In this document: positions 1 through 64,000 of the stretch, piece by piece | Layout of the letters: each line of letters starts with the position of its first letter | Position numbering within the stretch: position 1 is the stretch's first letter | From: Candidatus Methylomirabilota bacterium | Lineage (GTDB): Bacteria > Methylomirabilota > Methylomirabilia > Rokubacteriales > CSP1-6 | Direction: 5' to 3' | Length of the DNA stretch: 64,000 bases | NCBI GenBank assembly: GCA_035315345.1 | Contig: DATFYA010000021.1 | Location: 31,674 to 95,673, forward strand | Program-made: the position numbers and the translations under genes | The notes under the pieces: model-generated | The model's database searches: none | What the model saw: the letters and a program-made list of their open reading frames with translations, nothing else | What the model was told of the DNA's origin: nothing

Positions 1-36
1 GGCGGCGTGGCCGGGCAGGATCCCGGCCCCGGCCAT
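1..36 (-). CDS. partial CDS, 5' end only (N-terminus MAGAGILPGHAA...); possibly LpxI/DUF1009-like
   Basis: The reverse complement of 1..36 reads ATG GCC GGG GCC GGG ATC CTG CCC GGC CAC GCC GCC. Its ATG overlaps the stop of the upstream oxidoreductase (ATGA). The Gly-rich AGAGILP stretch resembles the LpxI N-terminus, but only 12 codons are visible. Confidence 0.25.
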   Translation of the reverse strand, partial: MAGAGILPGHAA

Positions 37-1070
37 CAGGCCGAGCGCGCGCTCCACGGGAGATCCTCCGGCCAGGCGGTCTCGCCCCGGCCCTCGCGGA
101 TCATCCGCTCGATCTCCAGGGCGACGGCCAGCGATCGGAGGTCGTCCGCCTCGGGCAGCTCCACCGTGCCGTGGTGACTCGAGGCGGCGCGGGCGGCCGA
201 GATCAGGTGGCGGATCTCCAGCTTCAAGGGATTGTCCTTGTGGACGAGAAGGTGCTCCACGAAGGACGCCTGGCGGTAGCGGATCGACTCGCGGTTGAGC
301 GTGTATTCCTGAGCGGCCCGACGGTGGATCTGGATGTCCTGATGAGAGTAGTCGAGGAGGATGTAGGCGTCGGGCTGGGTGATGGCAAGGGTGCGGATCT
401 TCTCCTCGGTCGCGCGGCTGGCCGTGATGGTGGCCATCGCTCCCGAGTCGAAGACGATCTGCACGGTGGCCACGTCGGTGACCGGCGAGTGCACCGACGA
501 GCCCACCGCGGTGATCTTGCGCGGCTCGCCGTCGACCAGGTTCAGGACGATGTCGATGTCGTGGATCATCAGATCCATGACCACCGAATCGTTCTGCACG
601 CGCGGCACGAACGGCCCGAGCCGGCGCGACTCGATGAGGATCGGCCGCTCCACGATCTTGCGAAGCTCCTGCACCGCCCCGTTGAACCGCTCGACGTGGC
701 CCACGTGGAGCACCCGGTTCTGCTGGCGAGCGAGCCGGAACAGCTCCTTCGCCTCCTCGAGCGTGGAGGTCATCGGCTTCTCCACGAGCACGTGCACGCC
801 GCTCTCGATCAGGTCGCGCGCCACCGCGAAGTGCTGCTCGGTGGGCACCGCCACCGTGGCGAAGTCGATGAGGCCGGCGAGCTCGCGATGATCGCGGAAG
901 GCGCGCGCGCCGTACGGCGCGGCGACCCGCTGGGCCCGATCGAAATCCACGTCCACCACCCCGACCAGCTCCACGTTCCAGATCTCGGCGAGGGCGAGGA
1001 TGTGGTACTGGCCCATGTGGCCGGCGCCCACCACCGCCCCGCGGATCTTGGGCTCGCCGTTCTGGCTCAC
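36..1070 (-). CDS. Gfo/Idh/MocA family NAD(P)-dependent oxidoreductase embedded in the lipid A cluster (GnnA-like position)
   Basis: 344-aa ORF with a GTG start. It has an N-terminal Rossmann motif (VVGAGHMGQYH) and the EKP motif typical of Gfo/Idh/MocA. It sits between lpxA and a putative lpxI, as in many lipid A loci. Confidence 0.8.
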   Translation of the reverse strand: MSQNGEPKIRGAVVGAGHMGQYHILALAEIWNVELVGVVDVDFDRAQRVAAPYGARAFRDHRELAGLIDFATVAVPTEQHFAVARDLIESGVHVLVEKPMTSTLEEAKELFRLARQQNRVLHVGHVERFNGAVQELRKIVERPILIESRRLGPFVPRVQNDSVVMDLMIHDIDIVLNLVDGEPRKITAVGSSVHSPVTDVATVQIVFDSGAMATITASRATEEKIRTLAITQPDAYILLDYSHQDIQIHRRAAQEYTLNRESIRYRQASFVEHLLVHKDNPLKLEIRHLISAARAASSHHGTVELPEADDLRSLAVALEIERMIREGRGETAWPEDLPWSARSA

Positions 1071-1891
1071 GCGATCTCCTCCGGCTCGGCTGGCGCACGC
1101 GCCCGCCCCCCGGCCTCGGCCGCGGGAACGATGCCGTGCCTGGATTGTTCCACGAACTCGACGAGCCGCGCCACCAGGGGATGATCGCCCAGCTCCTCCT
1201 TCACCCGTCGGATCGCCGCGCCGGGGGCCTGCCCGGAGCGGTAGAGGAGCCGGAAGGCCGACTGCACCTGTCGCCGCGAGGCCGCGTCGACGCCGCCGCG
1301 GCGCATGCCGATCACGTTCACCGCGCGGGCGACCGCGGGCGCCCCGTCCACCATGATGAACGGCGGCACGTCCTGCGTGACCTTGGAGCAGCCCCCGATG
1401 TAGGCGTAGGTCCCGATGCGGCCGAACGGGCGGATGCCGGTGAGTCCGCCGATGGTGACGCGGTCCTCGACGGTGATGTGGCCGGTGAGCCCGGCATAGT
1501 TGATGAGGATGACGTGGTCGCCGAGCACGCAGTCGTGGGCGACGTGGCTCGAGGCCATCACCAGGCAGTGGCGGCCCACCACCGTGTCGTGGCCCTCGTG
1601 AGTGGCCCGGTGGATCGTCACGTACTCGCGCACCGCCGAGTCGTCGCCGATGCTGACTCCGACCGGCGTCCCCTCGCGGAACTTCAGGTCCTGGGGCAGC
1701 CCGCCGATGATGGCTCCGTGGCCGATGCGGCAGCGGGCGCCGATCCGGGTGCGGCCCTCCAGCACCACGTGGGCGCCGATCTCGGCGCCGGCCCCGATGG
1801 TGACGTCGCCCCCGATCACCGAGTACGGCCCCACCCGCACGTCGGCGGCGAGCTCCGCGCCGGGATCGATCACCGCGGTGGGATGGATCAC
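1067..1891 (-). CDS. lpxA: acyl-ACP--UDP-N-acetylglucosamine O-acyltransferase LpxA
   Basis: Hexapeptide-repeat protein aligning to LpxA ([14 protein letters not shown]...HRATHEG...). The likely GTG start at 1891 gives about 274 aa and a GTGA overlap with the lpxD stop. The ORF-track start at 2023 is an upstream extension. Confidence 0.9.
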
Positions 1892-2928
1892 GAGCGCCGC
1901 GCCTCCAGCTCGCGGACCCGCTTCTCGAGGGCGCGGACCCGCTTGATCAGCTCGGGCAGCTGGCCCTCGCCCGCCCAGATGCGCCGCTGGGCCGCGCTGG
2001 GCCGGCTCGGGGTGCCGCTCCACACCTCGCCCGCCGGCACGTCGCTGGGAACGCCGGACTGCGCGGTCAGGATCGCGCCGGCGCCGATCGTCACGTGGTC
2101 GGCGACGCCCACCTGCCCGGCCAGCATCGCGCGGTTGCCGATGCGCGAGGAGCCGGCGACCCCCACCTGGGCGACCAGGATCACGTCTTCGCCCACGTCG
2201 CAGTTGTGGCCGATCTGCACGAGGTTGTCGATCTTGGTCCCGCGACGCACCACGGTCTCCCCGAGAGTGGCCCGGTCGATCGCGCTGTTCGCCCCGATCT
2301 CCACGTCGTCCTCGATGCGGAGCCCTCCCACCTGCGGGATCTTCCGGTGGGCGCGTCCGTCGAACGCGTAGCCGAAGCCGTCGGCGCCCAGCACCGCCCC
2401 CGGATGTACGATCACCCGGTTGCCGACGCGCACGCCTTCGCGGACCACCGCCCGTGGATACAGGCGGACGTCCTCGCCGAGGACCGCGCGGGTCCCCACG
2501 AAGGAGAGCGCCCCCACCTGACTCCGCGGCCCGATCGAGGCTCCCGCCTCCACCACCGCGAACGGGCCGATCGAGACCGAGGCGTCGATGCGCGCGTCGT
2601 CGGCGACGCAGGCGGACGCGTGGATGCCGGGCGGAACCGACGGCGCCGGATGGAACAGCTCGAGCATGGCGATCAGGCCGTGCTGGGGATTATCCACGCG
2701 GAGCAGCGGAGCCGGGAGCCCCGACACGGTGCGCCCCACCAGGAATGCGCCGGCCTGGCTCGATTCGGCCTGCTTCAGGTACCGGGGATCGGTGAGGAAC
2801 GACACGTCGCCCGGCCCCGCCGCCTCCAGCGGGGCGACTCCGGTCACCACGCGCTCGGCGTCTCCTTCCAGCGACGCCCCGAGCGCGTCGGCGAGCCGGC
2901 CGAGCGTGATCGAGACGCCGGCGCTCAC
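1888..2928 (-). CDS. lpxD: UDP-3-O-(3-hydroxyacyl)glucosamine N-acyltransferase LpxD
   Basis: 346 aa, with the LpxD N-terminal domain followed by left-handed beta-helix hexapeptide repeats. It lies in the canonical skp-lpxD-lpxA order. No fabZ lies between lpxD and lpxA here. Confidence 0.9.
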
Positions 2929-3504
2929 TTACTTCGGGGCCTTCTTGGTCTGGTCGTCGTAGGCCTTGAGGACGTCCTCGGTGAGATCGGAGTCGCCGGA
3001 CGCGAACAGCACCCCCGCCCGCTGCCGCTCGAGCACCACCGCGTACCCCTTCTCCTTGCCGAGCCGCTGGATCAGCCCGGCCACGTCCTGCAGCACCTTC
3101 TGCAGCAGGGCGTCTTCCTTCTTCTGGAGCTGGGCCTGGAGGTCGTCGACGAGCCGCCGGACGTCGCGGACCTTGCGCTCCAGCGCGTCTTGCTTCTCTC
3201 GTCGCGCCTCGGCGGACAGCAGCTGGCCCTTCTTCTCCAACTCGTCCCGCATCTTTTCGAGCTCGGTCTTGTGGCCGTCGAGCTGGCGCTGCATGGTCGC
3301 CTTGTCCTTCTCCAGCTGCTCGCGGGCGGCCGCGCCCGCCACCGACCGGGCGAGGATCCGCTGGATGTCGACGATCGCCACGCGTCCGTTCGAGGGCGGC
3401 GTCGCCGGGGGGGGGGTCTGGGCCTGCGCCCACCCGGTTCCCCCGACACCCAGCAGCAGCGTCAGGATCGCCGCCGCCCTCCCTACTGCCTTACCTTGCC
3501 CCAT
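2929..3504 (-). CDS. skp: periplasmic chaperone Skp (OmpH)
   Basis: Starts MGQGKAVGRAAAILTLLLGVGGTGWAQA (signal peptide), then a coiled-coil region rich in K/E/Q/L as in OmpH. A GGAGG RBS precedes the ATG at 3504. The ORF-track start at 3963 is an extension. Confidence 0.85.
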   Translation of the reverse strand: MGQGKAVGRAAAILTLLLGVGGTGWAQAQTPPPATPPSNGRVAIVDIQRILARSVAGAAAREQLEKDKATMQRQLDGHKTELEKMRDELEKKGQLLSAEARREKQDALERKVRDVRRLVDDLQAQLQKKEDALLQKVLQDVAGLIQRLGKEKGYAVVLERQRAGVLFASGDSDLTEDVLKAYDDQTKKAPK

Positions 3505-3521
3505 GGTTCCTGCCTCCTCAG

Positions 3522-5798
3522 CTAGAAGGAGGAGCCGGCGGAGAAATTGAACTCGCCGAAGCTCTCTCCCTTTTTCTGGTCGAGCTTGATCCCGTAATCG
3601 ATGCGAATCGGCCCAAACGGCGAGTTCCATCTTAACCCGGCCCCGACCCCGTACCGAAGATCCGAGAGGTCGATCTTCGTTCCGGCCGAGATGTCGGGGC
3701 CCCACACCTGACCGATGTCGGTGAAGACCGCGGCCTTGAGGCCGAACACGAGGGGGATCTGGTACTCGACGCTGAACAGCAGCTCGCTGTTGCCGCCGAT
3801 CCGGGTACCGGTGCTGTCCTTCGGGGACACCTGCAGTGACTTGAACTGCCGCAGGGAGTTCGAGCCGCCCAGGTAGAAGCGCTCGAACAGCGGGACCGGC
3901 TCGTTGCTCCAGCCGAGGGAATAGCCGGCCAGGAGGCGGTAGCTCAACACGTGGTTGAGCCACGGCAGCGGCTGGAAGTAGCTGGACGAGACCACGCTCC
4001 GGATGAACTGCTCGCCGAAGCCCACCCCGCCGAAGTCGAACCCGAAGACGGACAGGCCGCCGCGGGTGGGATCGAAGACGTTGTCGCGGGTGTCGCGCGT
4101 GAAGTTCACGCCGATCAGGGACGTGAGATGGGTACCTTCCTGCGACAGCAGCTCGGGGCTGCCCAGCGGGTTCACGTCGCTGACCCGGTCCTCGCTGACC
4201 CGGTAGGTGGCGTTCCAGCGGGAGTACTCCCCGAAGGGATGCCCGAGCCGGATGTCGCCGCCCAGGGAGTTGACGGTGTAGTCGGGGAGGATCCGGCGCG
4301 TGTTGAAGAGATCGAAGCCGGCGGCGAGCGGGCGATCGAAGAGCCAGGGCTCGGTGAAGCCGATCGTCCCGGTCTGGATATTCTCGCCGCCCCGGATGCG
4401 CAGGAACACCTCCCAGCCCTTGCCGAGGAAGTTGCGCTGCGAGAGGTCGAGGGTGCCGAGGACGCCGTCCTGGGAGCTGTAGCCGCCGCCGATCGAGAAG
4501 AGGCCGGTCGGCTTCTCGGTCACGTCGATGTTGACGATGATCTTGTCCTTGGAGGACCCGGGCGCGGTCTTGGCCTCGACCTTGTCGAAGTAGTTGAGGT
4601 TGGTCAGCCGCTGCTTGGCTCGCGCGAGCTTCTGGCTCGTGAAGAGGTCGCCCTCGGCCATCGGGATCTCACGCCGGAGGATCTTCTCCTCGCTCCGGGT
4701 ATTGCCCGCGATGTTGATCCGCTCGACGTACGTCTCGGGGCCCTCCGAGATCTCGAAGGTGACGTTGATGACCCGCCCCGGAGTGTCCTGGGTGGTGTTG
4801 GGCGTCACGTCGGCGGAGGCGCGCCCGATCGCGCTGTAGAGGTCGGCGACCCCCTTGACGCTGTCCCGCAGCTTGGTGCGGGAGAACACGTCACCGGTCC
4901 GGAACTCGATCCGCTTCCGGATCTCCTCCTGGGGCAGCACCGAGTTGCCGGTCACGTCCACGCCGCCCACCTTGAACTGGGGCCCCTCCACCACCACCAC
5001 CCGGATGGTGGCGCGGGCGTTCACCCGGTCCACGTTGATCTCCGACTTCTCCACCCGCGCCTGCACGTAGCCGTAGTCGTTGTAGAGCTGGATGATCCGG
5101 TCCACGTCCTCGTCGAGCCGCTGGCGCTGAACCGTCCCCCGCAGGACGATGTACTCTCGCTCCTGGGTCTCCATGACCCGCTTGACTTCCTTGGGGGTGA
5201 GCCCCTGCGCGCCCTCGATCACGATCTGGTCGATGCTGATGCGGCGGCCTTCGGCGATACGGAAGGTGATGGTCACGTCCCCGTCGGGCAGCTTCTCGAC
5301 GTCGGGGGTGATGCCGACCTCGAAGTAGCCTTCCTGCTCGTAGAACTCCTTCAGCTTGTCGGCGGCCCGGTTGACCTCCACCGGGTTGTACACGCTGCCG
5401 AGCTTCAGATCGATCTTCTCCTGAAGGGTGGCCGAGTCCTGTTTCTTGTTGCCGGCGAAGAGGATGTCGCGGATGAACGGGCGTTCCGCCACCACGTAGA
5501 CCAGCTTGACGCCGCCTTCGAAGTCCTCGACCTTCACCTGGACGTCGTCGAAGAAGCCGAGGGCGAAGATGGCTCGGATGTCCTCGGCGGTCCGGCTGGC
5601 TGCGAAGGGTGTGCCGATCTTGGCCCCGACCCGGCCCAGGATCACCGCCTCCTGGACGCGGCGGTTCCCCTGGACCGCGATCTCCTTGATGATGATCGGC
5701 TTGTCAGCGGGAGCGGGGACCTGGGCGAGTGCCGCGAACGGCCCTAGAAGGATCGCAAAAAAAATGGAGAGAGCGTATCTCCCCCGAGCGGTCATCAA
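3522..5798 (-). CDS. bamA: outer membrane protein assembly factor BamA
   Basis: 758 aa with a signal peptide, POTRA repeats and an Omp85 beta-barrel. It ends in the aromatic C-terminal signature (...FNFSAGSSF). Confidence 0.95.
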   Translation of the reverse strand: MMTARGRYALSIFFAILLGPFAALAQVPAPADKPIIIKEIAVQGNRRVQEAVILGRVGAKIGTPFAASRTAEDIRAIFALGFFDDVQVKVEDFEGGVKLVYVVAERPFIRDILFAGNKKQDSATLQEKIDLKLGSVYNPVEVNRAADKLKEFYEQEGYFEVGITPDVEKLPDGDVTITFRIAEGRRISIDQIVIEGAQGLTPKEVKRVMETQEREYIVLRGTVQRQRLDEDVDRIIQLYNDYGYVQARVEKSEINVDRVNARATIRVVVVEGPQFKVGGVDVTGNSVLPQEEIRKRIEFRTGDVFSRTKLRDSVKGVADLYSAIGRASADVTPNTTQDTPGRVINVTFEISEGPETYVERINIAGNTRSEEKILRREIPMAEGDLFTSQKLARAKQRLTNLNYFDKVEAKTAPGSSKDKIIVNIDVTEKPTGLFSIGGGYSSQDGVLGTLDLSQRNFLGKGWEVFLRIRGGENIQTGTIGFTEPWLFDRPLAAGFDLFNTRRILPDYTVNSLGGDIRLGHPFGEYSRWNATYRVSEDRVSDVNPLGSPELLSQEGTHLTSLIGVNFTRDTRDNVFDPTRGGLSVFGFDFGGVGFGEQFIRSVVSSSYFQPLPWLNHVLSYRLLAGYSLGWSNEPVPLFERFYLGGSNSLRQFKSLQVSPKDSTGTRIGGNSELLFSVEYQIPLVFGLKAAVFTDIGQVWGPDISAGTKIDLSDLRYGVGAGLRWNSPFGPIRIDYGIKLDQKKGESFGEFNFSAGSSF

Positions 5799-5819
5799 GG
5801 ACTTGAGTTCGTCTGTCGT

Positions 5820-8267
5820 TCAGTGTTCCGCCAGCGCCAGCCGGGGCTCGGCCACCGGGACCTCGCGGAAGACGAGATCCTGCCCCTGGGCGTCCACCTC
5901 GATTCGCGCGCCGTCGCCGAACTGCCCGCGGACGATCGCCTCGGCGAGGGGATCCTCGATGTGCTTCTGGATCGTGCGGCGGAGCTGCCGAGCGCCGTAG
6001 GTCGCGTCGTACCCCTTCTCGACCAGCAGGTCGAGGGCGGCCTCGGTGGGCTCGATCTGGATGCTCTTCTCGCCGAGCTGGGTGTTGATCCGGCTGATCA
6101 TCATGCGGACGATGCTCGTGATGTCTTCCTTGCTCAGCGCGTGGAAGACGATCGTGTCGTCGATCCGGTTGATGAACTCGGGCCGGAAGGCCCGCTTCAG
6201 CTCCTCGAGCACCCGCTCCTTCATCTTGTCGTGCGTGCTGTCTTCGCCCTCGGGCAGGAAGCCCGGCGATACCCGCTTGCCGATGAAGCTGGTGCCGAGG
6301 TTGGAGGTCATGATCAGGATCGTGTTCTTGAAGTCCACCACGTGCCCGACCGAGTCGGTGAGCCGGCCGTCGTCGAGGACCTGCAGCAGCATGTTGAACA
6401 CGTCCGGGTGCGCCTTCTCGATCTCGTCGAACAGCACCACCGAGTAGGGCCGGCGGCGGACCTTCTCGGTCAGGAAGCCGCCCTCTTCGTAGCCCACGTA
6501 GCCGGGAGGCGCCCCGAGCAGGCGCGACACCGAGAACTTCTCCATGTACTCGGACATGTCGACCCGGATCAGGGCGTTCTCGTCGCCGAAGAGGTACTCG
6601 GCGAGGGTCCGGGCCAGCTCGGTCTTCCCCACCCCGGTGGGGCCCAGGAAGATGAACGAGCCGACCGGTCGGCGGCTGTCCTTGAGGCCGGCCCGCGAAC
6701 GGCGGATGGCCCGCGAGACCGCGGCGACCGCGTCGCCCTGGCCCACGATGCGCCCGTGGAGGGCCTCCTCCATGCGGGCCAGCTTGGCCGACTCCTTCTC
6801 CTCGAGCTTGGAGAGCGGGATGCCGGTCCACCGGGAGACGATGTACTCGATGTCCTCCTCGGCCACCGTCTGGGGTCCCTTGCCCTTGCGCTTGTCCCAC
6901 TCGCGCTTCATGTCCTCGTCGCGGCCCCGTAGCAGCTTCTCCTTCTCGCGAAGGGACGCCGCCTTCTCGAACTCCTGAGCCTCGAGGTACATGTCCTTCT
7001 CGCGCACCACCCGCTCGACCTCCTTGCCCAGCTCCTTGATCTCGGGGGGCGGGGTGAGGGCCATGAGACGGGTGCGGGACGACGCCTCGTCGATGACGTC
7101 GATGGCCTTGTCCGGGAGCTGGCGATCCGTGATGTAGCGGTCGGCCAGCTTCACCGCCGCGTCGATCGCGCCGTCCGTGATCTTCACGCGGTGATGCGCC
7201 TCGTACTTGTGGCGGAGCCCCTTGATGATCTCGACGGCCTCGGTGACGGACGGCGCCCGCACGATGACCGGCTGGAAGCGACGCTCGAGCGCGCCGTCCT
7301 TCTCGATGTACTTCCGGTACTCGTCCAGCGTGGTCGCGCCGATGGTCTGGATCTCCCCGCGCGACAGGGCCGGCTTCAGCATGTTCGACGCGTCGATGGC
7401 GCCCTCGGCGGCTCCCGCCCCGATCAGGGTGTGCAGCTCGTCCAGGAAGAGCACCACGTTCTCGGACTGGCGGATCTCCTTCATCACCGCCTTGAGCCGC
7501 TCCTCGAACTGGCCGCGGTACTTGGTGCCGGCGACCAGCGCACCCAGGTCCAGCTGGAGCAGGCGCTTCTGGGCCAGCACGTCCGGGACCTCGTGGCCGA
7601 CGATGCGCTGGGCGAGACCTTCGACGATCGCGGTCTTGCCCACGCCGGGCTCGCCGATCAGGACCGGATTGTTCTTGGTGCGGCGGGCGAGGATCTGGAT
7701 GACCCGCTCGATCTCGGTCTCGCGGCCGATCACCGGATCGAGCTTGTTCTCACGGGCGAGCTGGGTGAGATCCCGGGCGAACTCGTCGAGCACCGGCGTC
7801 TGGGAGCGCTTCTTCGGGCGCGGGTAGTACTGGTCGCCAAGGAGTGCCAGGGTCTCCTGCCGGACCTCGTCCAGGCGGGCGCCGAGGGACTCGAGGATCT
7901 TGGCCGCGATCGACTGGCCTTCCTTCATGAGCCCCAGCAGCAGATGCTCGGTCCCGATGTAGTTGTGGCCGAGCTGGCGCGCTTCCTCGATCGACAGCTC
8001 GAGCACGCGCTTGGCCTGCGGGGTGAACGGCACCTCACCGAACGTCAGCGTCTTGGGGAAGCCGGCCAGTGCGCGCTCGACCTCGGCCTTGACGGTCTCG
8101 AGACGGAGCCCCAGCCGCTGCAGCACGGCGGTGGCGATGCCCTCCCCGTCGCGGATGAGCCCCAGCAGAATGTGTTCCGTTCCGACGAAGTCGTGACGGA
8201 ACCGACCCGCCTCTTCCCTGGCCAGGATGATGACCCGACGCGCCCGTTCTGTGAATCGCTCGAACAC
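5820..8267 (-). CDS. clpC: ATP-dependent Clp protease ATP-binding subunit ClpC
   Basis: 815 aa. It has double Clp-N repeats, two AAA+ modules with Walker A motifs ([16 protein letters not shown]), a UVR-like linker and a ClpB-D2-small domain. The start is GTG. Confidence 0.9.
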
Positions 8268-8427
8268 TGTGGGTGACCTCTCTACTTCGGGTTATGTGCG
8301 GCAGGGGCAACATTTGCCCCGATGTTTCCTAAACCTGCGATCAGTATATGCCTTCGGTTTCAACCGGCCTAGGGAATTCTTGAATGGCCGCCCGTGACTT
8401 CGCTGCAACCCATTGAAACAGGTGGGG

Positions 8428-9120
8428 TCACGGCCAGGCCACCGCCCGGCCGTCGACGAGGCGGTAGCCGCGGTCGGCCTTCCGGGCCAGCTCATGGTTG
8501 TGCGTCGCGATCACGAAGGCCAGCTGGCGCTCGGCCTGAAGCCGCAGGAAGAGATCCCAGATGACTTCGCTGGTCTTGGGATCGAGATTTCCCGTCGGCT
8601 CGTCGGCGAGGATCACCCGTGGTCGGCCCACCAGGGCGCGGGCGACGGCGACGCGCTGCTGCTCGCCGCCCGACAGCTCACCCGGCCGGTGCCCCCGGCG
8701 GTCGCCCAGACCCACCTCGTGCAGCGCGGCCGCGGCGCGCTCGCGCGCCTCCGGGACGCTCGCCCGCTGGATCAGCGCGGGCAGCATGGCGTTCTCGAGC
8801 GCGGTCATCTCCCCGAGGAGGTTGTAGAACTGGAACACGAAGCCGATCTCGGTCCGGCGCAGGCGCGCCAGCGCCGCGTCCGACCAGCCTGCGACGTCCT
8901 GGCCGTCGAACAGCACGCGTCCCGCGGTAGGGCGGTCCAGCGTGCCGAGCAGATGCAGCAGGGTGGACTTCCCCGTCCCGGATGCCCCGATGAGCGCGAT
9001 GCTCTCGCCCGCGTTCACGGTCAGGCTCACCCCGCGCAGGACCCGGACGGCCTCCGGGCCCATGTGGTACTCGCGCTCGACCTCGTCGGCGATGAGCAGC
9101 GGCTCACTCACGGCGGTCAT
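8428..9120 (-). CDS. lolD: lipoprotein-releasing ABC transporter ATP-binding protein LolD
   Basis: 230 aa with Walker A (GASGTGKST), the ABC signature ([15 protein letters not shown]) and Walker B ([11 protein letters not shown]). It lies directly downstream of the permease gene. Confidence 0.85.
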
Positions 9121-10358
9121 TCGTAGCGCAGCACGTCGACCGGGTCCAGCCGGGCCGCCCGCCGCGCCGGGGACAGCGTCGCGAGGAACGAGATCACGAG
9201 GGTCGCGCCCACGATCATCGCAAAGTCGGAGCCGGTCAGCTTCATGGGCAGGTAGCTGATCTGGTACACGTCGCCGGCGAGCCGGATGATCTTGTAGGTG
9301 TTCTGGACCCAGATCAGCAGCAGCCCGAAGGCGCTGCCCGCGATGGTCCCCACCAGCCCGATCAGCATGCCGACCACCAGGAAGACCGCAGCGATGCTGC
9401 CGGCTCCCGCGCCCATGGCCTTGAGGATCCCGATCTCCTTTCGCTTCTCGGCCACCAGCAGCACCAGATGACCGATGATCGCGAACGCGGCCACCAGCAC
9501 GATGATGGTGACGATGACGAAGAGGGCGAGCTTCTCGAGCTGCAGGGCCGCGAACAGGTTGCGGTTCATGTCCATCCAGTCGCGGATCCAGTAGGCGCCG
9601 TTCAGGCGGGTGGCCAAGAGGCGGCCCACCTCCTTGGCCTGGAACGGGTTGGCGAGCTTCACCTCGATGCCGGTCACCCGGTCGCCCAGCCCCGCGAACT
9701 CCTGGGCGGCCGCGAGCGTCGTGTAGGCCAGGGAGATGTCGTACTCGTACATGCCGACCTCGACGTAGCCCGCGACGAGGAAGCGGCGCATCTTGGGCAC
9801 GAGGCCGACTGCGGTCATCGCGCCCTGGGGCGAGATCACCGTGACGTGGTCACCCGCCACCACCCCGAGGCTCCGGGCCAGCTCCCGCCCGAGGAGGAGC
9901 GCCGGCTCCTTGCCGCTCACGAGCGGCTCGACGCTGCCGTGGCGGACCTGGCCCGCGAGGGCGCTGCGTATGGCGGGCGTCGCCAGATCCACGCCGCGCA
10001 GCAAGCCGCCGGTCGCGCCACCTCCCGGCGAGGTGAACAGCGCCTGCTGGAGCACGAAGGGCGTGGCCGAGACCACTCCGGGCACCGGGGCCACGCGCTC
10101 GGCGAGCGCTCCCCCGTTGCCGACGCCGCGGCCTCCCGCCTCCATGATCAGCACGTGCGGGTTGGCCGCGATGATCTTGTCCCGGATGCCGTCCTGGAAG
10201 CCGGTCATCACCGCCAGCACCACGATGAGGGCGCTGACTCCCAGGAAGACGCCGCCGATCCCGATCCACACGAAGAGCGAGAGATTGGCGCGGTGGCCGC
10301 GGGGCCGCAGATAGCGGAGCCCGAGGAACAGCTCGAAAGGGATGCGGCGATAGGACAT
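9117..10358 (-). CDS. lolE: lipoprotein-releasing system permease LolC/E (FtsX family)
   Basis: Begins [17 protein letters not shown], then a MacB-like periplasmic domain and a C-terminal FtsX 4-TM region ending VLRYE. Its ATG overlaps the lysS stop (ATGA) at about 10358. The 787-aa ORF-track call includes a spurious upstream extension. Confidence 0.85.
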   Translation of the reverse strand: MSYRRIPFELFLGLRYLRPRGHRANLSLFVWIGIGGVFLGVSALIVVLAVMTGFQDGIRDKIIAANPHVLIMEAGGRGVGNGGALAERVAPVPGVVSATPFVLQQALFTSPGGGATGGLLRGVDLATPAIRSALAGQVRHGSVEPLVSGKEPALLLGRELARSLGVVAGDHVTVISPQGAMTAVGLVPKMRRFLVAGYVEVGMYEYDISLAYTTLAAAQEFAGLGDRVTGIEVKLANPFQAKEVGRLLATRLNGAYWIRDWMDMNRNLFAALQLEKLALFVIVTIIVLVAAFAIIGHLVLLVAEKRKEIGILKAMGAGAGSIAAVFLVVGMLIGLVGTIAGSAFGLLLIWVQNTYKIIRLAGDVYQISYLPMKLTGSDFAMIVGATLVISFLATLSPARRAARLDPVDVLRYE

Positions 10359-11932
10359 CAGGCGCCCGGCTCCGCGTCCTCGCCGGCCGCGTCGGATTCG
10401 GCCGTGCCCCGCTCGAGGCGCAGATGCGGGAAGAGGATCACGTCCCGGATCGACGCCGAGTCGGTGAAGAGCATGGCGAGGCGGTCGATGCCGATGCCCT
10501 CGCCCGCGGTGGGCGGCAGCCCGTACTCGAGCGCGCGGACGAAATCCTCGTCCATCCAGTGGGCCTCCTCGTCTCCCCGCTCCCGCTCCGCGGCCTGCTG
10601 CTCGAAGCGGCGGCGCTGGTCGATGGGGTCGTTGAGCTCGGAGTAGGCGTTGGCGATCTCGCGCCGGCAGACGTAGAGCTCGAAGCGATCCACGAGGCGC
10701 GGCTGGCCCTGCTTCTGCTTGGAGAGCGGTGACAGCTCGATCGGGAAGTCCACCACGAAGGTGGGCTGCAACAGGGTGGGCTCCACCAGCGTGTCGAAGA
10801 CCTCCTTCCAGATCGCCACCACGCCCTGGTCGCCCCGCAGGATGGCCTGGGTCTTCCGGTCCGCCGCGAAGCCGCCGTGGCGGACCGCGGCCGCGCCCAG
10901 TGTGCCGGCATCGGTGTCGGGCGAGACCGTGGCTCCCACCGCCTCGCTGAGCCCCTCGAAGAAGGGCAGACGCCGCCACGGAGGGGCCAACCGCACCGTC
11001 TCCCCCTGGTAGGTGAGCGTGTCGCGGCCCAGCAGGCTCTGGCCGAGATGCAGAAACAGCTCCTCGGTGAGCTGCATCAAATCGTGGTAGTCGGCGTAGG
11101 CCTGGTAGAACTCCAGCATCGTGAACTCGGGATTGTGCTGCGTCGACACCCCTTCGTTGCGGAAGTTGCGATTGATCTCGTACACGCGGTCGAGCCCGCC
11201 CACCACCAATCGCTTGAGATACAGCTCCGGCGCGACGCGCAGGTACAGCGGCATGTCGAGGGCGTTGTGGTGCGTGACGAACGGCTTGGCCGCGGCGCCC
11301 CCCGGGATCGGCTGCATCATGGGGGTCTCCACCTCGAGGAAGCCCCGCGCGTCGAAGAAGGCGCGCAGCGCCGCGATGAGCCGGCTCTTCATCACGAACG
11401 TCTCGCGGACCTGCGGATTCACGATCAGGTCCACGTAGCGCCGGCGGTACCGGGTCTCCACGTCTTTCAAGCCGTGCCACTTCTCGGGCAGTGGCCGCAG
11501 GGCCTTGGTCAAGAACTCGAACTGCTTGACCGACACCGTGAGCTCGCCGGTGCGGGTGCGGAACAGCTCCCCGGTGACGCCGATGAAATCGCCCACGTCC
11601 AGGTCCACGAAGGTCGCGTAGAGGTCGGCCAGCACGTCGGCGCGCGCGTAGAGCTGGATCTGCCCCGACTGGTCGCGGAGGACCGCGAAGCAGCTCTTGC
11701 CGTGATGGCGCATCGCCATGACCCGGCCGGCCAGCGACACCGTGCCCGCGCTCTGCAGCTCCGCCTCGGCCGCCTCCTGGAACCGCCCCTGCAGCGTCCC
11801 GGCCCAGTGGGTCACCGGAAAGCGAGCGCCGAACGGATTGACGCCGCGGGCCTGCCAGGCCGCGAGCTTCTCGCGCCGCCGCCGCATCTGCTCGTTGGCG
11901 TCGGCGGGCTGGCCGGGGGGCGATGTCGTCAT
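10358..11932 (-). CDS. lysS: lysine--tRNA ligase (class II)
   Basis: 524 aa with an N-terminal OB anticodon-binding domain and class II motifs (motif 2 FRNEG, motif 3 GIGIDRL). This is the classic LysS architecture. Confidence 0.95.
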
Positions 11933-11933
11933 C

Positions 11934-13041
11934 TCACGCCTGGGAGCCGGGCCGCGCCGCGGTCAGGAAGGCGCGGATGAAGGGGTCGAGCCCTCCGTCC
12001 ATCACCGCTTCGACGTTGCCGACCTCGATGCCAGTGCGGTGGTCCTTGATGATCTGGTAGGGCGCGAACGTGTAGGTGCGGATCTGGCTGCCGAAGGCGA
12101 TCTCCTTCTTCTCGCCGGTCAGGTCGGCTAGCTCCTGCTTCTGCTTCTGCTCGTAGATCTGGAAGAGCCGCGCCTTGAGGATGCGCATCGCAGTGTCGCG
12201 GTTGCGAAGCTGCGAGCGCTCGTTCTGACAGGCCACCACGAGGCCGCTCGGCAGGTGGGTGATGCGGACCGCCGAGTCCGCGGTGTTGACGCCCTGCCCG
12301 CCCGGCCCCGAGGAGCGATAGACGTCGATCCGGAGGTCCTCGTCGCGCACGACCACCTCGACGTCCTCCACCTCGGGAATCACCGCCACCGAGGCGAACG
12401 AGGTGTGGCGACGGCGCGAGGCATCGAAGGGGGAGATGCGGATCAGCCGGTGAACGCCGGTCTCGCCCTTGAGGTGTCCGTAGGCGTACTCGCCGCTCAT
12501 CTCGATCGTGGCCGACTTGATGCCGGCCTCTTCCCCGGCGAGCAGATCGACCACCTCGGCCTTGAAGCCTGCCCGCTCCGCCCATCGCAGGTACATGCGC
12601 ATGAGCATCTGCGCCCAGTCCTGCGATTCGGTGCCGCCGGCCCCGGGGTGGATGGAAAGAATCGCGTTCTTTCGGTCCTCTGGCCTCGAGAGGGTGATCT
12701 TCATCTCGAAGGCCTCGACCTCATCATTGAGGCTCCGGAGGCTCTGCTGGATCTCGGCGGTCATGCTCTCGTCCGAGGCCTCGGTCGCCATCTCCCAGAG
12801 TAGCCGGGTCTCCTCGGCGCGGCCGGCCAGATCCTTGAATGTGCCGACGGTGCGGGCCAGCTCGGCGCGCTCCTGAACGAGGGCCTGCGCCTTGCGGGTG
12901 TCCTCCCAGAAGGAAGGCGAGGACATCTCGGCGTCGATCAGAGCGAGGCGGGTCTCCTTGGCCGGGACGTCAAAGATGCCCTCGGAGGTCGTCGAGCCGC
13001 TTGTCCAGCTCCGCCACGTCGCGCTTCAGCTCGCCTAGCAC
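11934..13041 (-). CDS. prfB: peptide chain release factor 2, two ORFs joined by a programmed +1 frameshift
   Basis: The main ORF (11934..12926) aligns to RF2 from about residue 45, including the SPF and GGQ motifs. The upstream frame reads (GTG)[22 protein letters not shown] and ends at CTT TGA C (about 12975..12970), with an SD-like GAGGG before it. The next frame continues [19 protein letters not shown]... Confidence 0.9.
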
Positions 13042-14588
13042 GACGCGGGAGACCTCCGGTAGTAGGCGACGCCGGCTGCGGCCCCGCCGAGCGCGGCACT
13101 GAGGTATACCAGCCAGTCGCCGAGCCGCGTGTAGAGCGTGCTGCGGGTACGCAGCGGGATCCGCCGGGCGAGCACGCCGCGCTCCAGTAGCGGGAGCATG
13201 GGCTCGATCCGCCCGGTCGGCGCCACGAAAGCCGAGACGCCGGTGTTGGCGGCCCGCGCGATGGCAACGCGATGCTCGACCGCGCGCAGCGGCAGCGTCC
13301 CCAGATGCTGCCAGGGGCCGCTCGTCTCGCCGAACCACGCGTCGTTGGTGATGTTGGCCATGAAGCTCGCTCCGCGGACCACGAATCCCCGGAACAGCTC
13401 CGGGAAGATGACCTCGTAACAGATCACGGTTCCGAAGGGCGCGCCCGGCAGCGGAAAGACGGTCTCGACCTCGCCCACGCCGAACTCCGAGATGAACTCG
13501 GCCCAGCCCTTGACGAATCCGAGCAGACCCGCGAGCGGGACGTACTCGCCGAACGGAACGAGATGAATCTTATCATACTTGCCCGTAATCCCTTGTCCGC
13601 TCAGGAGAAATGCGCTGTTCAGGAACTGCCCGCCGGGGCCGTCGCGCCGGTCGAGCGAGCCCACCAGGATGGGCACGCCGATGGCAGCCGACAATCGGGT
13701 GAGCCGCTCGAGCAGCGCCGGGTCGCCGCGCAGGAAAATCGTCGTGGCGGTCTCCGGCCAGAGCACGACGGCGGGCTTGCTCCGCGCGGCCTCGCGGGTC
13801 AGGGCCTCGTAGATGTCGAGGACCTGCGCGTGACGCGTCGGATCCCACTTGATGGTCTGCTCGATCGAGGGCTGGATCACCGCTACCGGCACCGACGCGG
13901 AGCCCGCGGTCGTCGCGTCCGGCTGCACCGCGAGCGTCCGCACGCCGAAGCCGCAGGAGGCCACCAGCAGCACGGTGGCCGCCGCGACGCCCGGCCACGC
14001 CCGCGCCGGACCCAGCGCGAGCAGCGCGGTCAACGCCGCGTTGATCGCGACGATCAGGAGCGACACCGCGTACACGCCACCCAGCTCCGCGATCTGGATC
14101 ACGGCCAGCTGAGCGGATTGCGAGTAGCCCAGCAGCCCCCACGGGAACCCGCCCATCAGGTGACCGCGTACCCACTCCCCCGCGATCCAGAGACACGGGG
14201 CGAGCGCCAGCGCCCACCCGGCGCCGAGCCCTCGCCGAATCCACGCGACGCCGGCGGCCACCAGGCCCGTGTAGAGACCGCAGTACGCGGCCAGCAAGGC
14301 GATGGGCAGCCACGTCACCGGCCACGGGATCGCGCTGTAGTGGAGGAACGTGTAGTCGAGCCAGCGCAGGAGCACGACGTAGAAAACGGTGCCCGCGATC
14401 CAGCCGTCGAGCAGCGCGGGTCGCGGAGCCCGGGTCGCCCCCGAATACAGCGAGGGCACCAGCCACACCCACGCGAGCGCGGCCCAGCCCGGCTTCGGGA
14501 AGGCCAGCGCGCCGAGCACGCCGGAGGCGGCGAGGAGGAGAACGGAGACGGCGGTCCGGCCCCGGCTCGCGCCCGGGTCACGCTCCAT
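13035..14588 (-). CDS. lnt: apolipoprotein N-acyltransferase Lnt
   Basis: Multi-TM N-terminal domain followed by a CN-hydrolase (nitrilase) domain containing the catalytic E, K and C (...ICYEVIFPEL...). The likely start is MERDPGAS at about 14588; the ORF-track start at 14660 is an extension. Confidence 0.85.
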   Translation of the reverse strand: MERDPGASRGRTAVSVLLLAASGVLGALAFPKPGWAALAWVWLVPSLYSGATRAPRPALLDGWIAGTVFYVVLLRWLDYTFLHYSAIPWPVTWLPIALLAAYCGLYTGLVAAGVAWIRRGLGAGWALALAPCLWIAGEWVRGHLMGGFPWGLLGYSQSAQLAVIQIAELGGVYAVSLLIVAINAALTALLALGPARAWPGVAAATVLLVASCGFGVRTLAVQPDATTAGSASVPVAVIQPSIEQTIKWDPTRHAQVLDIYEALTREAARSKPAVVLWPETATTIFLRGDPALLERLTRLSAAIGVPILVGSLDRRDGPGGQFLNSAFLLSGQGITGKYDKIHLVPFGEYVPLAGLLGFVKGWAEFISEFGVGEVETVFPLPGAPFGTVICYEVIFPELFRGFVVRGASFMANITNDAWFGETSGPWQHLGTLPLRAVEHRVAIARAANTGVSAFVAPTGRIEPMLPLLERGVLARRIPLRTRSTLYTRLGDWLVYLSAALGGAAAGVAYYRRSPASC

Positions 14589-15320
14589 GAGCGAGCCGCT
14601 CGGCCAGCTTTCGCGGCAGCCCCGCCGCGAGGATCTTGCCGGCGGCGGCCACGTGGTCATACGGCACGCGGCGGATCGTCACGGTGCGCGCCTCGCGGTC
14701 CCAGAGCGCGTAGCTGGCGCGCGGGTCGCGGTCTCGCGGCTGGCCCACGCTGCCCACGTTGATCAGATAGCGGCGGCCGTCGTCGAGCCGCACCTGCGCC
14801 ACCGGCGTGTCGAGGCGCCCGACGTGATCCGGGCCCCCGCTGCCCACCGACCAGAAGCCGGGCACGTGCGAATGTCCCACGAAGCAGAGCCGCGTCGCGA
14901 AGTCGCCGAACACGCCGAGGCCGTCCTCCTCCGAGAGCAGGTAGTCCCACTCCTCGGGGCTGCGCGGGCTCGCGTGCACGAGGGTGGCCTCCTCGTGGGA
15001 CCGCATCAAGGGCAGGCCGCCGAGAAAGTCCCGGTGTCCCGGGTCGAGCTGGCCGCCCGTCCAGAGCGCGGCCGCGCGCGCCCACGGATTGAACCAGCGC
15101 AGGTCCAGCAACCCGAGCGCGCCGTGCTCGTGGTTGCCCGCGACCATCGCGGTCGCCCGCTCACCCACTCGCTCCACGCAGGCCACCGGATCGGCGCCGT
15201 AGCCGACCAGGTCGCCCAGGCAGAGGATCGCGTGCGCGCCCTCCGAGGCCGCGTCCGCGAGCACCGCGGTGAGCGCTTCCAGGTTGGCGTGAACGTCAGA
15301 GATGACCGCGTAGCGGATGG
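14578..15320 (-). CDS. metallophosphoesterase (calcineurin-like)
   Basis: The conserved N-terminal motif IRYAVISDVHAN lies upstream of the ORF-track GTG start at 15264. No canonical start codon occurs in frame between the nusB stop and the DVH motif, so the start is uncertain (ATC at about 15320 is a candidate). Confidence 0.65.
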
Positions 15321-15330
15321 CGGGTCCCGA

Positions 15331-15747
15331 TCAGGACGCGGGAGCCTGCTCTTTGTGGATGCGGTCGAGGATCCCGTTGATGAAGCGACTCGACTCGTGC
15401 GTGCTGAACTTCTTCGCGACCTCCAGCGCCTCGTTGATCGCGACCTTGGGCGGGACGCCGCTCGTCCACCGCAGCTCGAAGATGCCCTGACGAAGGATGT
15501 TGCGGTCCACCACCGCCATGCGGTCCAGCTCCCAGTTCTCCGCGTAGCGGGCGATGAGCTCGTCGATCTCCGCCTCGTGCGTCTTGGTTCCGCGCACGAG
15601 CGACTCCGCGAACTCTCGCGCCTCCGGATCCACCGGGTGGCGGAGCCAGAAGTCGTCGAGATGCGGCTGGGGATTGCCCTCGCCCTGCACGTCGAGCTGG
15701 TAGAGGAGCTGCAGGGCGAGCTCGCGGGCCTTCCGGCGGCGGCCCAT
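15331..15747 (-). CDS. nusB: transcription antitermination factor NusB
   Basis: About 138 aa, MGRRRKARELALQLLYQLDVQG... in typical NusB form. Its ATG overlaps the ribH stop (ATGA at 15745..15749). The ORF-track start at 16026 is an extension. Confidence 0.9.
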   Translation of the reverse strand: MGRRRKARELALQLLYQLDVQGEGNPQPHLDDFWLRHPVDPEAREFAESLVRGTKTHEAEIDELIARYAENWELDRMAVVDRNILRQGIFELRWTSGVPPKVAINEALEVAKKFSTHESSRFINGILDRIHKEQAPAS

Positions 15748-16265
15748 CAGTGGGCGCTCCCTCGGCGGGCCCGCGCGGTCGGGCGCCGGGCCGAGCGCCC
15801 GCGGAGCCACCCCGCCATCTCCAGCGCGGCCAGCGCCGCCTCCTCGCCGCGATTGCCGACCGCGCCGCCGGCCCGCTCCCAAGCCTGCTCCTCGGTCAGC
15901 GCGGTGATTACCCCGAAGGTCACCGGCAGCCCGGTGTCGAGCCCGGCGCGAAGGATGCCGTGCGCGGCCACGCTGCACACGTAGTCGAAGTGCGGCGTCG
16001 CGCCCTTGATGACCACGCCCACGCACACCACACCCGCGAACCGGCGGCTCCGGGCCAGGGCGAGCGCCGCGAGGGGCAGCTCGAAGGAGCCGGGTACCCA
16101 GTGCACCTCCGCCGCCTCGCCGGTCACGCCGTGAGCGGCCAGGGCGCCGAGGGCGCCGTCGAGCAGCTTCTTGGAGATCGGCTCGTTGAAGCGCGCGGCG
16201 ACCACCGCGAAGCGCTGCCCGCGGGCGGCGGGGGCGACTCGGCGCTTCGGAGCGATGCCGGCCAT
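15747..16265 (-). CDS. ribH: 6,7-dimethyl-8-ribityllumazine synthase
   Basis: 172 aa of the RibH/lumazine synthase family (FAVVAARFNE...GVVIKGATPHFDYV). It lies within the nusB-ribH-ribBA-ribE-ribD operon. Confidence 0.9.
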   Translation of the reverse strand: MAGIAPKRRVAPAARGQRFAVVAARFNEPISKKLLDGALGALAAHGVTGEAAEVHWVPGSFELPLAALALARSRRFAGVVCVGVVIKGATPHFDYVCSVAAHGILRAGLDTGLPVTFGVITALTEEQAWERAGGAVGNRGEEAALAALEMAGWLRGRSARRPTARARRGSAH

Positions 16266-16269
16266 GGCG

Positions 16270-17487
16270 CTAGTCCGGGAAGGACGAGAAGAGGTGGCCG
16301 AGCTTCTCGCGCTTGGTGCGGAGGTAGCTCCGGTTGGCCTCGGTGGCCGGGACCTCGAGCGGCAGCCGCTCCACCACCCGGAGGCCGTAGCCTTCGATGC
16401 CGACGATCTTCTTCGGGTTGTTCGTGAGAATCTTGAGATTGCGCACCCCGAGATCCACCAGGATCTGCGCGCCGATGCCGTAGTGGCGCAGGTCGGCCCG
16501 GAAGCCCAGCGCGTGATTGGCCTCGACGGTGTCCTTGCCCTGGTCTTGCAGCTCGTAGGCTTTGAGCTTGTTGAGCAGGCCGATCCCCCGCCCCTCCTGC
16601 CGCATGTACACGAGCACCCCGCGCCGCTCGTGCTGGATGATGGCGAGCGCCTTGTGCAGCTGGGAGCCGCAGTCGCAGCGGTGCGAGCCGAACACGTCGC
16701 CGGTCAGGCACTCCGAGTGCACCCGGACCAGCACCGGCTCGTCGGTCTTGACGTCGCCCAACACCAGGGCCAGCGGCAACCGCTCGTCCACCGTGGTCTC
16801 GTAGGCGATCACCTGGAAGTCGCCGTGCTCGGTGGGCATGCGAGTGATGGCGGCCCGCCGCACGAGCTTCTCCTTGTGGATCCGGTACTCGATGAGCGCC
16901 TTGATCGTGATCGCCTTGAGGCGATACTCGCGGCCGAGCGTCATCAGCTCGGGGAGGCGGGCCATCCCGCCTTCCTGGTCGAGGACCTCGCAGATCACCC
17001 CGGCGGGCGCGAAGCCGGCGAGTCGCGCCAGATCGACCGCGGCCTCGGTGTGTCCGGCCCGCCGCAGCACGCCCCCGGGCATCGCCCGCAGCGGAAAGAT
17101 GTGGCCGGGACGCGTGAGGTCCTCGGCCCGCGTCGACGGGTCGACGAGCGTGCGAATGGTGACCGCCCGGTCGTACGCCGAGGTGCCGGTGGTGACGCCG
17201 CGCCGGGCGTCCACGCTGACCGTGAACGCGGTGCCGAGGGGGGCGGTGTTGTCGGAGACCATCATGGAGATCTGCAGCTCGTCGAGCCGCTCGCCCAGCA
17301 TCGGCATGCAGATGAGGCCCCGGCCGAACTTGGCCATGAAGTTGACCGCCTCCGGGGTGGCCTTCTCGGCGGCCATGAGGAGATCGCCCTCGTTCTCGCG
17401 GTCCTCGTCGTCGACCACGATGAGCATCCGCCCCATGCGGATCTCCTCGATGCCCTCCTCGATCGTGACGAACTCGGCTTCGCTCAC
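16270..17487 (-). CDS. ribBA: bifunctional 3,4-dihydroxy-2-butanone-4-phosphate synthase / GTP cyclohydrolase II
   Basis: About 405 aa with a DHBP synthase N-terminal half and a GTP cyclohydrolase II C-terminal half (CxCGxQL...). The GTG start at about 17487 overlaps the ribE stop (GTGA). The 900-aa ORF-track call is an extension. Confidence 0.9.
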
Positions 17488-18083
17488 GGTGACCCCTCTC
17501 TCGTCTGCAGCTGCAGGATCCGCTGCACGTACTTGCCGATCATGTCCATCTCCAGGTTCACGTGCCGGCCCGGCACCAGCGAGCCCAGCGTGGTCATCGC
17601 CAGCGTGTGCGGGATGATCATGATTTCGAAGTCCCGCGCGTTCAAGCGCGCCACCGTCAGGCTCACGCCGTCCACCGCCACCGATCCTTGCGGGATCAGC
17701 AAGGCAGCCAGCGCCCGGTCCCGCCATTCTATCGTGAGCCGGGCGGTCTCTGCCTCGCGGGTGAAGGCGGTGACCACGCCCACCCCGTCGACGTGTCCCT
17801 GCACGAGATGGCCGCCCACCATCCCACCCAGCCGCATCGGCCGCTCCAGGTTGACCGGATCGCCGGCGGTGAGCTCGCCGAGCGCGGTACGAGCCAGCGT
17901 CTCCGGGCCGACGTCGAAGCGGAGCCGCTTGGGTCCGCGCTCCACCACGGTGAGGCAGGCCCCGTTGACCGCCACGCTGGCCCCGAGCTCGCTGTCCTCC
18001 GGCACACGGTCCGCGGAGACGACGAGGCGGGGCCCGTCTCGCTCGACGACTCGTCCCATCTCCTCGATCAGGCCGGTGAACAT
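17484..18083 (-). CDS. ribE: riboflavin synthase alpha subunit
   Basis: 199 aa with duplicated lumazine-binding repeats, starting [10 protein letters not shown]. Confidence 0.9.
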
Positions 18084-18086
18084 GGG

Positions 18087-19193
18087 TCAGGCGTTCGCCC
18101 CGCGGGACACGTTGGCCTCGATCAGCCAGTCGTCGCCGAGGGGGCGGGCCGTGACGTCGGTCAGGCGGACCGCGTCGCCGAGACCGAGGCCGGCGCCGCC
18201 GGTGGGCACCGGCGCGCCGGCCCCGCCGAGGAGCATCGGGGCGATGAACGCGGCCACGCGATCCACGAGTCCGGCGTCGAGGAACGCGCCGCCGACCCCG
18301 CCGCCCGCTTCGAGCAGGACCGCGGTGACGTCGAGGCCGTACAACCGCCCGCAGACGTCCGCCACGTCCACCTGCCCCTCCCGCGACTTGCACGGCAGCA
18401 CGGTGACTCCCGCGGACTCGAGCGCGGCCACCCGGGAGGCCGGCGCGTCCTCGCCCACCGCGACCAGGATCCGCCCGGGCGTGCCGGTGCGCCGCATCGC
18501 CGCGGTGAGCGGGAAGCGGGCGCGGCTGTCCACGACCACGCGATACGGCTCGCGCGGCCATGGAGGCTCGAGGCGCACGGTCAACGACGGATCGTCGGCG
18601 AGCACGGTGCCGATGCCGGTGACGATGGCGTCGCTCTGGCTCCGCAGGCGGTGCGCCTCGAGCCGCGCGGGGGGCCCGGTGATCCAGCGCGCGGTGCGAT
18701 CGAACGCGGCGATCTTGCCGTCGAGGGTCATCGCCCATTTCATCGTCACGTGCGGCCGCTGGCGGTCGATCGCGGTGAAGAAGACACGATTGAGATCGCG
18801 GGCCTCGCGCTCGAGGAGGCCGGTGGTCACCTCGATGCCCGCCGCGATCAGTGCCGCGGTCCCGCCTCCGGTCACGCGCGGGTTGGGATCGCGCGTGGCC
18901 GAGACCACCCGCCGGATCCCGGCCCGGATGATGGCCCCCACACAGGGCGGGGTGCGGCCGGAGTGATTGCACGGCTCGAGGTTGACGTAGAGGGTGGCGC
19001 CGCGCGCGCGCGCACCGGCGTGGGTCAGCGCGACCGCCTCGGCGTGCGGCCCCCCGGCCCGCTCGTGGAATCCCTCGGCGATCAGGACGTCACCCCGGGC
19101 CACCACCGCGCCCACCATGGGGTTGGGCGACGTGAGCCCGCGTCCCTGCGTGGCCAGGGTCAACGCCCTCGCCATCCATCCGATGTCGTCCAT
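18087..19193 (-). CDS. ribD: bifunctional riboflavin biosynthesis protein RibD (deaminase/reductase)
   Basis: 368 aa. The N-terminal CMP/dCMP deaminase zinc motif (HAE...PCxxC) is followed by a RibD C-terminal reductase domain. Confidence 0.9.
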
Positions 19194-19220
19194 GGTCCCT
19201 CCGCGGCCTCGCGGAGGATT

Positions 19221-20168
19221 CTACCGCGCCGGCCCGCCCTCCGGCTGCTCCCCGAGCATGGCGTCCACGAACGTCTTCGGATCGAAGACCTGGAGGTCCT
19301 CGATCTGCTCGCCCACTCCCACGAGCTTGATCGGCACCGCCAGCTCCTGGTGGATGCGGATGGCGATGCCGCCCTTGGCGGTGCCGTCGAGCTTGGTCAG
19401 CACGAGTCCGGTCAGGCCCACCGCCTCGTGGAACATGCGAGCCTGCTGGAGGCCGTTCTGCCCGGTCGGCGCCTCCATCACCATGAGCGACTCGTGGGGC
19501 GAGCCCGGCAGCTGGCGCCCCAGCACGCGCTTGAGCTTGGCCAGCTCGTCCATCAGGTTGGACTTGGTGTGGAGGCGGCCGGCGGTGTCCACCAGCAGCA
19601 CGTCGCAGTCCCGCGACGTGGCCGCCTTCACCGCGTCGAAGACCACCGCGGCCGGATCCGCGCCCGCGGCCTGATGGATGACCTCGATCTGGATCCGCCG
19701 CCCCCATTCCTGGAGCTGCTCGATCGCGGCCGCCCGGAAGGTGTCGGCCGCCGCCATCAGCACCTGCTTGCCGTCCGCCTTCAGCGAGGCCGCGAGCTTG
19801 GCGGTGCTGGTGGTCTTGCCCGCGCCATTGACGCCCAGCATGAGGACGACCGCCGGGTGATGCTCCAGCGATAGCGGGGCGCCCGCCCCGGCCAGGGCTT
19901 CCTCGAGGAAGCGGTGGAGCGCGAGCCTCACGTCGGCGGACGAGGACACCCGGCCGCGCTTCACCTCGTCCCGGACGCGCTTGACGAAGGCCGACGCGGT
20001 CGGCGCGCCGAGATCCGCCGCGATGAGCGTCTCCTCCAGCTCATCGAGCATCGCCTCATCGACCGGTCGGGCGATCGAGAGGACGGCGCCGAGCCCCTCG
20101 TCCATGAGCTCGCGGGTCCGCCGGAGCCCCTGGCGGACTCGCTCCCCGAAGGAGCCGAATAGACTCAC
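19221..20168 (-). CDS. ftsY: signal recognition particle receptor FtsY
   Basis: NG domain with the GTPase motifs GVNGAGKTT and DTAGR. The likely GTG start (VSLFGSF...) at about 20168 overlaps the stop of the upstream gene (GTGA). The ORF-track start at 20318 is an extension. Confidence 0.9.
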   Translation of the reverse strand: MSLFGSFGERVRQGLRRTRELMDEGLGAVLSIARPVDEAMLDELEETLIAADLGAPTASAFVKRVRDEVKRGRVSSSADVRLALHRFLEEALAGAGAPLSLEHHPAVVLMLGVNGAGKTTSTAKLAASLKADGKQVLMAAADTFRAAAIEQLQEWGRRIQIEVIHQAAGADPAAVVFDAVKAATSRDCDVLLVDTAGRLHTKSNLMDELAKLKRVLGRQLPGSPHESLMVMEAPTGQNGLQQARMFHEAVGLTGLVLTKLDGTAKGGIAIRIHQELAVPIKLVGVGEQIEDLQVFDPKTFVDAMLGEQPEGGPAR

Positions 20169-21034
20169 GAGCCGGAGGCGGCGGGCGGCGGGGGAAGCTC
20201 GAGACGCTGGATCACGGTGCCCTTTGCCCCGAGGGCCGGCAGGGCTTTCCCGTTCAGGGTGACCTCGACCCCGCCGGCGTTCCCGATGGTGACCACGAAG
20301 CGGCGCTGGGTGGCCCACTCTCGGCTTGCGCCCGCCGGCAGCAGCTCCTCGACCACCCGGCCGTCGTCGGTCTGGACCCGGATCCAGCTGGCCTCCACCG
20401 CCCGGATCAAGAGCCGCTGGGGACCGGCAAGCGAGGGCTCCGCCTTCGCGAGGGGGCTCGACGCCGGATTCGGAGCCGGGGTGCTCCCGAGGCGTACGGG
20501 GTCCGGCACGGACGCCGGCTTTGCGGGCTGAGGGACGGCTGGGCCGGGCGGCGGCGCCGGTGCGATCGAAGGTGACGGACTCGACACGGGTGCCGCCGAT
20601 TCATCGGCCTCTATTTTTGTTGCGGCGACGGAGGTTCCACCGGTTCGCCTCATCGCCAGGTTCAGCACGAGAAGGCTGCCCCCCAGGATCACCAGGAGGG
20701 CCAGCCCTACCGCGACCGAGCTGAGGGCCCACGTCGTCCGGGGCCGCGGGGGCGTGCTGGCCGCCGCGGCGGCCGCCTGGACGCCGGCCAGGGTCTGGTA
20801 CCGGTCGAGGGCAGTCTGGGGATCCTCGCGGAGAAATCCGCAGTAGGCCCGGATGAAGCCGCGCACGAAGACGGGAGACGGGAGGTCGGCCAGACGCTCC
20901 TCCTCGAGGGCTTCGAGATGGCGAATGCCCACCCGGGTGGAGCGGGCCATGTCCTCGAGCGACGCCTGCTTGGCTTCCCGCAGGGACCGGAGGTGGCTGC
21001 CGAGCGACCCCGCAGCGGATTCAGCCTGCCGCAT
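20165..21034 (-). CDS. rodZ: RodZ-like cytoskeleton protein (HTH_XRE + TM + Pro/Ala-rich linker + DUF4115-like C-terminus)
   Basis: An N-terminal helix-turn-helix is followed by one TM helix (LALLVILGGSLLVL) and a P/A/S-rich low-complexity linker. The C-terminal beta-rich domain ends ...VTIGNAGGVEVTLNG, as in RodZ. Confidence 0.55.
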   Translation of the reverse strand: MRQAESAAGSLGSHLRSLREAKQASLEDMARSTRVGIRHLEALEEERLADLPSPVFVRGFIRAYCGFLREDPQTALDRYQTLAGVQAAAAAASTPPRPRTTWALSSVAVGLALLVILGGSLLVLNLAMRRTGGTSVAATKIEADESAAPVSSPSPSIAPAPPPGPAVPQPAKPASVPDPVRLGSTPAPNPASSPLAKAEPSLAGPQRLLIRAVEASWIRVQTDDGRVVEELLPAGASREWATQRRFVVTIGNAGGVEVTLNGKALPALGAKGTVIQRLELPPPPAASGS

Positions 21035-21054
21035 GCGGACCAGTGTAGCGCAGG

Positions 21055-24000
21055 TTACGCGTCGGTCAGCTTAACTGAGACGAGACGGGAGAGGCCGGGC
21101 TCTTCCATGGTCACGCCGTAGAGCACGTCCGCGGCTTCCATGGTCTTCCGGTTGTGCGTGATCACGACGAACTGGGTCTGGGTGCAGAGCTCGCGCAGCA
21201 CCCGCAGGAAGCGGTGGATGTTGGCGTCGTCGAGGGGGGCGTCCACCTCGTCGAGCACGCAGAACGGGCTCGGCCGGTGATAGAAGATCGCGAACAGCAG
21301 CGCCAGACCGGTCAGCGCCTTCTCGCCGCCCGACATCAGGGTGACCGCCTGCAGCCGCTTGCCGCGCGGCTGGGCCATCAGCTCGACGCCGAGCTCCAGC
21401 GGATCCTCTTCGCCCTCCTCGGGCGGCACCATGCGCAGCTCGGCGCGGCCGCCCTCGAAGAGCCGGGAGAAGATGTCGCTGAAGTGTCGGTTGATGTCGT
21501 CGAAGGCCTCCTGGAAGCGCTCCTGGGCAGTGCGGGTCATGCCGCGCAGCGCCTTCTCGAGATCCTTGATGGACGCGACCACGTCGTCGTGCTGCGTGCG
21601 GAGGAAATCCAGGCGCTCGGTCAGCTCGCGGAACTCCTCGTCCGCGACCAGGTTGACCGGTCCCATGGCCTCGAGCTTGGCGGACAGCTCGTCGTGACGC
21701 GCGCGCACCTCGTCGAGGTCGCGGCCGGCGTCGTGGGCGGCGAGCAGAGTCTCGGCGCTCTCCACCGCGTGACGGCGCCGCGCCTCTTGCAGCAGCTCCT
21801 CGCGCCGCACCCGGCCCTCCGTCTCCATCAGATCGAGCTGGTGCAGCCGGCCCACGAGGCCGTTCAGCTGATGCTGGACCTCGCGCAGCTCGCTCTCGAT
21901 GCCCTGGCGCTCGTCGAGCTGACGCTGATGCTCCTCGGCGATGACCGCGACGTCGGCCTCCAGGCGATCCCGCTCGGCCACCGCCTCGCGCGCCTGCGCG
22001 TCGGCCCGCTCCCGCTCGGCGGCCAGGTCCCCGCGGCGCTCGGCGGTCTGCGCGCGCCGGACGGCCGACTGCTCCTGCTGCAGGCCGAAATCGCGCTCGA
22101 GCGCGGTGATCCGCTCGATATCGCGTCCGAGCGCCTCCACGCGCTCGGCCACCGTGGCCAGGTCGACGCGGCCGGCGGTCAGCCGTGCGGTGAGTGCGGT
22201 CTCGTCCCCCTGCCCGTTCTCGAGCAGCACCTGCAGCGCGGTCATGTCGCCACCGAGGCGCGCCTCCTGCTCGGCCGCCGCCATCACGGCCCGCTCCAGC
22301 TCGAGCAGCCGCGACGCGGTCTCGTCGCGCTCGCCGCCGAGCTGCTCGGTCTCCGCGGACAGCGTCTCGAGGTGACGGGAGACCCGGTCGGCTTCGCGGA
22401 GCACCGACTCGAGATCCTTCTCGCCGGACAGCCGGGCGCTCTCCTGAGCCTGGTAGTTCGACTGCAAGCCCTCCAGATAGGTCCGCAACCGCGTGACCTC
22501 GGCTTCCACGCTCTCGACCCGGGCGACGGCGGCGGCCACGCCGCGCCCCAGCTCGGCGATCTCCTCGCTCAGCTGGCGGATCGCCCGCTTGCGGCCGAGG
22601 AGCGAGTGGTCGTTGCTCTGGCGCTCGCCGTCGCGATGGCCGCCGGTCAGCCGGCCGGTCGGCGAGAGCACTTCACCGGAGCGCGTGACGTAGGTGGCGA
22701 CCACGCCGTTCCGGCGCCAGAGCGTCTCGGCCTGATCAAGGTGAGCGACCACGCCCACCCGGCCCAACAGGTGGTGCAGCAGCGCCGGCCGTGGCCCTCC
22801 GACCAGCCGCGCCGCCCAGCTCACCTCGCCCGAATCCTCGGGCAGGGCCGCCGGCGAGGGCAGCGTCTCCAGCGGAAGCAGCGTGGCCGAGCCGGCGCCC
22901 TCGCGCTCGAGGTAGCCGAGCGCGGCGCGCGCGTGCTCGAAGCGCTCGACGACCACCCACTGGAGCCGGTCGCCGAGCACGGCCTCGACCGCTTCGTCGA
23001 GACCGTTCGGGACTTCCAGGAGGTCGGCGACCGTGCCGACCACGCCGCTCAGCTCGCCGGTGCCATTGTGGGCGAACATGGCCCGTACCCCGGCGCCATA
23101 CCCTTCGCGCTCCCGCTCGAGGCGCTCGAGCGCGTCCAGCGCCGACTGCCGCGCGGCCAGCTTCACGCGCAGGCCGGCGAGGGCTTCCTGCGCTTCGGTG
23201 CGCGTCACCTCGTGCTGTCGCCGCGTGGCGTCGATCTCCTGCAGCTCCGTGCTGAGCAGGGAGAGCTGGGCACCGGTGCGCTCGCGCGCCGCCTCGAGAC
23301 GCAGGCGCGAAGCGCTGAGCACCTCGGCCTCGGCGCGGGCGGCGGCCAGCTCGGCCGCGAGCCGCTCGGCGCGGCGGTCCACCTGGGTGCTGCGCTCGCG
23401 CAGCTCGCCGCTCGAATGCGTCAGATCGGCGCGGGCCCCCGCCACCCGGATCTGCTCGAGCCGCAGGGACTCGAACCGCTCGCGCCCTTCGCTCAGCGCG
23501 CCCCGGCACGTCTCGATCTGAACCTCGACCTGCCGCACCTCTTCAGACTGCCGCTCATGACGGGCGCGCGCCTCGTAGAGGCCGAGGCTCTTCTCGTCGC
23601 GCTCGGTGGTCAGGGCGACCCGCCGCTCGCCCAGCGTGCGAATCTCCTCGTCGAGCCGCGTCTCCTCCGCGAGCAGGTCCTGGATCTGCAGCCCCATCTG
23701 CTCGCGGCGCTCCAGGAGCCGCTCGGCCTCCCCCTGGATCTTCTGCACCGACTGCCGCAGGTCGGCCAGCCGGTACTCGGTGTCCTGGATGGCGGCGGCC
23801 TGCAGGGCCTGGCGTCCGGTGAGTGTGGCCACGCGCGCGCGCTGCTGCTCCTCGGTGGTCCGCAGCGTCTCCATCTCCCGCGTAACCGTCTCGTGCTGTA
23901 AGGCGAGGGCCGCGTAGTCGGCGGCGACGAGGGCCAGGTCGAGGGCCTGCCGCTCGGATTGCAGCACCTTGTACTGCTGGGCCTTCCGCGCCTGCCGCTC

Positions 24001-24612
24001 GATGGACGACACCTGACGCCGCACCTCTTCCATCACGTCACGCAGGCGCTGCAGATTCAGGCGGGTGGCGTCGAGCTTACCCTGCGTCTCGGAGCGCTGC
24101 TGCTTGTAGCGGGCAATCCCCGCCGCCTCCTCGATGAACACGCGCCGCTCCCACGGCTTGGCCGTGAGCACGTGGTTGAGCCGCTCCTGATCCATGAGGG
24201 CGTAGGCCTTGGGATTCACCCCGGTGCCCGCGAACAGGTCCTGGATGTCTCGGAGTCGGCACACATTGGTGTTGAGCAGGTACTCGCTCTCACCGGTGCG
24301 GTACAGGCGGCGCGCCACCGCCACCTCGCTCCACGGGACCTGCAGGCCGCCGTCGTTGTTGAAGACCAGGCTGACCTCGGCCATGCCGATCATCTTCCGG
24401 GATGCGGAGCCGTGGAAGATGACGTCTTCCATCTTGGTGCCGCGGAGGGTCTTGGGGCTCTGCTCGCCGAGGGCCCAGCGGATGGCATCGGCCACGTTCG
24501 ACTTGCCGCAGCCGTTCGGACCGACGATGCAGGTGACTCCGGGGAAGACCTTCACGTCGGTCTTCTCGGCGAACGACTTGAAGCCGTGGATCAGGATCGA
24601 TTCGAGTCGCAT
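21055..24612 (-). CDS. smc: chromosome segregation protein SMC
   Basis: 1185 aa. N-terminal Walker A (GPNGCGKSN), long coiled coils, a hinge, and a C-terminal signature/Walker B (LSGGEKALTGLALLFA...LDEVDAPLD). Confidence 0.95.
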   Translation of the reverse strand: MRLESILIHGFKSFAEKTDVKVFPGVTCIVGPNGCGKSNVADAIRWALGEQSPKTLRGTKMEDVIFHGSASRKMIGMAEVSLVFNNDGGLQVPWSEVAVARRLYRTGESEYLLNTNVCRLRDIQDLFAGTGVNPKAYALMDQERLNHVLTAKPWERRVFIEEAAGIARYKQQRSETQGKLDATRLNLQRLRDVMEEVRRQVSSIERQARKAQQYKVLQSERQALDLALVAADYAALALQHETVTREMETLRTTEEQQRARVATLTGRQALQAAAIQDTEYRLADLRQSVQKIQGEAERLLERREQMGLQIQDLLAEETRLDEEIRTLGERRVALTTERDEKSLGLYEARARHERQSEEVRQVEVQIETCRGALSEGRERFESLRLEQIRVAGARADLTHSSGELRERSTQVDRRAERLAAELAAARAEAEVLSASRLRLEAARERTGAQLSLLSTELQEIDATRRQHEVTRTEAQEALAGLRVKLAARQSALDALERLEREREGYGAGVRAMFAHNGTGELSGVVGTVADLLEVPNGLDEAVEAVLGDRLQWVVVERFEHARAALGYLEREGAGSATLLPLETLPSPAALPEDSGEVSWAARLVGGPRPALLHHLLGRVGVVAHLDQAETLWRRNGVVATYVTRSGEVLSPTGRLTGGHRDGERQSNDHSLLGRKRAIRQLSEEIAELGRGVAAAVARVESVEAEVTRLRTYLEGLQSNYQAQESARLSGEKDLESVLREADRVSRHLETLSAETEQLGGERDETASRLLELERAVMAAAEQEARLGGDMTALQVLLENGQGDETALTARLTAGRVDLATVAERVEALGRDIERITALERDFGLQQEQSAVRRAQTAERRGDLAAERERADAQAREAVAERDRLEADVAVIAEEHQRQLDERQGIESELREVQHQLNGLVGRLHQLDLMETEGRVRREELLQEARRRHAVESAETLLAAHDAGRDLDEVRARHDELSAKLEAMGPVNLVADEEFRELTERLDFLRTQHDDVVASIKDLEKALRGMTRTAQERFQEAFDDINRHFSDIFSRLFEGGRAELRMVPPEEGEEDPLELGVELMAQPRGKRLQAVTLMSGGEKALTGLALLFAIFYHRPSPFCVLDEVDAPLDDANIHRFLRVLRELCTQTQFVVITHNRKTMEAADVLYGVTMEEPGLSRLVSVKLTDA

Positions 24613-24665
24613 GACGGCACGCCCAGAGGGCGTGACTCACTAATAGCACGGGGTCCGCGGATCGA

Positions 24666-24697
24666 CAAAGAAAAAAGCCCCAGGAGTGGGGGGCGGC
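24666..24697 (-). terminator. candidate intrinsic terminator downstream of secA
   Basis: On the minus strand a GC hairpin (CCCCA-CTCC-TGGGG) is followed by CTTTTTTCTTTG, about 45 nt after the secA stop. Confidence 0.5.
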
Positions 24698-24740
24698 GAG
24701 GCCGGGCGGTACTAGATGTGGTCGGCCGCAGCCGGCCGGA

Positions 24741-27596
<2,856 letters not shown>

Positions 27597-27645
27597 GTCA
27601 AGGCCTCATCTTACACCACCCGCCCCGCTCGGCCGCCGCTCCCGA

Positions 27646-29349
27646 TCACTGCGCCTCTCGCAGCAGCTCGCGGGCGTGGCGTCGGGACGTGTCGGTGACC
27701 CGCTCGCCGCCCAGCATGCGCGCGAGCTCGTCGACGCGGGCGGTGGCCTTCAGCGCGGTCACGCTGGTCCGGGTGGCGCCGCGGGCCACGTGCTTCTGGA
27801 CGAGGAGGTGATGGCTCGCGTACGCGGCGATCGGCGCGAGGTGCGTGACGCAGAGCACCTGCCGGCCCGCCGCGGTGGCGCGCAGCTTCTGGCCCACCAC
27901 GTCGGCCACGCGCCCGCCGATGCCCGCGTCGACCTCGTCGAACACCAGCACCGGCACGTCGTCGGCGGCGGCCAGCACGGTCTTGGTGGCCAGCATCACC
28001 CGCGAGAGCTCGCCGCCCGAGACGACCTTGGCGAGCGGACGAAGGTCTTCGCCCGGGTTGGCCGAGAGGAGCAGCTCGGCGGTCTCCGCGCCACGCGGGC
28101 CGACGCGGTATCCTTCGGCGCCCGAGCCGAGATCGTCGGGGCCGGCGGCGTCGCGGCGGAGCGCCACCCGGAAGCGCCCGTGCTCCATGCCGAGCCCGCG
28201 GATCTCCTTCTGGACGAGGCGCTCGAGGCGCTCGGCTCCCCGCGTGCGCTGCTCGGAGAGCGCCGCGGCCTCGCGGCCCGCCGCGGCCGCGGCGTCGGCC
28301 ACCGCCCGCTCCGTCTCCTCGGCGATGGCGTCGTGCCGGACGATGCGATCGAGCGCGGCGGCCGCGTCCTGGCGATGCGCCAGGATGGCCGCCACCGACT
28401 CGCCGTACTTGCGCTTGAGCCGCGCGACGGCGTCGAGGCGCGCGTCGATCTGCTCGAGCCGCTCCGGGTCGAAGACGGCGCGGTCGCGCAGGGCGCGGGC
28501 CCGGCCCACCACGTCCTCCAGGTAGGACTGGGCGCCCTCGATGGCCTCGATCGGCGCGGCCGCGTCCGGCTCGACGCGCGAGACGTCGCGCAGCAGCGCG
28601 GCGGCCCGGGCGAGCCGCGCGGCGGCCGACTGCGGATCCTCGTAGAGCAGGCCGACCGCCTCCTGAAGCCCGGCCACGATCCGCTCGGCGTGCTGCAGCC
28701 GAGCGCGTTCGGCGCGCAGGTCGCTCTCCTCGCCGTCGCGGAGCTTCACCGCGTCGATCTCCGAGACCTGGAAGCGGTAGAGGTCCTCTTGACGGGCGCC
28801 CTCGCGCATCTCTTCGCGCAACCGTCGCAGGGTGGCCCGCGCCTCCTCCCACGAGCGGACGGAGGCCGCCACGCGCTCGCGGCGGTCCTCCGCCTCCGCG
28901 AATCGGTCGAGGAGGAGCAGCTGGCGCGCCGGCTCCATCAGGCGCTGGTGCTCGTGCTGGCCGTGCAGCTCGACCAGGGCTTCGCCGAGCCGCTCGAGCA
29001 GACCGACGGTGGCCGCGGAGTCGTTGACGAAGGCGCGATGGCGGCCGGACCGCGCCAGTTCGCGCTTGACGACCAGCTCGCCGTCGCCCGCGCGGTGTCC
29101 GGCCTCCTCGAGGGCCGCGGCCACCGGGCCGGCGGGGTCGATCTCGAAGATTGCCTCGACCACCGCGGTGTCGGCGCCGGTGCGGATCCAGTCGAGCTGC
29201 GCGCGCGCGCCGGTGACGAGCAGGAGGGCGTCGACCACGATGGACTTGCCGGCACCGGTCTCGCCGGTGAGCACGTTGAGACCGGGGGCGAAGGGCACCA
29301 CCGCCTCCTCCACCACCGCCAGATTCCGGATCGACAGCTCGCGGAGCAT
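27646..29349 (-). CDS. recN: DNA repair protein RecN
   Basis: SMC-like ATPase with N-terminal Walker A (GETGAGKS) and a C-terminal signature. The likely start is MLRELSIRNLAV. The ORF-track start at 29382 is an extension. Confidence 0.9.
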   Translation of the reverse strand: MLRELSIRNLAVVEEAVVPFAPGLNVLTGETGAGKSIVVDALLLVTGARAQLDWIRTGADTAVVEAIFEIDPAGPVAAALEEAGHRAGDGELVVKRELARSGRHRAFVNDSAATVGLLERLGEALVELHGQHEHQRLMEPARQLLLLDRFAEAEDRRERVAASVRSWEEARATLRRLREEMREGARQEDLYRFQVSEIDAVKLRDGEESDLRAERARLQHAERIVAGLQEAVGLLYEDPQSAAARLARAAALLRDVSRVEPDAAAPIEAIEGAQSYLEDVVGRARALRDRAVFDPERLEQIDARLDAVARLKRKYGESVAAILAHRQDAAAALDRIVRHDAIAEETERAVADAAAAAGREAAALSEQRTRGAERLERLVQKEIRGLGMEHGRFRVALRRDAAGPDDLGSGAEGYRVGPRGAETAELLLSANPGEDLRPLAKVVSGGELSRVMLATKTVLAAADDVPVLVFDEVDAGIGGRVADVVGQKLRATAAGRQVLCVTHLAPIAAYASHHLLVQKHVARGATRTSVTALKATARVDELARMLGGERVTDTSRRHARELLREAQ

Positions 29350-29396
29350 CGTGCGGGCCATGCTACGGGCAGTGCCGGGCACCGCTCAACTGTATC

Positions 29397-30254
29397 CTAT
29401 CGCTCGCCCCACTTGAGCTTGGTGCGGAGGACCGAGAAGAAGTGCTTTTGGGGAAACCGCAGGAGTCGGGTACGGGCGGCGGCCCGCCGCACCTCCACCG
29501 TGTCCTCGAGCCGGAGCGAGAACCCCACCTGGCCATCGAGGGTCAGCATCACGTCCTGGTCGGTGAGCAGCGTGATCGCGATGCGCTGCGTGGCGGGCAG
29601 GACGATCGGGCGGTTCGTGAGGGTGTGGGAGCAGATCGGGGTGAGCACCATCGCGTCCATGGTCGGATACACGATGGGGCCGCCCGCGGAGAGACAGTAC
29701 GCGGTGGAGCCGGTGGGCGTCGAGATGATCAGCCCGTCCGCCCGGTACCCGGTGGCGAAGTCGCCGTCCACCGCGACCTCGAGACGGATGATGCGGCTCA
29801 TCGCCGACTTGGTGATGACCACGTCGTTGAGCGCCGCGTACTCCCCGAGGCGCTCGCCCCGTCGAAAGACGCGCGCCTCCAGGAGCATGCGCTCCTCGAT
29901 CACCAGCTCGCCGCGCAGGTAGGCCTCGAGCGCGGGGAACAGCTCCTCGACGGTGAGGGCGGTGAGGAATCCGAGCCCGCCGAGATTGACCCCGAGGATC
30001 GGCACGCCCAGGTCGCCCACCAGACGGGCCATGCCGAGCAGCGTGCCGTCACCGCCCAGCACCAGCAGCAGGTCGGATTGGCCGGGAAGCTCCGGCCGCC
30101 CCGTGATCGGCGCCGTCGTCTGCGGAAAGAGACCCGCCGTCTCCTTCTCGAGGACCGGCTGGATCCCGCGTGCCGCGCACCAGTCGAGCAGCTGCGGCAC
30201 CACCGTCCGGGCCTCCTGACGATCCGTCTTGGCGACGATGCCCAGTCGCTTCAC
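29397..30254 (-). CDS. nadK: NAD(+) kinase
   Basis: 285 aa with the GGDGT motif (LGGDGTLLGMAR) and the NADK C-terminal domain. It lies in the common tlyA-nadK-recN arrangement. Confidence 0.9.
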   Translation of the reverse strand: MKRLGIVAKTDRQEARTVVPQLLDWCAARGIQPVLEKETAGLFPQTTAPITGRPELPGQSDLLLVLGGDGTLLGMARLVGDLGVPILGVNLGGLGFLTALTVEELFPALEAYLRGELVIEERMLLEARVFRRGERLGEYAALNDVVITKSAMSRIIRLEVAVDGDFATGYRADGLIISTPTGSTAYCLSAGGPIVYPTMDAMVLTPICSHTLTNRPIVLPATQRIAITLLTDQDVMLTLDGQVGFSLRLEDTVEVRRAAARTRLLRFPQKHFFSVLRTKLKWGER

Positions 30255-31210
30255 GGCTGCGGAGGTTCCTCTGCGGTCATCCGCGTGATGAGGACGTCCA
30301 GCTCGCTCAGCGTGCGGCCGGTCTTGGTCAGCAAGAGGAAGAACTCGCGGTTGCCCTTCGGGCCCTTCAAGGGCGACGCGGTCGCGCCCCGCACGTGCCA
30401 GCCGTGCAGGACCGCGAAGCGAGCCACTCGCGAGATGACCGCCTGATGGTGCGAGCCGTCCCGCACCACGCCGCCCTTGCCCACCTGCCCCTTGCCGACC
30501 TCGAACTGCGGCTTCACCAGCACTACCGCCTCGCCCTGGGGGCCGAGCACCGAGAAGACCGACGGCAGGACCTTCTCGAGCGAGATGAAGGAGACGTCCA
30601 CGGTGGCGAGATCCGGCGACTCGGTGAAGGAGTCGACCGGCAGGTTGCGCGCGTTGGTCTTCTCCATCACCACCACGCGGCCGTCCGCGCGGAGCTTGGC
30701 GTCGAGCTGTCCCTGCCCCACGTCCACCGCGTACACCTTGACCGCGCCGTGCTCCAGGAGGCAGTGCGTGAAGCCTCCGGTGGAGGCCCCCACGTCGATG
30801 GCGACGCGGCCACGAGGCGCGATCCCGAACGTCGCCAGCGCGTGCTGGAGCTTGTCGCCGCCACGGCTCACGAACCGCGGGCGCGCCACCAGCTCGAGCC
30901 TCGCGCCGGGCGTCACCAGCGCGCCCGCCTTGTCCACCCGCTGGCCGTCGACGAGCACGTCGCCGGCGAGGATCAGCCGGGCCGCCTTCTCCCGCGACTC
31001 GACCAGGGCTCGCTCCACCAGGGCCACGTCGAGCCGGACCTTGGTCTTCGCGCGGCTCTCGGCCGCCGGGCGCTCGGGGGCGGGGCTCGCCTTGCCGCGG
31101 GTCGCGGGCGCGGATTTACGTCGGACCGCCACTGGCTTCGACAGGCCACGCTTCTTCGGGAACCTCTTCACACCGGCTCCTTTCTCTGATCCGCGAGACG
31201 ACCGCGCCAT
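30251..31210 (-). CDS. tlyA: TlyA family rRNA 2'-O-methyltransferase (hemolysin A-like)
   Basis: S4 RNA-binding domain plus an FtsJ-like methyltransferase domain (VDVGASTGGFT). A basic K/R-rich N-terminal extension of about 55 aa precedes the conserved VRLDVALVERGL-type start, so the true start is uncertain. Confidence 0.8.
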   Translation of the reverse strand: MARSSRGSEKGAGVKRFPKKRGLSKPVAVRRKSAPATRGKASPAPERPAAESRAKTKVRLDVALVERALVESREKAARLILAGDVLVDGQRVDKAGALVTPGARLELVARPRFVSRGGDKLQHALATFGIAPRGRVAIDVGASTGGFTHCLLEHGAVKVYAVDVGQGQLDAKLRADGRVVVMEKTNARNLPVDSFTESPDLATVDVSFISLEKVLPSVFSVLGPQGEAVVLVKPQFEVGKGQVGKGGVVRDGSHHQAVISRVARFAVLHGWHVRGATASPLKGPKGNREFFLLLTKTGRTLSELDVLITRMTAEEPPQP

Positions 31211-31428
31211 TCAGCGGCCCGCGCACGGGCCGGTGCGCCGGAGGTCGGGTCCAATCCGTCGGGGGTACGCGCGGCGACGATGCGGATGGGTTCGACTCGG
31301 AGTCGGGGACGCGTCTCGTGCCCCGACGCCACCGTGACGGCTGTCATACGGCCTCATCGGCCTCTGGGGAGTGCGCCGGAAATTTCAACGCTCGCAATTA
31401 TATAGCCGAACCCCCCTCGCCGACGAAT

Positions 31429-32124
31429 TCAGGGTGCGCGGGCCCCGGCGCGGGGCCTGAGCACGAACAGGAGCCCGACGCCGGCCAGGAAGCCTCCGAT
31501 GTGGGCGAAGAAGGCCACCCCACCCCGCGCTCCGAAGCTCCCGAGACCGTTCAGGACCTGGAGCACGATCCAAAAGCCCAGCACGACGAGGGCCGGTATT
31601 TTGACCACCCGGAAGAAGAACCCCAGGATGATCAGCGTGGTCACGTGGGCGTGCGGGAACAGCAGCAGGTAGGCGCCGAGGACGCCCGAAACCGCGCCGC
31701 TGGCTCCGACCATCGGCACGTCCGAGGTCGGGCCCATGGCGACCTGCGCCAGCGCGGCCGCCACCCCGGAAGCCAGATAGAAGAGCAGGTAGCGGACGTG
31801 GCCCAGGGTGTCCTCGATGTTGTTGCCGAAGATGCCGAGATAGAGCATGTTGCCGCCGACGTGGAACCAGCCGCCGTGCATGAACATCGACGTGAAGATC
31901 GTCAGCACCGGCGACGGCAGGTCCGGCGACCCGTGACAGGCGCCGGTCAGCCGACACGGCACGAGCCCGAATTCGCGGATGAACGACTCGGCGGCCCGCG
32001 CGCCTTCCCGTCCGCCGACCTCGAGGGAGAACTGGTAGAGGAACACCAGCACGTTGACGACGATGAACGCGATCGTGACGACGGGGGTGGTGTGGCTCGG
32101 ATTGTCGTCTTTCAGGGGAAACAC
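31429..32124 (-). CDS. rhomboid family intramembrane serine protease
   Basis: 231 aa with six TM helices, the catalytic GxSG motif (GASGAVSG) and a His in the last TM (AHIGGFLAG). Confidence 0.8.
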   Translation of the reverse strand: MFPLKDDNPSHTTPVVTIAFIVVNVLVFLYQFSLEVGGREGARAAESFIREFGLVPCRLTGACHGSPDLPSPVLTIFTSMFMHGGWFHVGGNMLYLGIFGNNIEDTLGHVRYLLFYLASGVAAALAQVAMGPTSDVPMVGASGAVSGVLGAYLLLFPHAHVTTLIILGFFFRVVKIPALVVLGFWIVLQVLNGLGSFGARGGVAFFAHIGGFLAGVGLLFVLRPRAGARAP

Positions 32125-32131
32125 GAGCGGA

Positions 32132-33442
32132 CTATTGCGCGGCGGGGCCGAGCGTGACGATCGTCGGGGTCGTCAGGTAGGTCCGCGCCACGCGCTGCAC
32201 GTCCTCGGCGGTCACCGCCTCCACCGCCTGCGCGTAGCGATCGGCGAAGTCGGGGCCCACGCCGAGCGCCTCGAAGAACGCGTCGTACCAGGCGAGCCGC
32301 GCGTTCGTGCGCCGGTCCAGCCCGAACTGGCCGAGCAGGTAGGCCTTCGCGCGGGCCAGCTCGCTCGGGCTCACCGGCTCGCGCCGGATGCGATCGAGCT
32401 CGCCCAGCATCGCGACCTCGGCACGAGCCTGATTGGCGGGAGCCGTGCCGAGCTGGGTGTAGAAGACCCCGGGGCCGCGGCGTGATGGGTACGAGCCGCC
32501 GGTCGAGTACGCCAGCCCCTGCTTGTCCCGGACCTCGGTGAAGAGGCGTCCGGCCATGCCCCCGCCGAGCGCGGTGGCCAGCACCTTCACCGCCGGGTAG
32601 TCGGGGTGCGCGGTGGGCGGGGCGAGGAACGCGACCAGCACCTGGGCCTGCGCGGCGGGCTTCACGAGCACGGTGCGGTCCGCCCGGGCCGCCGCGGAAG
32701 GCTCCAAGGGTTCGGGAGCGCTCTCTTCCGTCGACGCCCCCGCGAATCGCCGGGCCACCTCGGCCACGACCTCCCGGGCCGTGATGTCGCCGCTCACCGC
32801 GAGGATGATGCGGGGCGCGCGGTAGAAGCGCCGATGGTGGGCGACCAGGGTATCGTGATCGATGCGCTCGAGCGCGGCGGCTCGCCCGAGGATCGGCCGG
32901 CCGTACGGATGGTCGCCGTACACGCGGCTCATGACGGTGTCCAGGGCGAGCGGAAACGGCTGATCCTGCCGGCTGCGGAGCGCGGTCAGCATGGCGCGAC
33001 GCTCTCCGTCGATCTCGGCCGCGGGGAGCGTGGGCCGGAGCGCGACGTCCGCCACCAGATCGAGCAGGGTCTTCCAGTTGCGAGCGAGCGCGGTGGCGCG
33101 GATCTCGGAATAGTCCATGTCCGCCGAGGCGCTGATGCCACCCCCGAGCCCCTCCGCGGTCTCGGCGATCTCGAGCGCGGAGCGCGTGGCGGTGCCCTTC
33201 AGCATCACCTGCTGGAGCAGATGGCTGATGCCCGCGTTGTCCTCGGTCTCCCAGCGCGAGCCCATGCGGACGAACAGCGAGGCCGCGACCACCGGCGTGG
33301 CCGCGTTCTCCCGCACCAGGATGGTGAGCCCGTTGGCGAGGCGCGTCCGCTGCGGTCCGGAAGCGGACGCGGCGCCGGCGGCCACGCCGAGCAGCGTGAG
33401 GGCGGCCGCGACCGCAAGAGCGGCCCGCCGACGGCCGGTCAT
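32132..33442 (-). CDS. exported M16 family peptidase, non-catalytic partner subunit (zinc motif degenerated to HLLQQ)
   Basis: About 436 aa starting MTGRRRAALAVAAALTLLGVAAGAASA (signal or Tat-like). It has the M16 fold, but the position of the HxxEH zinc inversion motif reads ISHLLQQVMLKGT, lacking the Glu and second His. Its ATG overlaps the stop of the active M16 gene (ATGA at 33439..33442). Confidence 0.8.
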   Translation of the reverse strand: MTGRRRAALAVAAALTLLGVAAGAASASGPQRTRLANGLTILVRENAATPVVAASLFVRMGSRWETEDNAGISHLLQQVMLKGTATRSALEIAETAEGLGGGISASADMDYSEIRATALARNWKTLLDLVADVALRPTLPAAEIDGERRAMLTALRSRQDQPFPLALDTVMSRVYGDHPYGRPILGRAAALERIDHDTLVAHHRRFYRAPRIILAVSGDITAREVVAEVARRFAGASTEESAPEPLEPSAAARADRTVLVKPAAQAQVLVAFLAPPTAHPDYPAVKVLATALGGGMAGRLFTEVRDKQGLAYSTGGSYPSRRGPGVFYTQLGTAPANQARAEVAMLGELDRIRREPVSPSELARAKAYLLGQFGLDRRTNARLAWYDAFFEALGVGPDFADRYAQAVEAVTAEDVQRVARTYLTTPTIVTLGPAAQ

Positions 33443-34806
33443 TGCGCGCGTCCTCGCGGCACGAAGGCCAGACGCGCGTAGGAGCCGGTCAGGTAGCGGC
33501 GCGCGGCCTGCTGGACCTGATCGCGGGTCACCGCCCGGATCCGATCCACATAGGTGCGCTCCGCCTCGAGGTTCCACGTGGTCTCCGCGCGCCCGTAGGC
33601 CAGGGCCAGGCCCTCGACGGTCTCGCGCGAGAATTCCCGCTCGGCTTCGGACGCGGTGATGGCCCGCGCCAGCTCCTCTGCGGTCACGCCCTCCGACTGC
33701 ACGCGCGCGATCTCGGCCATGATCGCCTTCTCGACCGCGTCCTGATCGGAGCCCTCGAGCTGCGCGGTCACGCCGAGGGCTCCCGCACCCTGCAGCGTCC
33801 CGTACCACCCGCTGATGCTCGACACCAGTCGGGCGCGCTCGCGCAGCGCCTGATTGAGGCGCGAGCTGCGTGAGCCGCCGAGGATGTGGCTGAGCACGTC
33901 CACCGCCGGCATGTCGGGATCGCCGAGCGGCGGGGCCAGCCAGGCGAATCCGAGCTGGGTCTGACGCTCGGGACGCTCCACCGAGCGGGCGCGCACTCCC
34001 TCGAGCGGAGCCGGCGCGCCGACCGGTGGCCGCGCATAGCCGGTGGCGGGCCGCGAGCCGAAGGCCTCGATCGCCGCCGCGCGCACCGCGGCGGGGTCCA
34101 CCGGGCCGACCACCACGAGGGTCAGGTTGTCGGGCACGTAGTGCCGCGCATAGTAGCCGCGCAACGACTCCGGGGTGGCGTCACGCAGATCCTTGACGTC
34201 TCCCAGCACCGGTCGGCCATAGGGATGACCGTCATAGAGGAGGTTGTACAGTTGCCGTCCGAGCGAGGAGCGTGGGTTGTCCTCGTTCAGTCGGACCTCC
34301 TCGAAGACCACCTCGCGCTCGCGCCCCAGCTCGGCGGGATCGAACACCGAGTTGAGCACCATGTCCGCCATCAACGAGATGCCGGAGAGCGCGCGCGCCG
34401 CCGGCAACAGGAGATAGTAGAAGGTGTAGTCGTTGGACGTTCCCGCGTTCGTCCGGCCGCCGACTGCTTCGACCTCGCGATCCACGAAGCCACGCGGGCG
34501 CGTCGTGGTGCCCTTGAAGAGCATGTGCTCCGCGAAATGGGAGAACCCTCGCTCGCCGATCGCTTCGTCGCGGCCGCCCACACCCGCCCAGAGGTGGATC
34601 GCCACCGTGCTGGCCGCCCGATGCTCCTGCACGATGAGACGCATGCCGTTCGGCAGAACCTCTCTCACCAGTGGAGGCAGACCGTGGCGCTGCGATGGCG
34701 TTGTGGACGCAGATCGCGTGGATGCCGGGGCCGCACACCCACTGATCCCCATCGACAGCCCGAGGAGCGCGCAGACGAGTGCGCGCGTGGAGAGGGAGGG
34801 GAACAT
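33439..34806 (-). CDS. exported M16 family zinc peptidase, catalytic subunit (HFAEH motif), probable lipoprotein
   Basis: About 455 aa starting MFPSLSTRALVCALLGLSMGISGC (lipobox-like). It carries an intact HxxEH motif (GFSHFAEHMLFKGT) and a downstream Glu-containing region. The ORF-track start at 34905 is an extension. Confidence 0.8.
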   Translation of the reverse strand: MFPSLSTRALVCALLGLSMGISGCAAPASTRSASTTPSQRHGLPPLVREVLPNGMRLIVQEHRAASTVAIHLWAGVGGRDEAIGERGFSHFAEHMLFKGTTTRPRGFVDREVEAVGGRTNAGTSNDYTFYYLLLPAARALSGISLMADMVLNSVFDPAELGREREVVFEEVRLNEDNPRSSLGRQLYNLLYDGHPYGRPVLGDVKDLRDATPESLRGYYARHYVPDNLTLVVVGPVDPAAVRAAAIEAFGSRPATGYARPPVGAPAPLEGVRARSVERPERQTQLGFAWLAPPLGDPDMPAVDVLSHILGGSRSSRLNQALRERARLVSSISGWYGTLQGAGALGVTAQLEGSDQDAVEKAIMAEIARVQSEGVTAEELARAITASEAEREFSRETVEGLALAYGRAETTWNLEAERTYVDRIRAVTRDQVQQAARRYLTGSYARLAFVPRGRAQ

Positions 34807-34950
34807 TGCGGCTACACGGTACCAGAGCGCCCCAGTGCCCTCAAGCGGCTCAGCCGAGGCAGTCTGCCGGACGGCCGTGCTGCGCCATGCCGGGCAGAAC
34901 GCCATGGCCCGCTTCGAGCGCCTACGGTGTGCTGACCGTATCTGTCTAAT

Positions 34951-34970
34951 TTATTTGACGTTATTTGACA
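34951..34970 (+). promoter_or_regulatory. tandem direct repeat TTATTTGACG / TTATTTGACA upstream of the repeat-protein gene
   Basis: Two adjacent 10-bp copies lie in an AT-rich island within the divergent intergenic region between the M16 peptidase operon and the plus-strand repeat gene. This could be a regulator binding site or -35-like elements. Confidence 0.3.
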
Positions 34971-34978
34971 GGAACCTC

Positions 34979-34996
34979 TTGGCATCCCTGGTGCAT
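34979..34996 (+). promoter_or_regulatory. sigma54-like -24/-12 element (TTGGCAT-N5-GGTGCAT)
   Basis: The GG and GC dinucleotides are spaced exactly as in the TGGCAC-N5-TTGCA consensus, about 100 nt upstream of the ATG at 35097. No convincing sigma70 -10 is present. Confidence 0.3.
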
Positions 34997-35096
34997 CCAA
35001 AGCGTGAGTCCGGGGCCCCAGGAAGCCAGATCGCAAACGGGGAAGACGGCGGCAGCAAACGCAACACACGAGACGAACTGAGAAAGGATCACACAG

Positions 35097-36404
35097 ATGA
35101 GAAAGGTGCTGGCAACGGTGTTGAGTGTGGTGTCGGCGGTCTCCCTCTCGGCCACGGTCGGGATGGCTCAGACCTCCTGCCCCGCCGAGGTGGCATCCGC
35201 GAAGGCCATGCTGGGTCAGATGGCCAAGAGCCAGGACGTCCAGGCGCCTCGCTCGCTGGCGGGCGCTCGGTCGCAGGACGTGCAGGCGCCGCGGGCTCAG
35301 GATGTGCAGGCTCCGCGGTCGCAGGATATCCAGGCGCCCCGTTCGCTGGCGGGCGCTCGGTCGCAGGACGTGCAGGCGCCGCGCGGTCAGGACATCCAGG
35401 CTCCGCGTAGCCAGGACATCCAGGCTCCGCGTGGTCAGAACATCCAGGCGCCGCGCAGTCAGGACGTTCAGGCTCCTCGGAGTCAGGACATCCAGGCCCC
35501 GCGCTCGCTAGCGGGCGCCCGGTCGCAGGACGTGCAGGCTCCTCGCGGTCAGGACATCCAGGCCCCGCGTGGTCAGGACGTTCAGGCGCCGCGCAGCCAG
35601 GACGTGCAGGCTCCCCGCGGTCAGGACATCCAGGCCCCACGTGGTCAGAACATCCAGGCTCCGCGCAGCCAGGACGTGCAGGCGCCGCGTGGCCAGGACA
35701 TCCAGGCCCCGCGTGGTCAGGACGTGCAGGCTCCTCGCAGCCAGGACATCCAGGCTCCGCGCTCGATGGCGGGGGCTCGGTCGCAGGACGTCCAGGCTCC
35801 GCGCAGCCAGGACGTGCAGGCTCCGCGCGGTCAGGACATCCAGGCGCCGCGTGGCCAGGACATCCAGGCCCCGCGTGGTCAGGACGTGCAGGCTCCTCGC
35901 AGCCAGGACGTACAGGCGCCGCGCGGTCAGAACATCCAGGCCCCGCGTGGTCAGGACGTGCAGGCTCCTCGTAGCCAGGACGTACAGGCGCCGCGCGGTC
36001 AGAACATCCAGGCCCCGCGTGGCCAGGACGTGCAGGCTCCTCGTAGCCAGGACGTACAGGCTCCTCGCGGTCAGGACATCCAGGCCCCGCGTGGCCAGGA
36101 CGTGCAGGCTCCTCGTAGCCAGGACGTGCAGGCTCCTCGGGGTCAGGACATCCAGGCTCCGCGCAGCCAGGACGTGCAGGCTCCTCGTGGCCAGGACATC
36201 CAGGCTCCTCGCGGCCAGAACATCCAGGCTCCGCGGACCCAGGACGTGCAGGCCCCGCGTGCCCAGGATGTGCAGGCTCCGCGCTCGGCTGATTTCAAGA
36301 AGGCTTCTGGCCTCGTGAGCGAGGCGGAGGCCGCGTGCAAGGCCGGGAACACGTCGCTGGCCAGTGACAAGGCCAAGGCGGCGATGGAGCTGATGAAGAA
36401 GTAG
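35097..36404 (+). CDS. secreted tandem-repeat protein: signal peptide + 41 x octapeptide (S/G)-Q-D-(V/I)-Q-A-P-R with four S(L/M)AGAR inserts + short helical C-terminal tail
   Basis: 435-aa ORF with an AAGGA RBS 8 nt upstream. It has an N-terminal signal peptide (MRKVLATVLSVVSAVSLSATVGMA|QTS) and a 1056-nt perfectly in-frame 24-nt repeat array. The flanks are related Cys-containing Ala/Lys-rich segments (SCPAEVASAKAML / AACKAGNTSLASDKAKAAMELMKK). A strong intrinsic terminator follows. I do not recognise a homologous family. Confidence 0.85.
   Translation: MRKVLATVLSVVSAVSLSATVGMAQTSCPAEVASAKAMLGQMAKSQDVQAPRSLAGARSQDVQAPRAQDVQAPRSQDIQAPRSLAGARSQDVQAPRGQDIQAPRSQDIQAPRGQNIQAPRSQDVQAPRSQDIQAPRSLAGARSQDVQAPRGQDIQAPRGQDVQAPRSQDVQAPRGQDIQAPRGQNIQAPRSQDVQAPRGQDIQAPRGQDVQAPRSQDIQAPRSMAGARSQDVQAPRSQDVQAPRGQDIQAPRGQDIQAPRGQDVQAPRSQDVQAPRGQNIQAPRGQDVQAPRSQDVQAPRGQNIQAPRGQDVQAPRSQDVQAPRGQDIQAPRGQDVQAPRSQDVQAPRGQDIQAPRSQDVQAPRGQDIQAPRGQNIQAPRTQDVQAPRAQDVQAPRSADFKKASGLVSEAEAACKAGNTSLASDKAKAAMELMKK
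35229..36284 (+). repeat. 24-nt coding tandem repeat array (41 copies plus four 18-nt insert units)
   Basis: Consensus unit caggacgtgcaggctcctcgcggt. Copies differ mostly at synonymous third positions (gcg/gct/gcc, ccg/cct/ccc, cgc/cgt/cgg, gtg/gtc/atc). It generates spurious antisense ORFs at 35089..35640 and 35508..36422. Confidence 0.95.
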
Positions 36405-36426
36405 GGATCGGTACCGAAACACCCAC

Positions 36427-36461
36427 GGCCCCGGGGGCGACCTCGGGGCCGTTTCTTTTTC
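36427..36461 (+). terminator. rho-independent terminator of the repeat-protein gene (possibly bidirectional, also downstream of phnE)
   Basis: GGCCCCG-GGGGCGACCT-CGGGGCC hairpin followed by GTTTCTTTTTC, 23 nt after the stop codon. Confidence 0.7.
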
Positions 36462-36470
36462 GCACGCCGA

Positions 36471-37223
36471 TCAGACCAGGCGCGCCCGGAGCCGCGACGA
36501 CGCGAAGTCGACGATCATCACGAGCACGACCAGCACGAGGAGAACCGTCGCCGCGGCCGGGTAGTTCAAGAGCCGCAGGTACGTCTGGATGTAGAAGCCG
36601 ATGCCTCCCGCTCCCACGAAGCCGAGGATCGCCGCCGCGCGGATGTTGGTCTCGAAGCGATAGAGCGTGAAGGAGAGGAACTGGGGCACGATCTGCGGCA
36701 GCACGCCCCAGCGCAGCACCTGAAGCCCACTGGCGCCGGTCGCCCGCACCGCCTCGACGGGGCCGGGCTCGATCGCCTCGATGGCCTCGGAGTAGAGCTT
36801 GCCGAGCACGGTGGCGGTGTAGACCACCACCGCCAGTACGCCCGGAAACGGCCCCAGGCCGACCGCCGCGACGAAGAACAGCGCGTACACGAGCGTGTCC
36901 ACCGCGCGGAAGGTGTTGAGCAGCAGCCGCGCGCTGTAGAAGAGCCACCGCGGGGCCGCGTTGCGGGCGGCCGCGAATCCTACCGGCAGGGCCAGCACCG
37001 CGGCGGTCGCGGTACCGACCACCGCGATCTGGATGGTCTGCACCGCCCCGCGGAGCGCGTTTCCCAGCACCGAGAGGTCCGGCGGCACCATGCGGCGCAC
37101 GAAGTCCCACATGTACGGCAGGCCCTCGATCATGCGCCCGAGCGAGACCTCGGTGGCCACCGCCGACCACAGGAACACGGCCAGCATCGTGATCCATCCC
37201 GCCCACCGCCCGCCGCGGCTCAC
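36471..37223 (-). CDS. phnE: phosphonate/phosphite-type ABC transporter permease PhnE
   Basis: About 250 aa of the PhnE family permease, with six TM helices. The GTG start overlaps the phnC stop (GTGA). The ORF-track ORFs 36471..37634 and 36295..37251 are an extension and an out-of-frame artifact. Confidence 0.85.
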   Translation of the reverse strand: MSRGGRWAGWITMLAVFLWSAVATEVSLGRMIEGLPYMWDFVRRMVPPDLSVLGNALRGAVQTIQIAVVGTATAAVLALPVGFAAARNAAPRWLFYSARLLLNTFRAVDTLVYALFFVAAVGLGPFPGVLAVVVYTATVLGKLYSEAIEAIEPGPVEAVRATGASGLQVLRWGVLPQIVPQFLSFTLYRFETNIRAAAILGFVGAGGIGFYIQTYLRLLNYPAAATVLLVLVVLVMIVDFASSRLRARLV

Positions 37224-37963
37224 GATCGCGTGGATCCGAAGATGCGGCCAATGGCGGGTTCGTCGAGGGAGGCGGGCGGGCCGTCGTGTACGACGCGGCC
37301 CCGGAGCAGGCCCACGATGCGATGGCCGTAGATCTGAGCCAGCTCCAGCACGTGGAGGGAGGCCACCACCGTGATGCCGTCCTCGCGGTTGATCCGCCGG
37401 AGCAGCTCCATCACGGTGTGGGCGAGGGCCGGATCCAGGCTCGCCATCGGCTCGTCGGCCAGCACGACCGTCGGGGTCTGGACCAGCGCCCGGGCGATGG
37501 CCACACGCTGCTGCTGCCCGCCCGAGAGCGTGTCCACGCGGCGCTCGGAAAGTCCCTCCAGACCGACCCGCGCCAGCGTCGCCTCGACCCGCGCCACGTC
37601 GGCCCGCGCGAACCATCCGCCGAGCGATCGCCACGTCGACGTATGAGCGAGGCGGCCCAGCATCGCGTTCTCCCGCACGGTGAGCCGGCGCAGGAGATTG
37701 AACTGCTGGAACACGAAGCCGACGTCGGCGCGTATGCGGCGCAGTGACTCGGCGGAGGCGCCGGTGACCATTCGCCCGTGCACCTCCACCTCGCCCGCGG
37801 TCGGCGTGACCAGACCGTTCAGGCAGCGCAGCAGCGTGGACTTCCCCGCTCCGCTGGGCCCGATGAGGGCCACGAACGCGCCCGGCTCGATGTCGAGATC
37901 GATGCCGTCCAGCGCCCGCGGACTGCCCGGGTAGTCCTTCCGGAGCGAGCGGACCCGGATCAC
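37220..37963 (-). CDS. phnC: phosphonate-type ABC transporter ATP-binding protein PhnC
   Basis: Walker A (GPSGAGKST), the ABC signature (LSGGQQQRVAIARAL) and Walker B (VLADEPMASLD). The likely GTG start (VIRVRSLRKDY) overlaps the HIT stop (GTGA). Confidence 0.85.
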   Translation of the reverse strand: MIRVRSLRKDYPGSPRALDGIDLDIEPGAFVALIGPSGAGKSTLLRCLNGLVTPTAGEVEVHGRMVTGASAESLRRIRADVGFVFQQFNLLRRLTVRENAMLGRLAHTSTWRSLGGWFARADVARVEATLARVGLEGLSERRVDTLSGGQQQRVAIARALVQTPTVVLADEPMASLDPALAHTVMELLRRINREDGITVVASLHVLELAQIYGHRIVGLLRGRVVHDGPPASLDEPAIGRIFGSTRS

Positions 37964-38289
37964 CGACGGCCGGCGGTGAAGTGAAAGTGGATGTGGTCGA
38001 CGACCTGGCCGCCCTCGGGCCCGGTGTTGCACGACAGGCGGTAGCCGCGCTCGGCGTAGCCGGTGCGCTCGCCCATCAGGCGCGCCACCTGGATGCAGCG
38101 CCCGAGCACGCCGGCGTCCCCCGGCTCCACCTGCGCGATCGACTCGATGTGACGCTTGGGAACGATCAGCAGATGGACGGGCGCCTTGGGATACAGGTCC
38201 CGGAACGCCATGACCAGGTCGTCCTCGTACTCGATGTCGGCCGGGCTCTCCTTCGCGGCGATGCGGCAGAAGATGCAGGCCGGGGTCAT
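37960..38289 (-). CDS. HIT family (histidine triad) hydrolase
   Basis: About 109 aa from MTPACIFCRIAAKESPADIEYEDD, ending with the histidine triad HIHFHF. The ORF-track start at 38439 is an extension. Confidence 0.8.
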   Translation of the reverse strand: MTPACIFCRIAAKESPADIEYEDDLVMAFRDLYPKAPVHLLIVPKRHIESIAQVEPGDAGVLGRCIQVARLMGERTGYAERGYRLSCNTGPEGGQVVDHIHFHFTAGRR

Positions 38290-38304
38290 GAGGGGTCCGG
38301 GCTC

Positions 38305-38313
38305 GTGTATAAT
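38305..38313 (+). promoter_or_regulatory. near-consensus -10 element (TG-TATAAT) upstream of the small zinc-ribbon ORF
   Basis: A perfect TATAAT hexamer at 38308..38313 is preceded directly by TG, about 50 nt upstream of the ATG at 38362. The HIT gene starts divergently at 38289. Confidence 0.35.
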
Positions 38314-38361
38314 GCGGGGCGCGTCAATATCCTGTCGATCGAAACGGCGAGGGAGAACGGC

Positions 38362-38478
38362 ATGGGGACCTGCCCCAAGTGCAAGCATCGGATCCGCAAG
38401 AACGGCAACCACGTGAAGCTGGGCTCGGTGTGGTTCCACAAGATGTGCCCGGTCAAGGCCGCCCGCTCCGCCAAGTAG
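38362..38478 (+). CDS. small (38 aa) Cys/His zinc-ribbon-like protein
   Basis: MGTCPKCKHRIRKNGNHVKLGSVWFHKMCPVKAARSAK. It has a CxxC...H...C arrangement and a GAGGGAGA RBS 5-6 nt upstream, with GC3-rich codon usage like the host. It is not in the ORF track as a separate ORF and overlaps the methyltransferase 3' end convergently by about 25 nt. Confidence 0.4.
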   Translation: MGTCPKCKHRIRKNGNHVKLGSVWFHKMCPVKAARSAK

Positions 38479-39181
38479 TTCCCTCCCCTCCGAACCGCGA
38501 CAGCTTCATCAACAGCAGCATCGGCCAGCCGACATAGCGAGCGCCGCGGGGGTATGCCGCGGCCAGCGAGTCGTCGACGGGGTGCTCATCGAGGCGCTCG
38601 ACGGTGAGGTCGGCCTCGCGCGCGGCCCTCACGTAGTCGCTGATCGCGTGCGGCCGGCTGGCCGGCTGCGTTCGCTCGCCGGTGCGCGGGTCGTAGAAGC
38701 GCGCTTGCACGCCGCGCTCCACCATGGCCGGATGCATGGCCGAGATCACGACGGCGCCTCGCGGACGCGCGGCGCACACCCGCGCCAGCTCCCGACAGAG
38801 CGCGCCCAGATCGGCCACGTGCTCCAGCACCAGGCAGCACAAGACGCGATCGATCGTGCCGTCCTCGAACGGCAGCGGCGTGGTGACATCGTGCCGCAGG
38901 AACCGCACGCGCTCGGCTCCCGGCTTCTCCCGCGCCGCCGCGAGCATGCCCGGCGAGAAGTCCAGCGCGGTGACGTGCGCGCCCTGCATGGCCAGGCGGA
39001 CCGCGTGTCGTCCGGTGCCGCAGCCGACATCGGCCACGGCGAGACCGGCCGTCTCGCCGATCAGCGCGCCGATGTGCCGCTCCTCCAGGGCGATCAGCGG
39101 GTTGCCGTCCCGATCGTAGACCTCGGCCCACAGATCGTAGGCCTCACGGGTGGGCAGGTGGCGGACCATGCCGGCAAGCAT
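38453..39181 (-). CDS. class I SAM-dependent methyltransferase
   Basis: Glycine-rich SAM-binding motif VADVGCGTGRHAV and a Methyltransf_11/25-like fold. The likely start is MLAGMVRHL. Confidence 0.75.
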   Translation of the reverse strand: MLAGMVRHLPTREAYDLWAEVYDRDGNPLIALEERHIGALIGETAGLAVADVGCGTGRHAVRLAMQGAHVTALDFSPGMLAAAREKPGAERVRFLRHDVTTPLPFEDGTIDRVLCCLVLEHVADLGALCRELARVCAARPRGAVVISAMHPAMVERGVQARFYDPRTGERTQPASRPHAISDYVRAAREADLTVERLDEHPVDDSLAAAYPRGARYVGWPMLLLMKLSRFGGEGTTWRSGRP

Positions 39182-39213
39182 ACCCGGCCCCGCGTCCGGA
39201 TGGCACACGTACA

Positions 39214-39876
39214 ATGATCCCCGAGATGATCTCGACGACGACCGATGCTCGCGACGTGTTGTTCGTCGGCGACGTGCAGGGGTGCGCGGCGGAGCTGCGC
39301 GATCTCCTGCAGGCCTCGGGCTTCGATCGCCGGCGCCATCGCCTGGCGCTCTGCGGCGATCTGATCAACCGCGGGCCGGACAGCGTCGGCGTGCTCGAGC
39401 TGGCGCGCGAGCTCGACGCGGTGGCCGTTCTCGGCAACCACGAGGTCTCGCTGATCGAAGGTCGCGCCTCGGCGTCGCTGGACCTGGTCCGGGCGCAGCT
39501 GGGCCGGTCGCTGGACGAGTGGCTCGGCTGGCTGCGGGCCCTGCCCACGTTCGTCGTCGAGGCAGACTACATCCTCGTGCACGCCGGCATCGCGCCGGGC
39601 AAGCGCCCGGAGGAGTGCACGCGGGAGGAGCTGACCGAGATCCGCACCGTCGACGGGGGCGTGCCGTGGTTCGATTTCTGGCGCGGACCCGAGACCGTCG
39701 TCTTCGGCCACTGGGCCGCGCGGGGCCGCGTCGACCGGCCGCTCTGCAAGGGTCTCGATACCGGCTGCGTGTACGGCGGGCGGCTCACCGGACTCTGGTG
39801 GCCGCGGCGCGAGTGGGTCTCGGTGCCCGCGCACCGGGCCTGGTTCGTTCGCGCCGGCGACCACGCGGCCGGATAG
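39214..39876 (+). CDS. metallophosphoesterase, ApaH-like (diadenosine tetraphosphatase / PPP-family phosphatase)
   Basis: GDVQGC...GDLINRGPDS...GNHE motifs as in symmetrical Ap4A hydrolase ApaH and PP2B-like phosphatases. It is a lone plus-strand gene divergent from the methyltransferase. Confidence 0.75.
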   Translation: MIPEMISTTTDARDVLFVGDVQGCAAELRDLLQASGFDRRRHRLALCGDLINRGPDSVGVLELARELDAVAVLGNHEVSLIEGRASASLDLVRAQLGRSLDEWLGWLRALPTFVVEADYILVHAGIAPGKRPEECTREELTEIRTVDGGVPWFDFWRGPETVVFGHWAARGRVDRPLCKGLDTGCVYGGRLTGLWWPRREWVSVPAHRAWFVRAGDHAAG

Positions 39877-39890
39877 CGGCCGCTACCGCG

Positions 39891-40274
39891 TCACGACCGC
39901 GCGGGCGCCGCCGACTCCATCATCGCGAGCAGCAGCGCGAGCAGCATCACCGCCGTCGACGCGATGAGCCACCGCACCGTCTTTCGGTACTCGCGCTCGT
40001 CGTCGTCCTCGATCCGGAGCGATCGGAAGAGCGCCACGATCTGCAGGGCGATGGCCCCCACCAGCGTGGCGGTCGAGAGCACCGAGCGGACGGTCCAGTG
40101 GCCCGAGGCCTCGAGGCCCCAGAAGCGGAGGAACGCGAGGGAGAAGCCGAGGAGGACGGTGATCGCGGTGATGATGCCCTGCCGGTAGCCGGGAGGCGGC
40201 GGCCGGCGCGAGGGCTCAGGGATGGCCGCCTCGCGCGAGGCGGCTTTGTCGTCACCGGCGACCGGATCGTTCAT
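39891..40274 (-). CDS. hypothetical small membrane protein (2-3 TM)
   Basis: The likely start is MNDPVAGDDKAAS. The ORF-track N-terminal extension to 40358 (TTG) overlaps the tRNA-Ala gene and is rejected. Confidence 0.5.
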   Translation of the reverse strand: MNDPVAGDDKAASREAAIPEPSRRPPPPGYRQGIITAITVLLGFSLAFLRFWGLEASGHWTVRSVLSTATLVGAIALQIVALFRSLRIEDDDEREYRKTVRWLIASTAVMLLALLLAMMESAAPARS

Positions 40275-40297
40275 CGGTGAGCGGAGAGGAGCAGGAA

Positions 40298-40373
40298 TGG
40301 TGGAGACGAGGGGAGTCGAACCCCCGACCTCGGCGTTGCGAACGCCGCGCTCTCCCAACTGAGCTACGTCCCC
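40298..40373 (-). tRNA. tRNA-Ala (anticodon CGC)
   Basis: The reverse complement GGGGACGTAGCTCAGTTGGGAGAGCGCGGCGTTCGCAACGCCGAGGTCGGGGGTTCGACTCCCCTCGTCTCCACCA folds as a 76-nt cloverleaf. It has the G3:U70 Ala identity pair, anticodon loop TTCGCAA and an encoded CCA. Confidence 0.9.
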
Positions 40374-40477
40374 GATTCCCGGTCCCGGCGGAGCGCCGCA
40401 ACTGAGCTAACCTGCCGTCGGACCGGATCATTGTACTCGGGGGCGGTCCGGCCGACAAGCGTGCGGCCGCCCGCGCG

Positions 40478-41284
40478 TCAGCTCTTGGGCTCCTGCGATG
40501 CCCCGAAGGCCCGCAGCAGCGGGGTGAACAGATCGAGGGGCAGCGGGAAGAAGGTGGTGGTGTTCCGCTCCGCCGCCACCTCGCGCATGGTCTGCAGATA
40601 GCGGAGCTGCACCGCGATCGGGAAGCGCATGAGCACCTCGGCGGCCTCCCCCAGCTTGGCCGCGGCCTGGAACTCGCCCTCGGCGTTGATGACCTTGGCG
40701 CGCCGCTCCCGCTCGGCTTCCGCCTGTTTCGACATCGCCCGCTGCATGTCCTGGGGCAGGTCCACGTTCTTGACCTCCACCGCCGCCACCTTCACGCCCC
40801 AGGGGCTGGTGTGCTGGTCGATGATCCGGGTCAGCTCCTCGTTGATCTTCTCGCGGCTCGCGAGCAGGTCGTCCATCTCCTGTTGCCCGAGGACGCTCCG
40901 CAGCGTGGTCTGGGCCATCTGCGACGTCGCGTAGAGATAGTCCTCGACGCTGATGACCGCCTTGGCCGCGTCGAGCACCCGGAAGAAGATCACCGCGTTG
41001 ACCTTCACCGAGACGTTGTCCCGGGTGATCACGTCCTGCGGCGGCACGTCCATGGTGATGGTGCGCAGGCTCACCTTGACCATCTTGTCGACGAACGGGA
41101 TGAGCAGGACCAGCCCGGGACCCGACCCGTCACCGCCCGGATTGAAGATCGCGTTCGTCCGGCGGCCGAAGCGGAAGATGACCGCCCGCTCGTACTCGCG
41201 CAGGATGCGGAACGAGGAAAAGAAGATGTAGAGCAGGATCACCACCACCGGGATGATCCCGAACAGCAGCTGGAAGCCTTCCAT
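40478..41284 (-). CDS. SPFH/band 7 (stomatin-like) membrane protein
   Basis: About 268 aa from [21 protein letters not shown]... with a PHB/SPFH domain and a C-terminal coiled coil. An AGGAGGAG RBS precedes it. It is paired with the upstream NfeD gene. The 547-aa ORF-track call is an extension. Confidence 0.85.
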
Positions 41285-41304
41285 GGGTCTCCTCCTGGGA
41301 GTTC

Positions 41305-42621
41305 TTACGGTCGCTGCGCCGAGCGCCGGACCTCGAGGGTGAGCCCGTCGATGGCCGTGACCTGTACCGCCTCGCCGGCGCCGATCGCGGCGTCTGGGCT
41401 CACCGCGCGCCAGAGCTCGCCGTCGATGAGCACCTGCCCTTCCGGCTGTAGCGCGGTGCGGACGACCCCGCGTCGTCCGACCATCGCGCTCGGGCCGGTC
41501 ACCGACGGGCGGTAGAGGGCCCGGATGCCCATGGATACCGCGAAGAACACGAGGGCCGCGGTGGTGCCGACCGTGGGAATGATCACGAGCCACGAGAGCC
41601 GGATCCCGGTGGTCCCGGGCGTGTCGTAGAGCATGAGGGAGCCGAGCAGCATGGCGACCACGCCGCCCACCGTGAGGATGCCGTGGCTGACCACCTTGAT
41701 CTCCACGATCAAGAGGACGACCCCGAACAGGAGCAGGAGCAGGCCGGCCCAGTTGACGGGCAGGCTCTGGAAGGCGAAGAAGGCCAGGATCAGGCAGATG
41801 CCGCCGATCACCCCGGGCAGGATCGAGCCCGGGTTCGACAGCTCGAAGAAGATGCCGAGCATGCCGGCCATCATCAGCAGGTAGGCGATGTTCGGATCGG
41901 AGATCAGGGCCAGGAAACGATCGCGGAAGCTCACCTCGATCACCTTCACCGGCGCGTCCTTCGTGGCGAAGGTCATCGGTCCTTTGGCAGTTTTCACGGT
42001 GCGCCCGTCGATCTTGGCGAGCAGGTCCGGCACGTTCTCGGCGATCAGGTCGACCACCTTCAGCTTCACCGCCTCGCGCTCGGTGGCCGAGACCGACGAC
42101 CGGACCGCCTGCTCGGCCCACTCCGCGTTGCGACCGCGCTCGGCCGCGATGGTCCGCGCGAACGCCGCCGCGTCGTTCTCGACCTTCTTGCTCATCTCCT
42201 TGTCCATGGACCCGCCCACCGCCACCGGGTGCGCGGCGCCGATGTTGGTGGCCGGCGCCATCGCGGCCACGTGGGCGGCCATGGTGATGAAGACGCCGGC
42301 GGAGGCGGCCCGCGCGCCGGTGGGCGCCACGTAGACGATCACCGGGATCGGCGCGCCGAGGATGGACTGGACCATCGACCGCATCGAGCGCTCGAGACCG
42401 CCCGGGGTGTTCAGCTGGACGATGAGGGCCTGCGCGTTCTCGCCCTGCGCCCGATCGAGCGCGGTGATCAGCAGGCGCACCGTGACCGGGGTGATGGCCG
42501 AGTCCATCTCGATCAGGGACACCGGACGGGCCGCCGAGGCCGCCGGCGCGACGGGAAGCAGCACGGCGAAGGCCACGAGGATCGCGACGCCGAGGAGAGG
42601 CCGACGCATGGCCGATCTCAC
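41305..42621 (-). CDS. NfeD family membrane-bound ClpP-class serine protease (stomatin operon partner)
   Basis: Signal/TM region, ClpP-like protease domain, multi-TM region and a C-terminal OB-fold (NfeD). This is the classic nfeD-stomatin (STOPP) pair. Confidence 0.8.
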
Positions 42622-42664
42622 GCGGTCATCTTAGCACGCGGCCGCCGCGCGGACGTGGCGGCGG

Positions 42665-43615
42665 CTACCGGCCGAGCGCCACCACCGAGAGCAGCTCGAA
42701 GAGCAAATTCGACGCGAGCACGCCGGTGATCGCGCCGGGCCCGTCGTAGGGCGGCGAGACCTCCACGATGTCGCCGCCGGCCAGCTCGAGCCCGCGCAGC
42801 CCGCGCACCAGGCCGAGCGCCTCGTACGACGTGAGGCCGCCCGCCTCCGGGGTTCCCGTGCCGGGCGCGTAGGCGGGATCGCACGCGTCCACGTCGAACG
42901 AGCAGTACACGGGCCCGCCGGCCAGCCGACGCAGGCGCTCGACCGCCGCGGGCACCCCGCGCTCCTTGACGTCCTCGATGCGGAGGACCTCGAAGCCGTG
43001 CTCCCGGTGGAAGTCGAAGTCCTCGGGGCCGTAGAGTGGTCCGCGGATGCCGACCTGGATCGAGCGCGCGCCGTCGATCAGCCCCTCCTCGATCGCCCGC
43101 CGGAACGTGCTGCCGTGGTAGTACGGAAAGCCGAAGTAGCGGTCCCAGGTGTCGGGATGCGCGTCGAAGTGGACGAGGCCGAGCCGCCCGTGCCGTCGCG
43201 CGAGGGCGCGCAGCACCGCGAGGGTCACGGTGTGATCGCCGCCCACGCAGAGCGGCACCGCGCGGGCCGCCACCACCGGCGCCAGCGTGCGCTCGATGGC
43301 CGCGAAGGTGGCCTCGATCGAGACCGGGACGATGTCGACGTCGCCGCAATCGGCCACGCGGAGCCGATCGAACGGGTGCACCCGCAGCGCCGAGTTCCAC
43401 GGGCGGATCAGGGACGATTGCTCCCGCACGTGCCGCGGGCCCATGCGCGCGCCCGACCGGTACGAGCAGCCGCCGTCGAACGGGATGCCGCAGAGAGCCA
43501 CGTCGAGCCCGGCCGGGGATTCGATGTGGGGCAGCCGCATGAAGGTGGCGGGCTGGGCGAAGCGCGGGGACGCGAAGCCGTCCCGCGGCTTCGGGTGCTC
43601 GCTCGACGCGTCCAT
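42665..43615 (-). CDS. speB: agmatinase / arginase-family ureohydrolase
   Basis: 316 aa with binuclear-Mn ligand motifs (GGDHT, DAHPD, SFDVDACDP) typical of agmatinase/formiminoglutamase. Confidence 0.75.
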   Translation of the reverse strand: MDASSEHPKPRDGFASPRFAQPATFMRLPHIESPAGLDVALCGIPFDGGCSYRSGARMGPRHVREQSSLIRPWNSALRVHPFDRLRVADCGDVDIVPVSIEATFAAIERTLAPVVAARAVPLCVGGDHTVTLAVLRALARRHGRLGLVHFDAHPDTWDRYFGFPYYHGSTFRRAIEEGLIDGARSIQVGIRGPLYGPEDFDFHREHGFEVLRIEDVKERGVPAAVERLRRLAGGPVYCSFDVDACDPAYAPGTGTPEAGGLTSYEALGLVRGLRGLELAGGDIVEVSPPYDGPGAITGVLASNLLFELLSVVALGR

Positions 43616-43640
43616 GGCCGCGGCCGCGCAGAAGCGGCGG

Positions 43641-44858
43641 CTACAGCTCGCCGCGCAGGGCGGCCACCGCCTCCGCCAGGCGCCGGATGTCCTCGGCGGT
43701 GTTGTACACCGAGAAGCTCGCGCGCAGCGTGCCGACGATGCCGAGGCGCTTCATGAGCGGCTGGGCACAGTGATGTCCGGCCCGCACCGCGATCCCGCGC
43801 TGGTCGAGGAGCGCGGCGCCGTCGTGCGGATGAAGGCCCTCGACGTTGAACGCCACCACCGCGCCCTTCATCTCCGGATTGCGCGGGCCGTAGAGCGTCA
43901 CGCCGGGAATCGGCGCCAGCGCGTCCATGGTCGCCGCGGTGAGCGCCTGCTCGTGCGCGGTCACCTGGCTCATGCCGAGCTTGCCGAGGTATTCGATGGC
44001 CGCCTGCAGCCCGACCGCGCCCGCGATCGGGGGGGTGCCCGGCTCGAAGCGCCACGGCAGGTCGTTCCACTGGGCGTGATCGATCCAGACCTCCTTGATC
44101 ATCTCGCCCCCGCCCCACGCCGGCTCGAGCCCCGCCAGGATTTCTCGACGGCCATACAGAACGCCAACGCCGGTCGGGCCCAGCATCTTGTGACCGGAGA
44201 AGGCGTAGAAGTCGGCGCCGAGCGCGGTCACGTCCACCGGCAGATGGGGCACGGCCTGGGCGCCGTCGACCACCACCAGCGCGCCCGCGCCGTGCGCCGG
44301 CTCGGCGATGCGGGCGATCGGGTTGATGGTGCCGAGCACGTTGGACACGTGCGCCACCGCCACCACGCGCGTGCGCGGCGACAGCAGGCGGGCGAACGCG
44401 TCGAGGTCGAGGTATCCCTCGCCCACCACCGGGATCGCGCGGATGATCGCGCCGCGATCGCGGCAGACCATCTGCCAGGGGATCAGGTTCGAGTGGTGCT
44501 CCATCTCGGTGACCACGATCTCGTCCCCGGGCTGGAGCGTCCGCCCGATCGCCTGCGCCACCAGGTTGATGCCTTCGGTGGTGCCCCGGGTGAAGACGAT
44601 CTCCTCGCGGCTCGGCGCCCCGATGAAGGCGCGCACCGCGTCGCGGGCCGCCTCGTAGCGCTCGGTGGCCTCCTCACCGAGGGTGTGCAGGGCGCGGTGC
44701 ACGTTGGCATGGCTCGTCTGGTAGTAGTGCTGCACCGCCTCGATGACCTGGGTCGGCTTCTGGCTGGACGCGGCCGAGTCGAGGAACACGAGCGGGTGGC
44801 CATTGACGATTCGGGACAGGATCGGAAAGTCTCGGCGGGTCTTCTCCCCCATGTTCAT
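43641..44858 (-). CDS. sufS: cysteine desulfurase, SufS/CsdA group II
   Basis: Aminotransferase class V with the PLP lysine in FSGHKMLGPTGVG and the active-site Cys loop RAGHHCAQP. Its ATG overlaps the sufU stop (ATGA). Confidence 0.85.
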   Translation of the reverse strand: MNMGEKTRRDFPILSRIVNGHPLVFLDSAASSQKPTQVIEAVQHYYQTSHANVHRALHTLGEEATERYEAARDAVRAFIGAPSREEIVFTRGTTEGINLVAQAIGRTLQPGDEIVVTEMEHHSNLIPWQMVCRDRGAIIRAIPVVGEGYLDLDAFARLLSPRTRVVAVAHVSNVLGTINPIARIAEPAHGAGALVVVDGAQAVPHLPVDVTALGADFYAFSGHKMLGPTGVGVLYGRREILAGLEPAWGGGEMIKEVWIDHAQWNDLPWRFEPGTPPIAGAVGLQAAIEYLGKLGMSQVTAHEQALTAATMDALAPIPGVTLYGPRNPEMKGAVVAFNVEGLHPHDGAALLDQRGIAVRAGHHCAQPLMKRLGIVGTLRASFSVYNTAEDIRRLAEAVAALRGEL

Positions 44859-45226
44859 CGCGTCGCCTCGCTCTCGAGCGCCGCCCGGAGGACGGTGAGC
44901 GGCAGGGCCACGCACTTCATCCGCGACGGCCGGATGTCCGAGTCCAGGCGCTCCAGTAGATTCGCGGTGGTGAGCTCCCCGGCCCGGCTCGCCGGCTGGC
45001 CCTCCATCATCTCCAGCAGCAGGTCGGCGGAGGCCGCGGAGATCGCGCAGCAGTCGCCGCTCCAGCGTGCCTCGGTCACGCGGCCGTCGGCCAGGCGGCC
45101 CTGGATGCGCACGCGATCGCCGCAGAGCGGGTTCACGTCCTCGGCCGACATGTCGGGCCGCTCGATCGCGCCGCGGAAGCGCGGCTTCCGGAAGCGGTCG
45201 CGGATGACGTTGCTGTAGAGCGCCAT
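44855..45226 (-). CDS. sufU: SUF-type Fe-S cluster assembly/sulfur-acceptor protein SufU (NifU/IscU-like)
   Basis: 123 aa with the conserved NPLCGD...GDCC...RMKC Cys ligands characteristic of SufU. Confidence 0.75.
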   Translation of the reverse strand: MALYSNVIRDRFRKPRFRGAIERPDMSAEDVNPLCGDRVRIQGRLADGRVTEARWSGDCCAISAASADLLLEMMEGQPASRAGELTTANLLERLDSDIRPSRMKCVALPLTVLRAALESEATR

Positions 45227-45227
45227 G

Positions 45228-46271
45228 TCACTCCGACAGCTCCCCGCGCACCGCGCTCTGGCGATAGGGCGGGAAGCGGTAGGCGCTGTCCCGCGAGAGC
45301 AGGCCGCCGTGGCCCAGCGTGGCGATCTCCGGCGCGCCGGTGGCCTCGCCGGTCAGGATGCGCGGGAGGACCAGGTCGAACGTGGTGGCCTGCGAGAACA
45401 TCCCGCAGGCCGGCATTCCCAGCACCGGATGCCCGCGCAGGTCGGCGATCCACAGCAGGCTGCCCGGATGCGCGGGCGCGCCGTGGCGGAGCATCCGGCC
45501 GCCCAGCTGCTCCAGCCCCGCGAACATGGGGTCGAGCGGGTCGAGCGAGCCCGCCCCGGCCGCGATCAGGATGTCGGCGCCGGCCGCCAGCAGGGCTGCC
45601 ATCTCCCCCGCCATCGCCTTCCCGTCGCCCGCGGCATAGCGCACCGGCAGCAGCCGCGAGCCGAACCAGTCGATCTTCTCGGTCAGCGACGACTCGAACC
45701 GCTGCCGCTGCGGCGGCGCCAGGCTCTCGCGGCTCAGCGCGCCGAGGACACGCGGCACGAACGGCGTCACCGTGACGAGACCGCCCGCGGTCCACGCCCG
45801 GCTCTCCGCTTCCTTCACCAGCCGCTCGGGAATGGCCAGCGGGGTGATCTTGGCCTTGGCCACCGCCTCGCCCGCTTCCACCGGCTGTAGATCGAAGAGC
45901 GTGAACACCGACATGCCCTCGAGCCGGTTCACCGCCTGCAGGGCGGCGACGTTCACGCGCACCAGGCCGCGACGCTGTCCGACCAGGGTCCACTGGCCGC
46001 CGACGTAGCCCTTCACCTGGACGTTGGCCCCGCACGCGGCGGCGGCCAGGCGAGCGCCGGCCGGCTCCTCGTGGACATCGCCCGGCTCGATCTCCAGGAG
46101 ATGCACTTCCGGCCACGGCAGCGCGAGCAGCCGCACGGCGGCGGCGGCGTCGAGCACCTGGCCCTTGTTGATGGCCACCTTTCCGGCTGAGTCGCGCACG
46201 TCGTGACAGGCGATGCGCCCCTCGAGGGCGTCGGCCGTCACGGTGTCGGGCTTGATGGTGATGGCTTTCAT
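45228..46271 (-). CDS. molybdopterin-binding (MoeA/CinA-like) accessory protein of the Mo-hydroxylase cluster
   Basis: The start is MKAITIKPD. A C-terminal MoCF-biosynthesis-like domain (ILIAAGAGSLDP) is present, and the gene lies among cox/xdh maturation genes. Family assignment is tentative. Confidence 0.4.
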   Translation of the reverse strand: MKAITIKPDTVTADALEGRIACHDVRDSAGKVAINKGQVLDAAAAVRLLALPWPEVHLLEIEPGDVHEEPAGARLAAAACGANVQVKGYVGGQWTLVGQRRGLVRVNVAALQAVNRLEGMSVFTLFDLQPVEAGEAVAKAKITPLAIPERLVKEAESRAWTAGGLVTVTPFVPRVLGALSRESLAPPQRQRFESSLTEKIDWFGSRLLPVRYAAGDGKAMAGEMAALLAAGADILIAAGAGSLDPLDPMFAGLEQLGGRMLRHGAPAHPGSLLWIADLRGHPVLGMPACGMFSQATTFDLVLPRILTGEATGAPEIATLGHGGLLSRDSAYRFPPYRQSAVRGELSE

Positions 46272-46380
46272 GCGTGGCTGGCGGTCGTCGGTCTGCGGCA
46301 GGGCATTGTTCTGATCTGCGGGGGAGCGGCGGCGCTCCTCCCCCAGACCCCCCCACCGCATTGGTCAGGGCGGCCGCGGT

Positions 46381-47469
46381 TCATTTAAGGCCTCGGCGCA
46401 CTTTCTCGGAGATGGGCATGCCGGTGGCGTGGCGCTGTGTGGCGAGCGCCTCGGCCAGGATGCTGAGCGCGATCTCGGGCGCGGACTGCGCGCCGAGATC
46501 GAGCCCGATCGGCACGCGCACTCGCGCGAGCGCCTCCTCGCTGACCCCGTCCTCGCGCAGCAGGTTGAGGATCGCGGCCCCGCGTCGGGTGCTGCCGAGC
46601 AGGCCGATGTAGCCGACCGGCGTGCCCAGCGCGTGGCGCAGCACCGGCAGGTCGTACTTGTAGTCGTGGGCTACCAGGATCAGCGCGGTGGTCGGGATGA
46701 GCGGCACCTGCGTGACCAGCTCGGACGGCACGCCGATCCGCAGGTCGTCCACGTCGGGGAAGCGCTCGCGGGTGGCGAACCGCGGGCGACCGTCCACCAC
46801 GATGGTGCGGAAGCCGAGCGTCTTGGCCATCGAGGTCAGCGGCATCGCGACGTGGCTCGCCCCGACCACCAGCAGCGTGGAGGGCGGCCCGAAGACCTCG
46901 GCGAAGGCGCGCACGTTCTCGAGGAACAGCGTGCGCGACTTGCCCGTGGCCAGGGCCTGGCGGGCTTCGGCCTCGAATCGCTCGTCGAGGAAGGCGTCGC
47001 CCAGCGTGCCCTCTCGGGTGCCGGTGTCGAGGAGCAGCAGCTTGGCCCCGTTGTGCGGTGGGTCCAGGCGCGTGACGATGACCGCGCGGCCGCCCGCTTC
47101 GGCGTGGGCGCGCGCCCGGTCGTCGAACACCACGGTGGCGCTGCCGCCCGGGCCGAGCGTGACCGGCTCAACGAAGACCTCGATCGTCCCCCCGCAGGTC
47201 AGCCCGATCTCCCAGGCCTCCTCGTCGCCCAGGTTCAGCTCGAGCAGGCGAGGCGCGTTCTTGTCCAGCACGTCGGCCGATTCCTCGATGACCTGCGCGT
47301 CCACGCACCCGCCGATGGTCACCGAGCCGAGCACGCGCCCGCCCTCGCCCACCAGCATCTTCGCCCCTTCCTTGCGGGGCGTGGTGCCGCGGGTGTTGAC
47401 CAGCGTGGCCACCGCCACCTTGGCCTCGCTCTTGTCCAGCTGATCCAGATGACTCGAAAGCTCGCTCAT
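46381..47469 (-). CDS. xdhC: XdhC/CoxI family molybdenum cofactor insertion chaperone
   Basis: XdhC_CoxI N-terminal domain plus a Rossmann-like C-terminal domain (LLVVGASHVAMPL). The likely start is MSELSSHLDQ. The ORF-track start at 47697 is an extension. Confidence 0.8.
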   Translation of the reverse strand: MSELSSHLDQLDKSEAKVAVATLVNTRGTTPRKEGAKMLVGEGGRVLGSVTIGGCVDAQVIEESADVLDKNAPRLLELNLGDEEAWEIGLTCGGTIEVFVEPVTLGPGGSATVVFDDRARAHAEAGGRAVIVTRLDPPHNGAKLLLLDTGTREGTLGDAFLDERFEAEARQALATGKSRTLFLENVRAFAEVFGPPSTLLVVGASHVAMPLTSMAKTLGFRTIVVDGRPRFATRERFPDVDDLRIGVPSELVTQVPLIPTTALILVAHDYKYDLPVLRHALGTPVGYIGLLGSTRRGAAILNLLREDGVSEEALARVRVPIGLDLGAQSAPEIALSILAEALATQRHATGMPISEKVRRGLK

Positions 47470-47480
47470 GTCTGCCTCGG

Positions 47481-48638
47481 CTACCTCAGCTTGAGATGCC
47501 CGGCGAGGTCCCGGAGGCTCGCCAGGTTGTGCGCGGCCGCGAAGTGGTCGACCAGGGGCAACGCCGCGGCCATGCCCCGGGTCAGGGGCTCGTAGGACGG
47601 GTTGCCCAGGAGCGGGTTCAGCCAGATCAGCCGCCCCGCCTTTCGCTTGATGGTCAGCATCTCGTTGGCGAGCAGCTCGGGCTCGCCGGTGTCCCACCCA
47701 TCCGACAGCAGCAGCACGATCGTGTGCCGGTCGACGAGGTGCCCCCAGCGGGCATTGAACTCCTGGAGCGACTCCCCGATCCGGGTGCCGCCCGAGAAGT
47801 CGCGCACCTCGGTCAGCTTCGCCAGCGCCTGTCGGTACGAGGCACCCTTGAGATGCTCGGTCACGCGGGTGAGACGCGTGGAAAAGGTGAAGGTCTCCAC
47901 CCGCCCGAAGACGTTCTGCAGCGCGTAGAGGAACTGGAGCAGGAACCGGCTATAGAGATCCATCGAGCCCGAAACGTCGCACAGCAGGACCAGCCGGATT
48001 TTGCGCCTCCGGCGCTCGCGGCGGCGCAGCTCGATGATCTCGCCCTTCATCAGGTTGGCCCGGATGCTCCGGCGCAGGTCGACCACGCCCCCGCGCCGGG
48101 TCGGGCGCTTGCGGCGGCTGATCCGGCGGGCCAGCCGCTTGGCGATCAGGATCGTCAGCCGCGCCACCTCGTCCAGATCCTCAACCGGGAACGCCGAAAA
48201 GTCTTGATCCATGAGGATCTCTTTGTCACTGACCCCCGGGACCTCCAACGGCTCTCCATCGTCCTCCGCCTGCTCCTCCCAGCCCTCGAGCGCCACCGAC
48301 ACCTTCTTCTGCGCGGCCGCCTCCGCAGCGCTGTTGCCGGCGTGCTCCTCGGGAATCGCGGCCTCCGCGGGCGTCGTCAGGCCGTCGAGCCCCTGCCCCT
48401 CGGCGGCCTGGAAGCGCCAGAAGGCCTCGAAGCAGCGGTCGAAAGCGGGAAACTCCTCGTGTCGGGCCACCAGCGTGGTGCGCAGGGCCAGGTAGACGTC
48501 CCGGCGATCGAGCAGGTCCACCGCCTCGAGCGCGCGCACGCCGTCCATCATCTCGCCGATGGTCAGGGGCAGCCCCGCCGCCCGCAGCATGTGACCGAAG
48601 CGGAGGACCGCGGTGGTGAGATCGCGCGGGCCCGCCAT
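47481..48638 (-). CDS. coxE: VWA domain protein CoxE-like
   Basis: C-terminal von Willebrand factor A domain with a MIDAS motif (LLCDVSGSM). It is co-located with coxD, as in CODH/xanthine dehydrogenase accessory sets. Confidence 0.8.
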   Translation of the reverse strand: MAGPRDLTTAVLRFGHMLRAAGLPLTIGEMMDGVRALEAVDLLDRRDVYLALRTTLVARHEEFPAFDRCFEAFWRFQAAEGQGLDGLTTPAEAAIPEEHAGNSAAEAAAQKKVSVALEGWEEQAEDDGEPLEVPGVSDKEILMDQDFSAFPVEDLDEVARLTILIAKRLARRISRRKRPTRRGGVVDLRRSIRANLMKGEIIELRRRERRRRKIRLVLLCDVSGSMDLYSRFLLQFLYALQNVFGRVETFTFSTRLTRVTEHLKGASYRQALAKLTEVRDFSGGTRIGESLQEFNARWGHLVDRHTIVLLLSDGWDTGEPELLANEMLTIKRKAGRLIWLNPLLGNPSYEPLTRGMAAALPLVDHFAAAHNLASLRDLAGHLKLR

Positions 48639-48639
48639 C

Positions 48640-49542
48640 CTAGCCCGCCTTGCTATCCACCGGGCTCACGAAGCGCTTGAGTCCGCTCGCGGTCAGCTCC
48701 CGCTTGAAGCGCTTGACGTCGTCGGCATCCTTGAGCACGCAGCCGAGCGTCTCCAGCACCAGCTCCTCATCGAGGTGATCGGCGTGCAGCGAGGAGAGCG
48801 CCTGGGCCCAGTCGAGCGTCTCGGCCACGCCCGGGACCTTGGCGAGGCGAACCGTGCGGAGGCTCTCCATGAAGCGCGAGATCTGGCGCGCGAGGGCCTC
48901 GTTCACTCCCGGCACCTTGCGCATCACGATCCGCACTTCCTTGTCGAAGCCCGGGAAGTCGATCCACAGGTAGAGGCACCGCCGGCGCAGGGCGTCGGAC
49001 AGCTCGCGGACGCGGTTCGAGGTCAGGATGACGTACGGCGGATGGGTCGCCTTGACGGTGCCGATCTCGGGGATCGTCACCTGGAACTCGGACAGGACCT
49101 CCAGGAGAAAGGCTTCGAACTCCTCGTCCGCGCGGTCCACCTCGTCGATGAGCAGCACCGGGGGCTTGCCGTCCTGGCTGATCGCCTGCAAGAGCGGACG
49201 ACGGATCAGGAACGGCTCGGAGAAGATCGTGGCCTCCTTCTGCGAGAGCGTGTGGGTGGTGCTCTCCTCGAGCTTGATGTGCAGCAGCTGCTTGGGATAG
49301 TTCCACTCGTAGAGCGCTTGCGCGGCGTCGAGCCCCTCGTAGCATTGCAGGCGGATCAGGTTGGTGTGGAGCATCCGCGCCATCACCTTGGCGACCTCGG
49401 TCTTGCCCACGCCCGCGTGCCCCTCGATGAGGAGCGGCTTCTTGAGCGTCATGGCCAGGTGCACGGACGTCGCGATGGCGGGGTCGGTGACGTAGTCCGC
49501 CGCTTCCATCATCTGCTCGATCTTCTCGATCTCGGCTCTCAT
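48640..49542 (-). CDS. coxD: MoxR-like AAA+ ATPase CoxD
   Basis: AAA_5 domain with Walker A (GHAGVGKT) and Walker B (LLIDEVDRA). Confidence 0.8.
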   Translation of the reverse strand: MRAEIEKIEQMMEAADYVTDPAIATSVHLAMTLKKPLLIEGHAGVGKTEVAKVMARMLHTNLIRLQCYEGLDAAQALYEWNYPKQLLHIKLEESTTHTLSQKEATIFSEPFLIRRPLLQAISQDGKPPVLLIDEVDRADEEFEAFLLEVLSEFQVTIPEIGTVKATHPPYVILTSNRVRELSDALRRRCLYLWIDFPGFDKEVRIVMRKVPGVNEALARQISRFMESLRTVRLAKVPGVAETLDWAQALSSLHADHLDEELVLETLGCVLKDADDVKRFKRELTASGLKRFVSPVDSKAG

Positions 49543-49580
49543 GGCCCTCTCAGTCTACACGCGTGATTGAGGCCTCGCCG

Positions 49581-50183
49581 CTACCCGGCCGGCGGCCCGG
49601 CGCGACGCGTCGCCCGGATCTTCTCATAGTCCCCCGGGGTATCGACGTCCGGAGGCATGGCGAGGTCGAAGTCCACCCACTCGATCCGCGTCGGGTCCCG
49701 CTGGATGATCGGCCGGGCGCCCTGGTCGCCCCCGAGACGCAGCAGCTCGGGGAAGATTCCGCGCTTGAACAGCACCGGGTTGCCCTGTCCGTCGCGATAC
49801 CGCGGTGCCACGATCGGCTTGTCGCTGGTGCGTCGCGCGGCCAGCAAGGCCGGGACGATCGACGGCGGCAGCATCGGCTGGTCGCCCAGCGCGATCAGGG
49901 CCCAGTCGGCGGACGCGGGCAGCGCGCCGATGCCGACCCGGACCGAGCCGGCCTGGCCCTCCTCCGGCGCCGGGTTCACCACGATCTGCACCTCGAGGCC
50001 GCCGAGGGCCGACTCGATGGCCTCCACCGCGGGCCCCGACACCACCCAGACCGAATCGACGCCGCCGCTCAGCACCGCCTCGACCGCGTGGCGGACGATC
50101 GCCCGGCCGTCCAGCAGCATGAGCAGCTTGGCCTGCCCCATGCGGCGCGAGAGGCCGGCGGCGAGGATGACCGCCGCGATCAC
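49581..50183 (-). CDS. mocA: molybdenum cofactor cytidylyltransferase (MobA-like NTP transferase)
   Basis: The N-terminal motif AVILAAGLSRRMG is typical of MobA/MocA nucleotidyltransferases. The neighbouring molybdoenzyme predicts an MCD-type cofactor. Confidence 0.75.
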   Translation of the reverse strand: MIAAVILAAGLSRRMGQAKLLMLLDGRAIVRHAVEAVLSGGVDSVWVVSGPAVEAIESALGGLEVQIVVNPAPEEGQAGSVRVGIGALPASADWALIALGDQPMLPPSIVPALLAARRTSDKPIVAPRYRDGQGNPVLFKRGIFPELLRLGGDQGARPIIQRDPTRIEWVDFDLAMPPDVDTPGDYEKIRATRRAGPPAG

Positions 50184-50260
50184 CGTGTGCCCTCAAAGCC
50201 GAGCCCCGCGGAGCACATCCCGCGGGGCTCGGGGATCAGCCGATGTCTCACCCGGTGAGT

Positions 50261-51124
50261 CTACTTCACGGCCGCCGCGGCCGCCTCCATCGCGCGCTTG
50301 GCGAACACGCGCAGCAGATGGCTCTTGTACTCGACCGAGCCCTGCAGGTCGGCCTGGACGTCCACGCCCTCGGCCGCCTTCTCGGCGGCGGCCTGGATCG
50401 ACGCGGCGTCGGTGCCCTTGCCGGTGATCGCCGCCTCCACGCCCTTGGCGCGGACCGCTTTCGTGCCGGCGCCGGTGACGCCCACGCTGGCCTTGCCGAT
50501 CTTGCCGCCGTCGACGCTCAGCACCGCGGCCACCCCCACCACCGCGAAGCGCGACGCCGGGTGCGGGAACTTCATGTAGGCGGCGCCGGTCTTGGGCGCC
50601 ATCGCGGGCACCCGCACCTCGGTCAGGATCTCGTCGGCGGCCAGCGCGGTGGTGAGCAGGCCCTTGAAGAAATCGTCGGCCTTGATCGTCCGCTTGCCCT
50701 TCGGTCCCTCCGCCACCATCTCGGCCCCGAGCGCGATGATCGCGGCCGGGTAGTCCGCGGCCGGGTCCGCGTGCGCGAGGCTGCCGCCGATCGTGCCCAT
50801 GTTGCGCACCATCGGGTCGCCGATCTGCGCGGCCACCGCGGCGAGCACCGGGCACCTCGACTTCACCACCGGCGAGGACTCGACCTGGTAGTGCGTGGTC
50901 ATCGCGCCGATGACCAGCGCGCCGCCTTCCTCCTTGATGCCGGACAGCCCGGGAATCTTGCGCAGGTCGACCAGGTGCTTGGGCTGGGCCAGGCGCAGCT
51001 TCATGGCCGGTAGCAGGCTGTGGCCGCCCGCGAGGAGCTTGGCGTCGTCCTTGTGACGCCCGAGCAGGTCCAGCGCCTCTTTCACCGTCCCCGGCGTGTA
51101 GTACTCGAACTGAGCTGGGTACAT
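50261..51124 (-). CDS. coxM: xanthine dehydrogenase family molybdoenzyme, FAD-binding medium subunit (CoxM-like)
   Basis: FAD_binding_5 plus CO-dehydrogenase flavoprotein C-terminal domain (AGGHSLLP...). Confidence 0.85.
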   Translation of the reverse strand: MYPAQFEYYTPGTVKEALDLLGRHKDDAKLLAGGHSLLPAMKLRLAQPKHLVDLRKIPGLSGIKEEGGALVIGAMTTHYQVESSPVVKSRCPVLAAVAAQIGDPMVRNMGTIGGSLAHADPAADYPAAIIALGAEMVAEGPKGKRTIKADDFFKGLLTTALAADEILTEVRVPAMAPKTGAAYMKFPHPASRFAVVGVAAVLSVDGGKIGKASVGVTGAGTKAVRAKGVEAAITGKGTDAASIQAAAEKAAEGVDVQADLQGSVEYKSHLLRVFAKRAMEAAAAAVK

Positions 51125-51137
51125 GTCGGCGTCTCCC

Positions 51138-53498
<2,361 letters not shown>

Positions 53499-53507
53499 GG
53501 TCGCGCC

Positions 53508-53981
53508 TCACTTCCCCGCCATCTGCTCGGCGGCGTACTGGATGGCCTTGACGATGTTGTGGTACCCCGTGCAGCGGCACAGGTTGCCTTCCAGGTCGTG
53601 GCGGATCTGCGCCTCGGTGGGTCGCGGGTTGCGCTGCAGCATCTGGTGCGCCGACATGATCATGCCCGGCGTGCAGAAGCCGCACTGCAACCCGTGCTTC
53701 TCCCAGAACCCGTTCTGGATCGGATGCAGCTTGCCGTCCTTGGCGAGGCCCTCGATGGTGAGCACCTGCGCGCCCTCGCACTGCACCGCGAGCAGCGTGC
53801 ACGACTTCACGGCCACGCCGTTGACGTGCACCGTGCACGCCCCGCACTGGCTCGTGTCGCAGCCGACGTGCGTGCCGGTCAGACCCGCCTGCTCCCGGAT
53901 GTAGTGCACGAGCAGGAGCCGGGGCTCCACGTCGTGGGACTGGGGGGCGCCGTTGATCGTCATCGACACGGTCTTTTTCAC
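53508..53981 (-). CDS. coxS: [2Fe-2S] small subunit (CoxS-like)
   Basis: Two [2Fe-2S] motifs (CDTSQCGAC...CGFC...CRCTGY). The GTG start ([14 protein letters not shown]) is preceded by an AGGAGG RBS. The S-L-M gene order is typical of form II clusters. Confidence 0.85.
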
Positions 53982-54053
53982 TGCGCTACCTCCTGGGTGA
54001 AGGGTCCGAGGCCGGGAAAACGCCCACAACCGTATGCCGGGGCGAGGACGGTG

Positions 54054-55304
54054 TCAAGGGGTGCCGCCGAGGAGGCGGCGACCTTCGATGCGGGCCTGCT
54101 CCAGGACTTCGCGGACCGCCACGCCTCGGTCGCGCGCGATGCGTCGGACCTCCTCGAACTCGGGTGTCACCGTGACCACGCGACCCTCCAGACGGGAGAC
54201 CTTGAAGTCCACCGGCCCGTACATCGTGTCGAGACGCACCATCTCCCGGTCGAGCCGGGCGCGCTGGTAGGCGGTCCACCGCACCCCGATGGTCGAGGAC
54301 TCCTCGAAGAGCACCCGGGACAGCTCGGTCACCCGACCGGGCTCGCACAGCGCGGTGAGCACGATGCCGGGACGGCTCCGCTTCATGATGACCGGCGTGA
54401 GCCAGGCGTCGAGGGCGCCCGCGGCGAGCAGGCGCTCGAGGAGGGGTTCGTAGAGCTGTGGCGACATGTCGTCGATGGTGGTCTCGACCTGGACGATGGT
54501 CTCGGCCGGCGCGGTCACCGCCGCCTCGCCCACGAAGAGGCGCAGCACGTTCGGAGTGTCGAGCTCCATCGTGCCGGCGCCGTAGCCGACCGCGGTGACC
54601 CGCATGGCCGGCATCGCCCCCGCCCCCGCGGCCAGCGTCGTCAGGATGGCCGCGCCGGTCGGGGTCACCAGCTCGCGCCGGATGCCGGTGTCGAGCGTGG
54701 GAAAGCCCTTCAGCATCTCCGCGGTTGCGGGACCCGGCACCGGCATCTTGCCGTGGGGACCCTCGATGAAGCCGCCGCCCACCGGCAACGCGCTGAAGTG
54801 GACCGCGTCGATGCCGAGCAGGTAGAGCCCGATGCACGAGCCGGTGACGTCCACGATGGCGTCGACGGCGCCCACGTCGTGGAATTGCACGCGCTCGGGC
54901 GTCGTCCCGTGTACGCGGGCCTCCGCCGCGGCGAGCCGGCGGAAGACGCGCGAGGCCATGTCGCGTACCGCGGGTGCCAGGCGGCTACCGTCGAGGATGC
55001 CGAGGATCTCCTCGAGCCCCCGGTGCCCGGAAGCCCGATGCCCGGTGGAGTGCGCGGGCCGCGCGCCCTGGGCGGCCCGGCCCATGTAGCCCGGGTCCTG
55101 CTCGTAGCCGTCCAGGTGCACGTCGACCTTCGTGGCCCGGAAGCCGGCCTTCATGACCTCGCGGCGCTCCAGCCGGTAGCCGGCCACGCTGAGGCCGGCC
55201 AGCTCGCGCTCGAGTGTGTCGAAGGAGGCGCCGGCGTCGACGAGCGCGCCGAGGATCATGTCGCCCGAGGCGCCGCTCGGGCAATCGAAGTAGGCGATCT
55301 TCAT
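54054..55304 (-). CDS. larC: nickel-pincer cofactor biosynthesis protein LarC (CTP-dependent nickel insertase, DUF111)
   Basis: The conserved N-terminus is MKIAYFDCPSGASGDM. The ORF-track start adds MSGPPQ at 55322. Full-length architecture is LarC1-LarC2. Confidence 0.8.
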   Translation of the reverse strand: MKIAYFDCPSGASGDMILGALVDAGASFDTLERELAGLSVAGYRLERREVMKAGFRATKVDVHLDGYEQDPGYMGRAAQGARPAHSTGHRASGHRGLEEILGILDGSRLAPAVRDMASRVFRRLAAAEARVHGTTPERVQFHDVGAVDAIVDVTGSCIGLYLLGIDAVHFSALPVGGGFIEGPHGKMPVPGPATAEMLKGFPTLDTGIRRELVTPTGAAILTTLAAGAGAMPAMRVTAVGYGAGTMELDTPNVLRLFVGEAAVTAPAETIVQVETTIDDMSPQLYEPLLERLLAAGALDAWLTPVIMKRSRPGIVLTALCEPGRVTELSRVLFEESSTIGVRWTAYQRARLDREMVRLDTMYGPVDFKVSRLEGRVVTVTPEFEEVRRIARDRGVAVREVLEQARIEGRRLLGGTP

Positions 55305-55330
55305 CTGCGGGGGCCCCGACATGGCCCCCG

Positions 55331-55452
55331 CACTCCCCCCATCGGCGGGCAGCCGGGTGCGTCAGTCACCGCCACTCCCCCCATCGGCGGGCAGCCGGGT
55401 GCGTCGGTCACCGCCACTCCCCCCATCGGCGGGCAGCCGGGTGGGTCACCGC
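55331..55452. repeat. 3 x 42-bp perfect tandem direct repeat at the larB/larC junction
   Basis: cactccccccatcggcgggcagccgggtgcgtcagtcaccgc at 55331..55372 is repeated at 55373..55414 with one substitution. A third copy at 55415..55452 has a 4-nt deletion. The third copy contains the larB stop codon (55446..55448). Confidence 0.95.
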
Positions 55453-56204
55453 AACTTGGAGGCGAGCTTGTTGATCTGATTGGCCTGGGCGGCGGCGCCG
55501 TAGCCGTTGTCGATGTTGACCACCGACACGCCGGGCGCGCACGAGTTCAGCATGGCGAGCAGCGCGGCCACGCCGCCGAGCGAGGCGCCGTAGCCCACGC
55601 TGGTCGGGACCGCGATGACCGGCCGGTCCACGAGGCCACCCAGCACGGTCGGCAGCGCGCCTTCCATGCCCGCCACCGCGATGATCGCGTTGGCCTCGTT
55701 CAAGCGGTCGAGGTGCGGCACCAGCCGGTGCAGCCCGGCCACGCCGCAGTCGAACAGCCGCTCGACCGCGTTGCCCATCGCCTCGGCGGTCACCGCGGCC
55801 TCCTCGGCCACCGGCTGGTCGGACGTGCCCGCGCTCACCACCACGATGAGGCCGACGCCCTCGGACGGCGCCGGATTGACCACGACCAGCCGGGCCATCT
55901 CGTGAACCCGGCACGGCAGCCCGCTCGCGAGCAGCGCCTCGATCACGTCGGCGGAGGCGCGGGTGGCCAGGACGTTGTGGTGGCCCTCGGCGAGCCGGCG
56001 CCCGATCGCCACCACCTGCTCCGGCGTCTTGCCCTGGCAGAAGATCGCCTCGGGCACGCCGTGACGGAGCGAGCGATGCACGTCCACGCGCGCGAAGCGC
56101 AGGTCCTCGACCGGCAGGTCGCGCAGCCGGGCCAGCGCCTGCGCGGGGCTGATCGTCCCGCGCGCGACCGCCTCGAGCAGCGCGGCTACTTTTTCCCGAT
56201 CCAC
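55446..56204 (-). CDS. larB: nickel-pincer cofactor biosynthesis protein LarB (PurE-like NaAD carboxylase/hydrolase)
   Basis: LarB N-terminal domain plus PurE-like C-terminal domain (VVVSAGTSDQPVAEE...GMEGALP). The candidate GTG start at about 56204 overlaps the larE 3' end by about 19 nt, so the start is uncertain. The 426-aa ORF-track call is an extension. Confidence 0.8.
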   Translation of the reverse strand: MDREKVAALLEAVARGTISPAQALARLRDLPVEDLRFARVDVHRSLRHGVPEAIFCQGKTPEQVVAIGRRLAEGHHNVLATRASADVIEALLASGLPCRVHEMARLVVVNPAPSEGVGLIVVVSAGTSDQPVAEEAAVTAEAMGNAVERLFDCGVAGLHRLVPHLDRLNEANAIIAVAGMEGALPTVLGGLVDRPVIAVPTSVGYGASLGGVAALLAMLNSCAPGVSVVNIDNGYGAAAQANQINKLASKLR

Positions 56205-57019
56205 TTGAGCGCCTCGTTGGCGCTGCCGCTGCGAAAGCCCTGCAGGTCGAGGGTGACGTAGAGATAGCCCAGCTCGCGGAACCGCCGCACGATCGCGGTG
56301 TGGCGGTCCTCCTGCCACAGCCGGCCCATCTCGTCGGGCGGCAGCTCGATGCGCGCCAGGCGGTCGTGATGGCGCACCCGGAACTGGCGGAAGCCGAGCC
56401 CGCGCAGAAACGCCTCCGCCTCGTCGATCTGCCGCAGCTTGGCCGGCGTGATGAGATCGCCGTACTGGAAGCGCGAGGACAGGCAGGCGAACGAGGGCTT
56501 GTCCCACGTGGGCAGGCCGAGATCGCGCGACAGCGCGCGGATCTCCTCCTTCCACAGCGCGGCCTCGATCAGCGGCGCGCGCACCCCGCGGGCCTGGGCG
56601 GCCTTCATGCCCGGCCGGTGATCGCCGAGGTCGTCCATGTTCGCCCCGTAGACGACCTGCGCGACGCCGGCCCGACGGGCGATCGGCTCCAGCCGCGAGA
56701 ACAGCTCCTCCTTGCAGTGAAAGCACCGGTCCGGCGAGTTGCGCGCGTACTCGGGCCGGTCCAGCTCGTGCGTGCGCACCACCTCGTGCCGCAGGCCCAG
56801 GAGCGCGGCGAGGCGGCGCGTCTCCTCGAGCTCGGCGGCCGGGTAGGTCTCGGAGTCGGCGGTGACCAGCAGCGCGTCGGCGCCCACCGCGTCCTTCGCG
56901 GCGCGGGCCAGGAAGGTGGAGTCCACCCCGCCGGAGAAGGCCACCACCACGCGGCCCATGCCGCGGACGATGTCGAGCAGCCGGTGGTACTTGTCGGCGA
57001 GCGCGGCTTCGCGGGTCAT
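56186..57019 (-). CDS. larE: nickel-pincer cofactor biosynthesis ATP-dependent sulfur transferase LarE (PP-loop ATPase)
   Basis: PP-loop SGGVDS in VAFSGGVDSTFLA. The likely start is MTREAALADKYHRLL. It contains CFHC plus ACLSSR, three cysteines in total. Confidence 0.8.
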   Translation of the reverse strand: MTREAALADKYHRLLDIVRGMGRVVVAFSGGVDSTFLARAAKDAVGADALLVTADSETYPAAELEETRRLAALLGLRHEVVRTHELDRPEYARNSPDRCFHCKEELFSRLEPIARRAGVAQVVYGANMDDLGDHRPGMKAAQARGVRAPLIEAALWKEEIRALSRDLGLPTWDKPSFACLSSRFQYGDLITPAKLRQIDEAEAFLRGLGFRQFRVRHHDRLARIELPPDEMGRLWQEDRHTAIVRRFRELGYLYVTLDLQGFRSGSANEALKWIGKK

Positions 57020-57023
57020 CCGC

Positions 57024-58019
57024 TCAGGCAAGCATGGGCCCGGCCAGCCGGGCCAGCGGAACGATCGGTCGCGCGCCCACGTGGCCGATGACCTCGGCGG
57101 CGGCCAGCGATCCGAGCCGTCCGCAGGTTGGCAGGTCGAGTCCCCGACACATGCCGTAGAGTACCCCCGCCGCATAGAGATCGCCGGCCCCGGTCGTGTC
57201 CACCACCGCGCTCACCGGGTGCGCGAGGACCGTATGGACCTTGCCGCCGCCGATCAGCACCGACCCGTCCGCGCTCCGGGTGAGGGCCGCGATCTCACAC
57301 TGGTCGCGGACGTGCCGGAGGGCTGAGTCGAAGTCGCCGACCTGGTAGAGGGCGCGGATCTCCGCCTCGTTCGCGAAGAGGATGTCCACGTGATTCTGGA
57401 CCAGGTCGCGGAACGCGGCCCGATGTCGATCGACGCAGAAGGGATCCGACAGGGTCAGGGCGACCTTGCGCCCGGCCGCGTGCGCGATGGCGGCGGCGGC
57501 GCGGAAGGCTTCCTGGGCCTCGGGCGGATCGAACAGATACCCCTCCAGATAGAGGATGCGGCCGCGGGCGATCGGCGCGCGGTCCACGTCGGCGGGGCCG
57601 AGTCGCACGGAAGCGCCGAGAAACGTGCCCATGGTGCGCTGCGCGTCCGGGGTGACCAGGATGAGGCACCGCCCGGTGGCCGGCCCGGAGGTGGCCCGGG
57701 GGGTGTCGTAGCCCACGCCGGTCGCGCGCAGGTCGTGACCGAAGACCTCTCCGAGCTGATCGTCGCGCACCTTGCCCACGTAGTGCGCGCGGCCGCCGAA
57801 CGACGCCACGCCCACCATCGTGTTGGCCGCGGAGCCGCCCGAGATCTCGACGCCCGGGCCCATCGCGTCGTAGAGGGCGCGCGCCCGATCCTCGTCGACG
57901 AGGTGCATGGTCCCCTTCACCAGGCCCTGGCGGCCGAGCATCGCGTCGTCGGCGTGGCTCAGCACGTCGACGAGCGCGTTGCCGATGCCGACCACGTCGA
58001 GGTCGCCCGGGCTAGCCAC
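57024..58019 (-). CDS. PfkB/ribokinase-family carbohydrate or nucleoside kinase (adenosine kinase-like)
   Basis: 331 aa with the PfkB signature DTTGAGD and N-terminal GG-type substrate lid motifs. Confidence 0.7.
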   Translation of the reverse strand: MASPGDLDVVGIGNALVDVLSHADDAMLGRQGLVKGTMHLVDEDRARALYDAMGPGVEISGGSAANTMVGVASFGGRAHYVGKVRDDQLGEVFGHDLRATGVGYDTPRATSGPATGRCLILVTPDAQRTMGTFLGASVRLGPADVDRAPIARGRILYLEGYLFDPPEAQEAFRAAAAIAHAAGRKVALTLSDPFCVDRHRAAFRDLVQNHVDILFANEAEIRALYQVGDFDSALRHVRDQCEIAALTRSADGSVLIGGGKVHTVLAHPVSAVVDTTGAGDLYAAGVLYGMCRGLDLPTCGRLGSLAAAEVIGHVGARPIVPLARLAGPMLA

Positions 58020-58922
58020 GGCGGCGGGCCTTCGCCTTCGGGGGGAAATAGCGGTCCAGCAGCAGCGCGAGGCGCTGCCGCGTGCGCGGCGGGAAGGCGG
58101 CCGGATTGGTGATCACCGCGCTGGCCAGCGCGTCGCCGCAGCCCGCGTGGCAGGGCTTGCCCACCCGCGGGATGACCCGCTTCAGCACCACCTTGGCGGT
58201 GGCGACGTTCTTCAGCAGGTTCGCCACCACCGCCTCCACGCTGACCGCGGCGTGGGTCTCGTGCCAGACGTCGTAGTCGGTGGCCAGGGCCAGCGTGGCG
58301 TAGCACAGCTCGGCCTCGCGGGCCAGCTTGGCCTCCGGCATGTTGGTCATGCCGATCACCGAGACGCCCCAGCGGCGGTAGATCTGCGATTCACCCCGGG
58401 TGGAGAACTGAGGGCCCTCGATGCAGATGTAGGTGCCGCCACGGTGCACCCGGGCGCCGGCCTCGCGCCCACCGGTCTCCAGCAGGTCGCCGAGCGCCGG
58501 GCACACCGGATCGGCGAGGCCGACGTGGCCGACGATCCCATCGCCGAAGAAGCTCGAGATCCGTCGCTTCGTGTGGTCGTAGAACTGGTCGGGGATGACG
58601 AGGTCCAGCGGGTGGATCTCCTCCTTCATGCTGCCCACCGCGCTGACCGAGATGACCCACCGCACGCCGAGCGACTTGAGCCCGTAGATGTTCGCGCGGT
58701 AGTTGATCTCGCTCGGGGTGACCCGGTGGGCGCGGCCGTGGCGCGGCAGGAAGACGACTCGGCGATCGCCCAGTCGGCCGGTGCAGTAGGCGTCCGACGG
58801 GTGGCCGAACGGTGTCTTGACCCGGACCCAGCGCACGTCCTCGAAGCCCTCGATCTCGTAGAGCCCGCTTCCGCCGATGATGCCGAGCGCGGGCTCGGAC
58901 GGCCGCGACGCCGGCGCCATCC

Positions 58923-58926
<4 letters not shown>
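58012..58926 (-). CDS. mtnP: S-methyl-5'-thioadenosine phosphorylase
   Basis: PNP/MTAP family (IGGSGLYE...TPFG...GMTNMPEA) with the C-terminal MTAP-specific region. Confidence 0.85.
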
Positions 58927-60247
<1,321 letters not shown>

Positions 60248-60251
<4 letters not shown>

Positions 60252-61288
60252 GCGGTGACCTCCTCGCGGAGCTGGCCGCAGGCCGCGCCGATATCTTCTC
60301 CCTTGCTCCAACGAATGGTCGCGGTGATGCCGTGCTCGAGCAGGATGGCCTGGAAGGCGAGGATGCGCGGCAGGGACGGCCGGCCGAAGCCCGAGCCCTC
60401 CCAGTCGTTGAACGGAATCAGGTTGATCTTGCCTCGGATCCCCTTGAGGAGCCGCACCAGTCGCCGCGCGTCCTCCGCCGCGTCGTTCACGCCGTCGAGC
60501 AGCACGTACTCGAAGGTCATCCGCTGGCGGAACGGCAGCGGGAAGCGCCGGCACGCGGCCAGCAGCTCCTCGATCGCGAAGCCGCGGTTGATCGGCATGA
60601 TGCGGTCGCGGATCTCGTTGCTGGTGGCGTGGAGCGAGATCGCGAGATTGACCTTCAGGCTCTCCTTGGCCAGCCGCTCGATTCCGCTCACCAGCCCCAC
60701 CGTCGAGACGGTGATGCGACGGGGCGAGAAGCCGAAGGCCCGCGGGTCGGTGAGTAGCCGCAGCGACTTCACGGTCGCCCCGTAGTTGGCGAGCGGCTCG
60801 CCCATGCCCATGTACACGATGTGAGTGATGCGCTCGCCCGGGCCGAGCCCGCGTCGCGCCACCATCACCTGCCCGACGATCTCGCCCGCGCTCAGGTTGC
60901 GCTCGAGGCCCATGGTGCCGGTGAAGCAGAACGCGCAGCCGAATCCGCAACCCACCTGGGTGGAGACGCACAGGGTGAGGCGGTCGCCATCGGGCATGAG
61001 CACCGACTGCACGCGCGCGCCGCCGGCGTAGCGGAGCACCAGCTTCTGGCTGCCGTCCTGCGAGGGCGTGCGCCGCTCGACCTCCGGTAATTCGACCCGC
61101 ATCGAGGCGGCGAGCGCGGCGCGGAAGTCGCGAGGGAGATCGGACATGGCCTCGATCTCGGCCACGCCCCGGGTGAAGATCCAGCCCGCGAGCTGGCGGC
61201 CCCGGTACCGTGGGACGCCTAGCGATTCGGCCAGCTCCTCCATCTCGGCGGGGAACAGATCGAGCAGATTCGTCGATGACATACGCAC
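60248..61288 (-). CDS. rlmN: 23S rRNA (adenine2503-C2)-methyltransferase RlmN
   Basis: Radical SAM motif CVSTQVGCGFGCAFC and the RlmN/Cfr family N-terminus. Confidence 0.85.
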
Positions 61289-61510
61289 CGACGAATAGTA
61301 GCACAGCGGTCCGGGGCCGGCGGCCGGCCCGGGCGTCCTCGGCTGCTTCTACGCGGCGCGGATCAGGCGCGGCCGCCGCGTCCTACCGTCGCCAGCTCCA
61401 GAGCAACCTCCACACCAGTCGTACCGCCTTGTCACCCGTGTTCATCCACCAGTGTTCGCGCATGCCTCAGTCTCTCACGAGTTGGTTTTGTCGGCCCCGC
61501 CGACCCGCCC

Positions 61511-61540
61511 TTGCCTGGCTTCGCGGCCATCGCCTATACT
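61511..61540 (+). promoter_or_regulatory. candidate sigma70 promoter (TTGCCT-N18-TATACT) for the plus-strand membrane protein gene
   Basis: The -35 lies at 61511..61516 and the -10 at 61535..61540, with the ATG at 61565 preceded by GGAGG. The ORF-track TTG start at 61511 coincides with the -35 hexamer and is rejected. Confidence 0.4.
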
Positions 61541-61564
61541 CGCGGCGTCGAAACGGAGGATGAG

Positions 61565-61957
61565 ATGCGCGAGATGGCGATCCTCGAGCCGGGCTGGCGG
61601 TCGGCGATCTTCGGCTACCTTGTCTTCGTCGTTGCGCTCTTGCTCACCGTGATCGTGTCGTCGGGCGCCGTCGCGCGCTCCGGAGCCATCGTCGGGCTGC
61701 TGGCGGTGTCCCTGCCCGCTCTCGTCGCCTGGCTCTACATCGAATCCAGCGGCTGGATGGGGCCCGAGCCGGCGTGCCGGATCGTGCGCGGCGCCGTCAT
61801 CACGATCGCGCTGTCGTGCAGCCTGGTCGGACTGTTCCTCACCGTCTGGTCGTTCTCACGCCTCGGCGCCTTCCTGGTCCTCATCGAGGGGCCGCTCTGG
61901 TACCTCGCCATCAGCGCGGTCGCCTATATGCGCGACGAGGCGGACCCCGGCACGTGA
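61565..61957 (+). CDS. hypothetical integral membrane protein (4 TM)
   Basis: MREMAILEPGWRSAIFGYLVFVVALLL... with four hydrophobic helices. No recognisable family. Confidence 0.5.
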   Translation: MREMAILEPGWRSAIFGYLVFVVALLLTVIVSSGAVARSGAIVGLLAVSLPALVAWLYIESSGWMGPEPACRIVRGAVITIALSCSLVGLFLTVWSFSRLGAFLVLIEGPLWYLAISAVAYMRDEADPGT

Positions 61958-62036
61958 TCTCGTCACCGCGGCGCACCGGCCAGGAGATCCCGCGGCGGTG
62001 AGCCGGGCCAGAGGCCGGTCGAGCAGAAAGCCGCCG

Positions 62037-62171
62037 ATGAAAGCGGTATCGCGCCGCATCATGGCCCAGGTGCGCGCCATGAGGCGAGGCAGCCGACCGC
62101 TCAGCCTCTCGGACGCCGAGTGGCGTGCCCTGACCGCGGCGCCCCGCCGCCGCGCGCGCCGTGAAGCCTAG
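62037..62171 (+). CDS. candidate small ORF (44 aa) with a ribbon-helix-helix-like N-terminus
   Basis: MKAVSRRIMAQVRAMRRGSRPLSLSDAEWRALTAAPRRRARREA. The RPLSLSDAEWRAL segment resembles the beta-strand/helix start of CopG/RHH proteins. The RBS is weak and no partner toxin gene is present. Confidence 0.2.
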   Translation: MKAVSRRIMAQVRAMRRGSRPLSLSDAEWRALTAAPRRRARREA

Positions 62172-62339
62172 ATCGTCGCCGCTCCGCGACGTTGCGAGCC
62201 CGGACTCGTCGCCGTCGCCGGGAGGACAACCCACAAACCGTGTGGGTCGGCCGTGGATAACCCGGTGGGTCGCTGACCGCTCGTCGATAAATTTCAGCTA
62301 CTAGGAGCGTATCGCCGCTCCGGTGAGCACCGCGACTTC

Positions 62340-63845
62340 CTACTTCAGGCTCGCCTCGTGCAGCAGCAGCCACTGGTCCGCTCGTGGTGTCCACGTCACC
62401 CGGTCGCGCGTCGCGTAGATGTCGACCTGCTGCATCAGGAAGACCCACGTGGCGTCCTCGACCATCGCGCGCGCCAGATCGGCGTAGATCTTCTTCCGCC
62501 GGGCCGGGTCCATAGTCGAGCGGCCCGCGTCGAACAGCGCGTCGATCTTCTCGTTCTTGTAGTAGAGGCCGCGGCCTTTCGACGAGACCAGGTTGTACAG
62601 CTCGTCGCCGTCCTGCATCGGACCGCCGAGCCCGAGCAGGTAGGCGTCGGAGAACTGCTTGCCGAGGTAGCGCTTGAAGTAGGCGCCCCACTCCGCCACC
62701 TGCACGCGCGGCTTGACGCCGGCCTTCTGCCACTGCCCGCCCAGCGCCTCCGCGATCTCCTTGTCGCCTTGATAGCGTCCGGCCGGCGCGTCCAGCGAGA
62801 TCTCGAGCCCGTCGGGATAGCCCGCCTCGGCGAGCAGCCGCCGCGCCCGCGCCGGATCCGGCTGGTATCCCTTCACCGACGGATCGAAGCCGAACATCTG
62901 CGGAGTGAACGGCCCGTCCATTCGACGTCCGTTGCCGTCGAGCACGCTCTTCACCAGCGCGTCCACGTCGGTGGCGTAGTTCAGGGCCTGGCGCACCCGC
63001 ACGTCGGAGAGCGGCTTCTTGAAGGCGTTCAGTCCCAGATAGATGATCCACGTGCTGGGCACCCGCTGGACCCGGATGCCGCCGACGCGCTCCAGCTCGC
63101 TGGCCAGGTTGGGCGGCAGCGTGTCGATGAGGTCGACCTCGTTGTTCCGGAGCGCGGCGGCGCGGGTGAACGGCTCCGGGATCGGCTTGAACACGATGCG
63201 GCGGATGCGGGGCGCGCCGCGCCAGTGGCGATCGAACGCCTCGACCACCAGGCGATCGTCCTTCACCAGCTCGACGAACCGGAACGGACCGGTGCCGACC
63301 GGCCGCAGGGCGAGCCCCGGGTTGCCCTTCTCGGCGGTGTACTTCGGCGGCACCATCGGGAAATCGACCAGCCGGTTCAGCAGCGGCGCGTAGGGCTGGC
63401 GCAGCACGAGGTTGACGGTGTGGTCGTCCACGACGTCCACGCGCGCGACCTCGCCGATGTTCGCCCGGTTGGGAGACTTCTGGTTGGGATCGAGCACACG
63501 GTCGAAGGTGAAGCGGACCGCCTCCGCGTCGAACGGCTCGCCGTCGTGGAAGATCACCCCGCGCCGGAGCCTCAGCTGCAGCGTCAGGTCGTCGAGCGCC
63601 TTCCACGACTCCGCGAGCTGGGGCACGATCCGGTTCTCGGCGTCGCGGCCCACCAGCGAGTCGAACATGCTCACGCCCACCTTCGCCCGGATGGACGAGA
63701 GGTTCATGGTCGGATCGAGGTTCTCGGGCGTCCACGGCAGGCCCACGCGCAGCTCCCCCGCGGACTGCCCCGGCGCCGGGACCGGGGCCCCGAGCAGGAG
63801 CAGGAGGACGAGCGCGCTCCGGCGGAGCGCCACGGAGACGCTCAT
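62340..63845 (-). CDS. ABC transporter substrate-binding protein, family 5 (peptide/nickel/opine type)
   Basis: 501 aa with a signal peptide and the SBP_bac_5 fold. Its ATG overlaps the stop of the upstream gene (ATGA). Confidence 0.8.
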   Translation of the reverse strand: MSVSVALRRSALVLLLLLGAPVPAPGQSAGELRVGLPWTPENLDPTMNLSSIRAKVGVSMFDSLVGRDAENRIVPQLAESWKALDDLTLQLRLRRGVIFHDGEPFDAEAVRFTFDRVLDPNQKSPNRANIGEVARVDVVDDHTVNLVLRQPYAPLLNRLVDFPMVPPKYTAEKGNPGLALRPVGTGPFRFVELVKDDRLVVEAFDRHWRGAPRIRRIVFKPIPEPFTRAAALRNNEVDLIDTLPPNLASELERVGGIRVQRVPSTWIIYLGLNAFKKPLSDVRVRQALNYATDVDALVKSVLDGNGRRMDGPFTPQMFGFDPSVKGYQPDPARARRLLAEAGYPDGLEISLDAPAGRYQGDKEIAEALGGQWQKAGVKPRVQVAEWGAYFKRYLGKQFSDAYLLGLGGPMQDGDELYNLVSSKGRGLYYKNEKIDALFDAGRSTMDPARRKKIYADLARAMVEDATWVFLMQQVDIYATRDRVTWTPRADQWLLLHEASLK

Positions 63846-64000
63846 CGCGCCGCCTTCACCGCGGCGAGGACCGCGGACAGGTGGGCGTCCGGAGTGGCCA
63901 GGGGCAGGACGCAGCCCGGGCCGACCAGGATGCCGCGCCCGCCGGTCTGGGCGATCGCCTCGCCGGCTTCCGCGGCGGCGGCGTCGGCCGGCCCGCGCAG
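63841..64000 (-). CDS. partial CDS (3' end): uroporphyrinogen decarboxylase (URO-D) family protein / methyltransferase MtaA-like
   Basis: The C-terminal peptide ...GRGILVGPGCVLPLATPDAHLSAVLAAVKAAR matches the conserved URO-D family C-terminus (GGFILxxGCxLPxxTPxENL). Confidence 0.4.

Follow-up and report, generated by a model that had tools for sequence, protein, structure and literature searches.

Lying on the minus strand of a 64-kb stretch of DNA (here called the window) from a soil Rokubacteria (Methylomirabilota) bacterium is a pair of M16 peptidase genes, at 33439–34806 (455 aa) and 32132–33442 (436 aa), whose products are predicted to be exported to the cell envelope. Both proteins match Pfam families PF00675 (Peptidase_M16) and PF05193 (Peptidase_M16_C), with E-values of 1e-24 to 6e-37, in agreement with a sequence-only reading of this DNA that had described two M16 genes. 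The neighbouring genes in the window encode a rhomboid protease, TlyA, NadK, RecN, SecA, an ABC transporter and HIT, and across a short spacer, on the opposite strand, is the gene of a secreted repeat protein. A scan of the window against Rfam gives one tRNA (40301–40373), and no match within the spacer (34807–35096).

The first gene (33439–34806, minus strand) encodes the active subunit, a predicted lipoprotein. Its N-terminus, MFPSLSTRALVCALLGLSMGISG-C24, is a signal peptide ending in a lipobox that reads ISG-C24 (Cys24, nt 34737–34735), and the lipobox cysteine is kept in 14 distinct orthologs; this agrees with the bacterial lipoprotein pattern ([LVI..][AST..][GAS]-Cys) and suggests that the chain is lipidated. 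Public gene calls place the start of this gene at 34644 (401 aa), cutting off the conserved signal; this start codon was rejected, as a protein begun there would lack both the conserved lipobox and the domain's first strand. Owing to the conservation of the lipobox and to a conserved promoter-like block directly upstream, the start at 34806 is favoured. The zinc motif HFAEH spans residues 90–94 (nt 34539–34525), and the distal zinc-binding glutamate is E170, located 76 residues past H94, the spacing given for BHP and SPH2681 in Table 1 of a review (PMC12731061). At the position of the Arg/Tyr (R/Y) pair the chain has R322 and S329, the tyrosine being lost, and Ser, Asn or Thr occupies the Tyr position in five of five aligned orthologs. 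The best PDB match is 3AMJ_C, a ‘zinc peptidase active subunit’ (1.6e-54).

The second gene (32132–33442, minus strand) encodes a partner with a degenerate zinc motif, H74-L-L-Q77-Q78 (residues 74–78, nt 33223–33209), in which Ala154 occupies the position expected for the distal glutamate; orthologs have NFLHR, NFLQR or NLLQQ at the motif position. The contrast between HFAEH in the first chain and HLLQQ in the second is thus as originally described. The partner keeps the R/Y pair, as R305 and Y312 (GRLFTEVRDKQGLAYS), which aligns to R..Y of 3HDI (BHP) and 3AMJ_B (Sph2682), and these two structures are its best (6e-41) and second-best (‘inactive subunit’, 5.7e-39) PDB matches. Export signals, called for both chains from pattern and conservation, are present at both N-termini, as had been claimed, and the lipoprotein-like signal attributed to the active chain is borne out by the conserved cysteine. 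The RRR-containing signal attributed to the partner is present in the window (MTGRRRAALAVAAALTLLGVAAGAASA), but the orthologs, whose N-termini begin MTRHGVAIAG, MRFPLLVV or MSRAPLAL, lack RRR. Export of the partner by the Tat route was rejected: the window has GRRRAAL, but the twin-arginine pattern (S/T-R-R-x-F-L-K) is not conserved in orthologs. As RRR is not conserved, Sec export is likelier than Tat, and the signal is more likely to be of the ordinary Sec type.

Joining the two genes is a 4-nt overlap (33439–33442, minus strand; ...cgcgcaATGAccggc...), in which the first gene's stop codon and the second gene's start codon share bases. The ATGA overlap recorded in the sequence-only reading is confirmed in this junction, and a 4-nt ATGA or GTGA overlap is kept in all 16 distinct orthologous junctions. 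The closest homologs outside Rokubacteria (in Opitutae, Planctomycetes, Omnitrophota and Bdellovibrionota) are fused active-plus-inactive proteins of ~870 aa. The losses in the two chains are complementary, the zinc site being gone from one and the tyrosine of the R/Y pair from the other; the review places this pair in the non-catalytic half, where it completes the active site (PMC12731061). The locus has the features expected of a heterodimeric peptidase of MEROPS group M16B. It encodes two ~50 kDa chains, each with an M16 domain at the N-terminal end and M16_C at the C-terminal end; a single one of them carries the inverted zinc motif HxxEH and, ~76 residues further on, the distal glutamate, and its partner has an R/Y pair in the C-terminal domain. 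The two genes are adjacent, with overlaps and fused homologs that point to co-transcription. Together with the matches to the 3AMJ subunits, these observations uphold the earlier assignment of an active/inactive M16B pair, and support an exported heterodimer of the Sphingomonas Sph2681/Sph2682 type, which the two chains would form.

The Sph2681/Sph2682 peptidase of Sphingomonas sp. A1 (PDB 3AMI, 3AMJ) likewise consists of two ~45–50 kDa chains from adjacent genes, with HxxEH and the distal glutamate in one chain only and an inactive partner that keeps R/Y. The scores imply only ~30% identity to the pair described here, which differs in having a predicted-lipoprotein active chain, export signals on both chains and an operon that runs into a rhomboid gene. 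BH2405 (BHP, Bacillus halodurans, 3HDI) and the Thermus M16B proteins TTHA1264/TTHA1265 share the same fold and motifs; BHP is a homodimer with two active sites, whereas the complementary degeneration seen here argues for an obligate heterodimer. The mitochondrial processing peptidase (MPP) is also an active/inactive M16B pair, and the active chain matches MPP-beta at 2e-35. MPP-alpha has a glycine-rich loop and no R/Y pair (PMC12731061), whereas R/Y is kept in the inactive chain described here, and the region preceding it (LGGGMAGRLF) aligns with the bacterial partners, without gaps against BHP and with a single-residue gap against Sph2682. Membership of an MPP-like group was rejected, since a glycine-rich loop replacing R/Y is not seen in the inactive subunit; unlike MPP, the pair also has no evident presequence-type substrate. 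The periplasmic fused proteins PqqL and FusC combine an active and an inactive half, as do the similarly fused nearest non-Rokubacteria homologs of the pair; PqqL is matched by the active chain at ~1e-22 to 2e-23. They differ in that the chains here are separate and show no sign of a role in ferredoxin/iron piracy, and in that the flanking genes examined yielded no TonB-dependent receptor gene. Assignment to pitrilysin (NF011681) was rejected, at scores of 38.4 and 14.4 against a cutoff of 765.

Directly downstream of the pair is the gene of a rhomboid intramembrane serine protease (31429–32124, minus strand; 231 aa; Pfam Rhomboid, 5e-33), with HxxxN, GASG and AHIGG motifs. Its GTG start lies 7 nt past the stop of the inactive-subunit gene, and the M16 operon probably includes it as its third gene. 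A rhomboid gene directly follows the M16 pair in six further Rokubacteria loci (L007, L009, L010, L014, L015 and L016) and in others, and was not found after the M16 genes of other phyla in the loci examined. A literature search for M16–rhomboid coupling or Rokubacteria peptidases returned nothing relevant. Upstream of the pair, conserved blocks in aligned orthologous spacers delineate a putative sigma-70-type promoter (34816–34844, minus strand), with a −35 element TTGAGG (34844–34839), a 17-nt spacer and an extended −10 element TGGTACCGT (34824–34816). The TGnTAnnnT block is kept in 11 aligned orthologous spacers, and TTGAG in about six of these. As the extended −10 stops 9 nt before the ATG, the M16 mRNA would be leaderless or nearly so; a Shine–Dalgarno sequence is absent upstream of the active-subunit gene. 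A simple consensus scan of the spacer reported no promoter, this site included, and the promoter-like elements of the spacer were found solely by aligning orthologous spacers. The sigma-70-like element may act as the M16 promoter.

The repeat protein (35097–36404, plus strand; 435 aa) is preceded by a Shine–Dalgarno sequence, GAAAGGA (35082–35088). Its signal peptide and N-terminal helix, which contains Cys28, are followed by 41 repeat units and a C-terminal helical hairpin with Cys414. The units follow the consensus [GSAT]Q[DN][VI]QAPR, each ending in QAPR, and the count of 41 given for a secreted repeat protein on the opposite strand is confirmed. The signal is of the Sec type, with an Ala-x-Ala cleavage site conserved in homologs. 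In the AlphaFold2 model the helices have pLDDT values above 90, and residues 49–394 fall below 50 without secondary structure, so that the repeat region is predicted to be disordered. Such a region would be accessible to a protease, an observation that counts against the protein being a mere neighbour. Matches of the repeat protein to thiovarsolin, T4 gp5_C and Peptidase_M23 were rejected as compositional, since no single stretch passes or the score falls below the cutoff. Downstream of the gene is a terminator-like hairpin with a T-tract (36425–36462, plus strand), and the gene would therefore form a monocistronic unit in this genome.

With the M16 start at 34806, the spacer between the two divergent units measures 290 bp (34807–35096). 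Abutting the M16 start is the sigma-70-like promoter; the remaining elements are a putative sigma-54 promoter and activator sites of the repeat gene. The sigma-54-type −24/−12 element, TGGCAT-N5-GTGCAT (34980–34996, plus strand), lies 101 nt upstream of the repeat-gene ATG and is the sole sigma-54 match in the 64-kb window, where 0.2 would be expected by chance. Its GG at −24, GC at −12, fixed spacing and upstream activator sites are those of a sigma-54 promoter, a function predicted here. All further distinct M16-adjacent lineages that the scan matched carry an equivalent element in the same orientation, 85–147 nt upstream; in locus L010, reading by eye shows one whose last base is relaxed. 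Most repeat-gene copies without M16 have the element as well; none was found upstream of the Hsp20-linked copy (L112, L118). Two activator-like sites, GGCAGTCTGCC (34858–34868) and GGCAGAACGCC (34893–34903), form aligned blocks in orthologous spacers (34858–34903, plus strand). Similar sites occur upstream of some repeat-gene copies without an M16 neighbour (L128, L161–L166), and in L010 they stay with the repeat gene despite insertion of a GGDEF gene. The sites lie ~14–60 bp upstream of the putative M16 −35 element and could also influence the M16 promoter. Between them and the sigma-54 element is an AT-rich stretch (34942–34971, plus strand), conserved only in AT-richness and a short GTAA block, which may be a DNA-bending (IHF-like) site. 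No GAFTGA, ESELFGH or RpoN-box motif, indicative of an activator or rpoN gene, was found in the window. From its distribution among these loci, the sigma-54 promoter with its activator sites appears to belong to, and travel with, the repeat gene. The spacer had been proposed as a 290-bp shared divergent regulatory region; the length stands with the start at 34806, and the co-regulation does not, as the two units have separate promoter classes.

Divergent adjacency of the M16 pair and the repeat gene is found in the window, in L001–L006, L007, L009, L013, L015 and L016 and in ~25 metagenome loci, with near-adjacency in L010. It forms part of a block conserved in Rokubacteria, SecA-RecN-NadK-TlyA-rhomboid-M16-M16 | repeat ... 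HIT, that is syntenic among orthologs down to 47–50% identity. As the whole block is syntenic, the M16/repeat adjacency is no better conserved than that of unrelated genes. The earlier reading had taken lack of conserved synteny in relatives as an argument for coincidence; synteny is present, but it is confined to one phylum and no stronger than that of unrelated housekeeping genes within this block. The upstream side could be assessed in 38 metagenome loci; 13 of these lack M16, and their repeat-gene copies, with C-terminal domains 73–84% identical to that of the window, together with L008, L011 and L012 (from contig look-ups), represent at least seven different contexts. Conversely, in none of 76 loci from other phyla does a QAPR gene or a coding tandem repeat lie beside M16, and a Rokubacteria M16 pair in another context (L017) has no repeat gene. 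The M16-less copies might be paralogs, with an M16-linked copy elsewhere in the same genome. The adjacency spans deep Rokubacteria lineages (M16 identity 47–61%) despite nearby insertions of an ABC transporter and an S1 protease, and such persistence is also what a functional link would predict. Proteases are numerous at the locus: besides the M16 pair there is the rhomboid, and four lineages add a trypsin-like protease. The adjacency would be best explained as inherited Rokubacteria gene order and not as a dedicated substrate–protease pair.

The proposal of the sequence-only reading, a precursor and processing-protease module whose M16 heterodimer would act on the repeat protein in the periplasm, either processing or degrading it, seems rather unlikely to us. 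So do the variants in which the rhomboid takes part, the protein is diced into octapeptides or it is removed after sigma-54-controlled induction. The module draws on the divergent adjacency conserved in Rokubacteria loci, the predicted export of both units’ products, the predicted disorder of the repeats and the action of M16 enzymes on unstructured peptides (PMC12731061). Weighing against it are block synteny, from which the adjacency is not separable, the M16-less copies (13 of 38 informative loci, at least seven contexts), the 76 loci of other phyla in which M16 pairs never flank repeat genes, and the differing promoter classes. The M16 catalytic chamber, moreover, usually accepts peptides of up to ~70 residues (PMC12731061), against a substrate of ~400, and the repeat sequence (…QAPR/G-S…) fits no known M16B preference. 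The repeat protein is, on the basis of sequence, a neighbour of the M16 pair and a candidate substrate only. If it is processed, the enzyme could instead be a membrane-anchored trypsin-like serine protease that would have been lost or relocated in the window’s lineage, which we consider improbable. Encoded on the same strand directly after the repeat gene in L009, L010, L016 (~4-nt gap) and L165 is a Trypsin_2 protein with a signal peptide, a transmembrane segment and a rhodanese-like tail. All repeats close with Pro-Arg, and the next residue is Gly, Ser, Ala or Thr, a trypsin/thrombin-like site that this protease might cut. It is absent from the window, its close relatives, L007 and L013, and the block-synteny caveat applies equally.

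That the pair plays the role of a leader or maturation peptidase for a multi-core RiPP precursor, comparable to AlbE/AlbF or PqqF/PqqG, is suggested by the active-plus-inactive M16B architecture, which AlbF/AlbE and PqqF(/G) share, and by a weak match of the repeat protein to the NCBIfam ‘thiovarsolin family RiPP’ model (28.8 against a cutoff of 35, with no single stretch passing). The comparison fails on family scores, all far under the NCBIfam equivalog cutoffs: for the two chains, PqqF (TIGR02110) gives 65.6 and 28.9 against 320, YfmF 83.6 and 102.4 against 285, and YfmH 63.1 and 29.7 against 250. It fails also on gene neighbourhood, as the flanking genes examined include no radical-SAM, YcaO or pqq gene and no biosynthetic gene cluster is present. 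Sec-type signals are found on the repeat protein, in place of a leader peptide, and on the two peptidase chains, whereas such RiPP maturation is cytoplasmic. This role is largely refuted by scores and neighbourhood, and we regard it as extremely improbable. A further possibility, quite improbable in our estimate, is that the repeat protein is a sigma-54-induced polyprotein, cut after export at Pro-Arg into dozens of near-identical octapeptides (G/S-Q-D-V/I-Q-A-P-R) by the envelope proteases encoded nearby, which are the rhomboid, the M16 heterodimer and the trypsin-like protease of some lineages. If true, the octapeptides might serve in signalling, in carrying metals or nutrients or as antimicrobials, and the locus would be a multi-copy ribosomal peptide factory akin to eukaryotic prohormones, with the M16 pair as the convertase or clearance enzyme dedicated to it.

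The account that we favour, and hold to be probable, is that the pair forms an exported two-chain M16B peptidase with a housekeeping role, and that its adjacency to the repeat gene reflects inherited gene order with no dedicated link. The two genes would encode two halves of one zinc peptidase, the first chain holding the zinc site (H90, E93, H94 and E170) and being anchored to the membrane by its N-terminal lipid, and the second, its own zinc site lost, reaching over the clam-shell with its Arg/Tyr pair to complete the active site. With the zinc site in one chain and Arg/Tyr in the other, neither chain is expected to be active alone. Translation of the two genes would be coupled, with transcription probably beginning at the sigma-70-type promoter abutting the start codon and most likely continuing into the rhomboid gene 7 nt downstream. 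By analogy with characterised bacterial M16B enzymes, the peptidase is likely to have a general role in degrading short unstructured envelope peptides, possibly including fragments released by the rhomboid. The repeat gene would be transcribed separately, from a sigma-54 promoter of its own that is served by the activator sites.

A precursor and protease module would be notable if true, and adjacency alone lends it no support. The more interesting object at the locus is the repeat gene, a member of a secreted, disordered, copy-number-variable octapeptide-repeat family with a conserved sigma-54 promoter. The M16 pair itself is a well-supported but ordinary exported two-subunit zinc peptidase, of value for annotation in that public calls truncate its signal peptide and label both chains merely ‘pitrilysin family protein’. 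It represents a textbook-quality case of complementary degeneration in a bacterial M16B heterodimer, rhomboid-coupled and with a predicted lipid anchor, and informs the still poorly defined physiology of the prokaryotic M16B enzymes.

Preceding the repeat gene (35097–36404, plus strand) in this window of ~70% G+C, part of a Methylomirabilota (Candidatus Rokubacteria) genome, are genes for SecA, RecN, NAD kinase, TlyA, a rhomboid protease and two M16 proteins, all on the minus strand and in that order. The inactive M16 chain (32132–33442, minus strand; 436 aa) and the active chain (33439–34806, minus strand; 455 aa) are each composed of Peptidase_M16 and Peptidase_M16_C domains, and the inactive chain has the same sequence as NCBI HME93299.1 (‘pitrilysin family protein [Methylomirabilota bacterium]’). 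The closest genomic loci belong to Rokubacteria MAGs (78–80% identity). One contig labelled Candidatus Dormiibacterota (L014, DATMMH010000326.1) carries the same M16–rhomboid–TlyA–NadK–RecN–SecA block with 80% identity to the window, and may be mis-binned Rokubacteria. The sole Rfam match in the window is a tRNA gene (40301–40373, minus strand).

The basic features described in the sequence-only reading are all present: the ATGA overlap of the M16 genes, HFAEH in one chain against HLLQQ in the other, the 290-bp spacer and the 41 units ending in QAPR. The active chain starts at 34644 (401 aa) in public gene calls, a start that cuts away the domain’s first strand along with the conserved lipoprotein signal; the lipobox cysteine is kept in 14 distinct orthologs, favouring the start at 34806. 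The inactive chain does carry an export signal, as had been proposed, but the RRR within it is not kept in orthologs, so that this is probably an ordinary Sec signal rather than a Tat signal.

The two chains share 31% identity and have complementary losses. In the PDB the active chain is matched best by 3AMJ_C (1.6e-54), which is the ‘active subunit’ of the Sph2681/Sph2682 heterodimer from Sphingomonas A1; the inactive chain matches the Bacillus halodurans M16B peptidase BHP (3HDI, 6e-41), followed by the ‘inactive subunit’ 3AMJ_B (5.7e-39). The zinc site of the active chain comprises H90, E93 and H94 together with E170, at the 76-residue spacing that is canonical and is given for BHP and SPH2681 (PMC12731061), and the Arg/Tyr positions are occupied by R322 and S329. 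The inactive chain carries Q77/Q78 and A154 where the zinc ligands would be, and it retains R305 and Y312, which align with the Arg/Tyr pair of BHP and Sph2682. As this pair is located in the non-catalytic half of M16 enzymes and completes the active site (PMC12731061), the straightforward reading of these motifs is that both chains would build one composite active site. The complementary pattern recurs in the orthologs checked, and the 4-nt stop/start overlap of the genes is found in 16/16 distinct orthologs. Outside Rokubacteria, the closest homologs (Opitutae, Planctomycetes, Omnitrophota and Bdellovibrionota) are fused single proteins of ~870 aa with an active N-terminal half and an inactive C-terminal half (~860–950 aa in loci L018, L020, L021, L023–L025, L027, L030, L035, L037, L038, L042, L044, L078 and L086). 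The annotation as an active/inactive M16B enzyme is right and robust, and the pair would form an exported, obligately heterodimeric M16B peptidase with a predicted lipid anchor.

The NCBIfam models for PqqF, pitrilysin, YfmF and YfmH all score far under their cutoffs, which places the pair, as judged by profile, among generic M16B heterodimers outside the characterised functional subfamilies. The analogy with RiPP leader peptidases of the AlbE/AlbF and PqqF/PqqG type is rejected.

The repeat protein is a member of a clear family. Its members share a signal peptide (Ala-x-Ala-type cleavage site), an N-terminal helix bearing the invariant motif CP[PA]E, [GSAT]Q[DE]xQAPR units in varying number and a hairpin at the C terminus, ...EAEAACKxG...KAKAA...LK. 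In the AlphaFold2 model of the window protein, the N-terminal helix (residues 30–48) and the C-terminal helical hairpin (residues 396–434) reach pLDDT >90, and the ~345 residues between them (49–394) are predicted to be unstructured (pLDDT <50). Cys28 and Cys414 are invariant across the family, and a disulfide between them could close the loop. The number of units is 41 in the window and in L001, 38 in L094 and 26 in L095 and L096, with identical or near-identical flanks. Many contigs with a repeat gene break off within the array, and the differences in unit number stem either from true polymorphism in copy number or from collapse during assembly.

Alignment of eleven distinct orthologous spacers resolves discrete conserved blocks. 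Facing the M16 operon on the minus strand are a putative −35 element, TTGAGG (34844–34839), a 17-nt spacer and a putative extended −10 element, TGGTACCGT (34824–34816), which is followed after 9 nt by the ATG of the active chain, with no Shine–Dalgarno sequence before it. The pattern TGnTAnnnT is kept in all 11 aligned lineages, and we infer a promoter of the sigma-70 type, from which the mRNA would carry no leader or almost none. Towards the repeat gene are two activator-like sites, GGCAG-N-(T/C)GCC (34858–34868 and 34893–34903), an AT-rich stretch (34942–34971), a conserved −24/−12 promoter of the sigma-54 type, TGGCAT-N5-GTGCAT (34980–34996, plus strand), and GAAAGGA (35082–35088). The −24/−12 element is the sole such match in the 64 kb (0.2 expected by chance), and, among the distinct M16-adjacent lineages matched by the scan, each of the others has an equivalent 85–147 nt 5′ of the repeat gene. 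In L010, which the scan missed, inspection of the sequence shows an element whose last base is relaxed (TGGCATCCGTCTTGCG); here a GGDEF gene is inserted between the repeat gene and the M16 pair, and the activator sites and promoter remain with the repeat gene, beyond the insertion. The element is also found upstream of most repeat-gene copies without an M16 neighbour. Because these elements follow the repeat gene into M16-less contexts and past the L010 insertion, the regulatory DNA of the spacer is essentially the putative sigma-54 enhancer–promoter of the repeat gene itself. The promoters predicted for the operon and the repeat gene are thus of different classes. Transcription is predicted to begin near 34806–34809 (minus strand) for the operon and near 35006–35010 (plus strand) for the repeat gene. 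Co-regulation is not implied, although it could occur, since the activator sites lie near the −35 element of the operon. Directly 3′ of the repeat gene is a terminator-like strong GC-rich hairpin with a T-tract (36425–36462, plus strand), which fits a monocistronic sigma-54 transcript in the window lineage. Neither an activator gene nor rpoN is present in the window.

For the proposed precursor/processing-protease module of the pair and the repeat protein, a lack of conserved synteny with repeat genes in relatives would have argued that the adjacency is coincidental. Synteny does exist: the pair is divergently adjacent to the repeat gene in three of seven diverse family members whose contexts were compared (L007, L009 and L013) and separated by the GGDEF gene in a fourth (L010), the M16 proteins of the linked loci being 47–61% identical to those of the window. 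Scanned with the family’s C-terminal motif, metagenomes gave 80 loci, 38 with enough upstream DNA, and an active-subunit gene is divergently adjacent in 25 of the 38, in the same syntenic block in every case (25/25). Yet this carries little independent weight. Linked loci keep the whole block, SecA–RecN–NadK–TlyA–rhomboid–M16–M16, then the repeat gene and, further on, HIT, so that the repeat–M16 adjacency is conserved no better than that of functionally unrelated housekeeping genes within it; the repeat–M16 (L010) and rhomboid–TlyA adjacencies are each broken once. No M16 gene is near the repeat gene in the remaining three family members (L008, L011 and L012) or in 13/38 informative metagenome loci, which together represent at least 7 different contexts, including positions after an Hsp20 gene, by HlyD, by a GAF protein and by a PAS/sigma-54 activator; the C-terminal domains of the 13 M16-less metagenome copies are still 73–84% identical to that of the window. 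Conversely, a Rokubacteria M16 pair occurs in an unrelated context (L017), and in 76 M16 loci of other phyla the M16 gene is flanked by neither a QAPR gene nor a coding tandem repeat. What speaks for the module is lineage-specific block synteny, and a dedicated relationship between the pair and the repeat protein is, in our estimate, unlikely.

Another protease gene accompanies the repeat gene in four Rokubacteria lineages: the immediate downstream neighbour, on the same strand, encodes a Trypsin_2 protein that combines a signal peptide, a transmembrane segment and a rhodanese-like tail (L009:8841–10172, L010:9071–10531, L016:7513–8937 and L165:4105–4875), separated from the repeat gene in L016 by ~4 nt. 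As Pro-Arg closes each of the repeats and a small residue such as Gly or Ser comes next, this trypsin-like enzyme, absent from the window, is no weaker a candidate than the M16 pair for processing the repeat protein.

On the other side of the pair, a third protease gene, passed over in the sequence-only reading, encodes the rhomboid (31429–32124, minus strand) and begins 7 nt past the inactive-chain stop codon. The catalytic GASG and His motifs are present, and the gene is probably co-transcribed with the pair. The rhomboid gene follows the pair in every sufficiently long Rokubacteria locus, with L017 the sole exception, and was not detected after the M16 genes of other phyla; a functional trio is possible. 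A literature search found no description of an M16–M16–rhomboid trio.

Characterised bacterial M16B enzymes degrade short unstructured peptides (PMC12731061), and by analogy the most likely role of the pair would be peptide clearance in the envelope. What is less ordinary about the locus is the repeat-protein family with its putative sigma-54 promoter. One repeat copy is directly downstream of an Hsp20 gene (L112:910–1377, and likewise in L118) and another is downstream of a PAS/AAA+/HTH_8 sigma-54 activator (L159:3689–5731). The Hsp20 and PAS/AAA+ contexts hint that the family has a part in stress responses.

Follow-up and report, generated by a model that had tools for sequence, protein, structure and literature searches.

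Several described systems resemble parts of the protein analysed here, the 435-aa product of a gene in a 64-kb window (the whole stretch of DNA that was analysed). Hydrophilins and LEA-type disordered stress proteins share with it short tandem repeats, extreme hydrophilicity, a Gly content above 6%, predicted disorder and a soil-organism context. However, the window protein has no sequence homology with them, is predicted to be Sec-exported, carries a folded two-Cys helical cap and appears to be sigma-54 controlled. Its repeats are Pro- and Gln-rich octapeptides, unlike the amphipathic 11-mers of LEA proteins. Gel-forming mucins offer an analogy of architecture only. They combine terminal Cys-bearing domains with a central variable-number tandem repeat, and the window protein likewise has conserved Cys-bearing ends around a central array of variable copy number. 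In contrast to mucins, it is bacterial, its caps are tiny with one Cys each, there is no sign of glycosylation, and many of its units begin with Gly, not with Ser or Thr.

The precursors of yeast alpha-factor, the Ustilago Rep1 repellents and insect apidaecins also have a signal peptide followed by many near-identical units, each ending in a basic residue, and in these precursors, as here, the units evolve in concert. These systems are eukaryotic, and Kex2 or furin cuts them at dibasic sites, whereas the sites in the window protein are single Arg residues after Pro or Ala, and its flanks are more conserved than its units. We know of no Sec-exported bacterial equivalent of such multi-copy precursors. 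T4 gp5 (PF22178) and Cornifin/SPRR (PF02389) have the same eight-residue period, and their HMM matches to the window protein reflect this periodicity, not homology; the Cornifin score was 27.3 bits, under the gathering cut-off of 34.8. The three-helix bundle of PA2901 (PDB 4fm3) and the hairpin of Atg38 (5kc1) resemble the caps by superposition and by a C-terminal profile match, respectively, but there is no significant Pfam relation, and in the present family a loop of up to 400 residues would separate helix 1 of the bundle from helix 2. Finally, ZraP of the ZraSR regulon is an exported helical protein with a sigma-54 promoter and an upstream activator site, for which there is a candidate here; the two proteins are not homologous, and the window protein has no metal-binding residues.

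A conserved, unnamed gene of uncultured Rokubacteria

The coding sequence lies at 35097..36404 on the plus strand (ATG start, 435 aa, stop codon included), with synonymous variation at the third positions of its frame. In repetitive, high-G+C DNA in which all six frames are open, such a gene might be an assembly artefact or a chance ORF. ORFs of 249-304 aa do overlap it in other frames, many public short-read contigs end within homologous arrays, and frameshifts occur in the homologous arrays of Nanopore MAGs. However, the third-position variation suits the frame of 35097..36404 alone, 35 of the 41 repeat units can be distinguished at the DNA level, and the signal peptide, caps, promoter and terminator are kept across at least 104 loci. 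The check for an assembly artefact, which the sequence-only reading had proposed as a way to refute the gene, failed to do so: the same gene was found on four independent metagenome contigs at an identical length of 1308 nt, with 0-2 SNPs. That the gene is not real is therefore scarcely conceivable. From its sequence, this 435-aa gene is real, conserved and unnamed, and comes from uncultured soil Rokubacteria. It had also been described as the only substantial plus-strand gene in the 64 kb, which is incorrect, as a 220-aa Metallophos gene is present at about 39214-39876 (+); the remaining genes of the window are nearly all on the minus strand.

Homologues with the same architecture form a family of at least 104 loci, almost all of them in Rokubacteria/Methylomirabilota MAGs, and a representative search returned 962 cluster representatives at E <= 1e-3. 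Large proteins that matched the family profile (739-3724 aa) are unrelated, eukaryote-like repeat proteins. An exact look-up of the window protein in the cluster collection found no entry, and the contig index did contain the gene. Scans of the whole protein against Pfam, NCBIfam and PADLOC gave periodicity-driven or sub-threshold matches only. A literature search on the peptide motifs, Rokubacteria sigma-54, repeats and metaproteomics found nothing relevant, and the proteogenomics paper of Butterfield 2016 makes no mention of such a protein. The earlier statement that the protein belongs to no recognised family thus holds for curated families (Pfam, NCBIfam) and for published work, but a homologous, unnamed family does exist.

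Every intact member has an AxA signal peptide, two Cys, a CPxEV helix, SLAGAR punctuation and an EAEAACKAG hairpin, and exactly two Cys were found in all 53 intact mature proteins. The arrays contain 6-50 units of 6-10 residues each, with unit lengths mixed within one protein; copy number varies widely, and close relatives span 208 to 435 aa. The unit sequence is homogenised within a protein and differs between species (QDVQAPR, QEVQAPR, TQDVNAPR, ENPQAAR and GNQDVQSPR), and the caps are better conserved than the units. We propose to define the family by a signal peptide, a C-P-x-E-[VL] helix, a first xQAPR followed by [ST][LM]AGA[RK], units ending in [AS]-P-R, a C-terminal L-[VI]-x-[EQ]-[AS]-E-x-A-C-K-x-G hairpin and exactly two Cys; the window protein has all of these features. 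A paralogue clade lies after RtcB in a completely different neighbourhood and has kept the same promoter and terminator module.

An octapeptide array between two Cys-bearing caps

The N-terminus has, by inspection, the features of a Sec/SPase I signal peptide of 24 residues (MRKVLATVLSVVSAVSLSATVGMA, 35097..35168, +), as had been predicted. It shows an n-h-c layout, with a basic n-region (MRK), a hydrophobic h-region (VLATVLSVVSAVSLSA) and a c-region, TVGMA, in which small residues occupy -3 and -1 of a G-M-A cleavage motif ahead of Gln. The family consensus is MKK, a hydrophobic stretch and AxA, then Q/A-x-x-C-P. A lipoprotein processed by SPase II was rejected on the basis that there is no lipobox ([LVI][ASTVI][GAS]C): Cys28 is preceded by Q-T-S, and the corresponding residues in other family members are QSA, ASP or ADK.

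The N-terminal cap (35178..35240, +) begins with the invariant Cys28 in the motif Cys-Pro-x-Glu-Val and continues as a predicted helix over residues 30-48 (pLDDT about 95); C28, P29 and E31 are invariant. The C-terminal cap (SADFKKASGLVSEAEAACKAGNTSLASDKAKAAMELMKK, 36285..36401, +) is a predicted helical hairpin (helices 395-415 and 419-434, pLDDT about 95) with the invariant Cys414 and the further invariant residues L406, E411, A413, K415, G417 and K425. The flanks are indeed short and helical with one Cys each, but the mutual similarity attributed to them was not detectable by BLASTP. AlphaFold models of the window protein and of a 7-repeat homologue gave pLDDT values of 90-97 for the caps and 40-49 for the array, the latter with no secondary structure. 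In these models the caps are probably packed as a three-helix bundle. They overlay PDB 4fm3 (the DUF4398 protein PA2901) over 61 residues at 2.1 A, and a first, lower-confidence model had given low-rmsd matches to the hairpin only. The C-terminal profile matched the MIT/TPR-like hairpin of Atg38 (PDB 5kc1) at E = 2e-4. Foldseek found no significant match in the PDB, and cap constructs from which the repeats had been excised had no Pfam match below E = 0.01. Mutual information between the N-terminal helix and the C-terminal hairpin revealed one strong inter-segment pair (V/A versus L/S), which is no evidence of contact because it merely separates two clades and may reflect a single event.

Between the caps lies a tandem array of 352 residues (35229..36284, +; residues 45-396) that is predicted to be disordered. 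Splitting the protein by regular expression gave exactly 41 octapeptides of the form [SGAT]Q[DN][VI]QAPR and four hexapeptides of the form S[LM]AGAR (SLAGAR x3, SMAGAR x1), so that the repeat number, the 6-aa inserts and the array length in the sequence-only reading were all borne out. The octapeptides comprise SQDVQAPR (13, including the first unit, which is joined to the N-terminal flank), GQDIQAPR (9), GQDVQAPR (6), GQNIQAPR (5), SQDIQAPR (4), AQDVQAPR (2) and TQDVQAPR (1). TRF detected periods of 24, 48 and 72 nt over 35229-36284. An exact duplication had been reported as a 42-nt block at about 35251 and 35341; the duplication is exact, but it measures 41 nt and lies at 35253 and 35343. 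The 41 units are encoded by 35 different 24-mers, whose differences are mostly synonymous (the Ala, Pro and Arg codons vary), and Q..QAPR is invariant. At the sequence level, the array is shown to be fast-evolving and the Q..QAPR motif to be under purifying selection.

The array is not the perfect polyampholyte that had been described. Five units have Asn in place of Asp and the inserts bring Arg without an acidic residue, which gives 45 Arg against 36 Asp and a net charge of +9. Similarly, the Gln content is not 25%: it is 23% in the array and 19% over the full length of the protein. Arg is strictly periodic: in every case Pro or Ala stands before it and a small residue after it, the SLAGAR inserts included. 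The fraction of charged residues in the array is 0.23, its GRAVY is -1.26 and its Gly content 6.8%; the protein contains 1.57 N atoms per residue.

A stand-alone transcription unit with a putative sigma-54 promoter

A sigma-54 type -24/-12 element, TGGCATCCCTGGTGCA (TGGCAT-N5-GTGCA; GG-N10-GC), lies at 34980..34995 (+). It has the exact GG-N10-GC spacing and the near-consensus flanks (TGGCAC-N5-TTGCA) by which we assigned the sigma-54 class, and it is the sole match to TGGCAY-N6-TGCW in the 64 kb. Upstream of family genes, such a box was found strictly at 44 of 55 loci and, with up to 2 mismatches, at about 52 of them, against a background frequency of 0.012 per 220 nt. This conservation strongly backs the earlier suggestion that the gene has its own sigma-54-like promoter.

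Candidate sites for an upstream activator were also apparent. The palindrome GGCAGTCTGCC (34858..34868, +), about 118 nt upstream of the -24 box, corresponds to a GRCAGTTTGYC block conserved in an alignment of the upstream regions of close relatives, and could be bound by an enhancer-binding protein. A second candidate, TGCCGGGCAGAACGCC (34888..34903, +), about 86 nt upstream of the -24 box, contains the near-palindrome GGCAGAAnGCC. Nearly all main-clade loci carry the motif GGCAGAA[TCA]G[CT]C, at 87-113 nt upstream of their sigma-54 box (background 0.02 per 400 nt). Both palindromes are missing from the paralogue clade and fall in the region shared with a divergent M16 operon, and the TGCCGGGCAGAACGCC site could serve that operon instead. 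A search of the window and of +/-6 kb around 85 loci turned up no protein with GAFTGA, the mark of an enhancer-binding protein, and no NtrC-type site was seen in the upstream regions.

An AT-rich tract with two copies of the direct repeat TTATTTGAC (34941..34972, +; 69% A+T in a 70% G+C genome) precedes the box. Sigma-54 promoters usually carry an IHF or other DNA-bending site at such a position. Relatives have an AT-rich tract at the same place, in some cases (loci L009, L011 and L044) with a perfect IHF consensus, TAAnnnnTTGATA. The 5' leader of roughly 90 nt contains the palindrome GGGGCCCC (35012..35019, +), conserved among the closest relatives only. The RBS, GAAAGGA (35082..35088, +), stands 8 nt before the ATG and is conserved in the upstream alignment, in agreement with the strong RBS noted before. 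The clean terminator noted with it is real as well: an intrinsic terminator at 36425..36462 (+) consists of a 12-bp G+C-rich stem (36425-36452) and a T-run, and each of the 37 other loci examined has an equivalent hairpin and T-run after its stop codon. Rfam matches on the locus were sub-threshold only, and the one to BjrC68 is the terminator hairpin. By these signals, the gene is shown to be transcribed as a unit of its own, with a strong RBS, between a putative sigma-54 promoter and a terminator that serves this gene alone.

The surrounding genes

The neighbours of the gene include M16 peptidases, an ABC transporter, HIT, a methyltransferase, Band_7/NfeD and similar genes. Two exported M16 peptidases (32132-34806 in the window) adjoin it divergently, in a block that the paralogue clade is without; this block (M16-rhomboid-FtsJ-NAD kinase) represents housekeeping synteny. 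An interpretation of function from the phosphonate-type ABC genes nearby was rejected, as these genes are convergent and relatives have others in their place. About half of the loci have a membrane-anchored S1 protease (Trypsin_2, HtrA-like) just downstream of the family gene; it is absent from the window and from the whole clade of the window gene. In the loci that have it, a strong terminator and then a separate promoter precede it, and its co-transcription with the family gene was rejected on account of the terminator and the TATAGAAT box between the two. The active-site context of this protease ('IQTDA...GDSGGP') is one that we take to be HtrA-like, not Arg-specific.

Possible functions of the protein

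The best explanation, which we hold tentatively and which draws on the structural models, is that the protein forms a disulfide-clasped loop or spacer of the envelope, disordered, inducible and similar to hydrophilins, which acts through its bulk physical properties. After export, the N-terminal helix would pack onto the C-terminal hairpin as a three-helix bundle. Cys28 directly precedes helix 1 and Cys414 stands at the far end of helix 2, so that an up-down-up arrangement would bring the two residues next to each other and could allow a disulfide staple. This would turn the 352-residue array into a closed polyampholyte loop, highly hydrated and almost neutral, that serves steric or entropic spacing and water retention in the manner of hydrophilins. 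Its production in the periplasm or envelope may come in bursts, as a putative enhancer-binding protein fires. Loop length would be free to drift (6-50 units), and xQAPR and SLAGAR would be kept as short linear motifs, plausibly as contact or turnover sites for envelope proteases. Hydrophilins were reportedly given operational criteria by Garay-Arroyo et al. in 2000, namely Gly above 6% and strong hydrophilicity (mean hydrophilicity > 1, GRAVY below about -1). With 6.6% Gly and a GRAVY of -1.11, the mature protein falls within these limits by composition. Among the three roles suggested earlier, a disordered periplasmic spacer, possibly disulfide-linked, fits best, given the invariant Cys in 53 of 53 proteins, the confidently modelled cap helices and the predicted disorder of the array. 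The same caps and invariant Cys pair would also suit a gel-forming, mucin-like matrix, in which the N-terminal helix pairs with the C-terminal hairpin of the next molecule, the Cys lock the joint, and the disordered repeats make up head-to-tail chains or networks, either periplasmic or extracellular. The strong RBS and terminator, which suggest high expression, also speak for it. However, a flexible linker would normally favour intramolecular closure at moderate concentration, the single-chain AlphaFold model already satisfies the caps in cis, and there is no glycosylation or cross-linking machinery nearby; we regard such a matrix as doubtful.

The strict Pro-Arg-ending motif and the strictly periodic Arg exceed what a bulk polymer would need, and a protease substrate would fit them equally well, which argues against a clasped loop acting by bulk properties. 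A polyprotein or pro-peptide, cut at every boundary between [AP]-R and [SGAT] or after the single Val/Ile of each unit, is unlikely, yet it is the strongest competitor. It would yield about 45 short peptides (6-8 residues) that serve as signals, antimicrobials or a nutrient pool, and the caps would only stabilise or deliver the precursor. The regular Arg, with Pro or Ala before it and a small residue after it, is consistent with this, and P2-Pro, P1-Arg and P1'-Gly or Ser make a good site for trypsin- or thrombin-type enzymes. Units homogenised within a protein and species-specific, as in pheromone polyproteins, point the same way, as do the two divergent exported M16 peptidases and the S1 protease downstream in about half of the loci. 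In the more specific form in which envelope proteases cut the Sec-exported chain, one translation product triggered through sigma-54, at unit boundaries into about 45 peptides and the species-specific unit is a signal or antimicrobial, the idea is more doubtful again; the cutters would be the divergent M16 pair, the downstream HtrA-like S1 protease or a thrombin-like Pro-Arg-specific enzyme. However, the caps with their two invariant Cys, and not the units, are most conserved, and the units are heterogeneous within the protein (7 octapeptide variants here) and range in length from 6 to 10. The S1 protease is lacking in the window and its clade, is elsewhere a separate transcription unit and presumably has no specificity for Arg; the M16 block is housekeeping synteny that the paralogue clade lacks; and the gene has no linked receptor or transporter. 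Very improbable, and rejected, is a T4 gp5-like trimeric beta-helix fibre of octapeptide turns. Gp5_trimer_C (PF22178) did match at 55.8 bits (gathering cut-off 30.9; E = 5.9e-15), with the same 8-residue period and one aliphatic residue per unit. The match consists of five overlapping stretches on a perfectly periodic low-complexity array, and the other Pfam matches are also to period-8 families (Cornifin, and Peptidase_M23 without a matched stretch), which points to a periodicity artefact. Moreover, every unit contains Pro, the VxG signature is missing, mixed units of 6-10 residues are incompatible with a fixed 8-residue helix rise, and the single-chain AlphaFold model has no strand in the array (pLDDT about 40-49). 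A thiovarsolin-like RiPP precursor that carries many core peptides is just as hard to credit, and so is a role in nitrogen storage. The thiovarsolin match (NCBIfam NF033878, 28.8 bits) is weak and below the 35-bit cut-off, the N-terminus is a Sec signal peptide and not a cytoplasmic leader, and no YcaO, TfuA, radical-SAM or other maturase was found within +/-10 kb here or in homologous loci, and on these grounds the RiPP was rejected. The content of 1.57 N atoms per residue would suit nitrogen storage, and sigma-54 is often linked to nitrogen control, but an exported nitrogen store is implausible, an NtrC-type site was not seen, and the storage role suggested earlier found no support beyond composition.

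Implications for the Rokubacteria

The arrays break short-read assemblies and give rise to frameshifts and chimeric gene calls in public MAGs, and a family definition would improve annotation. As modelled, the clasped loop would be a clean natural example of a folded 'clasp' with a disordered loop of freely variable length, useful for the study of disordered envelope proteins in bacteria. Should processing of the loop occur, the protein would be the first bacterial example of a Sec-exported multi-copy peptide precursor; if the polyprotein reading is true, it would be a bacterial counterpart of eukaryotic neuropeptide and pheromone precursors that needs no RiPP machinery. Rokubacteria are abundant, uncultured soil bacteria of which very few lineage-specific traits are understood. 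This family is nearly phylum-wide and often multi-copy, and by its sequence features it appears tightly regulated and built for high expression; it has no name, Pfam model or paper. The conserved sigma-54 box and the upstream palindrome provide a handle for finding its cognate regulator and signal.

The repeat gene and its array

The repeat gene (35097-36404, plus strand) starts with ATG and encodes a protein of 435 aa. Splitting its translation confirmed the architecture proposed by the sequence-only reading, that is, an N-terminal hydrophobic signal sequence of 24 residues and 41 octapeptides with hexapeptide inserts. The signal sequence is followed by a 20-residue segment containing Cys28, an array of units matching [SGAT]Q[DN][VI]QAPR with four inserts of the form S[LM]AGAR, and a 39-residue tail containing Cys414. 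Tandem Repeats Finder detected periods of 24, 48 and 72 nt across 35229-36284. An exactly duplicated block is present as claimed, at 35253 and 35343, although it measures 41 nt and not 42. Two other statements did not hold: the charge balance of the array, described as perfect, is 45 Arg versus 36 Asp (net +9), and no similarity was detectable between the two flanks.

At the DNA level, the 41 units comprise 35 different 24-mers, which makes the array assemblable. Differences cluster at third positions (Ala GCG/GCT/GCC, Pro CCT/CCG/CCC/CCA, Arg CGC/CGG/CGT), and Gln2, Gln5, Ala6, Pro7 and Arg8 are unchanged in all 41 units. Such synonymous variation around invariant residues is the mark of purifying selection acting on the peptide, as read in this frame. 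Overlapping ORFs of 304 aa (35508-36422, minus strand) and 249 aa (35569-36318, plus strand), with Arg-, Leu- and Thr-rich translations, were rejected as genes and are by-products of the stop-free repeat. The mature protein, with a GRAVY of -1.11, 6.6% Gly, a charged-residue fraction of 0.23 and evenly interleaved charges, should be an expanded, soluble polyampholyte coil.

The possibility that the repeat is an assembly artefact, raised with the original observation, was addressed with independent assemblies. The gene is present, at identical length and with 0-2 nucleotide differences, on four JGI metagenome contigs that were assembled independently from as many samples. It is therefore a real gene, and the chance of an artefact is negligible. 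Three of these contigs (L087, L088 and L089) start 134-169 nt upstream of the identical gene, near the AT-rich promoter region, and L089 differs at 79 of 130 compared upstream bases; either a rearrangement between strains or a break in assembly at the intergenic region may account for this.

Public data systematically mis-annotate this family. Short-read contigs often stop within the array (L012, L014, L015, L023, L045, L046, L059, L060, L063, L071, L073, L074 and L076), frameshifts within the array occur in L020, L031, L040, L050 and L072, being seen in long-read (MFD) MAGs, and chimeric or over-extended database calls join the protein to cupin (P0010), DnaJ (P0035) or ankyrin (P0041) sequences.

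An unnamed family in Rokubacteria

Searching 5.8 billion proteins yielded 47 unnamed metagenomic sequences of the same design, and at least 104 family loci were confirmed by a pattern scan in which each GTDB species was represented by one genome. When 1.84 billion cluster representatives were searched with a profile, 962 matched at E <= 1e-3, and 94 did so at E <= 1e-30. Nearly all hosts are MAGs of Candidatus Rokubacteria/Rokuibacteriota/Methylomirabilota, some with two or three copies. No Pfam or NCBIfam model matches the caps (the conserved helical ends of the protein), even with the repeats removed, and the repeat motifs were in no paper found. Hence the earlier failure to recognize a family stands as far as models and literature go, but an unnamed family does exist. 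Its broad kind, secreted disordered tandem-repeat proteins, is known; it matches no described family.

Family genes also occur on contigs assigned to MAGs of Acidoferrum, Limnocylindria, Deferrimicrobiaceae, Verrucomicrobiia, Dormiibacterota, Nitrosocosmicus, Actinomycetes and Binatia (L008, L010, L012/L013/L033, L017, L019, L030-L032, L039, L053 and L066). Most show Rokubacteria synteny, and these contigs are probably mis-binned, contaminating the MAGs concerned.

All 53 intact members share an AxA-type signal peptide, then C-P-x-E-[VL] and a helix, a first QAPR, [ST][LM]AGA[RK] and the array, and end with L-[VI]-x-E-A-E-A-A-C-K-A-G-[DN]-M...K-A-K-A-A; every mature chain has exactly two Cys. 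Arrays contain 6-50 Arg-delimited units (median 21) of 6-10 residues, with clade-specific sequences such as GQEVQAPR, GQDAQAPR, TQDVNAPR, GNQDVQSPR, AGQDIQAPR, SSTQDVQAPR and ENPQAAR. Constant across units are an acidic residue, then Q or N, a small residue and P-R. The nearest relatives (84-93% identity in the tail) are 208-366 aa long, compared with 435 aa here, indicating that repeat copy number changes fast.

One unrelated protein, P0088 (475 aa; L090 8001-9428), is encoded among T9SS-tail neighbours on a Bacteroidota-like contig, with an SdpA gene adjoining its own. Besides a Toxin_SdpC domain and a C-terminal transmembrane segment, it contains about 25 octapeptide repeats, RQ[IV]D[VL]Q[AT]PR. 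The hexamer DVQAPR that it has in common with the window protein could reflect convergence or repeat shuffling.

A conserved promoter and terminator

The sigma54-like promoter noted from the sequence was upheld by comparison with homologues. The -24/-12 element TGGCATCCCTGGTGCA (34980-34995), of GG-N10-GC geometry, is the single match of its kind in the 64-kb window. With a freely varying spacer, the element precedes 44 of 55 homologues by 50-170 nt when the strict pattern is applied, and about 52 of 55 when up to two mismatches are tolerated; the background across the loci as a whole is 0.012 per 220 nt. Aligned upstream regions of relatives contain palindromic blocks GGCAGTCTGCC (34858-34868) and TGCCGGGCAGAACGCC (34888-34903). 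In almost every main-clade locus, the core GGCAGAAnGCC precedes the box by 87-113 nt, and between blocks and box is an AT-rich tract with a perfect IHF consensus in several relatives. By this alignment, the layout shows what would be a classical sigma-54 arrangement. No enhancer-binding protein (GAFTGA motif) is encoded within the window or any fetched locus flank.

Just upstream of the box, a 69% A+T tract contains the direct repeat TTATTTGAC-G-TTATTTGAC (34951-34969); relatives have AT-rich DNA with an IHF-type consensus in its place. Downstream, a leader of about 90 nt leads to the RBS GAAAGGA. The palindrome GGGGCCCC (35012-35019) in the early leader, conserved in the closest relatives only, might form a 5' hairpin in the mRNA or act as an operator. 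The clean terminator described previously was also borne out: the gene ends in a 12-bp G+C-rich hairpin and T-run, and an equivalent directly follows the stop codon in 37 of 37 other loci checked.

Genomic neighbourhood

The conserved main-clade block consists of leftward FtsJ, rhomboid and two exported M16 peptidase genes, the rightward repeat gene, an S1 (Trypsin_2) protease gene in about half of loci, a leftward PhnE/PhnC-like ABC pair in some loci, and a leftward HIT gene. In the window, the tandem M16 genes (32132-34905, minus strand) diverge from the repeat gene. For the proximal gene the likely start is about 34806, with the lipoprotein-type signal MFPSLSTRALVCALLGLSMGISGC, and annotations of this start disagree (34905 in the ORF list, about 34644 in the JGI call); the distal one also has a signal peptide. 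Nearly all else is on the minus strand, but a 220-aa Metallophos gene (about 39214-39876) is on the plus strand, so the repeat gene is not, as had been stated, the only substantial plus-strand gene.

The S1 protease (L001 8841-10172, L005 9071-10531 and about 35 further loci), which neither the window nor its clade encodes, combines a signal peptide with an HtrA-like S1 domain (IQTDASAAGGDSGGP), a C-terminal transmembrane helix and a cytoplasmic rhodanese domain, without a PDZ domain; its active-site context, IQTDA...GDSGGP, looks HtrA-like. In loci that have it, its gene follows the repeat gene's terminator and has a separate TATAGAAT -10 box.

A paralogue clade (CPAEL..., with an extra N-terminal helix and shorter arrays; L033 3833-6255, L037, L038, L049 and L053) always directly follows an RtcB RNA-ligase gene and precedes DUF2267, CBS and cytochrome c genes. 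A sigma-54 box is retained here too, only about 55 nt upstream of the gene. In database entry P0040, RtcB and the repeat protein are erroneously joined into one sequence. Given the differing neighbours of the two clades, the only constant companions of the gene are its promoter and terminator, and its linkage to proteases is suggestive, not compelling.

Predicted structure and interpretation

In the window protein, the N helix (residues 30-48) and the C-terminal hairpin (395-415 and 419-434) were predicted at pLDDT ~95, and the array lacked secondary structure (pLDDT 40-49). A 7-repeat homologue gave the same picture (~85, ~90 and ~41, respectively). The hairpin profile resembles an MIT/TPR-type hairpin (Atg38, E = 2e-4); Foldseek returned no significant structural match. 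Since the cap superpositions need three packed helices, we infer that the N helix docks on the hairpin, with the caveat that the signal-peptide helix might add to these alignments. Helix 1 is preceded by Cys28 and helix 2 terminates at Cys414; in a bundle of up-down-up topology the two positions would be neighbours, as a putative disulfide staple requires.

Our best-supported but still tentative reading, which may well be wrong, is of an inducible exported protein acting physically in the envelope. After export, the conserved ends would fold into a small Cys-stapled bundle from which the array protrudes as a hydrated and disordered closed loop, its length adjustable in evolution, serving as a spacer or hydrophilin-like protectant. 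QAPR and SLAGAR would act as short linear motifs that may serve turnover or recognition by proteases.

A polyprotein cleaved at each [AP]-R/[SG] site, between Arg and the next residue, would suit the strictly periodic Arg after Pro, the concerted evolution of units and the neighbouring protease genes. However, the caps are more conserved than the units, the units are heterogeneous, and the S1 gene is missing or independently transcribed; we consider cleavage unlikely. Disulfide linkage of the protein into a head-to-tail polymer seems less probable again. A gp5-like beta-helix has a Pfam match exceeding threshold, but this is a periodicity artefact, and with variable unit length, Pro in every unit and no predicted strands, such a fold is very improbable. 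An RiPP precursor or nitrogen store deserves just as little credence.

Odd though it is, the family is clearly real; its hosts are unculturable. It is an orphan, phylum-restricted family in which a probable three-helix bundle, split by a hypervariable loop of repeats, goes together with a conserved sigma-54 module.

Follow-up and report, generated by a model that had tools for sequence, protein, structure and literature searches.

The genes larE, larB and larC directly precede a coxSLM-type molybdoenzyme cluster in the 64-kb stretch of DNA analyzed here (the window). Does this pairing reflect a functional tie between nickel-pincer nucleotide (NPN) synthesis and a molybdenum hydroxylase, or do two unrelated gene sets simply lie next to one another? 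Our analysis of the genes, of the spacer between them, and of related loci indicates that these are probably two independent, ordinary modules, placed side by side in a conserved, dense, single-strand housekeeping region on the chromosome of an uncultured soil bacterium of the Rokubacteria (Methylomirabilota). The features of the locus are collected in Table 1.

Table 1. Features of the lar-cox locus, in descending order of position, with window coordinates and supporting matches.
Feature	Position	Strand	Evidence
rlmN, first gene of the tight upstream unit	60248-61288	-	TIGR00048, 383 bits (cut-off 290); 4-nt overlap with mtaB
mtaB, radical-SAM methylthiotransferase	58923-60251	-	TIGR01579, 400 bits (cut-off 357); 4-nt overlap with MTAP gene
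mtnP (MTAP), 5'-methylthioadenosine phosphorylase	58012-58926	-	TIGR01694, 302 bits (cut-off 275)
PfkB-family kinase, adenosine kinase-like, immediately 5' of larE	57024-58019	-	PF00294, 158 bits
larE	56186-57019	-	TIGR00268, 334 bits (cut-off 150), full length
larB	55446-56204	-	NF033503, 284 bits (cut-off 175); 19-nt overlap with larE
Tandem repeat (42-nt unit, 2.8 copies) that occupies the larB-larC spacer	55331-55448		TRF score 222, 96% matches
larC, LarC1 and LarC2 fused	54054-55322	-	PF01969, 449 bits, profile positions 1-374 of 375
Predicted sigma-70-type coxS promoter	54029-54057	-	TTGACA-N17-TACGGT consensus and conservation
coxS, [2Fe-2S] small subunit	53508-53981	-	PF01799, PF00111
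coxL, form II-type molybdopterin large subunit	51138-53498	-	PF01315, PF02738, PF20256
coxM, FAD subunit	50261-51124	-	PF00941, PF03450
mocA-like molybdenum cofactor cytidylyltransferase	49581-50183	-	Best match TIGR03310, 161 bits, under cut-off of 186
coxD-like MoxR AAA+ ATPase	48640-49542	-	AAA, AAA_5 and related matches in public gene table
coxE-like VWA protein	47481-48638	-	PF05762 (VWA_CoxE)
xdhC/coxI-family Moco maturation factor	46381-47469	-	PF02625, PF13478; NF045664, 236 bits, under cut-off
Divergent MoeA-like protein, predicted Mo-insertase fold	45228-46271	-	AlphaFold2 and Foldseek; no Pfam or NCBIfam match
NifU_N/SufU-like scaffold	44855-45226	-	PF01592, 72 bits
sufS cysteine desulfurase	43641-44858	-	TIGR01979, 575 bits (cut-off 475)

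A complete set of NPN biosynthesis genes

An earlier, sequence-only reading of the window described larE, larB and larC as complete and contiguous, and profile searches confirm this: all three products match over their full length and score above the curated equivalog cut-offs. LarC exceeds the cut-offs of both TIGR00299 and NF052512, with 202 bits against a cut-off of 90 on the LarC1 model and 139 against 50 on the LarC2 model, and matches M. thermoacetica LarC (PDB 12bi) at 339 bits. The ATG at position 55304 may be the true larC start. The larB-larC spacer holds three exact copies of the core of its 42-nt repeat, which occurs nowhere else in the window and is missing from the larB-larC spacer of all related loci.

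The LarE translation contains an SGGVDS PP-loop followed by CFHC and FACLSS, the latter two supplying the cysteines of a CXXC-C pattern. This motif marks the [4Fe-4S] type of sulfur insertase, and the T. maritima LarE of this type, which shares the SGGXDS PP-loop and CXXC...C arrangement, is catalytic only with a cysteine desulfurase (PMC9283937); for the window protein, the motifs predict cluster binding and desulfurase dependence. By motif, then, the window LarE is a predicted ATP-dependent sulfur insertase of the [4Fe-4S] type, while larB encodes a predicted NaAD carboxylase/hydrolase and larC a predicted CTP-dependent nickel insertase.

The same three biosynthetic families are clustered in the L. 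plantarum lar operon, which combines lactate racemase (larA) with NPN synthesis. Unlike that operon, the window has no larA in 64 kb, the order is larE-larB-larC, LarC is one fused LarC1+LarC2 protein, LarE has CXXC-C in place of a single sacrificial cysteine (Cys176), and the lar genes form part of an rlmN-mtaB-mtnP-pfkB run.

A form II cox cluster with its maturation genes

The downstream genes resemble the form II clusters that encode putative aerobic CO dehydrogenase-like CoxSLM enzymes. They share the coxS-coxL-coxM order, the MCD, [2Fe-2S] and FAD domains, and the accompanying coxD, coxE and xdhC; unlike those clusters, the window adds a divergent MoeA-like gene and sufU-sufS. CoxL is form II-like because its loop reads AYRGAGR in place of the form I sequence AYXCSFR. 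It scores 739 bits against TIGR02416, under the cut-off of 991, and its closest solved relative is M. smegmatis CoxL (8uem, 673 bits). Loop and score set it apart from form I aerobic CO dehydrogenase, and CO oxidation is thus not implied for this CoxSLM. The coxS gene starts with GTG behind a Shine-Dalgarno sequence (AGGAGG, 53993-53988), and an identical 157-amino-acid gene call is present on public contigs. The coxD-like ATPase matches the MadB-family ATPase model at 280 bits, under its cut-off.

One open reading frame of the cluster (45228-46271) gave only faint MoeA matches by sequence (E of about 0.002 to 0.006). Its AlphaFold2 model (mean pLDDT 83) drew 47 Foldseek matches in the PDB at E ≤ 1e-3, comprising 46 MoeA, gephyrin-E or Cnx1E chains and one MogA, with a probability of 1.0 but TM-scores of about 0.3. 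The model points to a divergent MoeA-like insertase rather than a nickel-pincer enzyme candidate.

A conserved predicted promoter between larC and coxS

The larC stop codon (54054-54056) and the coxS start codon (first base at 53981) are separated by 72 nt, close to the 70 nt estimated earlier. Within this spacer lies a consensus sigma-70-type motif, whose -35 element (TTGACA, 54057-54052) overlaps the larC stop codon and is followed, after 17 nt, by a -10 element (TACGGT, 54034-54029). It is the single match to TTGACA-N16-18-TANNNT in 64 kb, where 0.02 would be expected.

To examine its conservation, we searched related loci with a looser form of the motif (-10 element T[A/T]NNNT), which has a background rate of 0.004 per 122 nt. 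It was found within 110 nt upstream of coxS at 59 of 64 loci (62 relatives and two copies of the window's own sequence), including 14 of the 18 loci in which additional DNA separates larC from coxS. Most of the hits beyond these likewise lie just after larC, and across 2.3 Mb of related loci, both strands included, about 67 of the 74 occurrences fall at this position. We therefore predict that coxS has a sigma-70 promoter of its own.

The larC-coxS junction is the most breakable of the block

We next compared the junctions of the locus across relatives. More than 300 nt interrupts the larC-coxS junction in 18 of 63, the inserts measuring 0.3 to 9.4 kb. The rlmN-mtaB (53 relatives), mtaB-mtnP and larE-larB (73 relatives) junctions are never interrupted (pooled, 0/183; Fisher p = 3e-12 against larC-coxS), nor is coxS-coxL (0/58). 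Something besides coxS directly follows larC in 25 of 70 informative relatives. The inserts are mutually unrelated: they contain an HTH-domain transposase-like gene, adenylate-cyclase, AAA and TPR regulators, E1 dehydrogenase subunits, a metallo-beta-lactamase, AnmK, an MFS transporter, an ordinary NAD-type SDR epimerase with a cupin, and a second coxMSL cluster. In two species (L012 and L060), rlmN through larC are retained, but the next 10 kb downstream contain no cox cluster; sufU-sufS are likewise missing from L012, and its MoeA-like gene adjoins an aldehyde:ferredoxin oxidoreductase instead of cox.

The physical linkage pointed out by the sequence-only reading is nonetheless real. Lar-cox adjacency, direct or with inserts, is found in most sampled Rokubacteria species, whose LarC proteins are only 61 to 82% identical. 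Outside this group the pairing disappears: around 80 non-Rokubacteria larC loci (LarC 37 to 49% identical to that of the window; GC content 33 to 75%), 672 kb of flanking sequence gave no match to cox or accessory genes.

The same reading had noted that the genes from rlmN down to an agmatinase gene at 42665 run in one direction. They do share a strand, but this is uninformative, since GC3 phase and gene calling assign every gene of the window but two to the minus strand. Almost the entire window is a co-directional series of housekeeping genes, which outside the locus of Table 1 are lpxA/D, bamA, a Clp-family AAA+ ATPase, lysS, prfB, lnt, nusB, rib genes, ftsY, smc, secA, recN, nadK and similar genes. 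Because the cox promoter is conserved and the junction is often broken in relatives, the adjacency looks like gene order inherited within the Rokubacteria lineage, not functional coupling.

We infer the boundaries of the two modules as follows. The first would comprise the overlapping genes rlmN-mtaB-mtnP-pfkB-larE-larB and then larC; LarB would carboxylate and hydrolyze NaAD, the [4Fe-4S]-type LarE would insert two sulfurs, and LarC would insert nickel to yield NPN. The second would begin at its own promoter, the -35 element lying over the larC stop codon, and would comprise coxSLM, encoding a form II hydroxylase of the xanthine dehydrogenase family, together with mocA, coxD, coxE, xdhC, the MoeA-like gene, sufU and sufS.

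Possible transcriptional and sulfur coupling

Could the two modules nevertheless be loosely coupled? In that case, larC and coxSLM would be partly cotranscribed by read-through and would draw on a common sulfur supply, with the SufS-SufU pair feeding XdhC-mediated Moco sulfuration and LarE alike, and the adjacency would carry some selective value. In the window there is neither a terminator nor room for one between the larC stop codon and the promoter, so read-through is possible, and some sharing of sulfur between SufS and LarE is conceivable because this LarE type needs an external desulfurase and sufS lies 9 kb downstream. The retention of the adjacency in most sampled Rokubacteria species would fit as well. 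Yet coxS has a conserved consensus promoter of its own, features other than coxS often follow larC directly, and L012 maintains larEBC with neither sufU-sufS nor cox. Moreover, sufS is tied not to lar but to xdhC and the MoeA-like gene (no interruption of the xdhC, MoeA-like, nifU and sufS junctions in 15 to 22 relatives), and the 80 outgroup larC loci, devoid of cox, offered one weak SufS-like match at 30% identity. Taken together, these observations make the joint reading of read-through and shared sulfur unlikely. The probable cotranscription or shared regulation of larC and coxS suggested earlier also finds no support, since a predicted promoter occupies the spacer and the junction, the block's preferred point of insertion and rearrangement, is looser than the junctions upstream of it.

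Three points may count against two wholly independent modules: the adjacency persists down to about 61% LarC identity, perhaps no further than neutral synteny decay would allow, read-through is possible, and sulfur sharing is conceivable.

The search for an NPN client

To search for a LarA homolog, we scanned every called gene of the window with Pfam and found no match to DUF2088 (PF09861). The L. plantarum LarA sequence, first checked to be identical to PDB 5HUQ, gave nothing better than E = 2 across the 64 kb, either by phmmer (--max) against six-frame open reading frames of at least 50 amino acids or by tblastn against the whole window. The absence of LarA stated in the sequence-only reading thus holds, and this is not a larA-linked locus of the lactate racemase type. 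Neighborhoods of larC without larA are the norm in our sample, with a match resembling L. plantarum LarA at 0 of 80 outgroup larC loci.

The window also resembles the larA-less neighborhoods mined for NPN enzymes with a filter for larB, larC and larE present and larA absent within about 20 open reading frames (PMC13524815). The known non-LarA clients resemble NAD(P)-dependent enzymes, namely the AKR-family NphT (PMC13524815) and an NPAD-dependent ornithine cyclodeaminase (Desguin 2025, as cited in PMC13524815); we found no mention of molybdenum enzymes in PMC13524815. Unlike at the loci of those clients, the lar genes of the window have as neighbors a Mo-hydroxylase cluster and genes for RNA modification and salvage. 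Among the called genes of the window, Pfam detected neither an AKR (PF00248) nor an ornithine cyclodeaminase homolog, and the sole NAD(P)-type oxidoreductase, a Gfo/Idh/MocA gene, lies about 53 kb away beside lpxA. Every neighbor of larEBC has an ordinary assignment, including the otherwise family-less open reading frame with the MoeA-like fold, which argues against the earlier idea that the pairing flags a new NPN client nearby.

Where, then, is the client? Published work includes MAGs of Ca. Rokubacteria and Ca. Methylomirabilota among the sources of LarA homologs (PMC12611868), and on that basis an NPN client, whether of the LarA family or another NPN enzyme, is probably encoded outside the window. 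It is very unlikely that this Rokubacteria lineage has no LarA-family protein and that larEBC serve an undescribed client, whether one of the conserved neighbors (the PfkB kinase or the form II Cox enzyme) or a protein elsewhere in the genome that has escaped recognition.

The kinase deserves attention for its position. The slot before larE is always occupied by a PfkB kinase, although by two different subfamilies (the second in 38 other species), and the run from rlmN to larB is uninterrupted in 53 to 73 relatives. Such a kinase might have an NPN precursor as its substrate, or bind NPN itself, placing a client or an NPN-related step in the upstream operon. However, the window kinase is close to a bacterial adenosine kinase, its best solved relative (3ubo, 353 bits), and rlmN, mtaB, mtnP and pfkB flank larC at none of the 80 outgroup loci. 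PfkB enzymes are phosphotransferases and are not known for hydride-transfer chemistry of the NPN type. We regard this role as highly improbable.

Slimmer still is the chance that a new nickel-pincer client is to be found in the form II CoxSLM enzyme or in the machinery that matures it. Only the physical adjacency and the open substrate of form II CoxL enzymes speak for this. Against it stand the cofactor domains of the three subunits, which are the standard ones (two [2Fe-2S], Moco and FAD), a Moco/MCD maturation set that is complete and includes nothing nickel-related, the lack of cox at the 80 outgroup larC loci, the retention of larEBC in L012 and L060 despite the absence of cox, and the likeness of the known non-LarA clients to NAD(P)-dependent enzymes (AKR and ornithine cyclodeaminase; PMC13524815).

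Gene content of the lar-cox region

Curated models bore out the sequence-only reading of this region in its gene identities, its gene order and the small gap between larC and coxS, which measures 72 nt from the larC stop codon (54054-54056) to the coxS GTG (53981). The lar genes are preceded by genes for a PfkB kinase, MTAP (mtnP), MtaB and RlmN, and coxSLM is followed by mocA, a MoxR-type coxD, a VWA-type coxE, xdhC, a 347-amino-acid (aa) open reading frame (ORF), a NifU_N/SufU scaffold gene, sufS and an agmatinase gene. CoxL scored 739 bits against TIGR02416, below the cut-off of 991, and its translated active-site loop is AYRGAGR, the form II signature. From its sequence, CoxL is predicted to be a form II enzyme and no bona fide CO dehydrogenase.

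Gene calling by position-specific GC and ORF scoring placed about 56 of the 58 genes of the window (70% GC) on the minus strand, in a single co-directional run of core housekeeping genes. Outside the lar-cox region, the genes assigned by Pfam are lpxA, lpxD, ompH, bamA, a Clp-family AAA+ ATPase, lolDE-like genes, lysS, prfB, lnt, nusB, ribH/BA/E/D, ftsY, rodZ, smc, secA, recN, nadK and others. The shared strand of larC and coxS noted earlier is thus real but uninformative, because all but two genes of the window share it. An Rfam E-value search of the 40-64 kb interval returned a tRNA-like match and chance snoRNA matches only, and the spacers showed neither a riboswitch nor another known RNA. 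ARAGORN additionally called an 84-nt tRNA-Val, a probable false positive that overlaps the 3' end of a rhomboid-protease ORF.

Features of the window and of related loci (numbered L) discussed in the text. Coordinates are those of the window unless a locus is named.
Feature	Position	Strand	Support or description
tRNA-Val	31447-31530	-	ARAGORN
Metallophosphoesterase gene	39214-39876	+	strand exception
tRNA-Ala(CGC)	40298-40373	-	ARAGORN; tRNA-like Rfam match
347-aa ORF	45228-46271	-	no Pfam/NCBIfam match
coxM	50261-51124	-	PF00941, PF03450
coxL	51138-53498	-	XDH-family domains
coxS	53508-53981	-	PF01799, PF00111
Predicted coxS promoter	54057-54029	-	TTGACA-N17-TACGGT
larC	54054-55322	-	full-length PF01969 match, 449 bits; LarC1 and LarC2 models above their cut-offs
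42-nt tandem repeat	55331-55448		2.8 copies, 96% matches
larB	55446-56204	-	NF033503, 284 bits (cut-off 175)
larE	56186-57019	-	TIGR00268, 334 bits (cut-off 150)
PfkB kinase gene	57024-58019	-	353 bits to 3ubo
ORF without assignment	61511-61957	+	strand exception
SBP_bac_5 gene	62340-63845	-	family-5 solute-binding protein
Transposase-like ORF (456 aa)	L003:11185-12600	-	HTH_23, HTH_28, HTH_29, HTH_32
Second cox cluster	L030:15206-20488		coxM-coxS-coxL, xdhC, mocA
347-aa ORF homolog	L012:11276-12316		MoeA-like
PfkB gene, second subfamily	L010:7414-8322		MTAP-larE slot
Cupin and SDR epimerase genes	L055:3035-4030	same as larC	directly after larC
Cupin and SDR epimerase genes	L067:4139-5403	same as larC	directly after larC
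Cupin and SDR epimerase genes	L080:11182-12446	same as larC	directly after larC

The larC/coxS junction is a probable transcription-unit boundary

The exact LarC sequence of the window is present on two metagenome contigs, and its closest relatives are 78-95% identical, the named ones being Candidatus Rokuibacteriota or Methylomirabilota. We placed the window proteins by tblastn on 80 related loci from a LarC scan of GTDB species representatives (LarC identity, 56-82%), nearly all titled Rokubacteria or Methylomirabilota and a few carrying other or no names. The order rlmN-mtaB-mtnP-(PfkB)-larE-larB-larC-coxS-coxL-coxM is widespread among them, and the lar-cox linkage is therefore real in this lineage.

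We counted a junction as interrupted when more than 300 nt separated its genes, taking as the denominator the relatives that have both. No interruption occurred at rlmN/mtaB (0/53), mtaB/mtnP (0/57), larE/larB (0/73), coxS/coxL (0/58) or coxL/coxM (0/42), and three occurred at larB/larC (3/79). At larC/coxS, 18 of 63 relatives carried inserts of 0.3-9.4 kb (Fisher's exact test against the pooled rlmN/mtaB, mtaB/mtnP and larE/larB junctions, 0/183; p = 3e-12). A gene other than coxS follows larC in seven further loci, and two of these, L012 and L060, have no cox cluster in the full 10 kb downstream of larC. The inserts are mostly unrelated to one another. They include adenylate-cyclase/AAA/TPR regulators; E1 dehydrogenase alpha and beta subunits; a metallo-beta-lactamase, AnmK and an MFS transporter; an SDR epimerase with a cupin; an HTH-domain gene; and a second, different coxMSL cluster. 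The HTH-domain gene, a transposase-like ORF on the opposite strand, lies in L003, a close relative (LarC 80% identical) represented by a 5.4-Mb contig. The second cox cluster, in L030, is 44-57% identical, has the form I gene order, sits with xdhC and mocA between larC and the usual coxS, and is likewise preceded by a promoter of the TTGACA-N17-TAnnnT type. Such a distribution of inserts fits the border of two transcription units and not the inside of an operon.

A conserved predicted promoter precedes coxS

Alignment of the 110 nt upstream of coxS across all loci revealed a perfectly conserved TTGACA, a spacer of 16-18 nt and a TAnnnT-type hexamer. TTGACA-N16-18-TANNNT occurs a single time in the 64 kb, in the spacer before coxS, against an expectation of 0.02. 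When T[A/T]NNNT is allowed as the -10 element, 59 of the 64 loci, a set that counts two copies of the window's own sequence, have the motif no more than 110 nt from coxS. Among them are 14 of the 18 with larC-coxS insertions, and the background is 0.004 per 122 nt. Thirteen other occurrences were found on both strands of the 2.3 Mb of these loci, seven of them directly after larC or somewhat further upstream of coxS. In L003, the HTH-domain insert lies between larC and the motif, which therefore stayed with coxS. In L012, larEBC is kept, the cox genes and sufU-sufS are absent, and the motif persists after larC, followed by a MoeA-like gene, a ferredoxin gene and an aldehyde:ferredoxin oxidoreductase gene. 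Given this strong conservation, we predict that the motif is a dedicated sigma-70-type promoter of the cox unit. A generic promoter and terminator scan did not list it, because its -10 hexamer, TACGGT, shares only three of six positions with TATAAT and falls under the threshold; the same scan found no convincing terminator after larC.

The sequence-only reading had proposed probable co-transcription of larC and coxS, or shared regulation. The predicted coxS promoter in the spacer and the frequent interruption of the junction argue against this. Because the larC TGA stop lies inside the -35 hexamer, the window's genome has no room for a terminator, so some read-through from larC into coxS is conceivable. 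The best-supported reading is one of two ordinary, separate neighboring transcription units, in which an NPN-biosynthesis trio would close a densely packed run of housekeeping genes and a form II cox cluster, with its own promoter and maturation genes, would follow, the two being juxtaposed through lineage-specific synteny. A modest positive result is a well-supported, conserved predicted promoter for form II cox clusters of an uncultured phylum.

Maturation genes and sulfur supply

A second suggested link was a common sulfur supply. LarE has the SGGVDS and CXXC-C motifs, the latter resembling the [4Fe-4S]-type LarE, which acts catalytically and, in vitro, is supplied with sulfur by a cysteine desulfurase (PMC9283937). 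If the motif assigns the window's LarE correctly to this desulfurase-fed type, the downstream SufS might also serve it. This is a thin possibility, however, as sufS is linked to xdhC and the MoeA-like gene, and L012 keeps larE without sufS.

The conserved 347-aa ORF between xdhC and sufU-sufS gave a confident AlphaFold2 model with a mean pLDDT of 83, for which Foldseek returned 47 significant PDB matches: 46 to MoeA, gephyrin-E or Cnx1E and one to MogA. Faint sequence matches also point toward MoeA. The ORF co-occurs with xdhC, and in L012 it adjoins the genes for ferredoxin and aldehyde:ferredoxin oxidoreductase, a tungsten/molybdenum pterin enzyme. On the basis of its modeled fold, this divergent MoeA-like accessory protein, missed by Pfam, may act in pterin-cofactor maturation as a factor not yet catalogued, a further modest positive result. 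The predicted fold and the company of pterin enzymes speak against it as an NPN client, and it was dropped as a candidate.

The pairing is a poor lead for new NPN clients

Were the pairing functional, it would suggest that nickel-pincer enzymes include a third structural class, or that a molybdenum hydroxylase needs nickel, either of which would be notable. As previously stated, the window has no LarA homolog: phmmer (--max) against six-frame ORFs of at least 50 aa and tblastn against the whole window, with L. plantarum LarA (LarA_Lp, identical to PDB 5HUQ) as the query, gave nothing better than E = 2, and none of the genes called in the 64 kb matched DUF2088, an aldo-keto reductase or an ornithine cyclodeaminase in Pfam scans. 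Nothing nearby resembles LarA or the known NAD(P)-look-alike NPN clients. That larBCE sets occur without larA and imply other clients is already established (PMC13524815); mining of larA-less larC neighborhoods yielded the aldo-keto reductase-family NphT and had earlier yielded an ornithine cyclodeaminase that uses an adenine-dinucleotide variant (PMC13524815). We found no mention of molybdenum, xanthine, carbon monoxide or PF02738 in the text of PMC13524815. A LarA-family client elsewhere in the source genome is plausible, because PMC12611868 lists LarA homologs of the His-to-Asn subfamily in MAGs of Ca. Rokubacteria (MBM3218464.1) and of Ca. Methylomirabilota (HSB40499.1).

An outgroup sample was drawn from a metagenome scan whose query alignment began with M. 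thermoacetica LarC, rebuilt from a PDB alignment. Its 80 larC loci (LarC 37-49% identical to the window's; GC, 33-75%; 672 kb of flanks) contained no tblastn match (E <= 1e-5) to coxS, coxL, coxM, mocA, coxD, coxE, xdhC or the MoeA-like gene, so the pairing is Rokubacteria-specific in this sample. None of the 80 had a tblastn match to rlmN, mtaB, the MTAP gene or the PfkB kinase gene, and none had a LarA_Lp-like gene. A larC neighborhood without larA is the common case in this sample and no oddity, and is therefore alone weak evidence for a novel client; support for its commonness is itself a modest gain. The idea that the pairing flags a client nearby is not supported: the neighbors have ordinary assignments, L012 and L060 keep larEBC without a cox cluster in the 10 kb downstream, and none of the 80 outgroup loci has cox genes. 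The main value of the analysis is negative, in that the lar-cox locus should not guide the search for new NPN clients.

Two further candidates were not retained. The SDR NAD-dependent epimerase/dehydratases encoded with small cupins after larC in L055, L067 and L080 have a canonical TGGAGFIGS Rossmann motif and YxxxK and therefore look like ordinary NAD enzymes rather than NAD-look-alike NPN candidates. The SBP_bac_5 protein shows sub-threshold similarity to GsiB-, DppA- and NikA-type binders; as a nickel importer it was set aside, all NikA/Opp-type matches being far below the cut-off. No ABC permease or ATPase genes adjoin its gene in public gene tables of related contigs.

Local features of the lar genes

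Within the larB-larC spacer, which it fills, the 42-nt tandem repeat has duplicated the Shine-Dalgarno-like GGGGGGAG region before larC. Its absence from this spacer in every related locus rules it out as a conserved regulatory element and suggests a recent local duplication.

A PfkB-family kinase gene invariably fills the slot between the MTAP gene and larE, and it belongs to one of two subfamilies that are only about 30-38% identical. The window's kinase is closely related to bacterial adenosine kinase; this type fills the slot in 23 relatives and the window's own contig, and the second subfamily does so in 38 loci, which looks like non-orthologous replacement at a fixed position.

Follow-up and report, generated by a model that had tools for sequence, protein, structure and literature searches.

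The spacer between larB and larC in the window (the whole stretch of DNA that was analysed, 64 kb long, with a G+C content of about 70%) is filled by three head-to-tail repeat units of 38, 42 and 42 nt, and we consider it likely that this array is a hypervariable intercistronic minisatellite (VNTR) which arose in place in one Rokubacteria (Methylomirabilota) population and is probably near-neutral. The number of units differs among strains, sister species do not have the repeat, and the predicted structure at the larC start stays flat as copy number changes; that the array is near-neutral and that it grew by slippage we infer from comparing sequences. A preliminary description of this DNA had put forward three possible roles, namely a device for translational coupling or attenuation, a three-iteron protein-binding site and a neutral VNTR, and it is the last of these that the data support, with a copy number that varies and nearest species that have no spacer at all.

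Layout of the larB-larC junction

The array sits within a larE-larB-larC gene set, in which larE is the first gene and overlaps the start of larB; the cox-type genes coxS and coxL follow downstream of larC. The features referred to below are these:

54054..55304, minus strand: larC, 416 aa, start MKIAYFD; NCBIfam LarC1 and LarC2 (5e-60 and 7e-41)
55301..55426, minus strand: repeat ORF, 41 codons, running through array and hairpin, MGGVAVTDAPGCPPMGGVAVTDAPGCPPMGGVRGPCRGPRR; its TGA (55303..55301) overlaps the larC ATG (55304..55302) as ATGA
55305..55333, minus strand: GC hairpin, GTGCGGGGGCC-ATGTCGG-GGCCCCCGCAG; 10-bp stem 55332..55323 / 55315..55306, 7-nt loop
55331..55372, minus strand: repeat unit 3, 42 nt, 'T' type, GTGACTGACG; AUG at 55342
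55373..55414, minus strand: repeat unit 2, 42 nt, 'C' type, GTGACCGACG; AUG at 55384; one mismatch to unit 3
55415..55452, minus strand: repeat unit 1 (in mRNA order), 38 nt, GCGGTGACC----CACCCGGCTGCCCGCCGATGGGGGGAGTG; holds the last larB codon, the larB stop and AUG 55426
55446..56204, minus strand: larB, 252 aa in public assemblies, stop TGA at 55448..55446; NCBIfam NF033503 LarB, E = 7e-85
56186..57019, minus strand: larE, 277 aa in public assemblies; NCBIfam TIGR00268 LarE, E = 8e-100

Fifteen public contigs encode the identical 252-aa LarB. On the coding (minus) strand, from 55452 to 55331, the units are phased as GCGGTGAC...GGGGGGAGTG, and the junction reads, in mRNA sense from the end of larB to the start of larC, ...AAG TTG CGG TGA-CCCACCCGGCTGCCCGCCGATGGGGGGAGTG / GCGGTGACCGACGCACCCGGCTGCCCGCCGATGGGGGGAGTG / GCGGTGACTGACGCACCCGGCTGCCCGCCGATGGGGGGAGTG / CGGGGGCCATGTCGGGGCCCCCGCAG-ATGAAGATC... 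The program TRF found one tandem array, at 55331-55448 (period 42, 2.8 copies, 96% matches, score 222). A 42-mer of the array matches 55331-55372 exactly and 55373-55414 with one mismatch, where none would be expected and where 100 shuffles gave no such matches, so that the array has one of the marks by which a VNTR is recognised, namely head-to-tail units of 10-100 bp with high identity.

The preliminary description had called the array a perfect repeat of 3 x 42 bp. The three units do lie where it had placed them, but the repeat is not perfect: as the body of that description itself had noted, one base separates the two full units, and a deletion leaves unit 1 shorter than units 2 and 3 by 4 nt. 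The larB stop had been correctly located in the third copy, since TGA 55448..55446 falls in the third unit on the plus strand, which is the first on the mRNA. A CCGCC/GGCGG stem, ascribed to every copy, is present in two of the three units and missing in the other, and the GGGGGGAG run that had been likened to a Shine-Dalgarno sequence sits 3' of each AUG and cannot serve that AUG. The plus-strand ORFs 51123..56261 and 55214..55474, whose repetitive peptide had been attributed to the array, do exist, and both carry a threefold repeated peptide.

The 42-nt unit was found neither in the rest of the window nor in the loci of 80 relatives (about 600 kb in total), and a fuzzy search of the window together with 83 loci returned the larB-larC locus only. 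An exact-pattern scan of JGI metagenomes with a 22-mer of the unit (CTGCCCGCCGATGGGGGGAGTG) likewise returned this locus only, in a scan whose negatives are not exhaustive, because it missed two JGI contigs, L085 (Ga0209971_1000097) and L087 (Ga0070695_100096366), which contain the 22-mer twice each.

Unit number within the population

Contigs from the same population were collected through the JGI 22-mer scan and through exact look-ups of the LarC and LarB proteins (ENA, JGI, Logan). The scan yielded three contigs (L081-L083), all of them from this locus, all ending inside the array and with flanking DNA 99.8-100% identical to the window, while the look-ups added 14 more places on 13 further contigs. 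The comparison of copy number that the preliminary description had proposed gave 1, 3, 4 or at least 4 units at 100% identity of LarB and/or LarC, across at least 15 independent assemblies:

1 unit: L088; 38-nt type only, the sole unit being that of unit 1 in the window; spacer 57 nt
3 units (38 + C + T): window, L086, L090
4 units (38 + C + T + T), the 'T' type occurring twice: L084 (same contig as L089)
At least 4 units: L096; last visible unit with a 5-G run
38-nt unit with a T unit immediately after it: L081
Rearranged arrays that include partial units or units of 41 nt: L094, L097, L083

The first unit of L097 is of the 42-nt type, and a 24-nt partial unit is common to L083 (JGI) and L094 (ENA). 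Over the population the spacer ranges from 57 to 183 nt. Because the tract is multi-allelic while the flanking proteins are invariant, the array behaves as a VNTR. The differences in copy number among near-identical genomes, a further mark of a VNTR, all come from short-read assemblies, in which exact copy numbers, especially that of the 1-copy allele, could reflect collapse. Nine contigs from separate assemblies break inside the array, as is expected of a repeat that is heterogeneous within samples.

That the assembler itself expanded or collapsed the repeat, and that the array is thus an artefact, is highly improbable. Every dataset is a short-read metagenome assembly, many contigs break in the array, and one contig (L082) is chimeric upstream, all of which would be in keeping with such an artefact; but at least 15 independent assemblies, drawn from ENA, JGI and Logan, contain the array together with its internal markers (the 4-nt indel and the C/T site). 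Moreover, the 3-copy allele was found three times and its 122 nt span is shorter than k = 141 and than typical reads, and the rare partial unit is common to a JGI and an ENA contig. In the chimeric contig L082 (Ga0209969_1006488), nt 1-1017 are SufS/SufU-like and unrelated to the window; the 3' half of larB (1018-1649) continues from them in frame, the point of fusion within larB being '...GKTPEQVVAIGRR'.

The junction in related species

A LarC-based scan with one genome per species returned only MAGs, and the best LarC matches came from Rokubacteria/Methylomirabilota, with 80-88% LarC identity. Nine relatives (L001-L008 and L010), roughly equidistant from the window, have the gene order larE-larB-larC-coxS. 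In eight of these nine genus-level relatives (L001, L003-L008 and L010; roughly 80-88% LarB/LarC identity) the distance from larB to larC is only -4 to +7 nt, the junction of L001 reading ...AAGCTCCGCTAGcccgcatATGAAG. Across Rokubacteria (L001-L049) the spacer ranges from -4 nt, a GTGA overlap, to 334 nt and holds unrelated GC-rich inserts that differ by clade, and on this comparison the larB-larC junction appears to be an insertion hotspot.

A recent tandem duplication of independent origin is present at the same junction in a different species, L033 (3854-4001; 77 nt x 1.9, 97% identity); across 433 kb of relatives' loci, only two other repeats of long period were found. Since the larC start codon is part of the duplication, its extra copy begins an ORF that terminates in ATGA at the true start. 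Small as the numbers are, this case suggests that duplications are tolerated or favoured at the larB-larC site.

In another Rokubacteria clade, the larB-larC spacer contains a conserved, long imperfect hairpin of about 130-190 nt (L017 3806-3994, L020 3856-4000, L029 3854-4000, L036 1412-1628, L045 1835-1991; shorter in L016 and L032). Compensatory double changes affect 10 of its 43 predicted pairs. It has no Rfam match, was seen at the larB-larC junction only, has CCGCCGATGRG in common with the unit in the window, and contains small ORFs that are chained to one another by ATGA and TGATG overlaps. This hairpin may represent a structured intercistronic element not described before, or else the remnant of a MITE.

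The larC start and the hairpin next to it

Nearly all of about 55 Rokubacteria LarC genes have a start at the MKIAYFD position, so that the conservation of MKIAYFD-type starts in relatives, raised as a point to check in the preliminary description, is borne out. Some gene callers instead place the larC start at ATG 55322 (MSGPPQ; MSGPPQMKIAYFD), a codon that is ACG in L086, L087, L088 and L090 and out of frame in L018. Because this ATG is ACG in those four contigs, MKIAYFD is, by sequence comparison, the real larC start, and ATG 55322 was rejected. There is no Shine-Dalgarno sequence before larC, here or in close relatives, unlike the cox genes of the same contig, which are preceded by GGAGG or GAGG; in close relatives, larC probably depends on coupling to larB.

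The GC hairpin (-23.5 kcal/mol) lies outside the repeat, directly after the array, and ends just before the larC ATG; it is followed by GCAGAUGAAG and spans -15 to -4 relative to the larC start. All six complete junctions of the population (window, L083, L084, L086, L088 and L090) have it in constant form at any copy number, and its substitutions are confined to the loop, which occurs as ATG, ACG (in the four contigs just named) or ATCTCTG. A fuzzy search for the hairpin in the window and 83 loci returned this locus and L002. Two other Rokubacteria species, with 85% and 63% LarC identity, bear it at the same junction: L002 (3923-3951) has both of its substitutions in the loop, and L018 (about 3960-3992) has mirrored one-base insertions in both arms. 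It is missing in other close relatives. Because the stem pairs never covary among the window, L002 and L018, this recurrence amounts to conservation and is no proof of structure. In L002, the AUG-initiated frame through the hairpin is kept despite a 3-nt in-frame indel.

The predicted energy needed to open the larC start (-15 to +12) was 21.8 kcal/mol with one copy of the unit, 20.8 and 21.5 kcal/mol with three and 20.0 kcal/mol with four, compared with 11-14 kcal/mol in relatives without a spacer. The hairpin thus roughly doubles the predicted cost of opening, and in these models the accessibility of the larC start is set by the hairpin and not by the array. Tuning by copy number through RNA accessibility was considered as a candidate mechanism and rejected, the predicted opening energy being flat over 1, 3 and 4 copies.

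The open reading frame through the array

The preliminary description had pointed out three AUGs in one frame and a UGA that overlaps the larC start as AUGA, and both statements hold: the ATGs at 55426, 55384 and 55342 are in frame and 42 nt apart, and the last two letters of the larC ATG are the first two of the TGA. The overlap exists because the second codon of larC (Lys2) is AAG. Since each unit amounts to 14 codons with one AUG and a stop-free frame, the number of AUGs and the length of the ORF rise with copy number, from 13 codons with one copy to 41 with three and 55 with four, and the ATGA overlap and the in-frame ORF are kept in the 1-, 3- and 4-copy alleles. The first AUG, 55426, lies 19 nt 3' of the larB TGA with no start codon farther upstream in that frame, and no Shine-Dalgarno sequence was found before any unit AUG. 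Units with a 5-G run shift the frame in L094 and L097 to the unit's own TGA (MGEWR-stop); the last visible unit of L096 carries the same 5-G run, on a contig that ends before the stop. The codon that matches the AUG nearest larC is CTG in L018. The two full units differ by one substitution, a synonymous one in the frame of the ORF (ACC/ACT), which is a single event without statistical weight.

When the spacer of the window was shuffled by dinucleotides, an ORF of equal coverage ending on the larC start was obtained in 21% of trials (P = 0.21), and with mononucleotide shuffles the chance of an ORF coverage of at least 85% was 0.13. Bridging ORFs were present in 16 of the 27 long larB-larC spacers, versus 8.6 expected from mononucleotide shuffles (P = 4e-4), and those of L018 and L020 overlap both the larB stop and the larC start. 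However, in a reverse-complement control 14 of the 27 long spacers were bridged, the window's own among them, and the per-locus P values from dinucleotide shuffles were for the most part unremarkable; on these two counts, bridging ORFs were rejected as evidence of selection. Because the reverse-complemented spacers are bridged at 14/27, openness is a trait of GC-rich, stop-poor sequence and not of the sense strand. The repeat ORF is not statistically distinguishable from a chance open frame.

Alternative explanations

The reading that competes most directly with a near-neutral minisatellite, and which we regard as unlikely, is that the array is a MIRU-like relay uORF: ribosomes that finish larB would reinitiate at the first AUG, melt the hairpin and be handed over at the AUGA to larC, with expansions either tolerated or tuning the LarC:LarB ratio. 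Every complete allele does have an AUG-initiated frame that passes through the hairpin and ends on the larC AUG, and the duplication in L033 also yields an ORF ending in ATGA on larC, but such frames look compositional, given 16/27 long spacers bridged in sense against 14/27 in reverse complement and the shuffle values for the window itself. A relay would suit a gene like larC, which has no Shine-Dalgarno sequence where the cox genes have GGAGG, although no unit AUG has one either. The persistence of the frame through the hairpin in L002, across the 3-nt indel, speaks for a relay; the CTG in L018 and the 5-G units of L094, L096 and L097, which shift the frame to the TGA of the unit (L096 ending before its stop), speak against it. 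With the hairpin, opening the larC start costs about 21 kcal/mol in prediction, where spacer-less relatives need 11-14 kcal/mol, and this speaks for a relay; that predicted accessibility is unchanged by copy number speaks against it. MIRUs provide a precedent for coupling at a -4 spacing (PMC12548453). If the relay reading were true, the device would be the single-copy spacer with its hairpin, and the extra copies would be tolerated passengers. A wider version holds that the array is a MIRU-like 'coupling cassette', in which a relay ORF brings ribosomes from the larB stop through the hairpin onto larC and copy number tunes LarC, a single-turnover nickel-insertion protein, against LarB, and that the junction inserts and the L033 duplication reflect selection on larB-larC coupling across Rokubacteria; this we think distinctly unlikely.

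Readings in which the unit acts as a structure or as a binding site fare worse. It is very unlikely that the unit stems form a structured RNA element (an attenuator, a processing site or an mRNA stabiliser) that sets the larB:larC transcript ratio. The RNA secondary-structure prediction suggested in the preliminary description went against it: the 201-nt junction has the stability of shuffled sequence (z = 0.03), with an equal or better fold in 99 of 200 shuffles. A small CCGCC/GGCGG stem is possible in two of the three units and a strong hairpin lies directly 3' of the array, but that hairpin is outside the repeat and constant in all six complete junctions whatever the copy number, and the unit itself is restricted to one lineage and varies in number. 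This reading has a parallel in other Rokubacteria clades, whose larB-larC junction bears the long hairpin with compensatory changes; against it stand the lack of any terminator-like site in 54900-55900, with no U tract after the GC stem-loop, and of any known family: a search of 54800-56000 against Rfam 15 at E up to 10 gave only chance-level matches (E of at least 1.7), and at the gathering threshold nothing was found at the junction in the window and 8 related loci. As for the three-iteron site of the preliminary description, taken here more broadly as an array of iteron-like or operator sites at four helical turns that would recruit a regulator of the lar operon, the regular 42-bp spacing is its sole support and we give it scarcely any credence. 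Strains carry anything from 1 to at least 4 sites instead of a set number; none of the relatives' loci has the unit, and the searches met it at no other place in the sequence covered; a palindromic operator is lacking, and a promoter scan predicted no promoter at the larB-larC junction that could be regulated; and the array lies between two cistrons of one transcription unit and not at an origin.

Comparison with known repeat systems

The closest parallel in layout is the MIRU-VNTR (Supply et al. 1997, summarised in PMC3184786 and PMC12548453), which consists of tandem 40-100 bp units in operons, between co-oriented genes. MIRUs occupy about 40-50 loci per genome and are seemingly mobile (PMC3184786, PMC12548453), and their ORFs are thought to preserve the expression of the downstream gene through a phased frame that stops on its start at a -4 spacing (PMC12548453). 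The array resembles them in that its 42-nt units lie between the co-oriented operon genes larB and larC, all on the minus strand, and in that an in-phase ORF has a -4 stop overlap (ATGA), a frame that is broken in L094, in L097 and in the last visible unit of L096. Its copy number is likewise strain-variable, and it is GC-rich with internal inverted repeats. It differs in that the start of the ORF does not overlap the larB stop, from which a 19-nt gap separates it. It may also differ in dispersal: MIRUs are dispersed, and the larB-larC unit is known from one locus (in the 64-kb window, 80 loci and an incomplete JGI scan). Because the unit contains the larB stop, it would have originated in place, unlike the mobile MIRUs. 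The host phylum is also a different one and the sequence is unrelated.

Generic bacterial minisatellites or VNTRs arise by slipped-strand mispairing, and most of those described come from cultured pathogens. The array shares with them near-identical head-to-tail units, microhomology at the borders, multiple alleles in a clonal background and no conservation of sequence beyond the population; it differs in belonging to an uncultured soil phylum and in lying exactly between two translationally linked genes of cofactor biosynthesis. Uses of a short ORF that ends on the start of the next gene are known from ribosome-delivering uORFs and from coupling by RNA unfolding (PMC12548453). The likeness extends to the hairpin, which occludes the downstream start and would be melted by an upstream ribosome, as in RNA-unfolding coupling (PMC12548453); in contrast to ribosome-delivering uORFs, the repeat ORF is putative, has no Shine-Dalgarno sequence and owes its openness to composition.

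Simple-sequence contingency loci, which underlie phase variation, are similar in that the length of a repeat tract changes at high frequency in the population. In contrast to them, the unit here is 42 nt (14 codons) long and lies outside both genes and any predicted promoter, and for that reason a change in array length cannot switch a frame or a promoter spacing. Iteron and operator arrays are set apart by the variable number of units, the missing promoter and the absence from relatives, an intrinsic terminator or attenuator by a GC hairpin that has no U tract, and the known RNA families by the lack of a covariance-model match (Rfam 15) at the junction. The array is an intercistronic VNTR with a MIRU-like layout, and not an iteron array, a terminator, a known RNA family or a frame-switching contingency locus.

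Origin and significance of the array

A minisatellite formed in place could have arisen as follows. An older insert, made up of a spacer of about 38 nt and the GC hairpin, would have split larB from larC, which abut or overlap in related species. In the 1-copy allele, the segment is flanked by near-identical direct repeats of 7-8 nt (AGTTGCGG at the larB end and AGTGCGG at the foot of the hairpin), and slipped-strand mispairing or unequal recombination between these may have duplicated it, since such events yield tandem duplications of just this type. Expansion, contraction and small indels would have gone on afterwards, leading to alleles of 1, 3, 4 or more units, and the 4-nt difference of unit 1 as well as the 42-nt-type first unit in L097 may record further indels or exchange among units. 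Because the unit includes the last larB codon and the stop, it would not have been imported as a ready-made mobile element.

We see the array as a clear natural case of a minisatellite with multiple alleles, here from an uncultured soil phylum, and as a strain marker it could be of use in this Rokubacteria population. It is also an annotation trap, as contigs break at it and gene callers make spurious repetitive peptides from it and choose a non-conserved larC start (MSGPPQ...). As a case of uORF-mediated coupling it is a modest candidate; were the relay reading true, MIRU-like preservation of translational coupling would extend beyond mycobacteria, and there would be a testable tuning by copy number between enzymes of nickel-pincer cofactor synthesis.

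Other features of the window

The sole Rfam match above the gathering threshold in the window is a tRNA gene at 40301-40373 on the minus strand. A second tandem repeat, within a coding sequence, is present in the ORF at 35097-36404 on the plus strand, whose 435-aa product has a signal-peptide-like N-terminus and roughly 40 tandem 8-residue repeats of the form (S/G)QD(V/I)QAPR; at the DNA level this repeat covers 35229-36284, with periods of 24, 48 and 72 nt.
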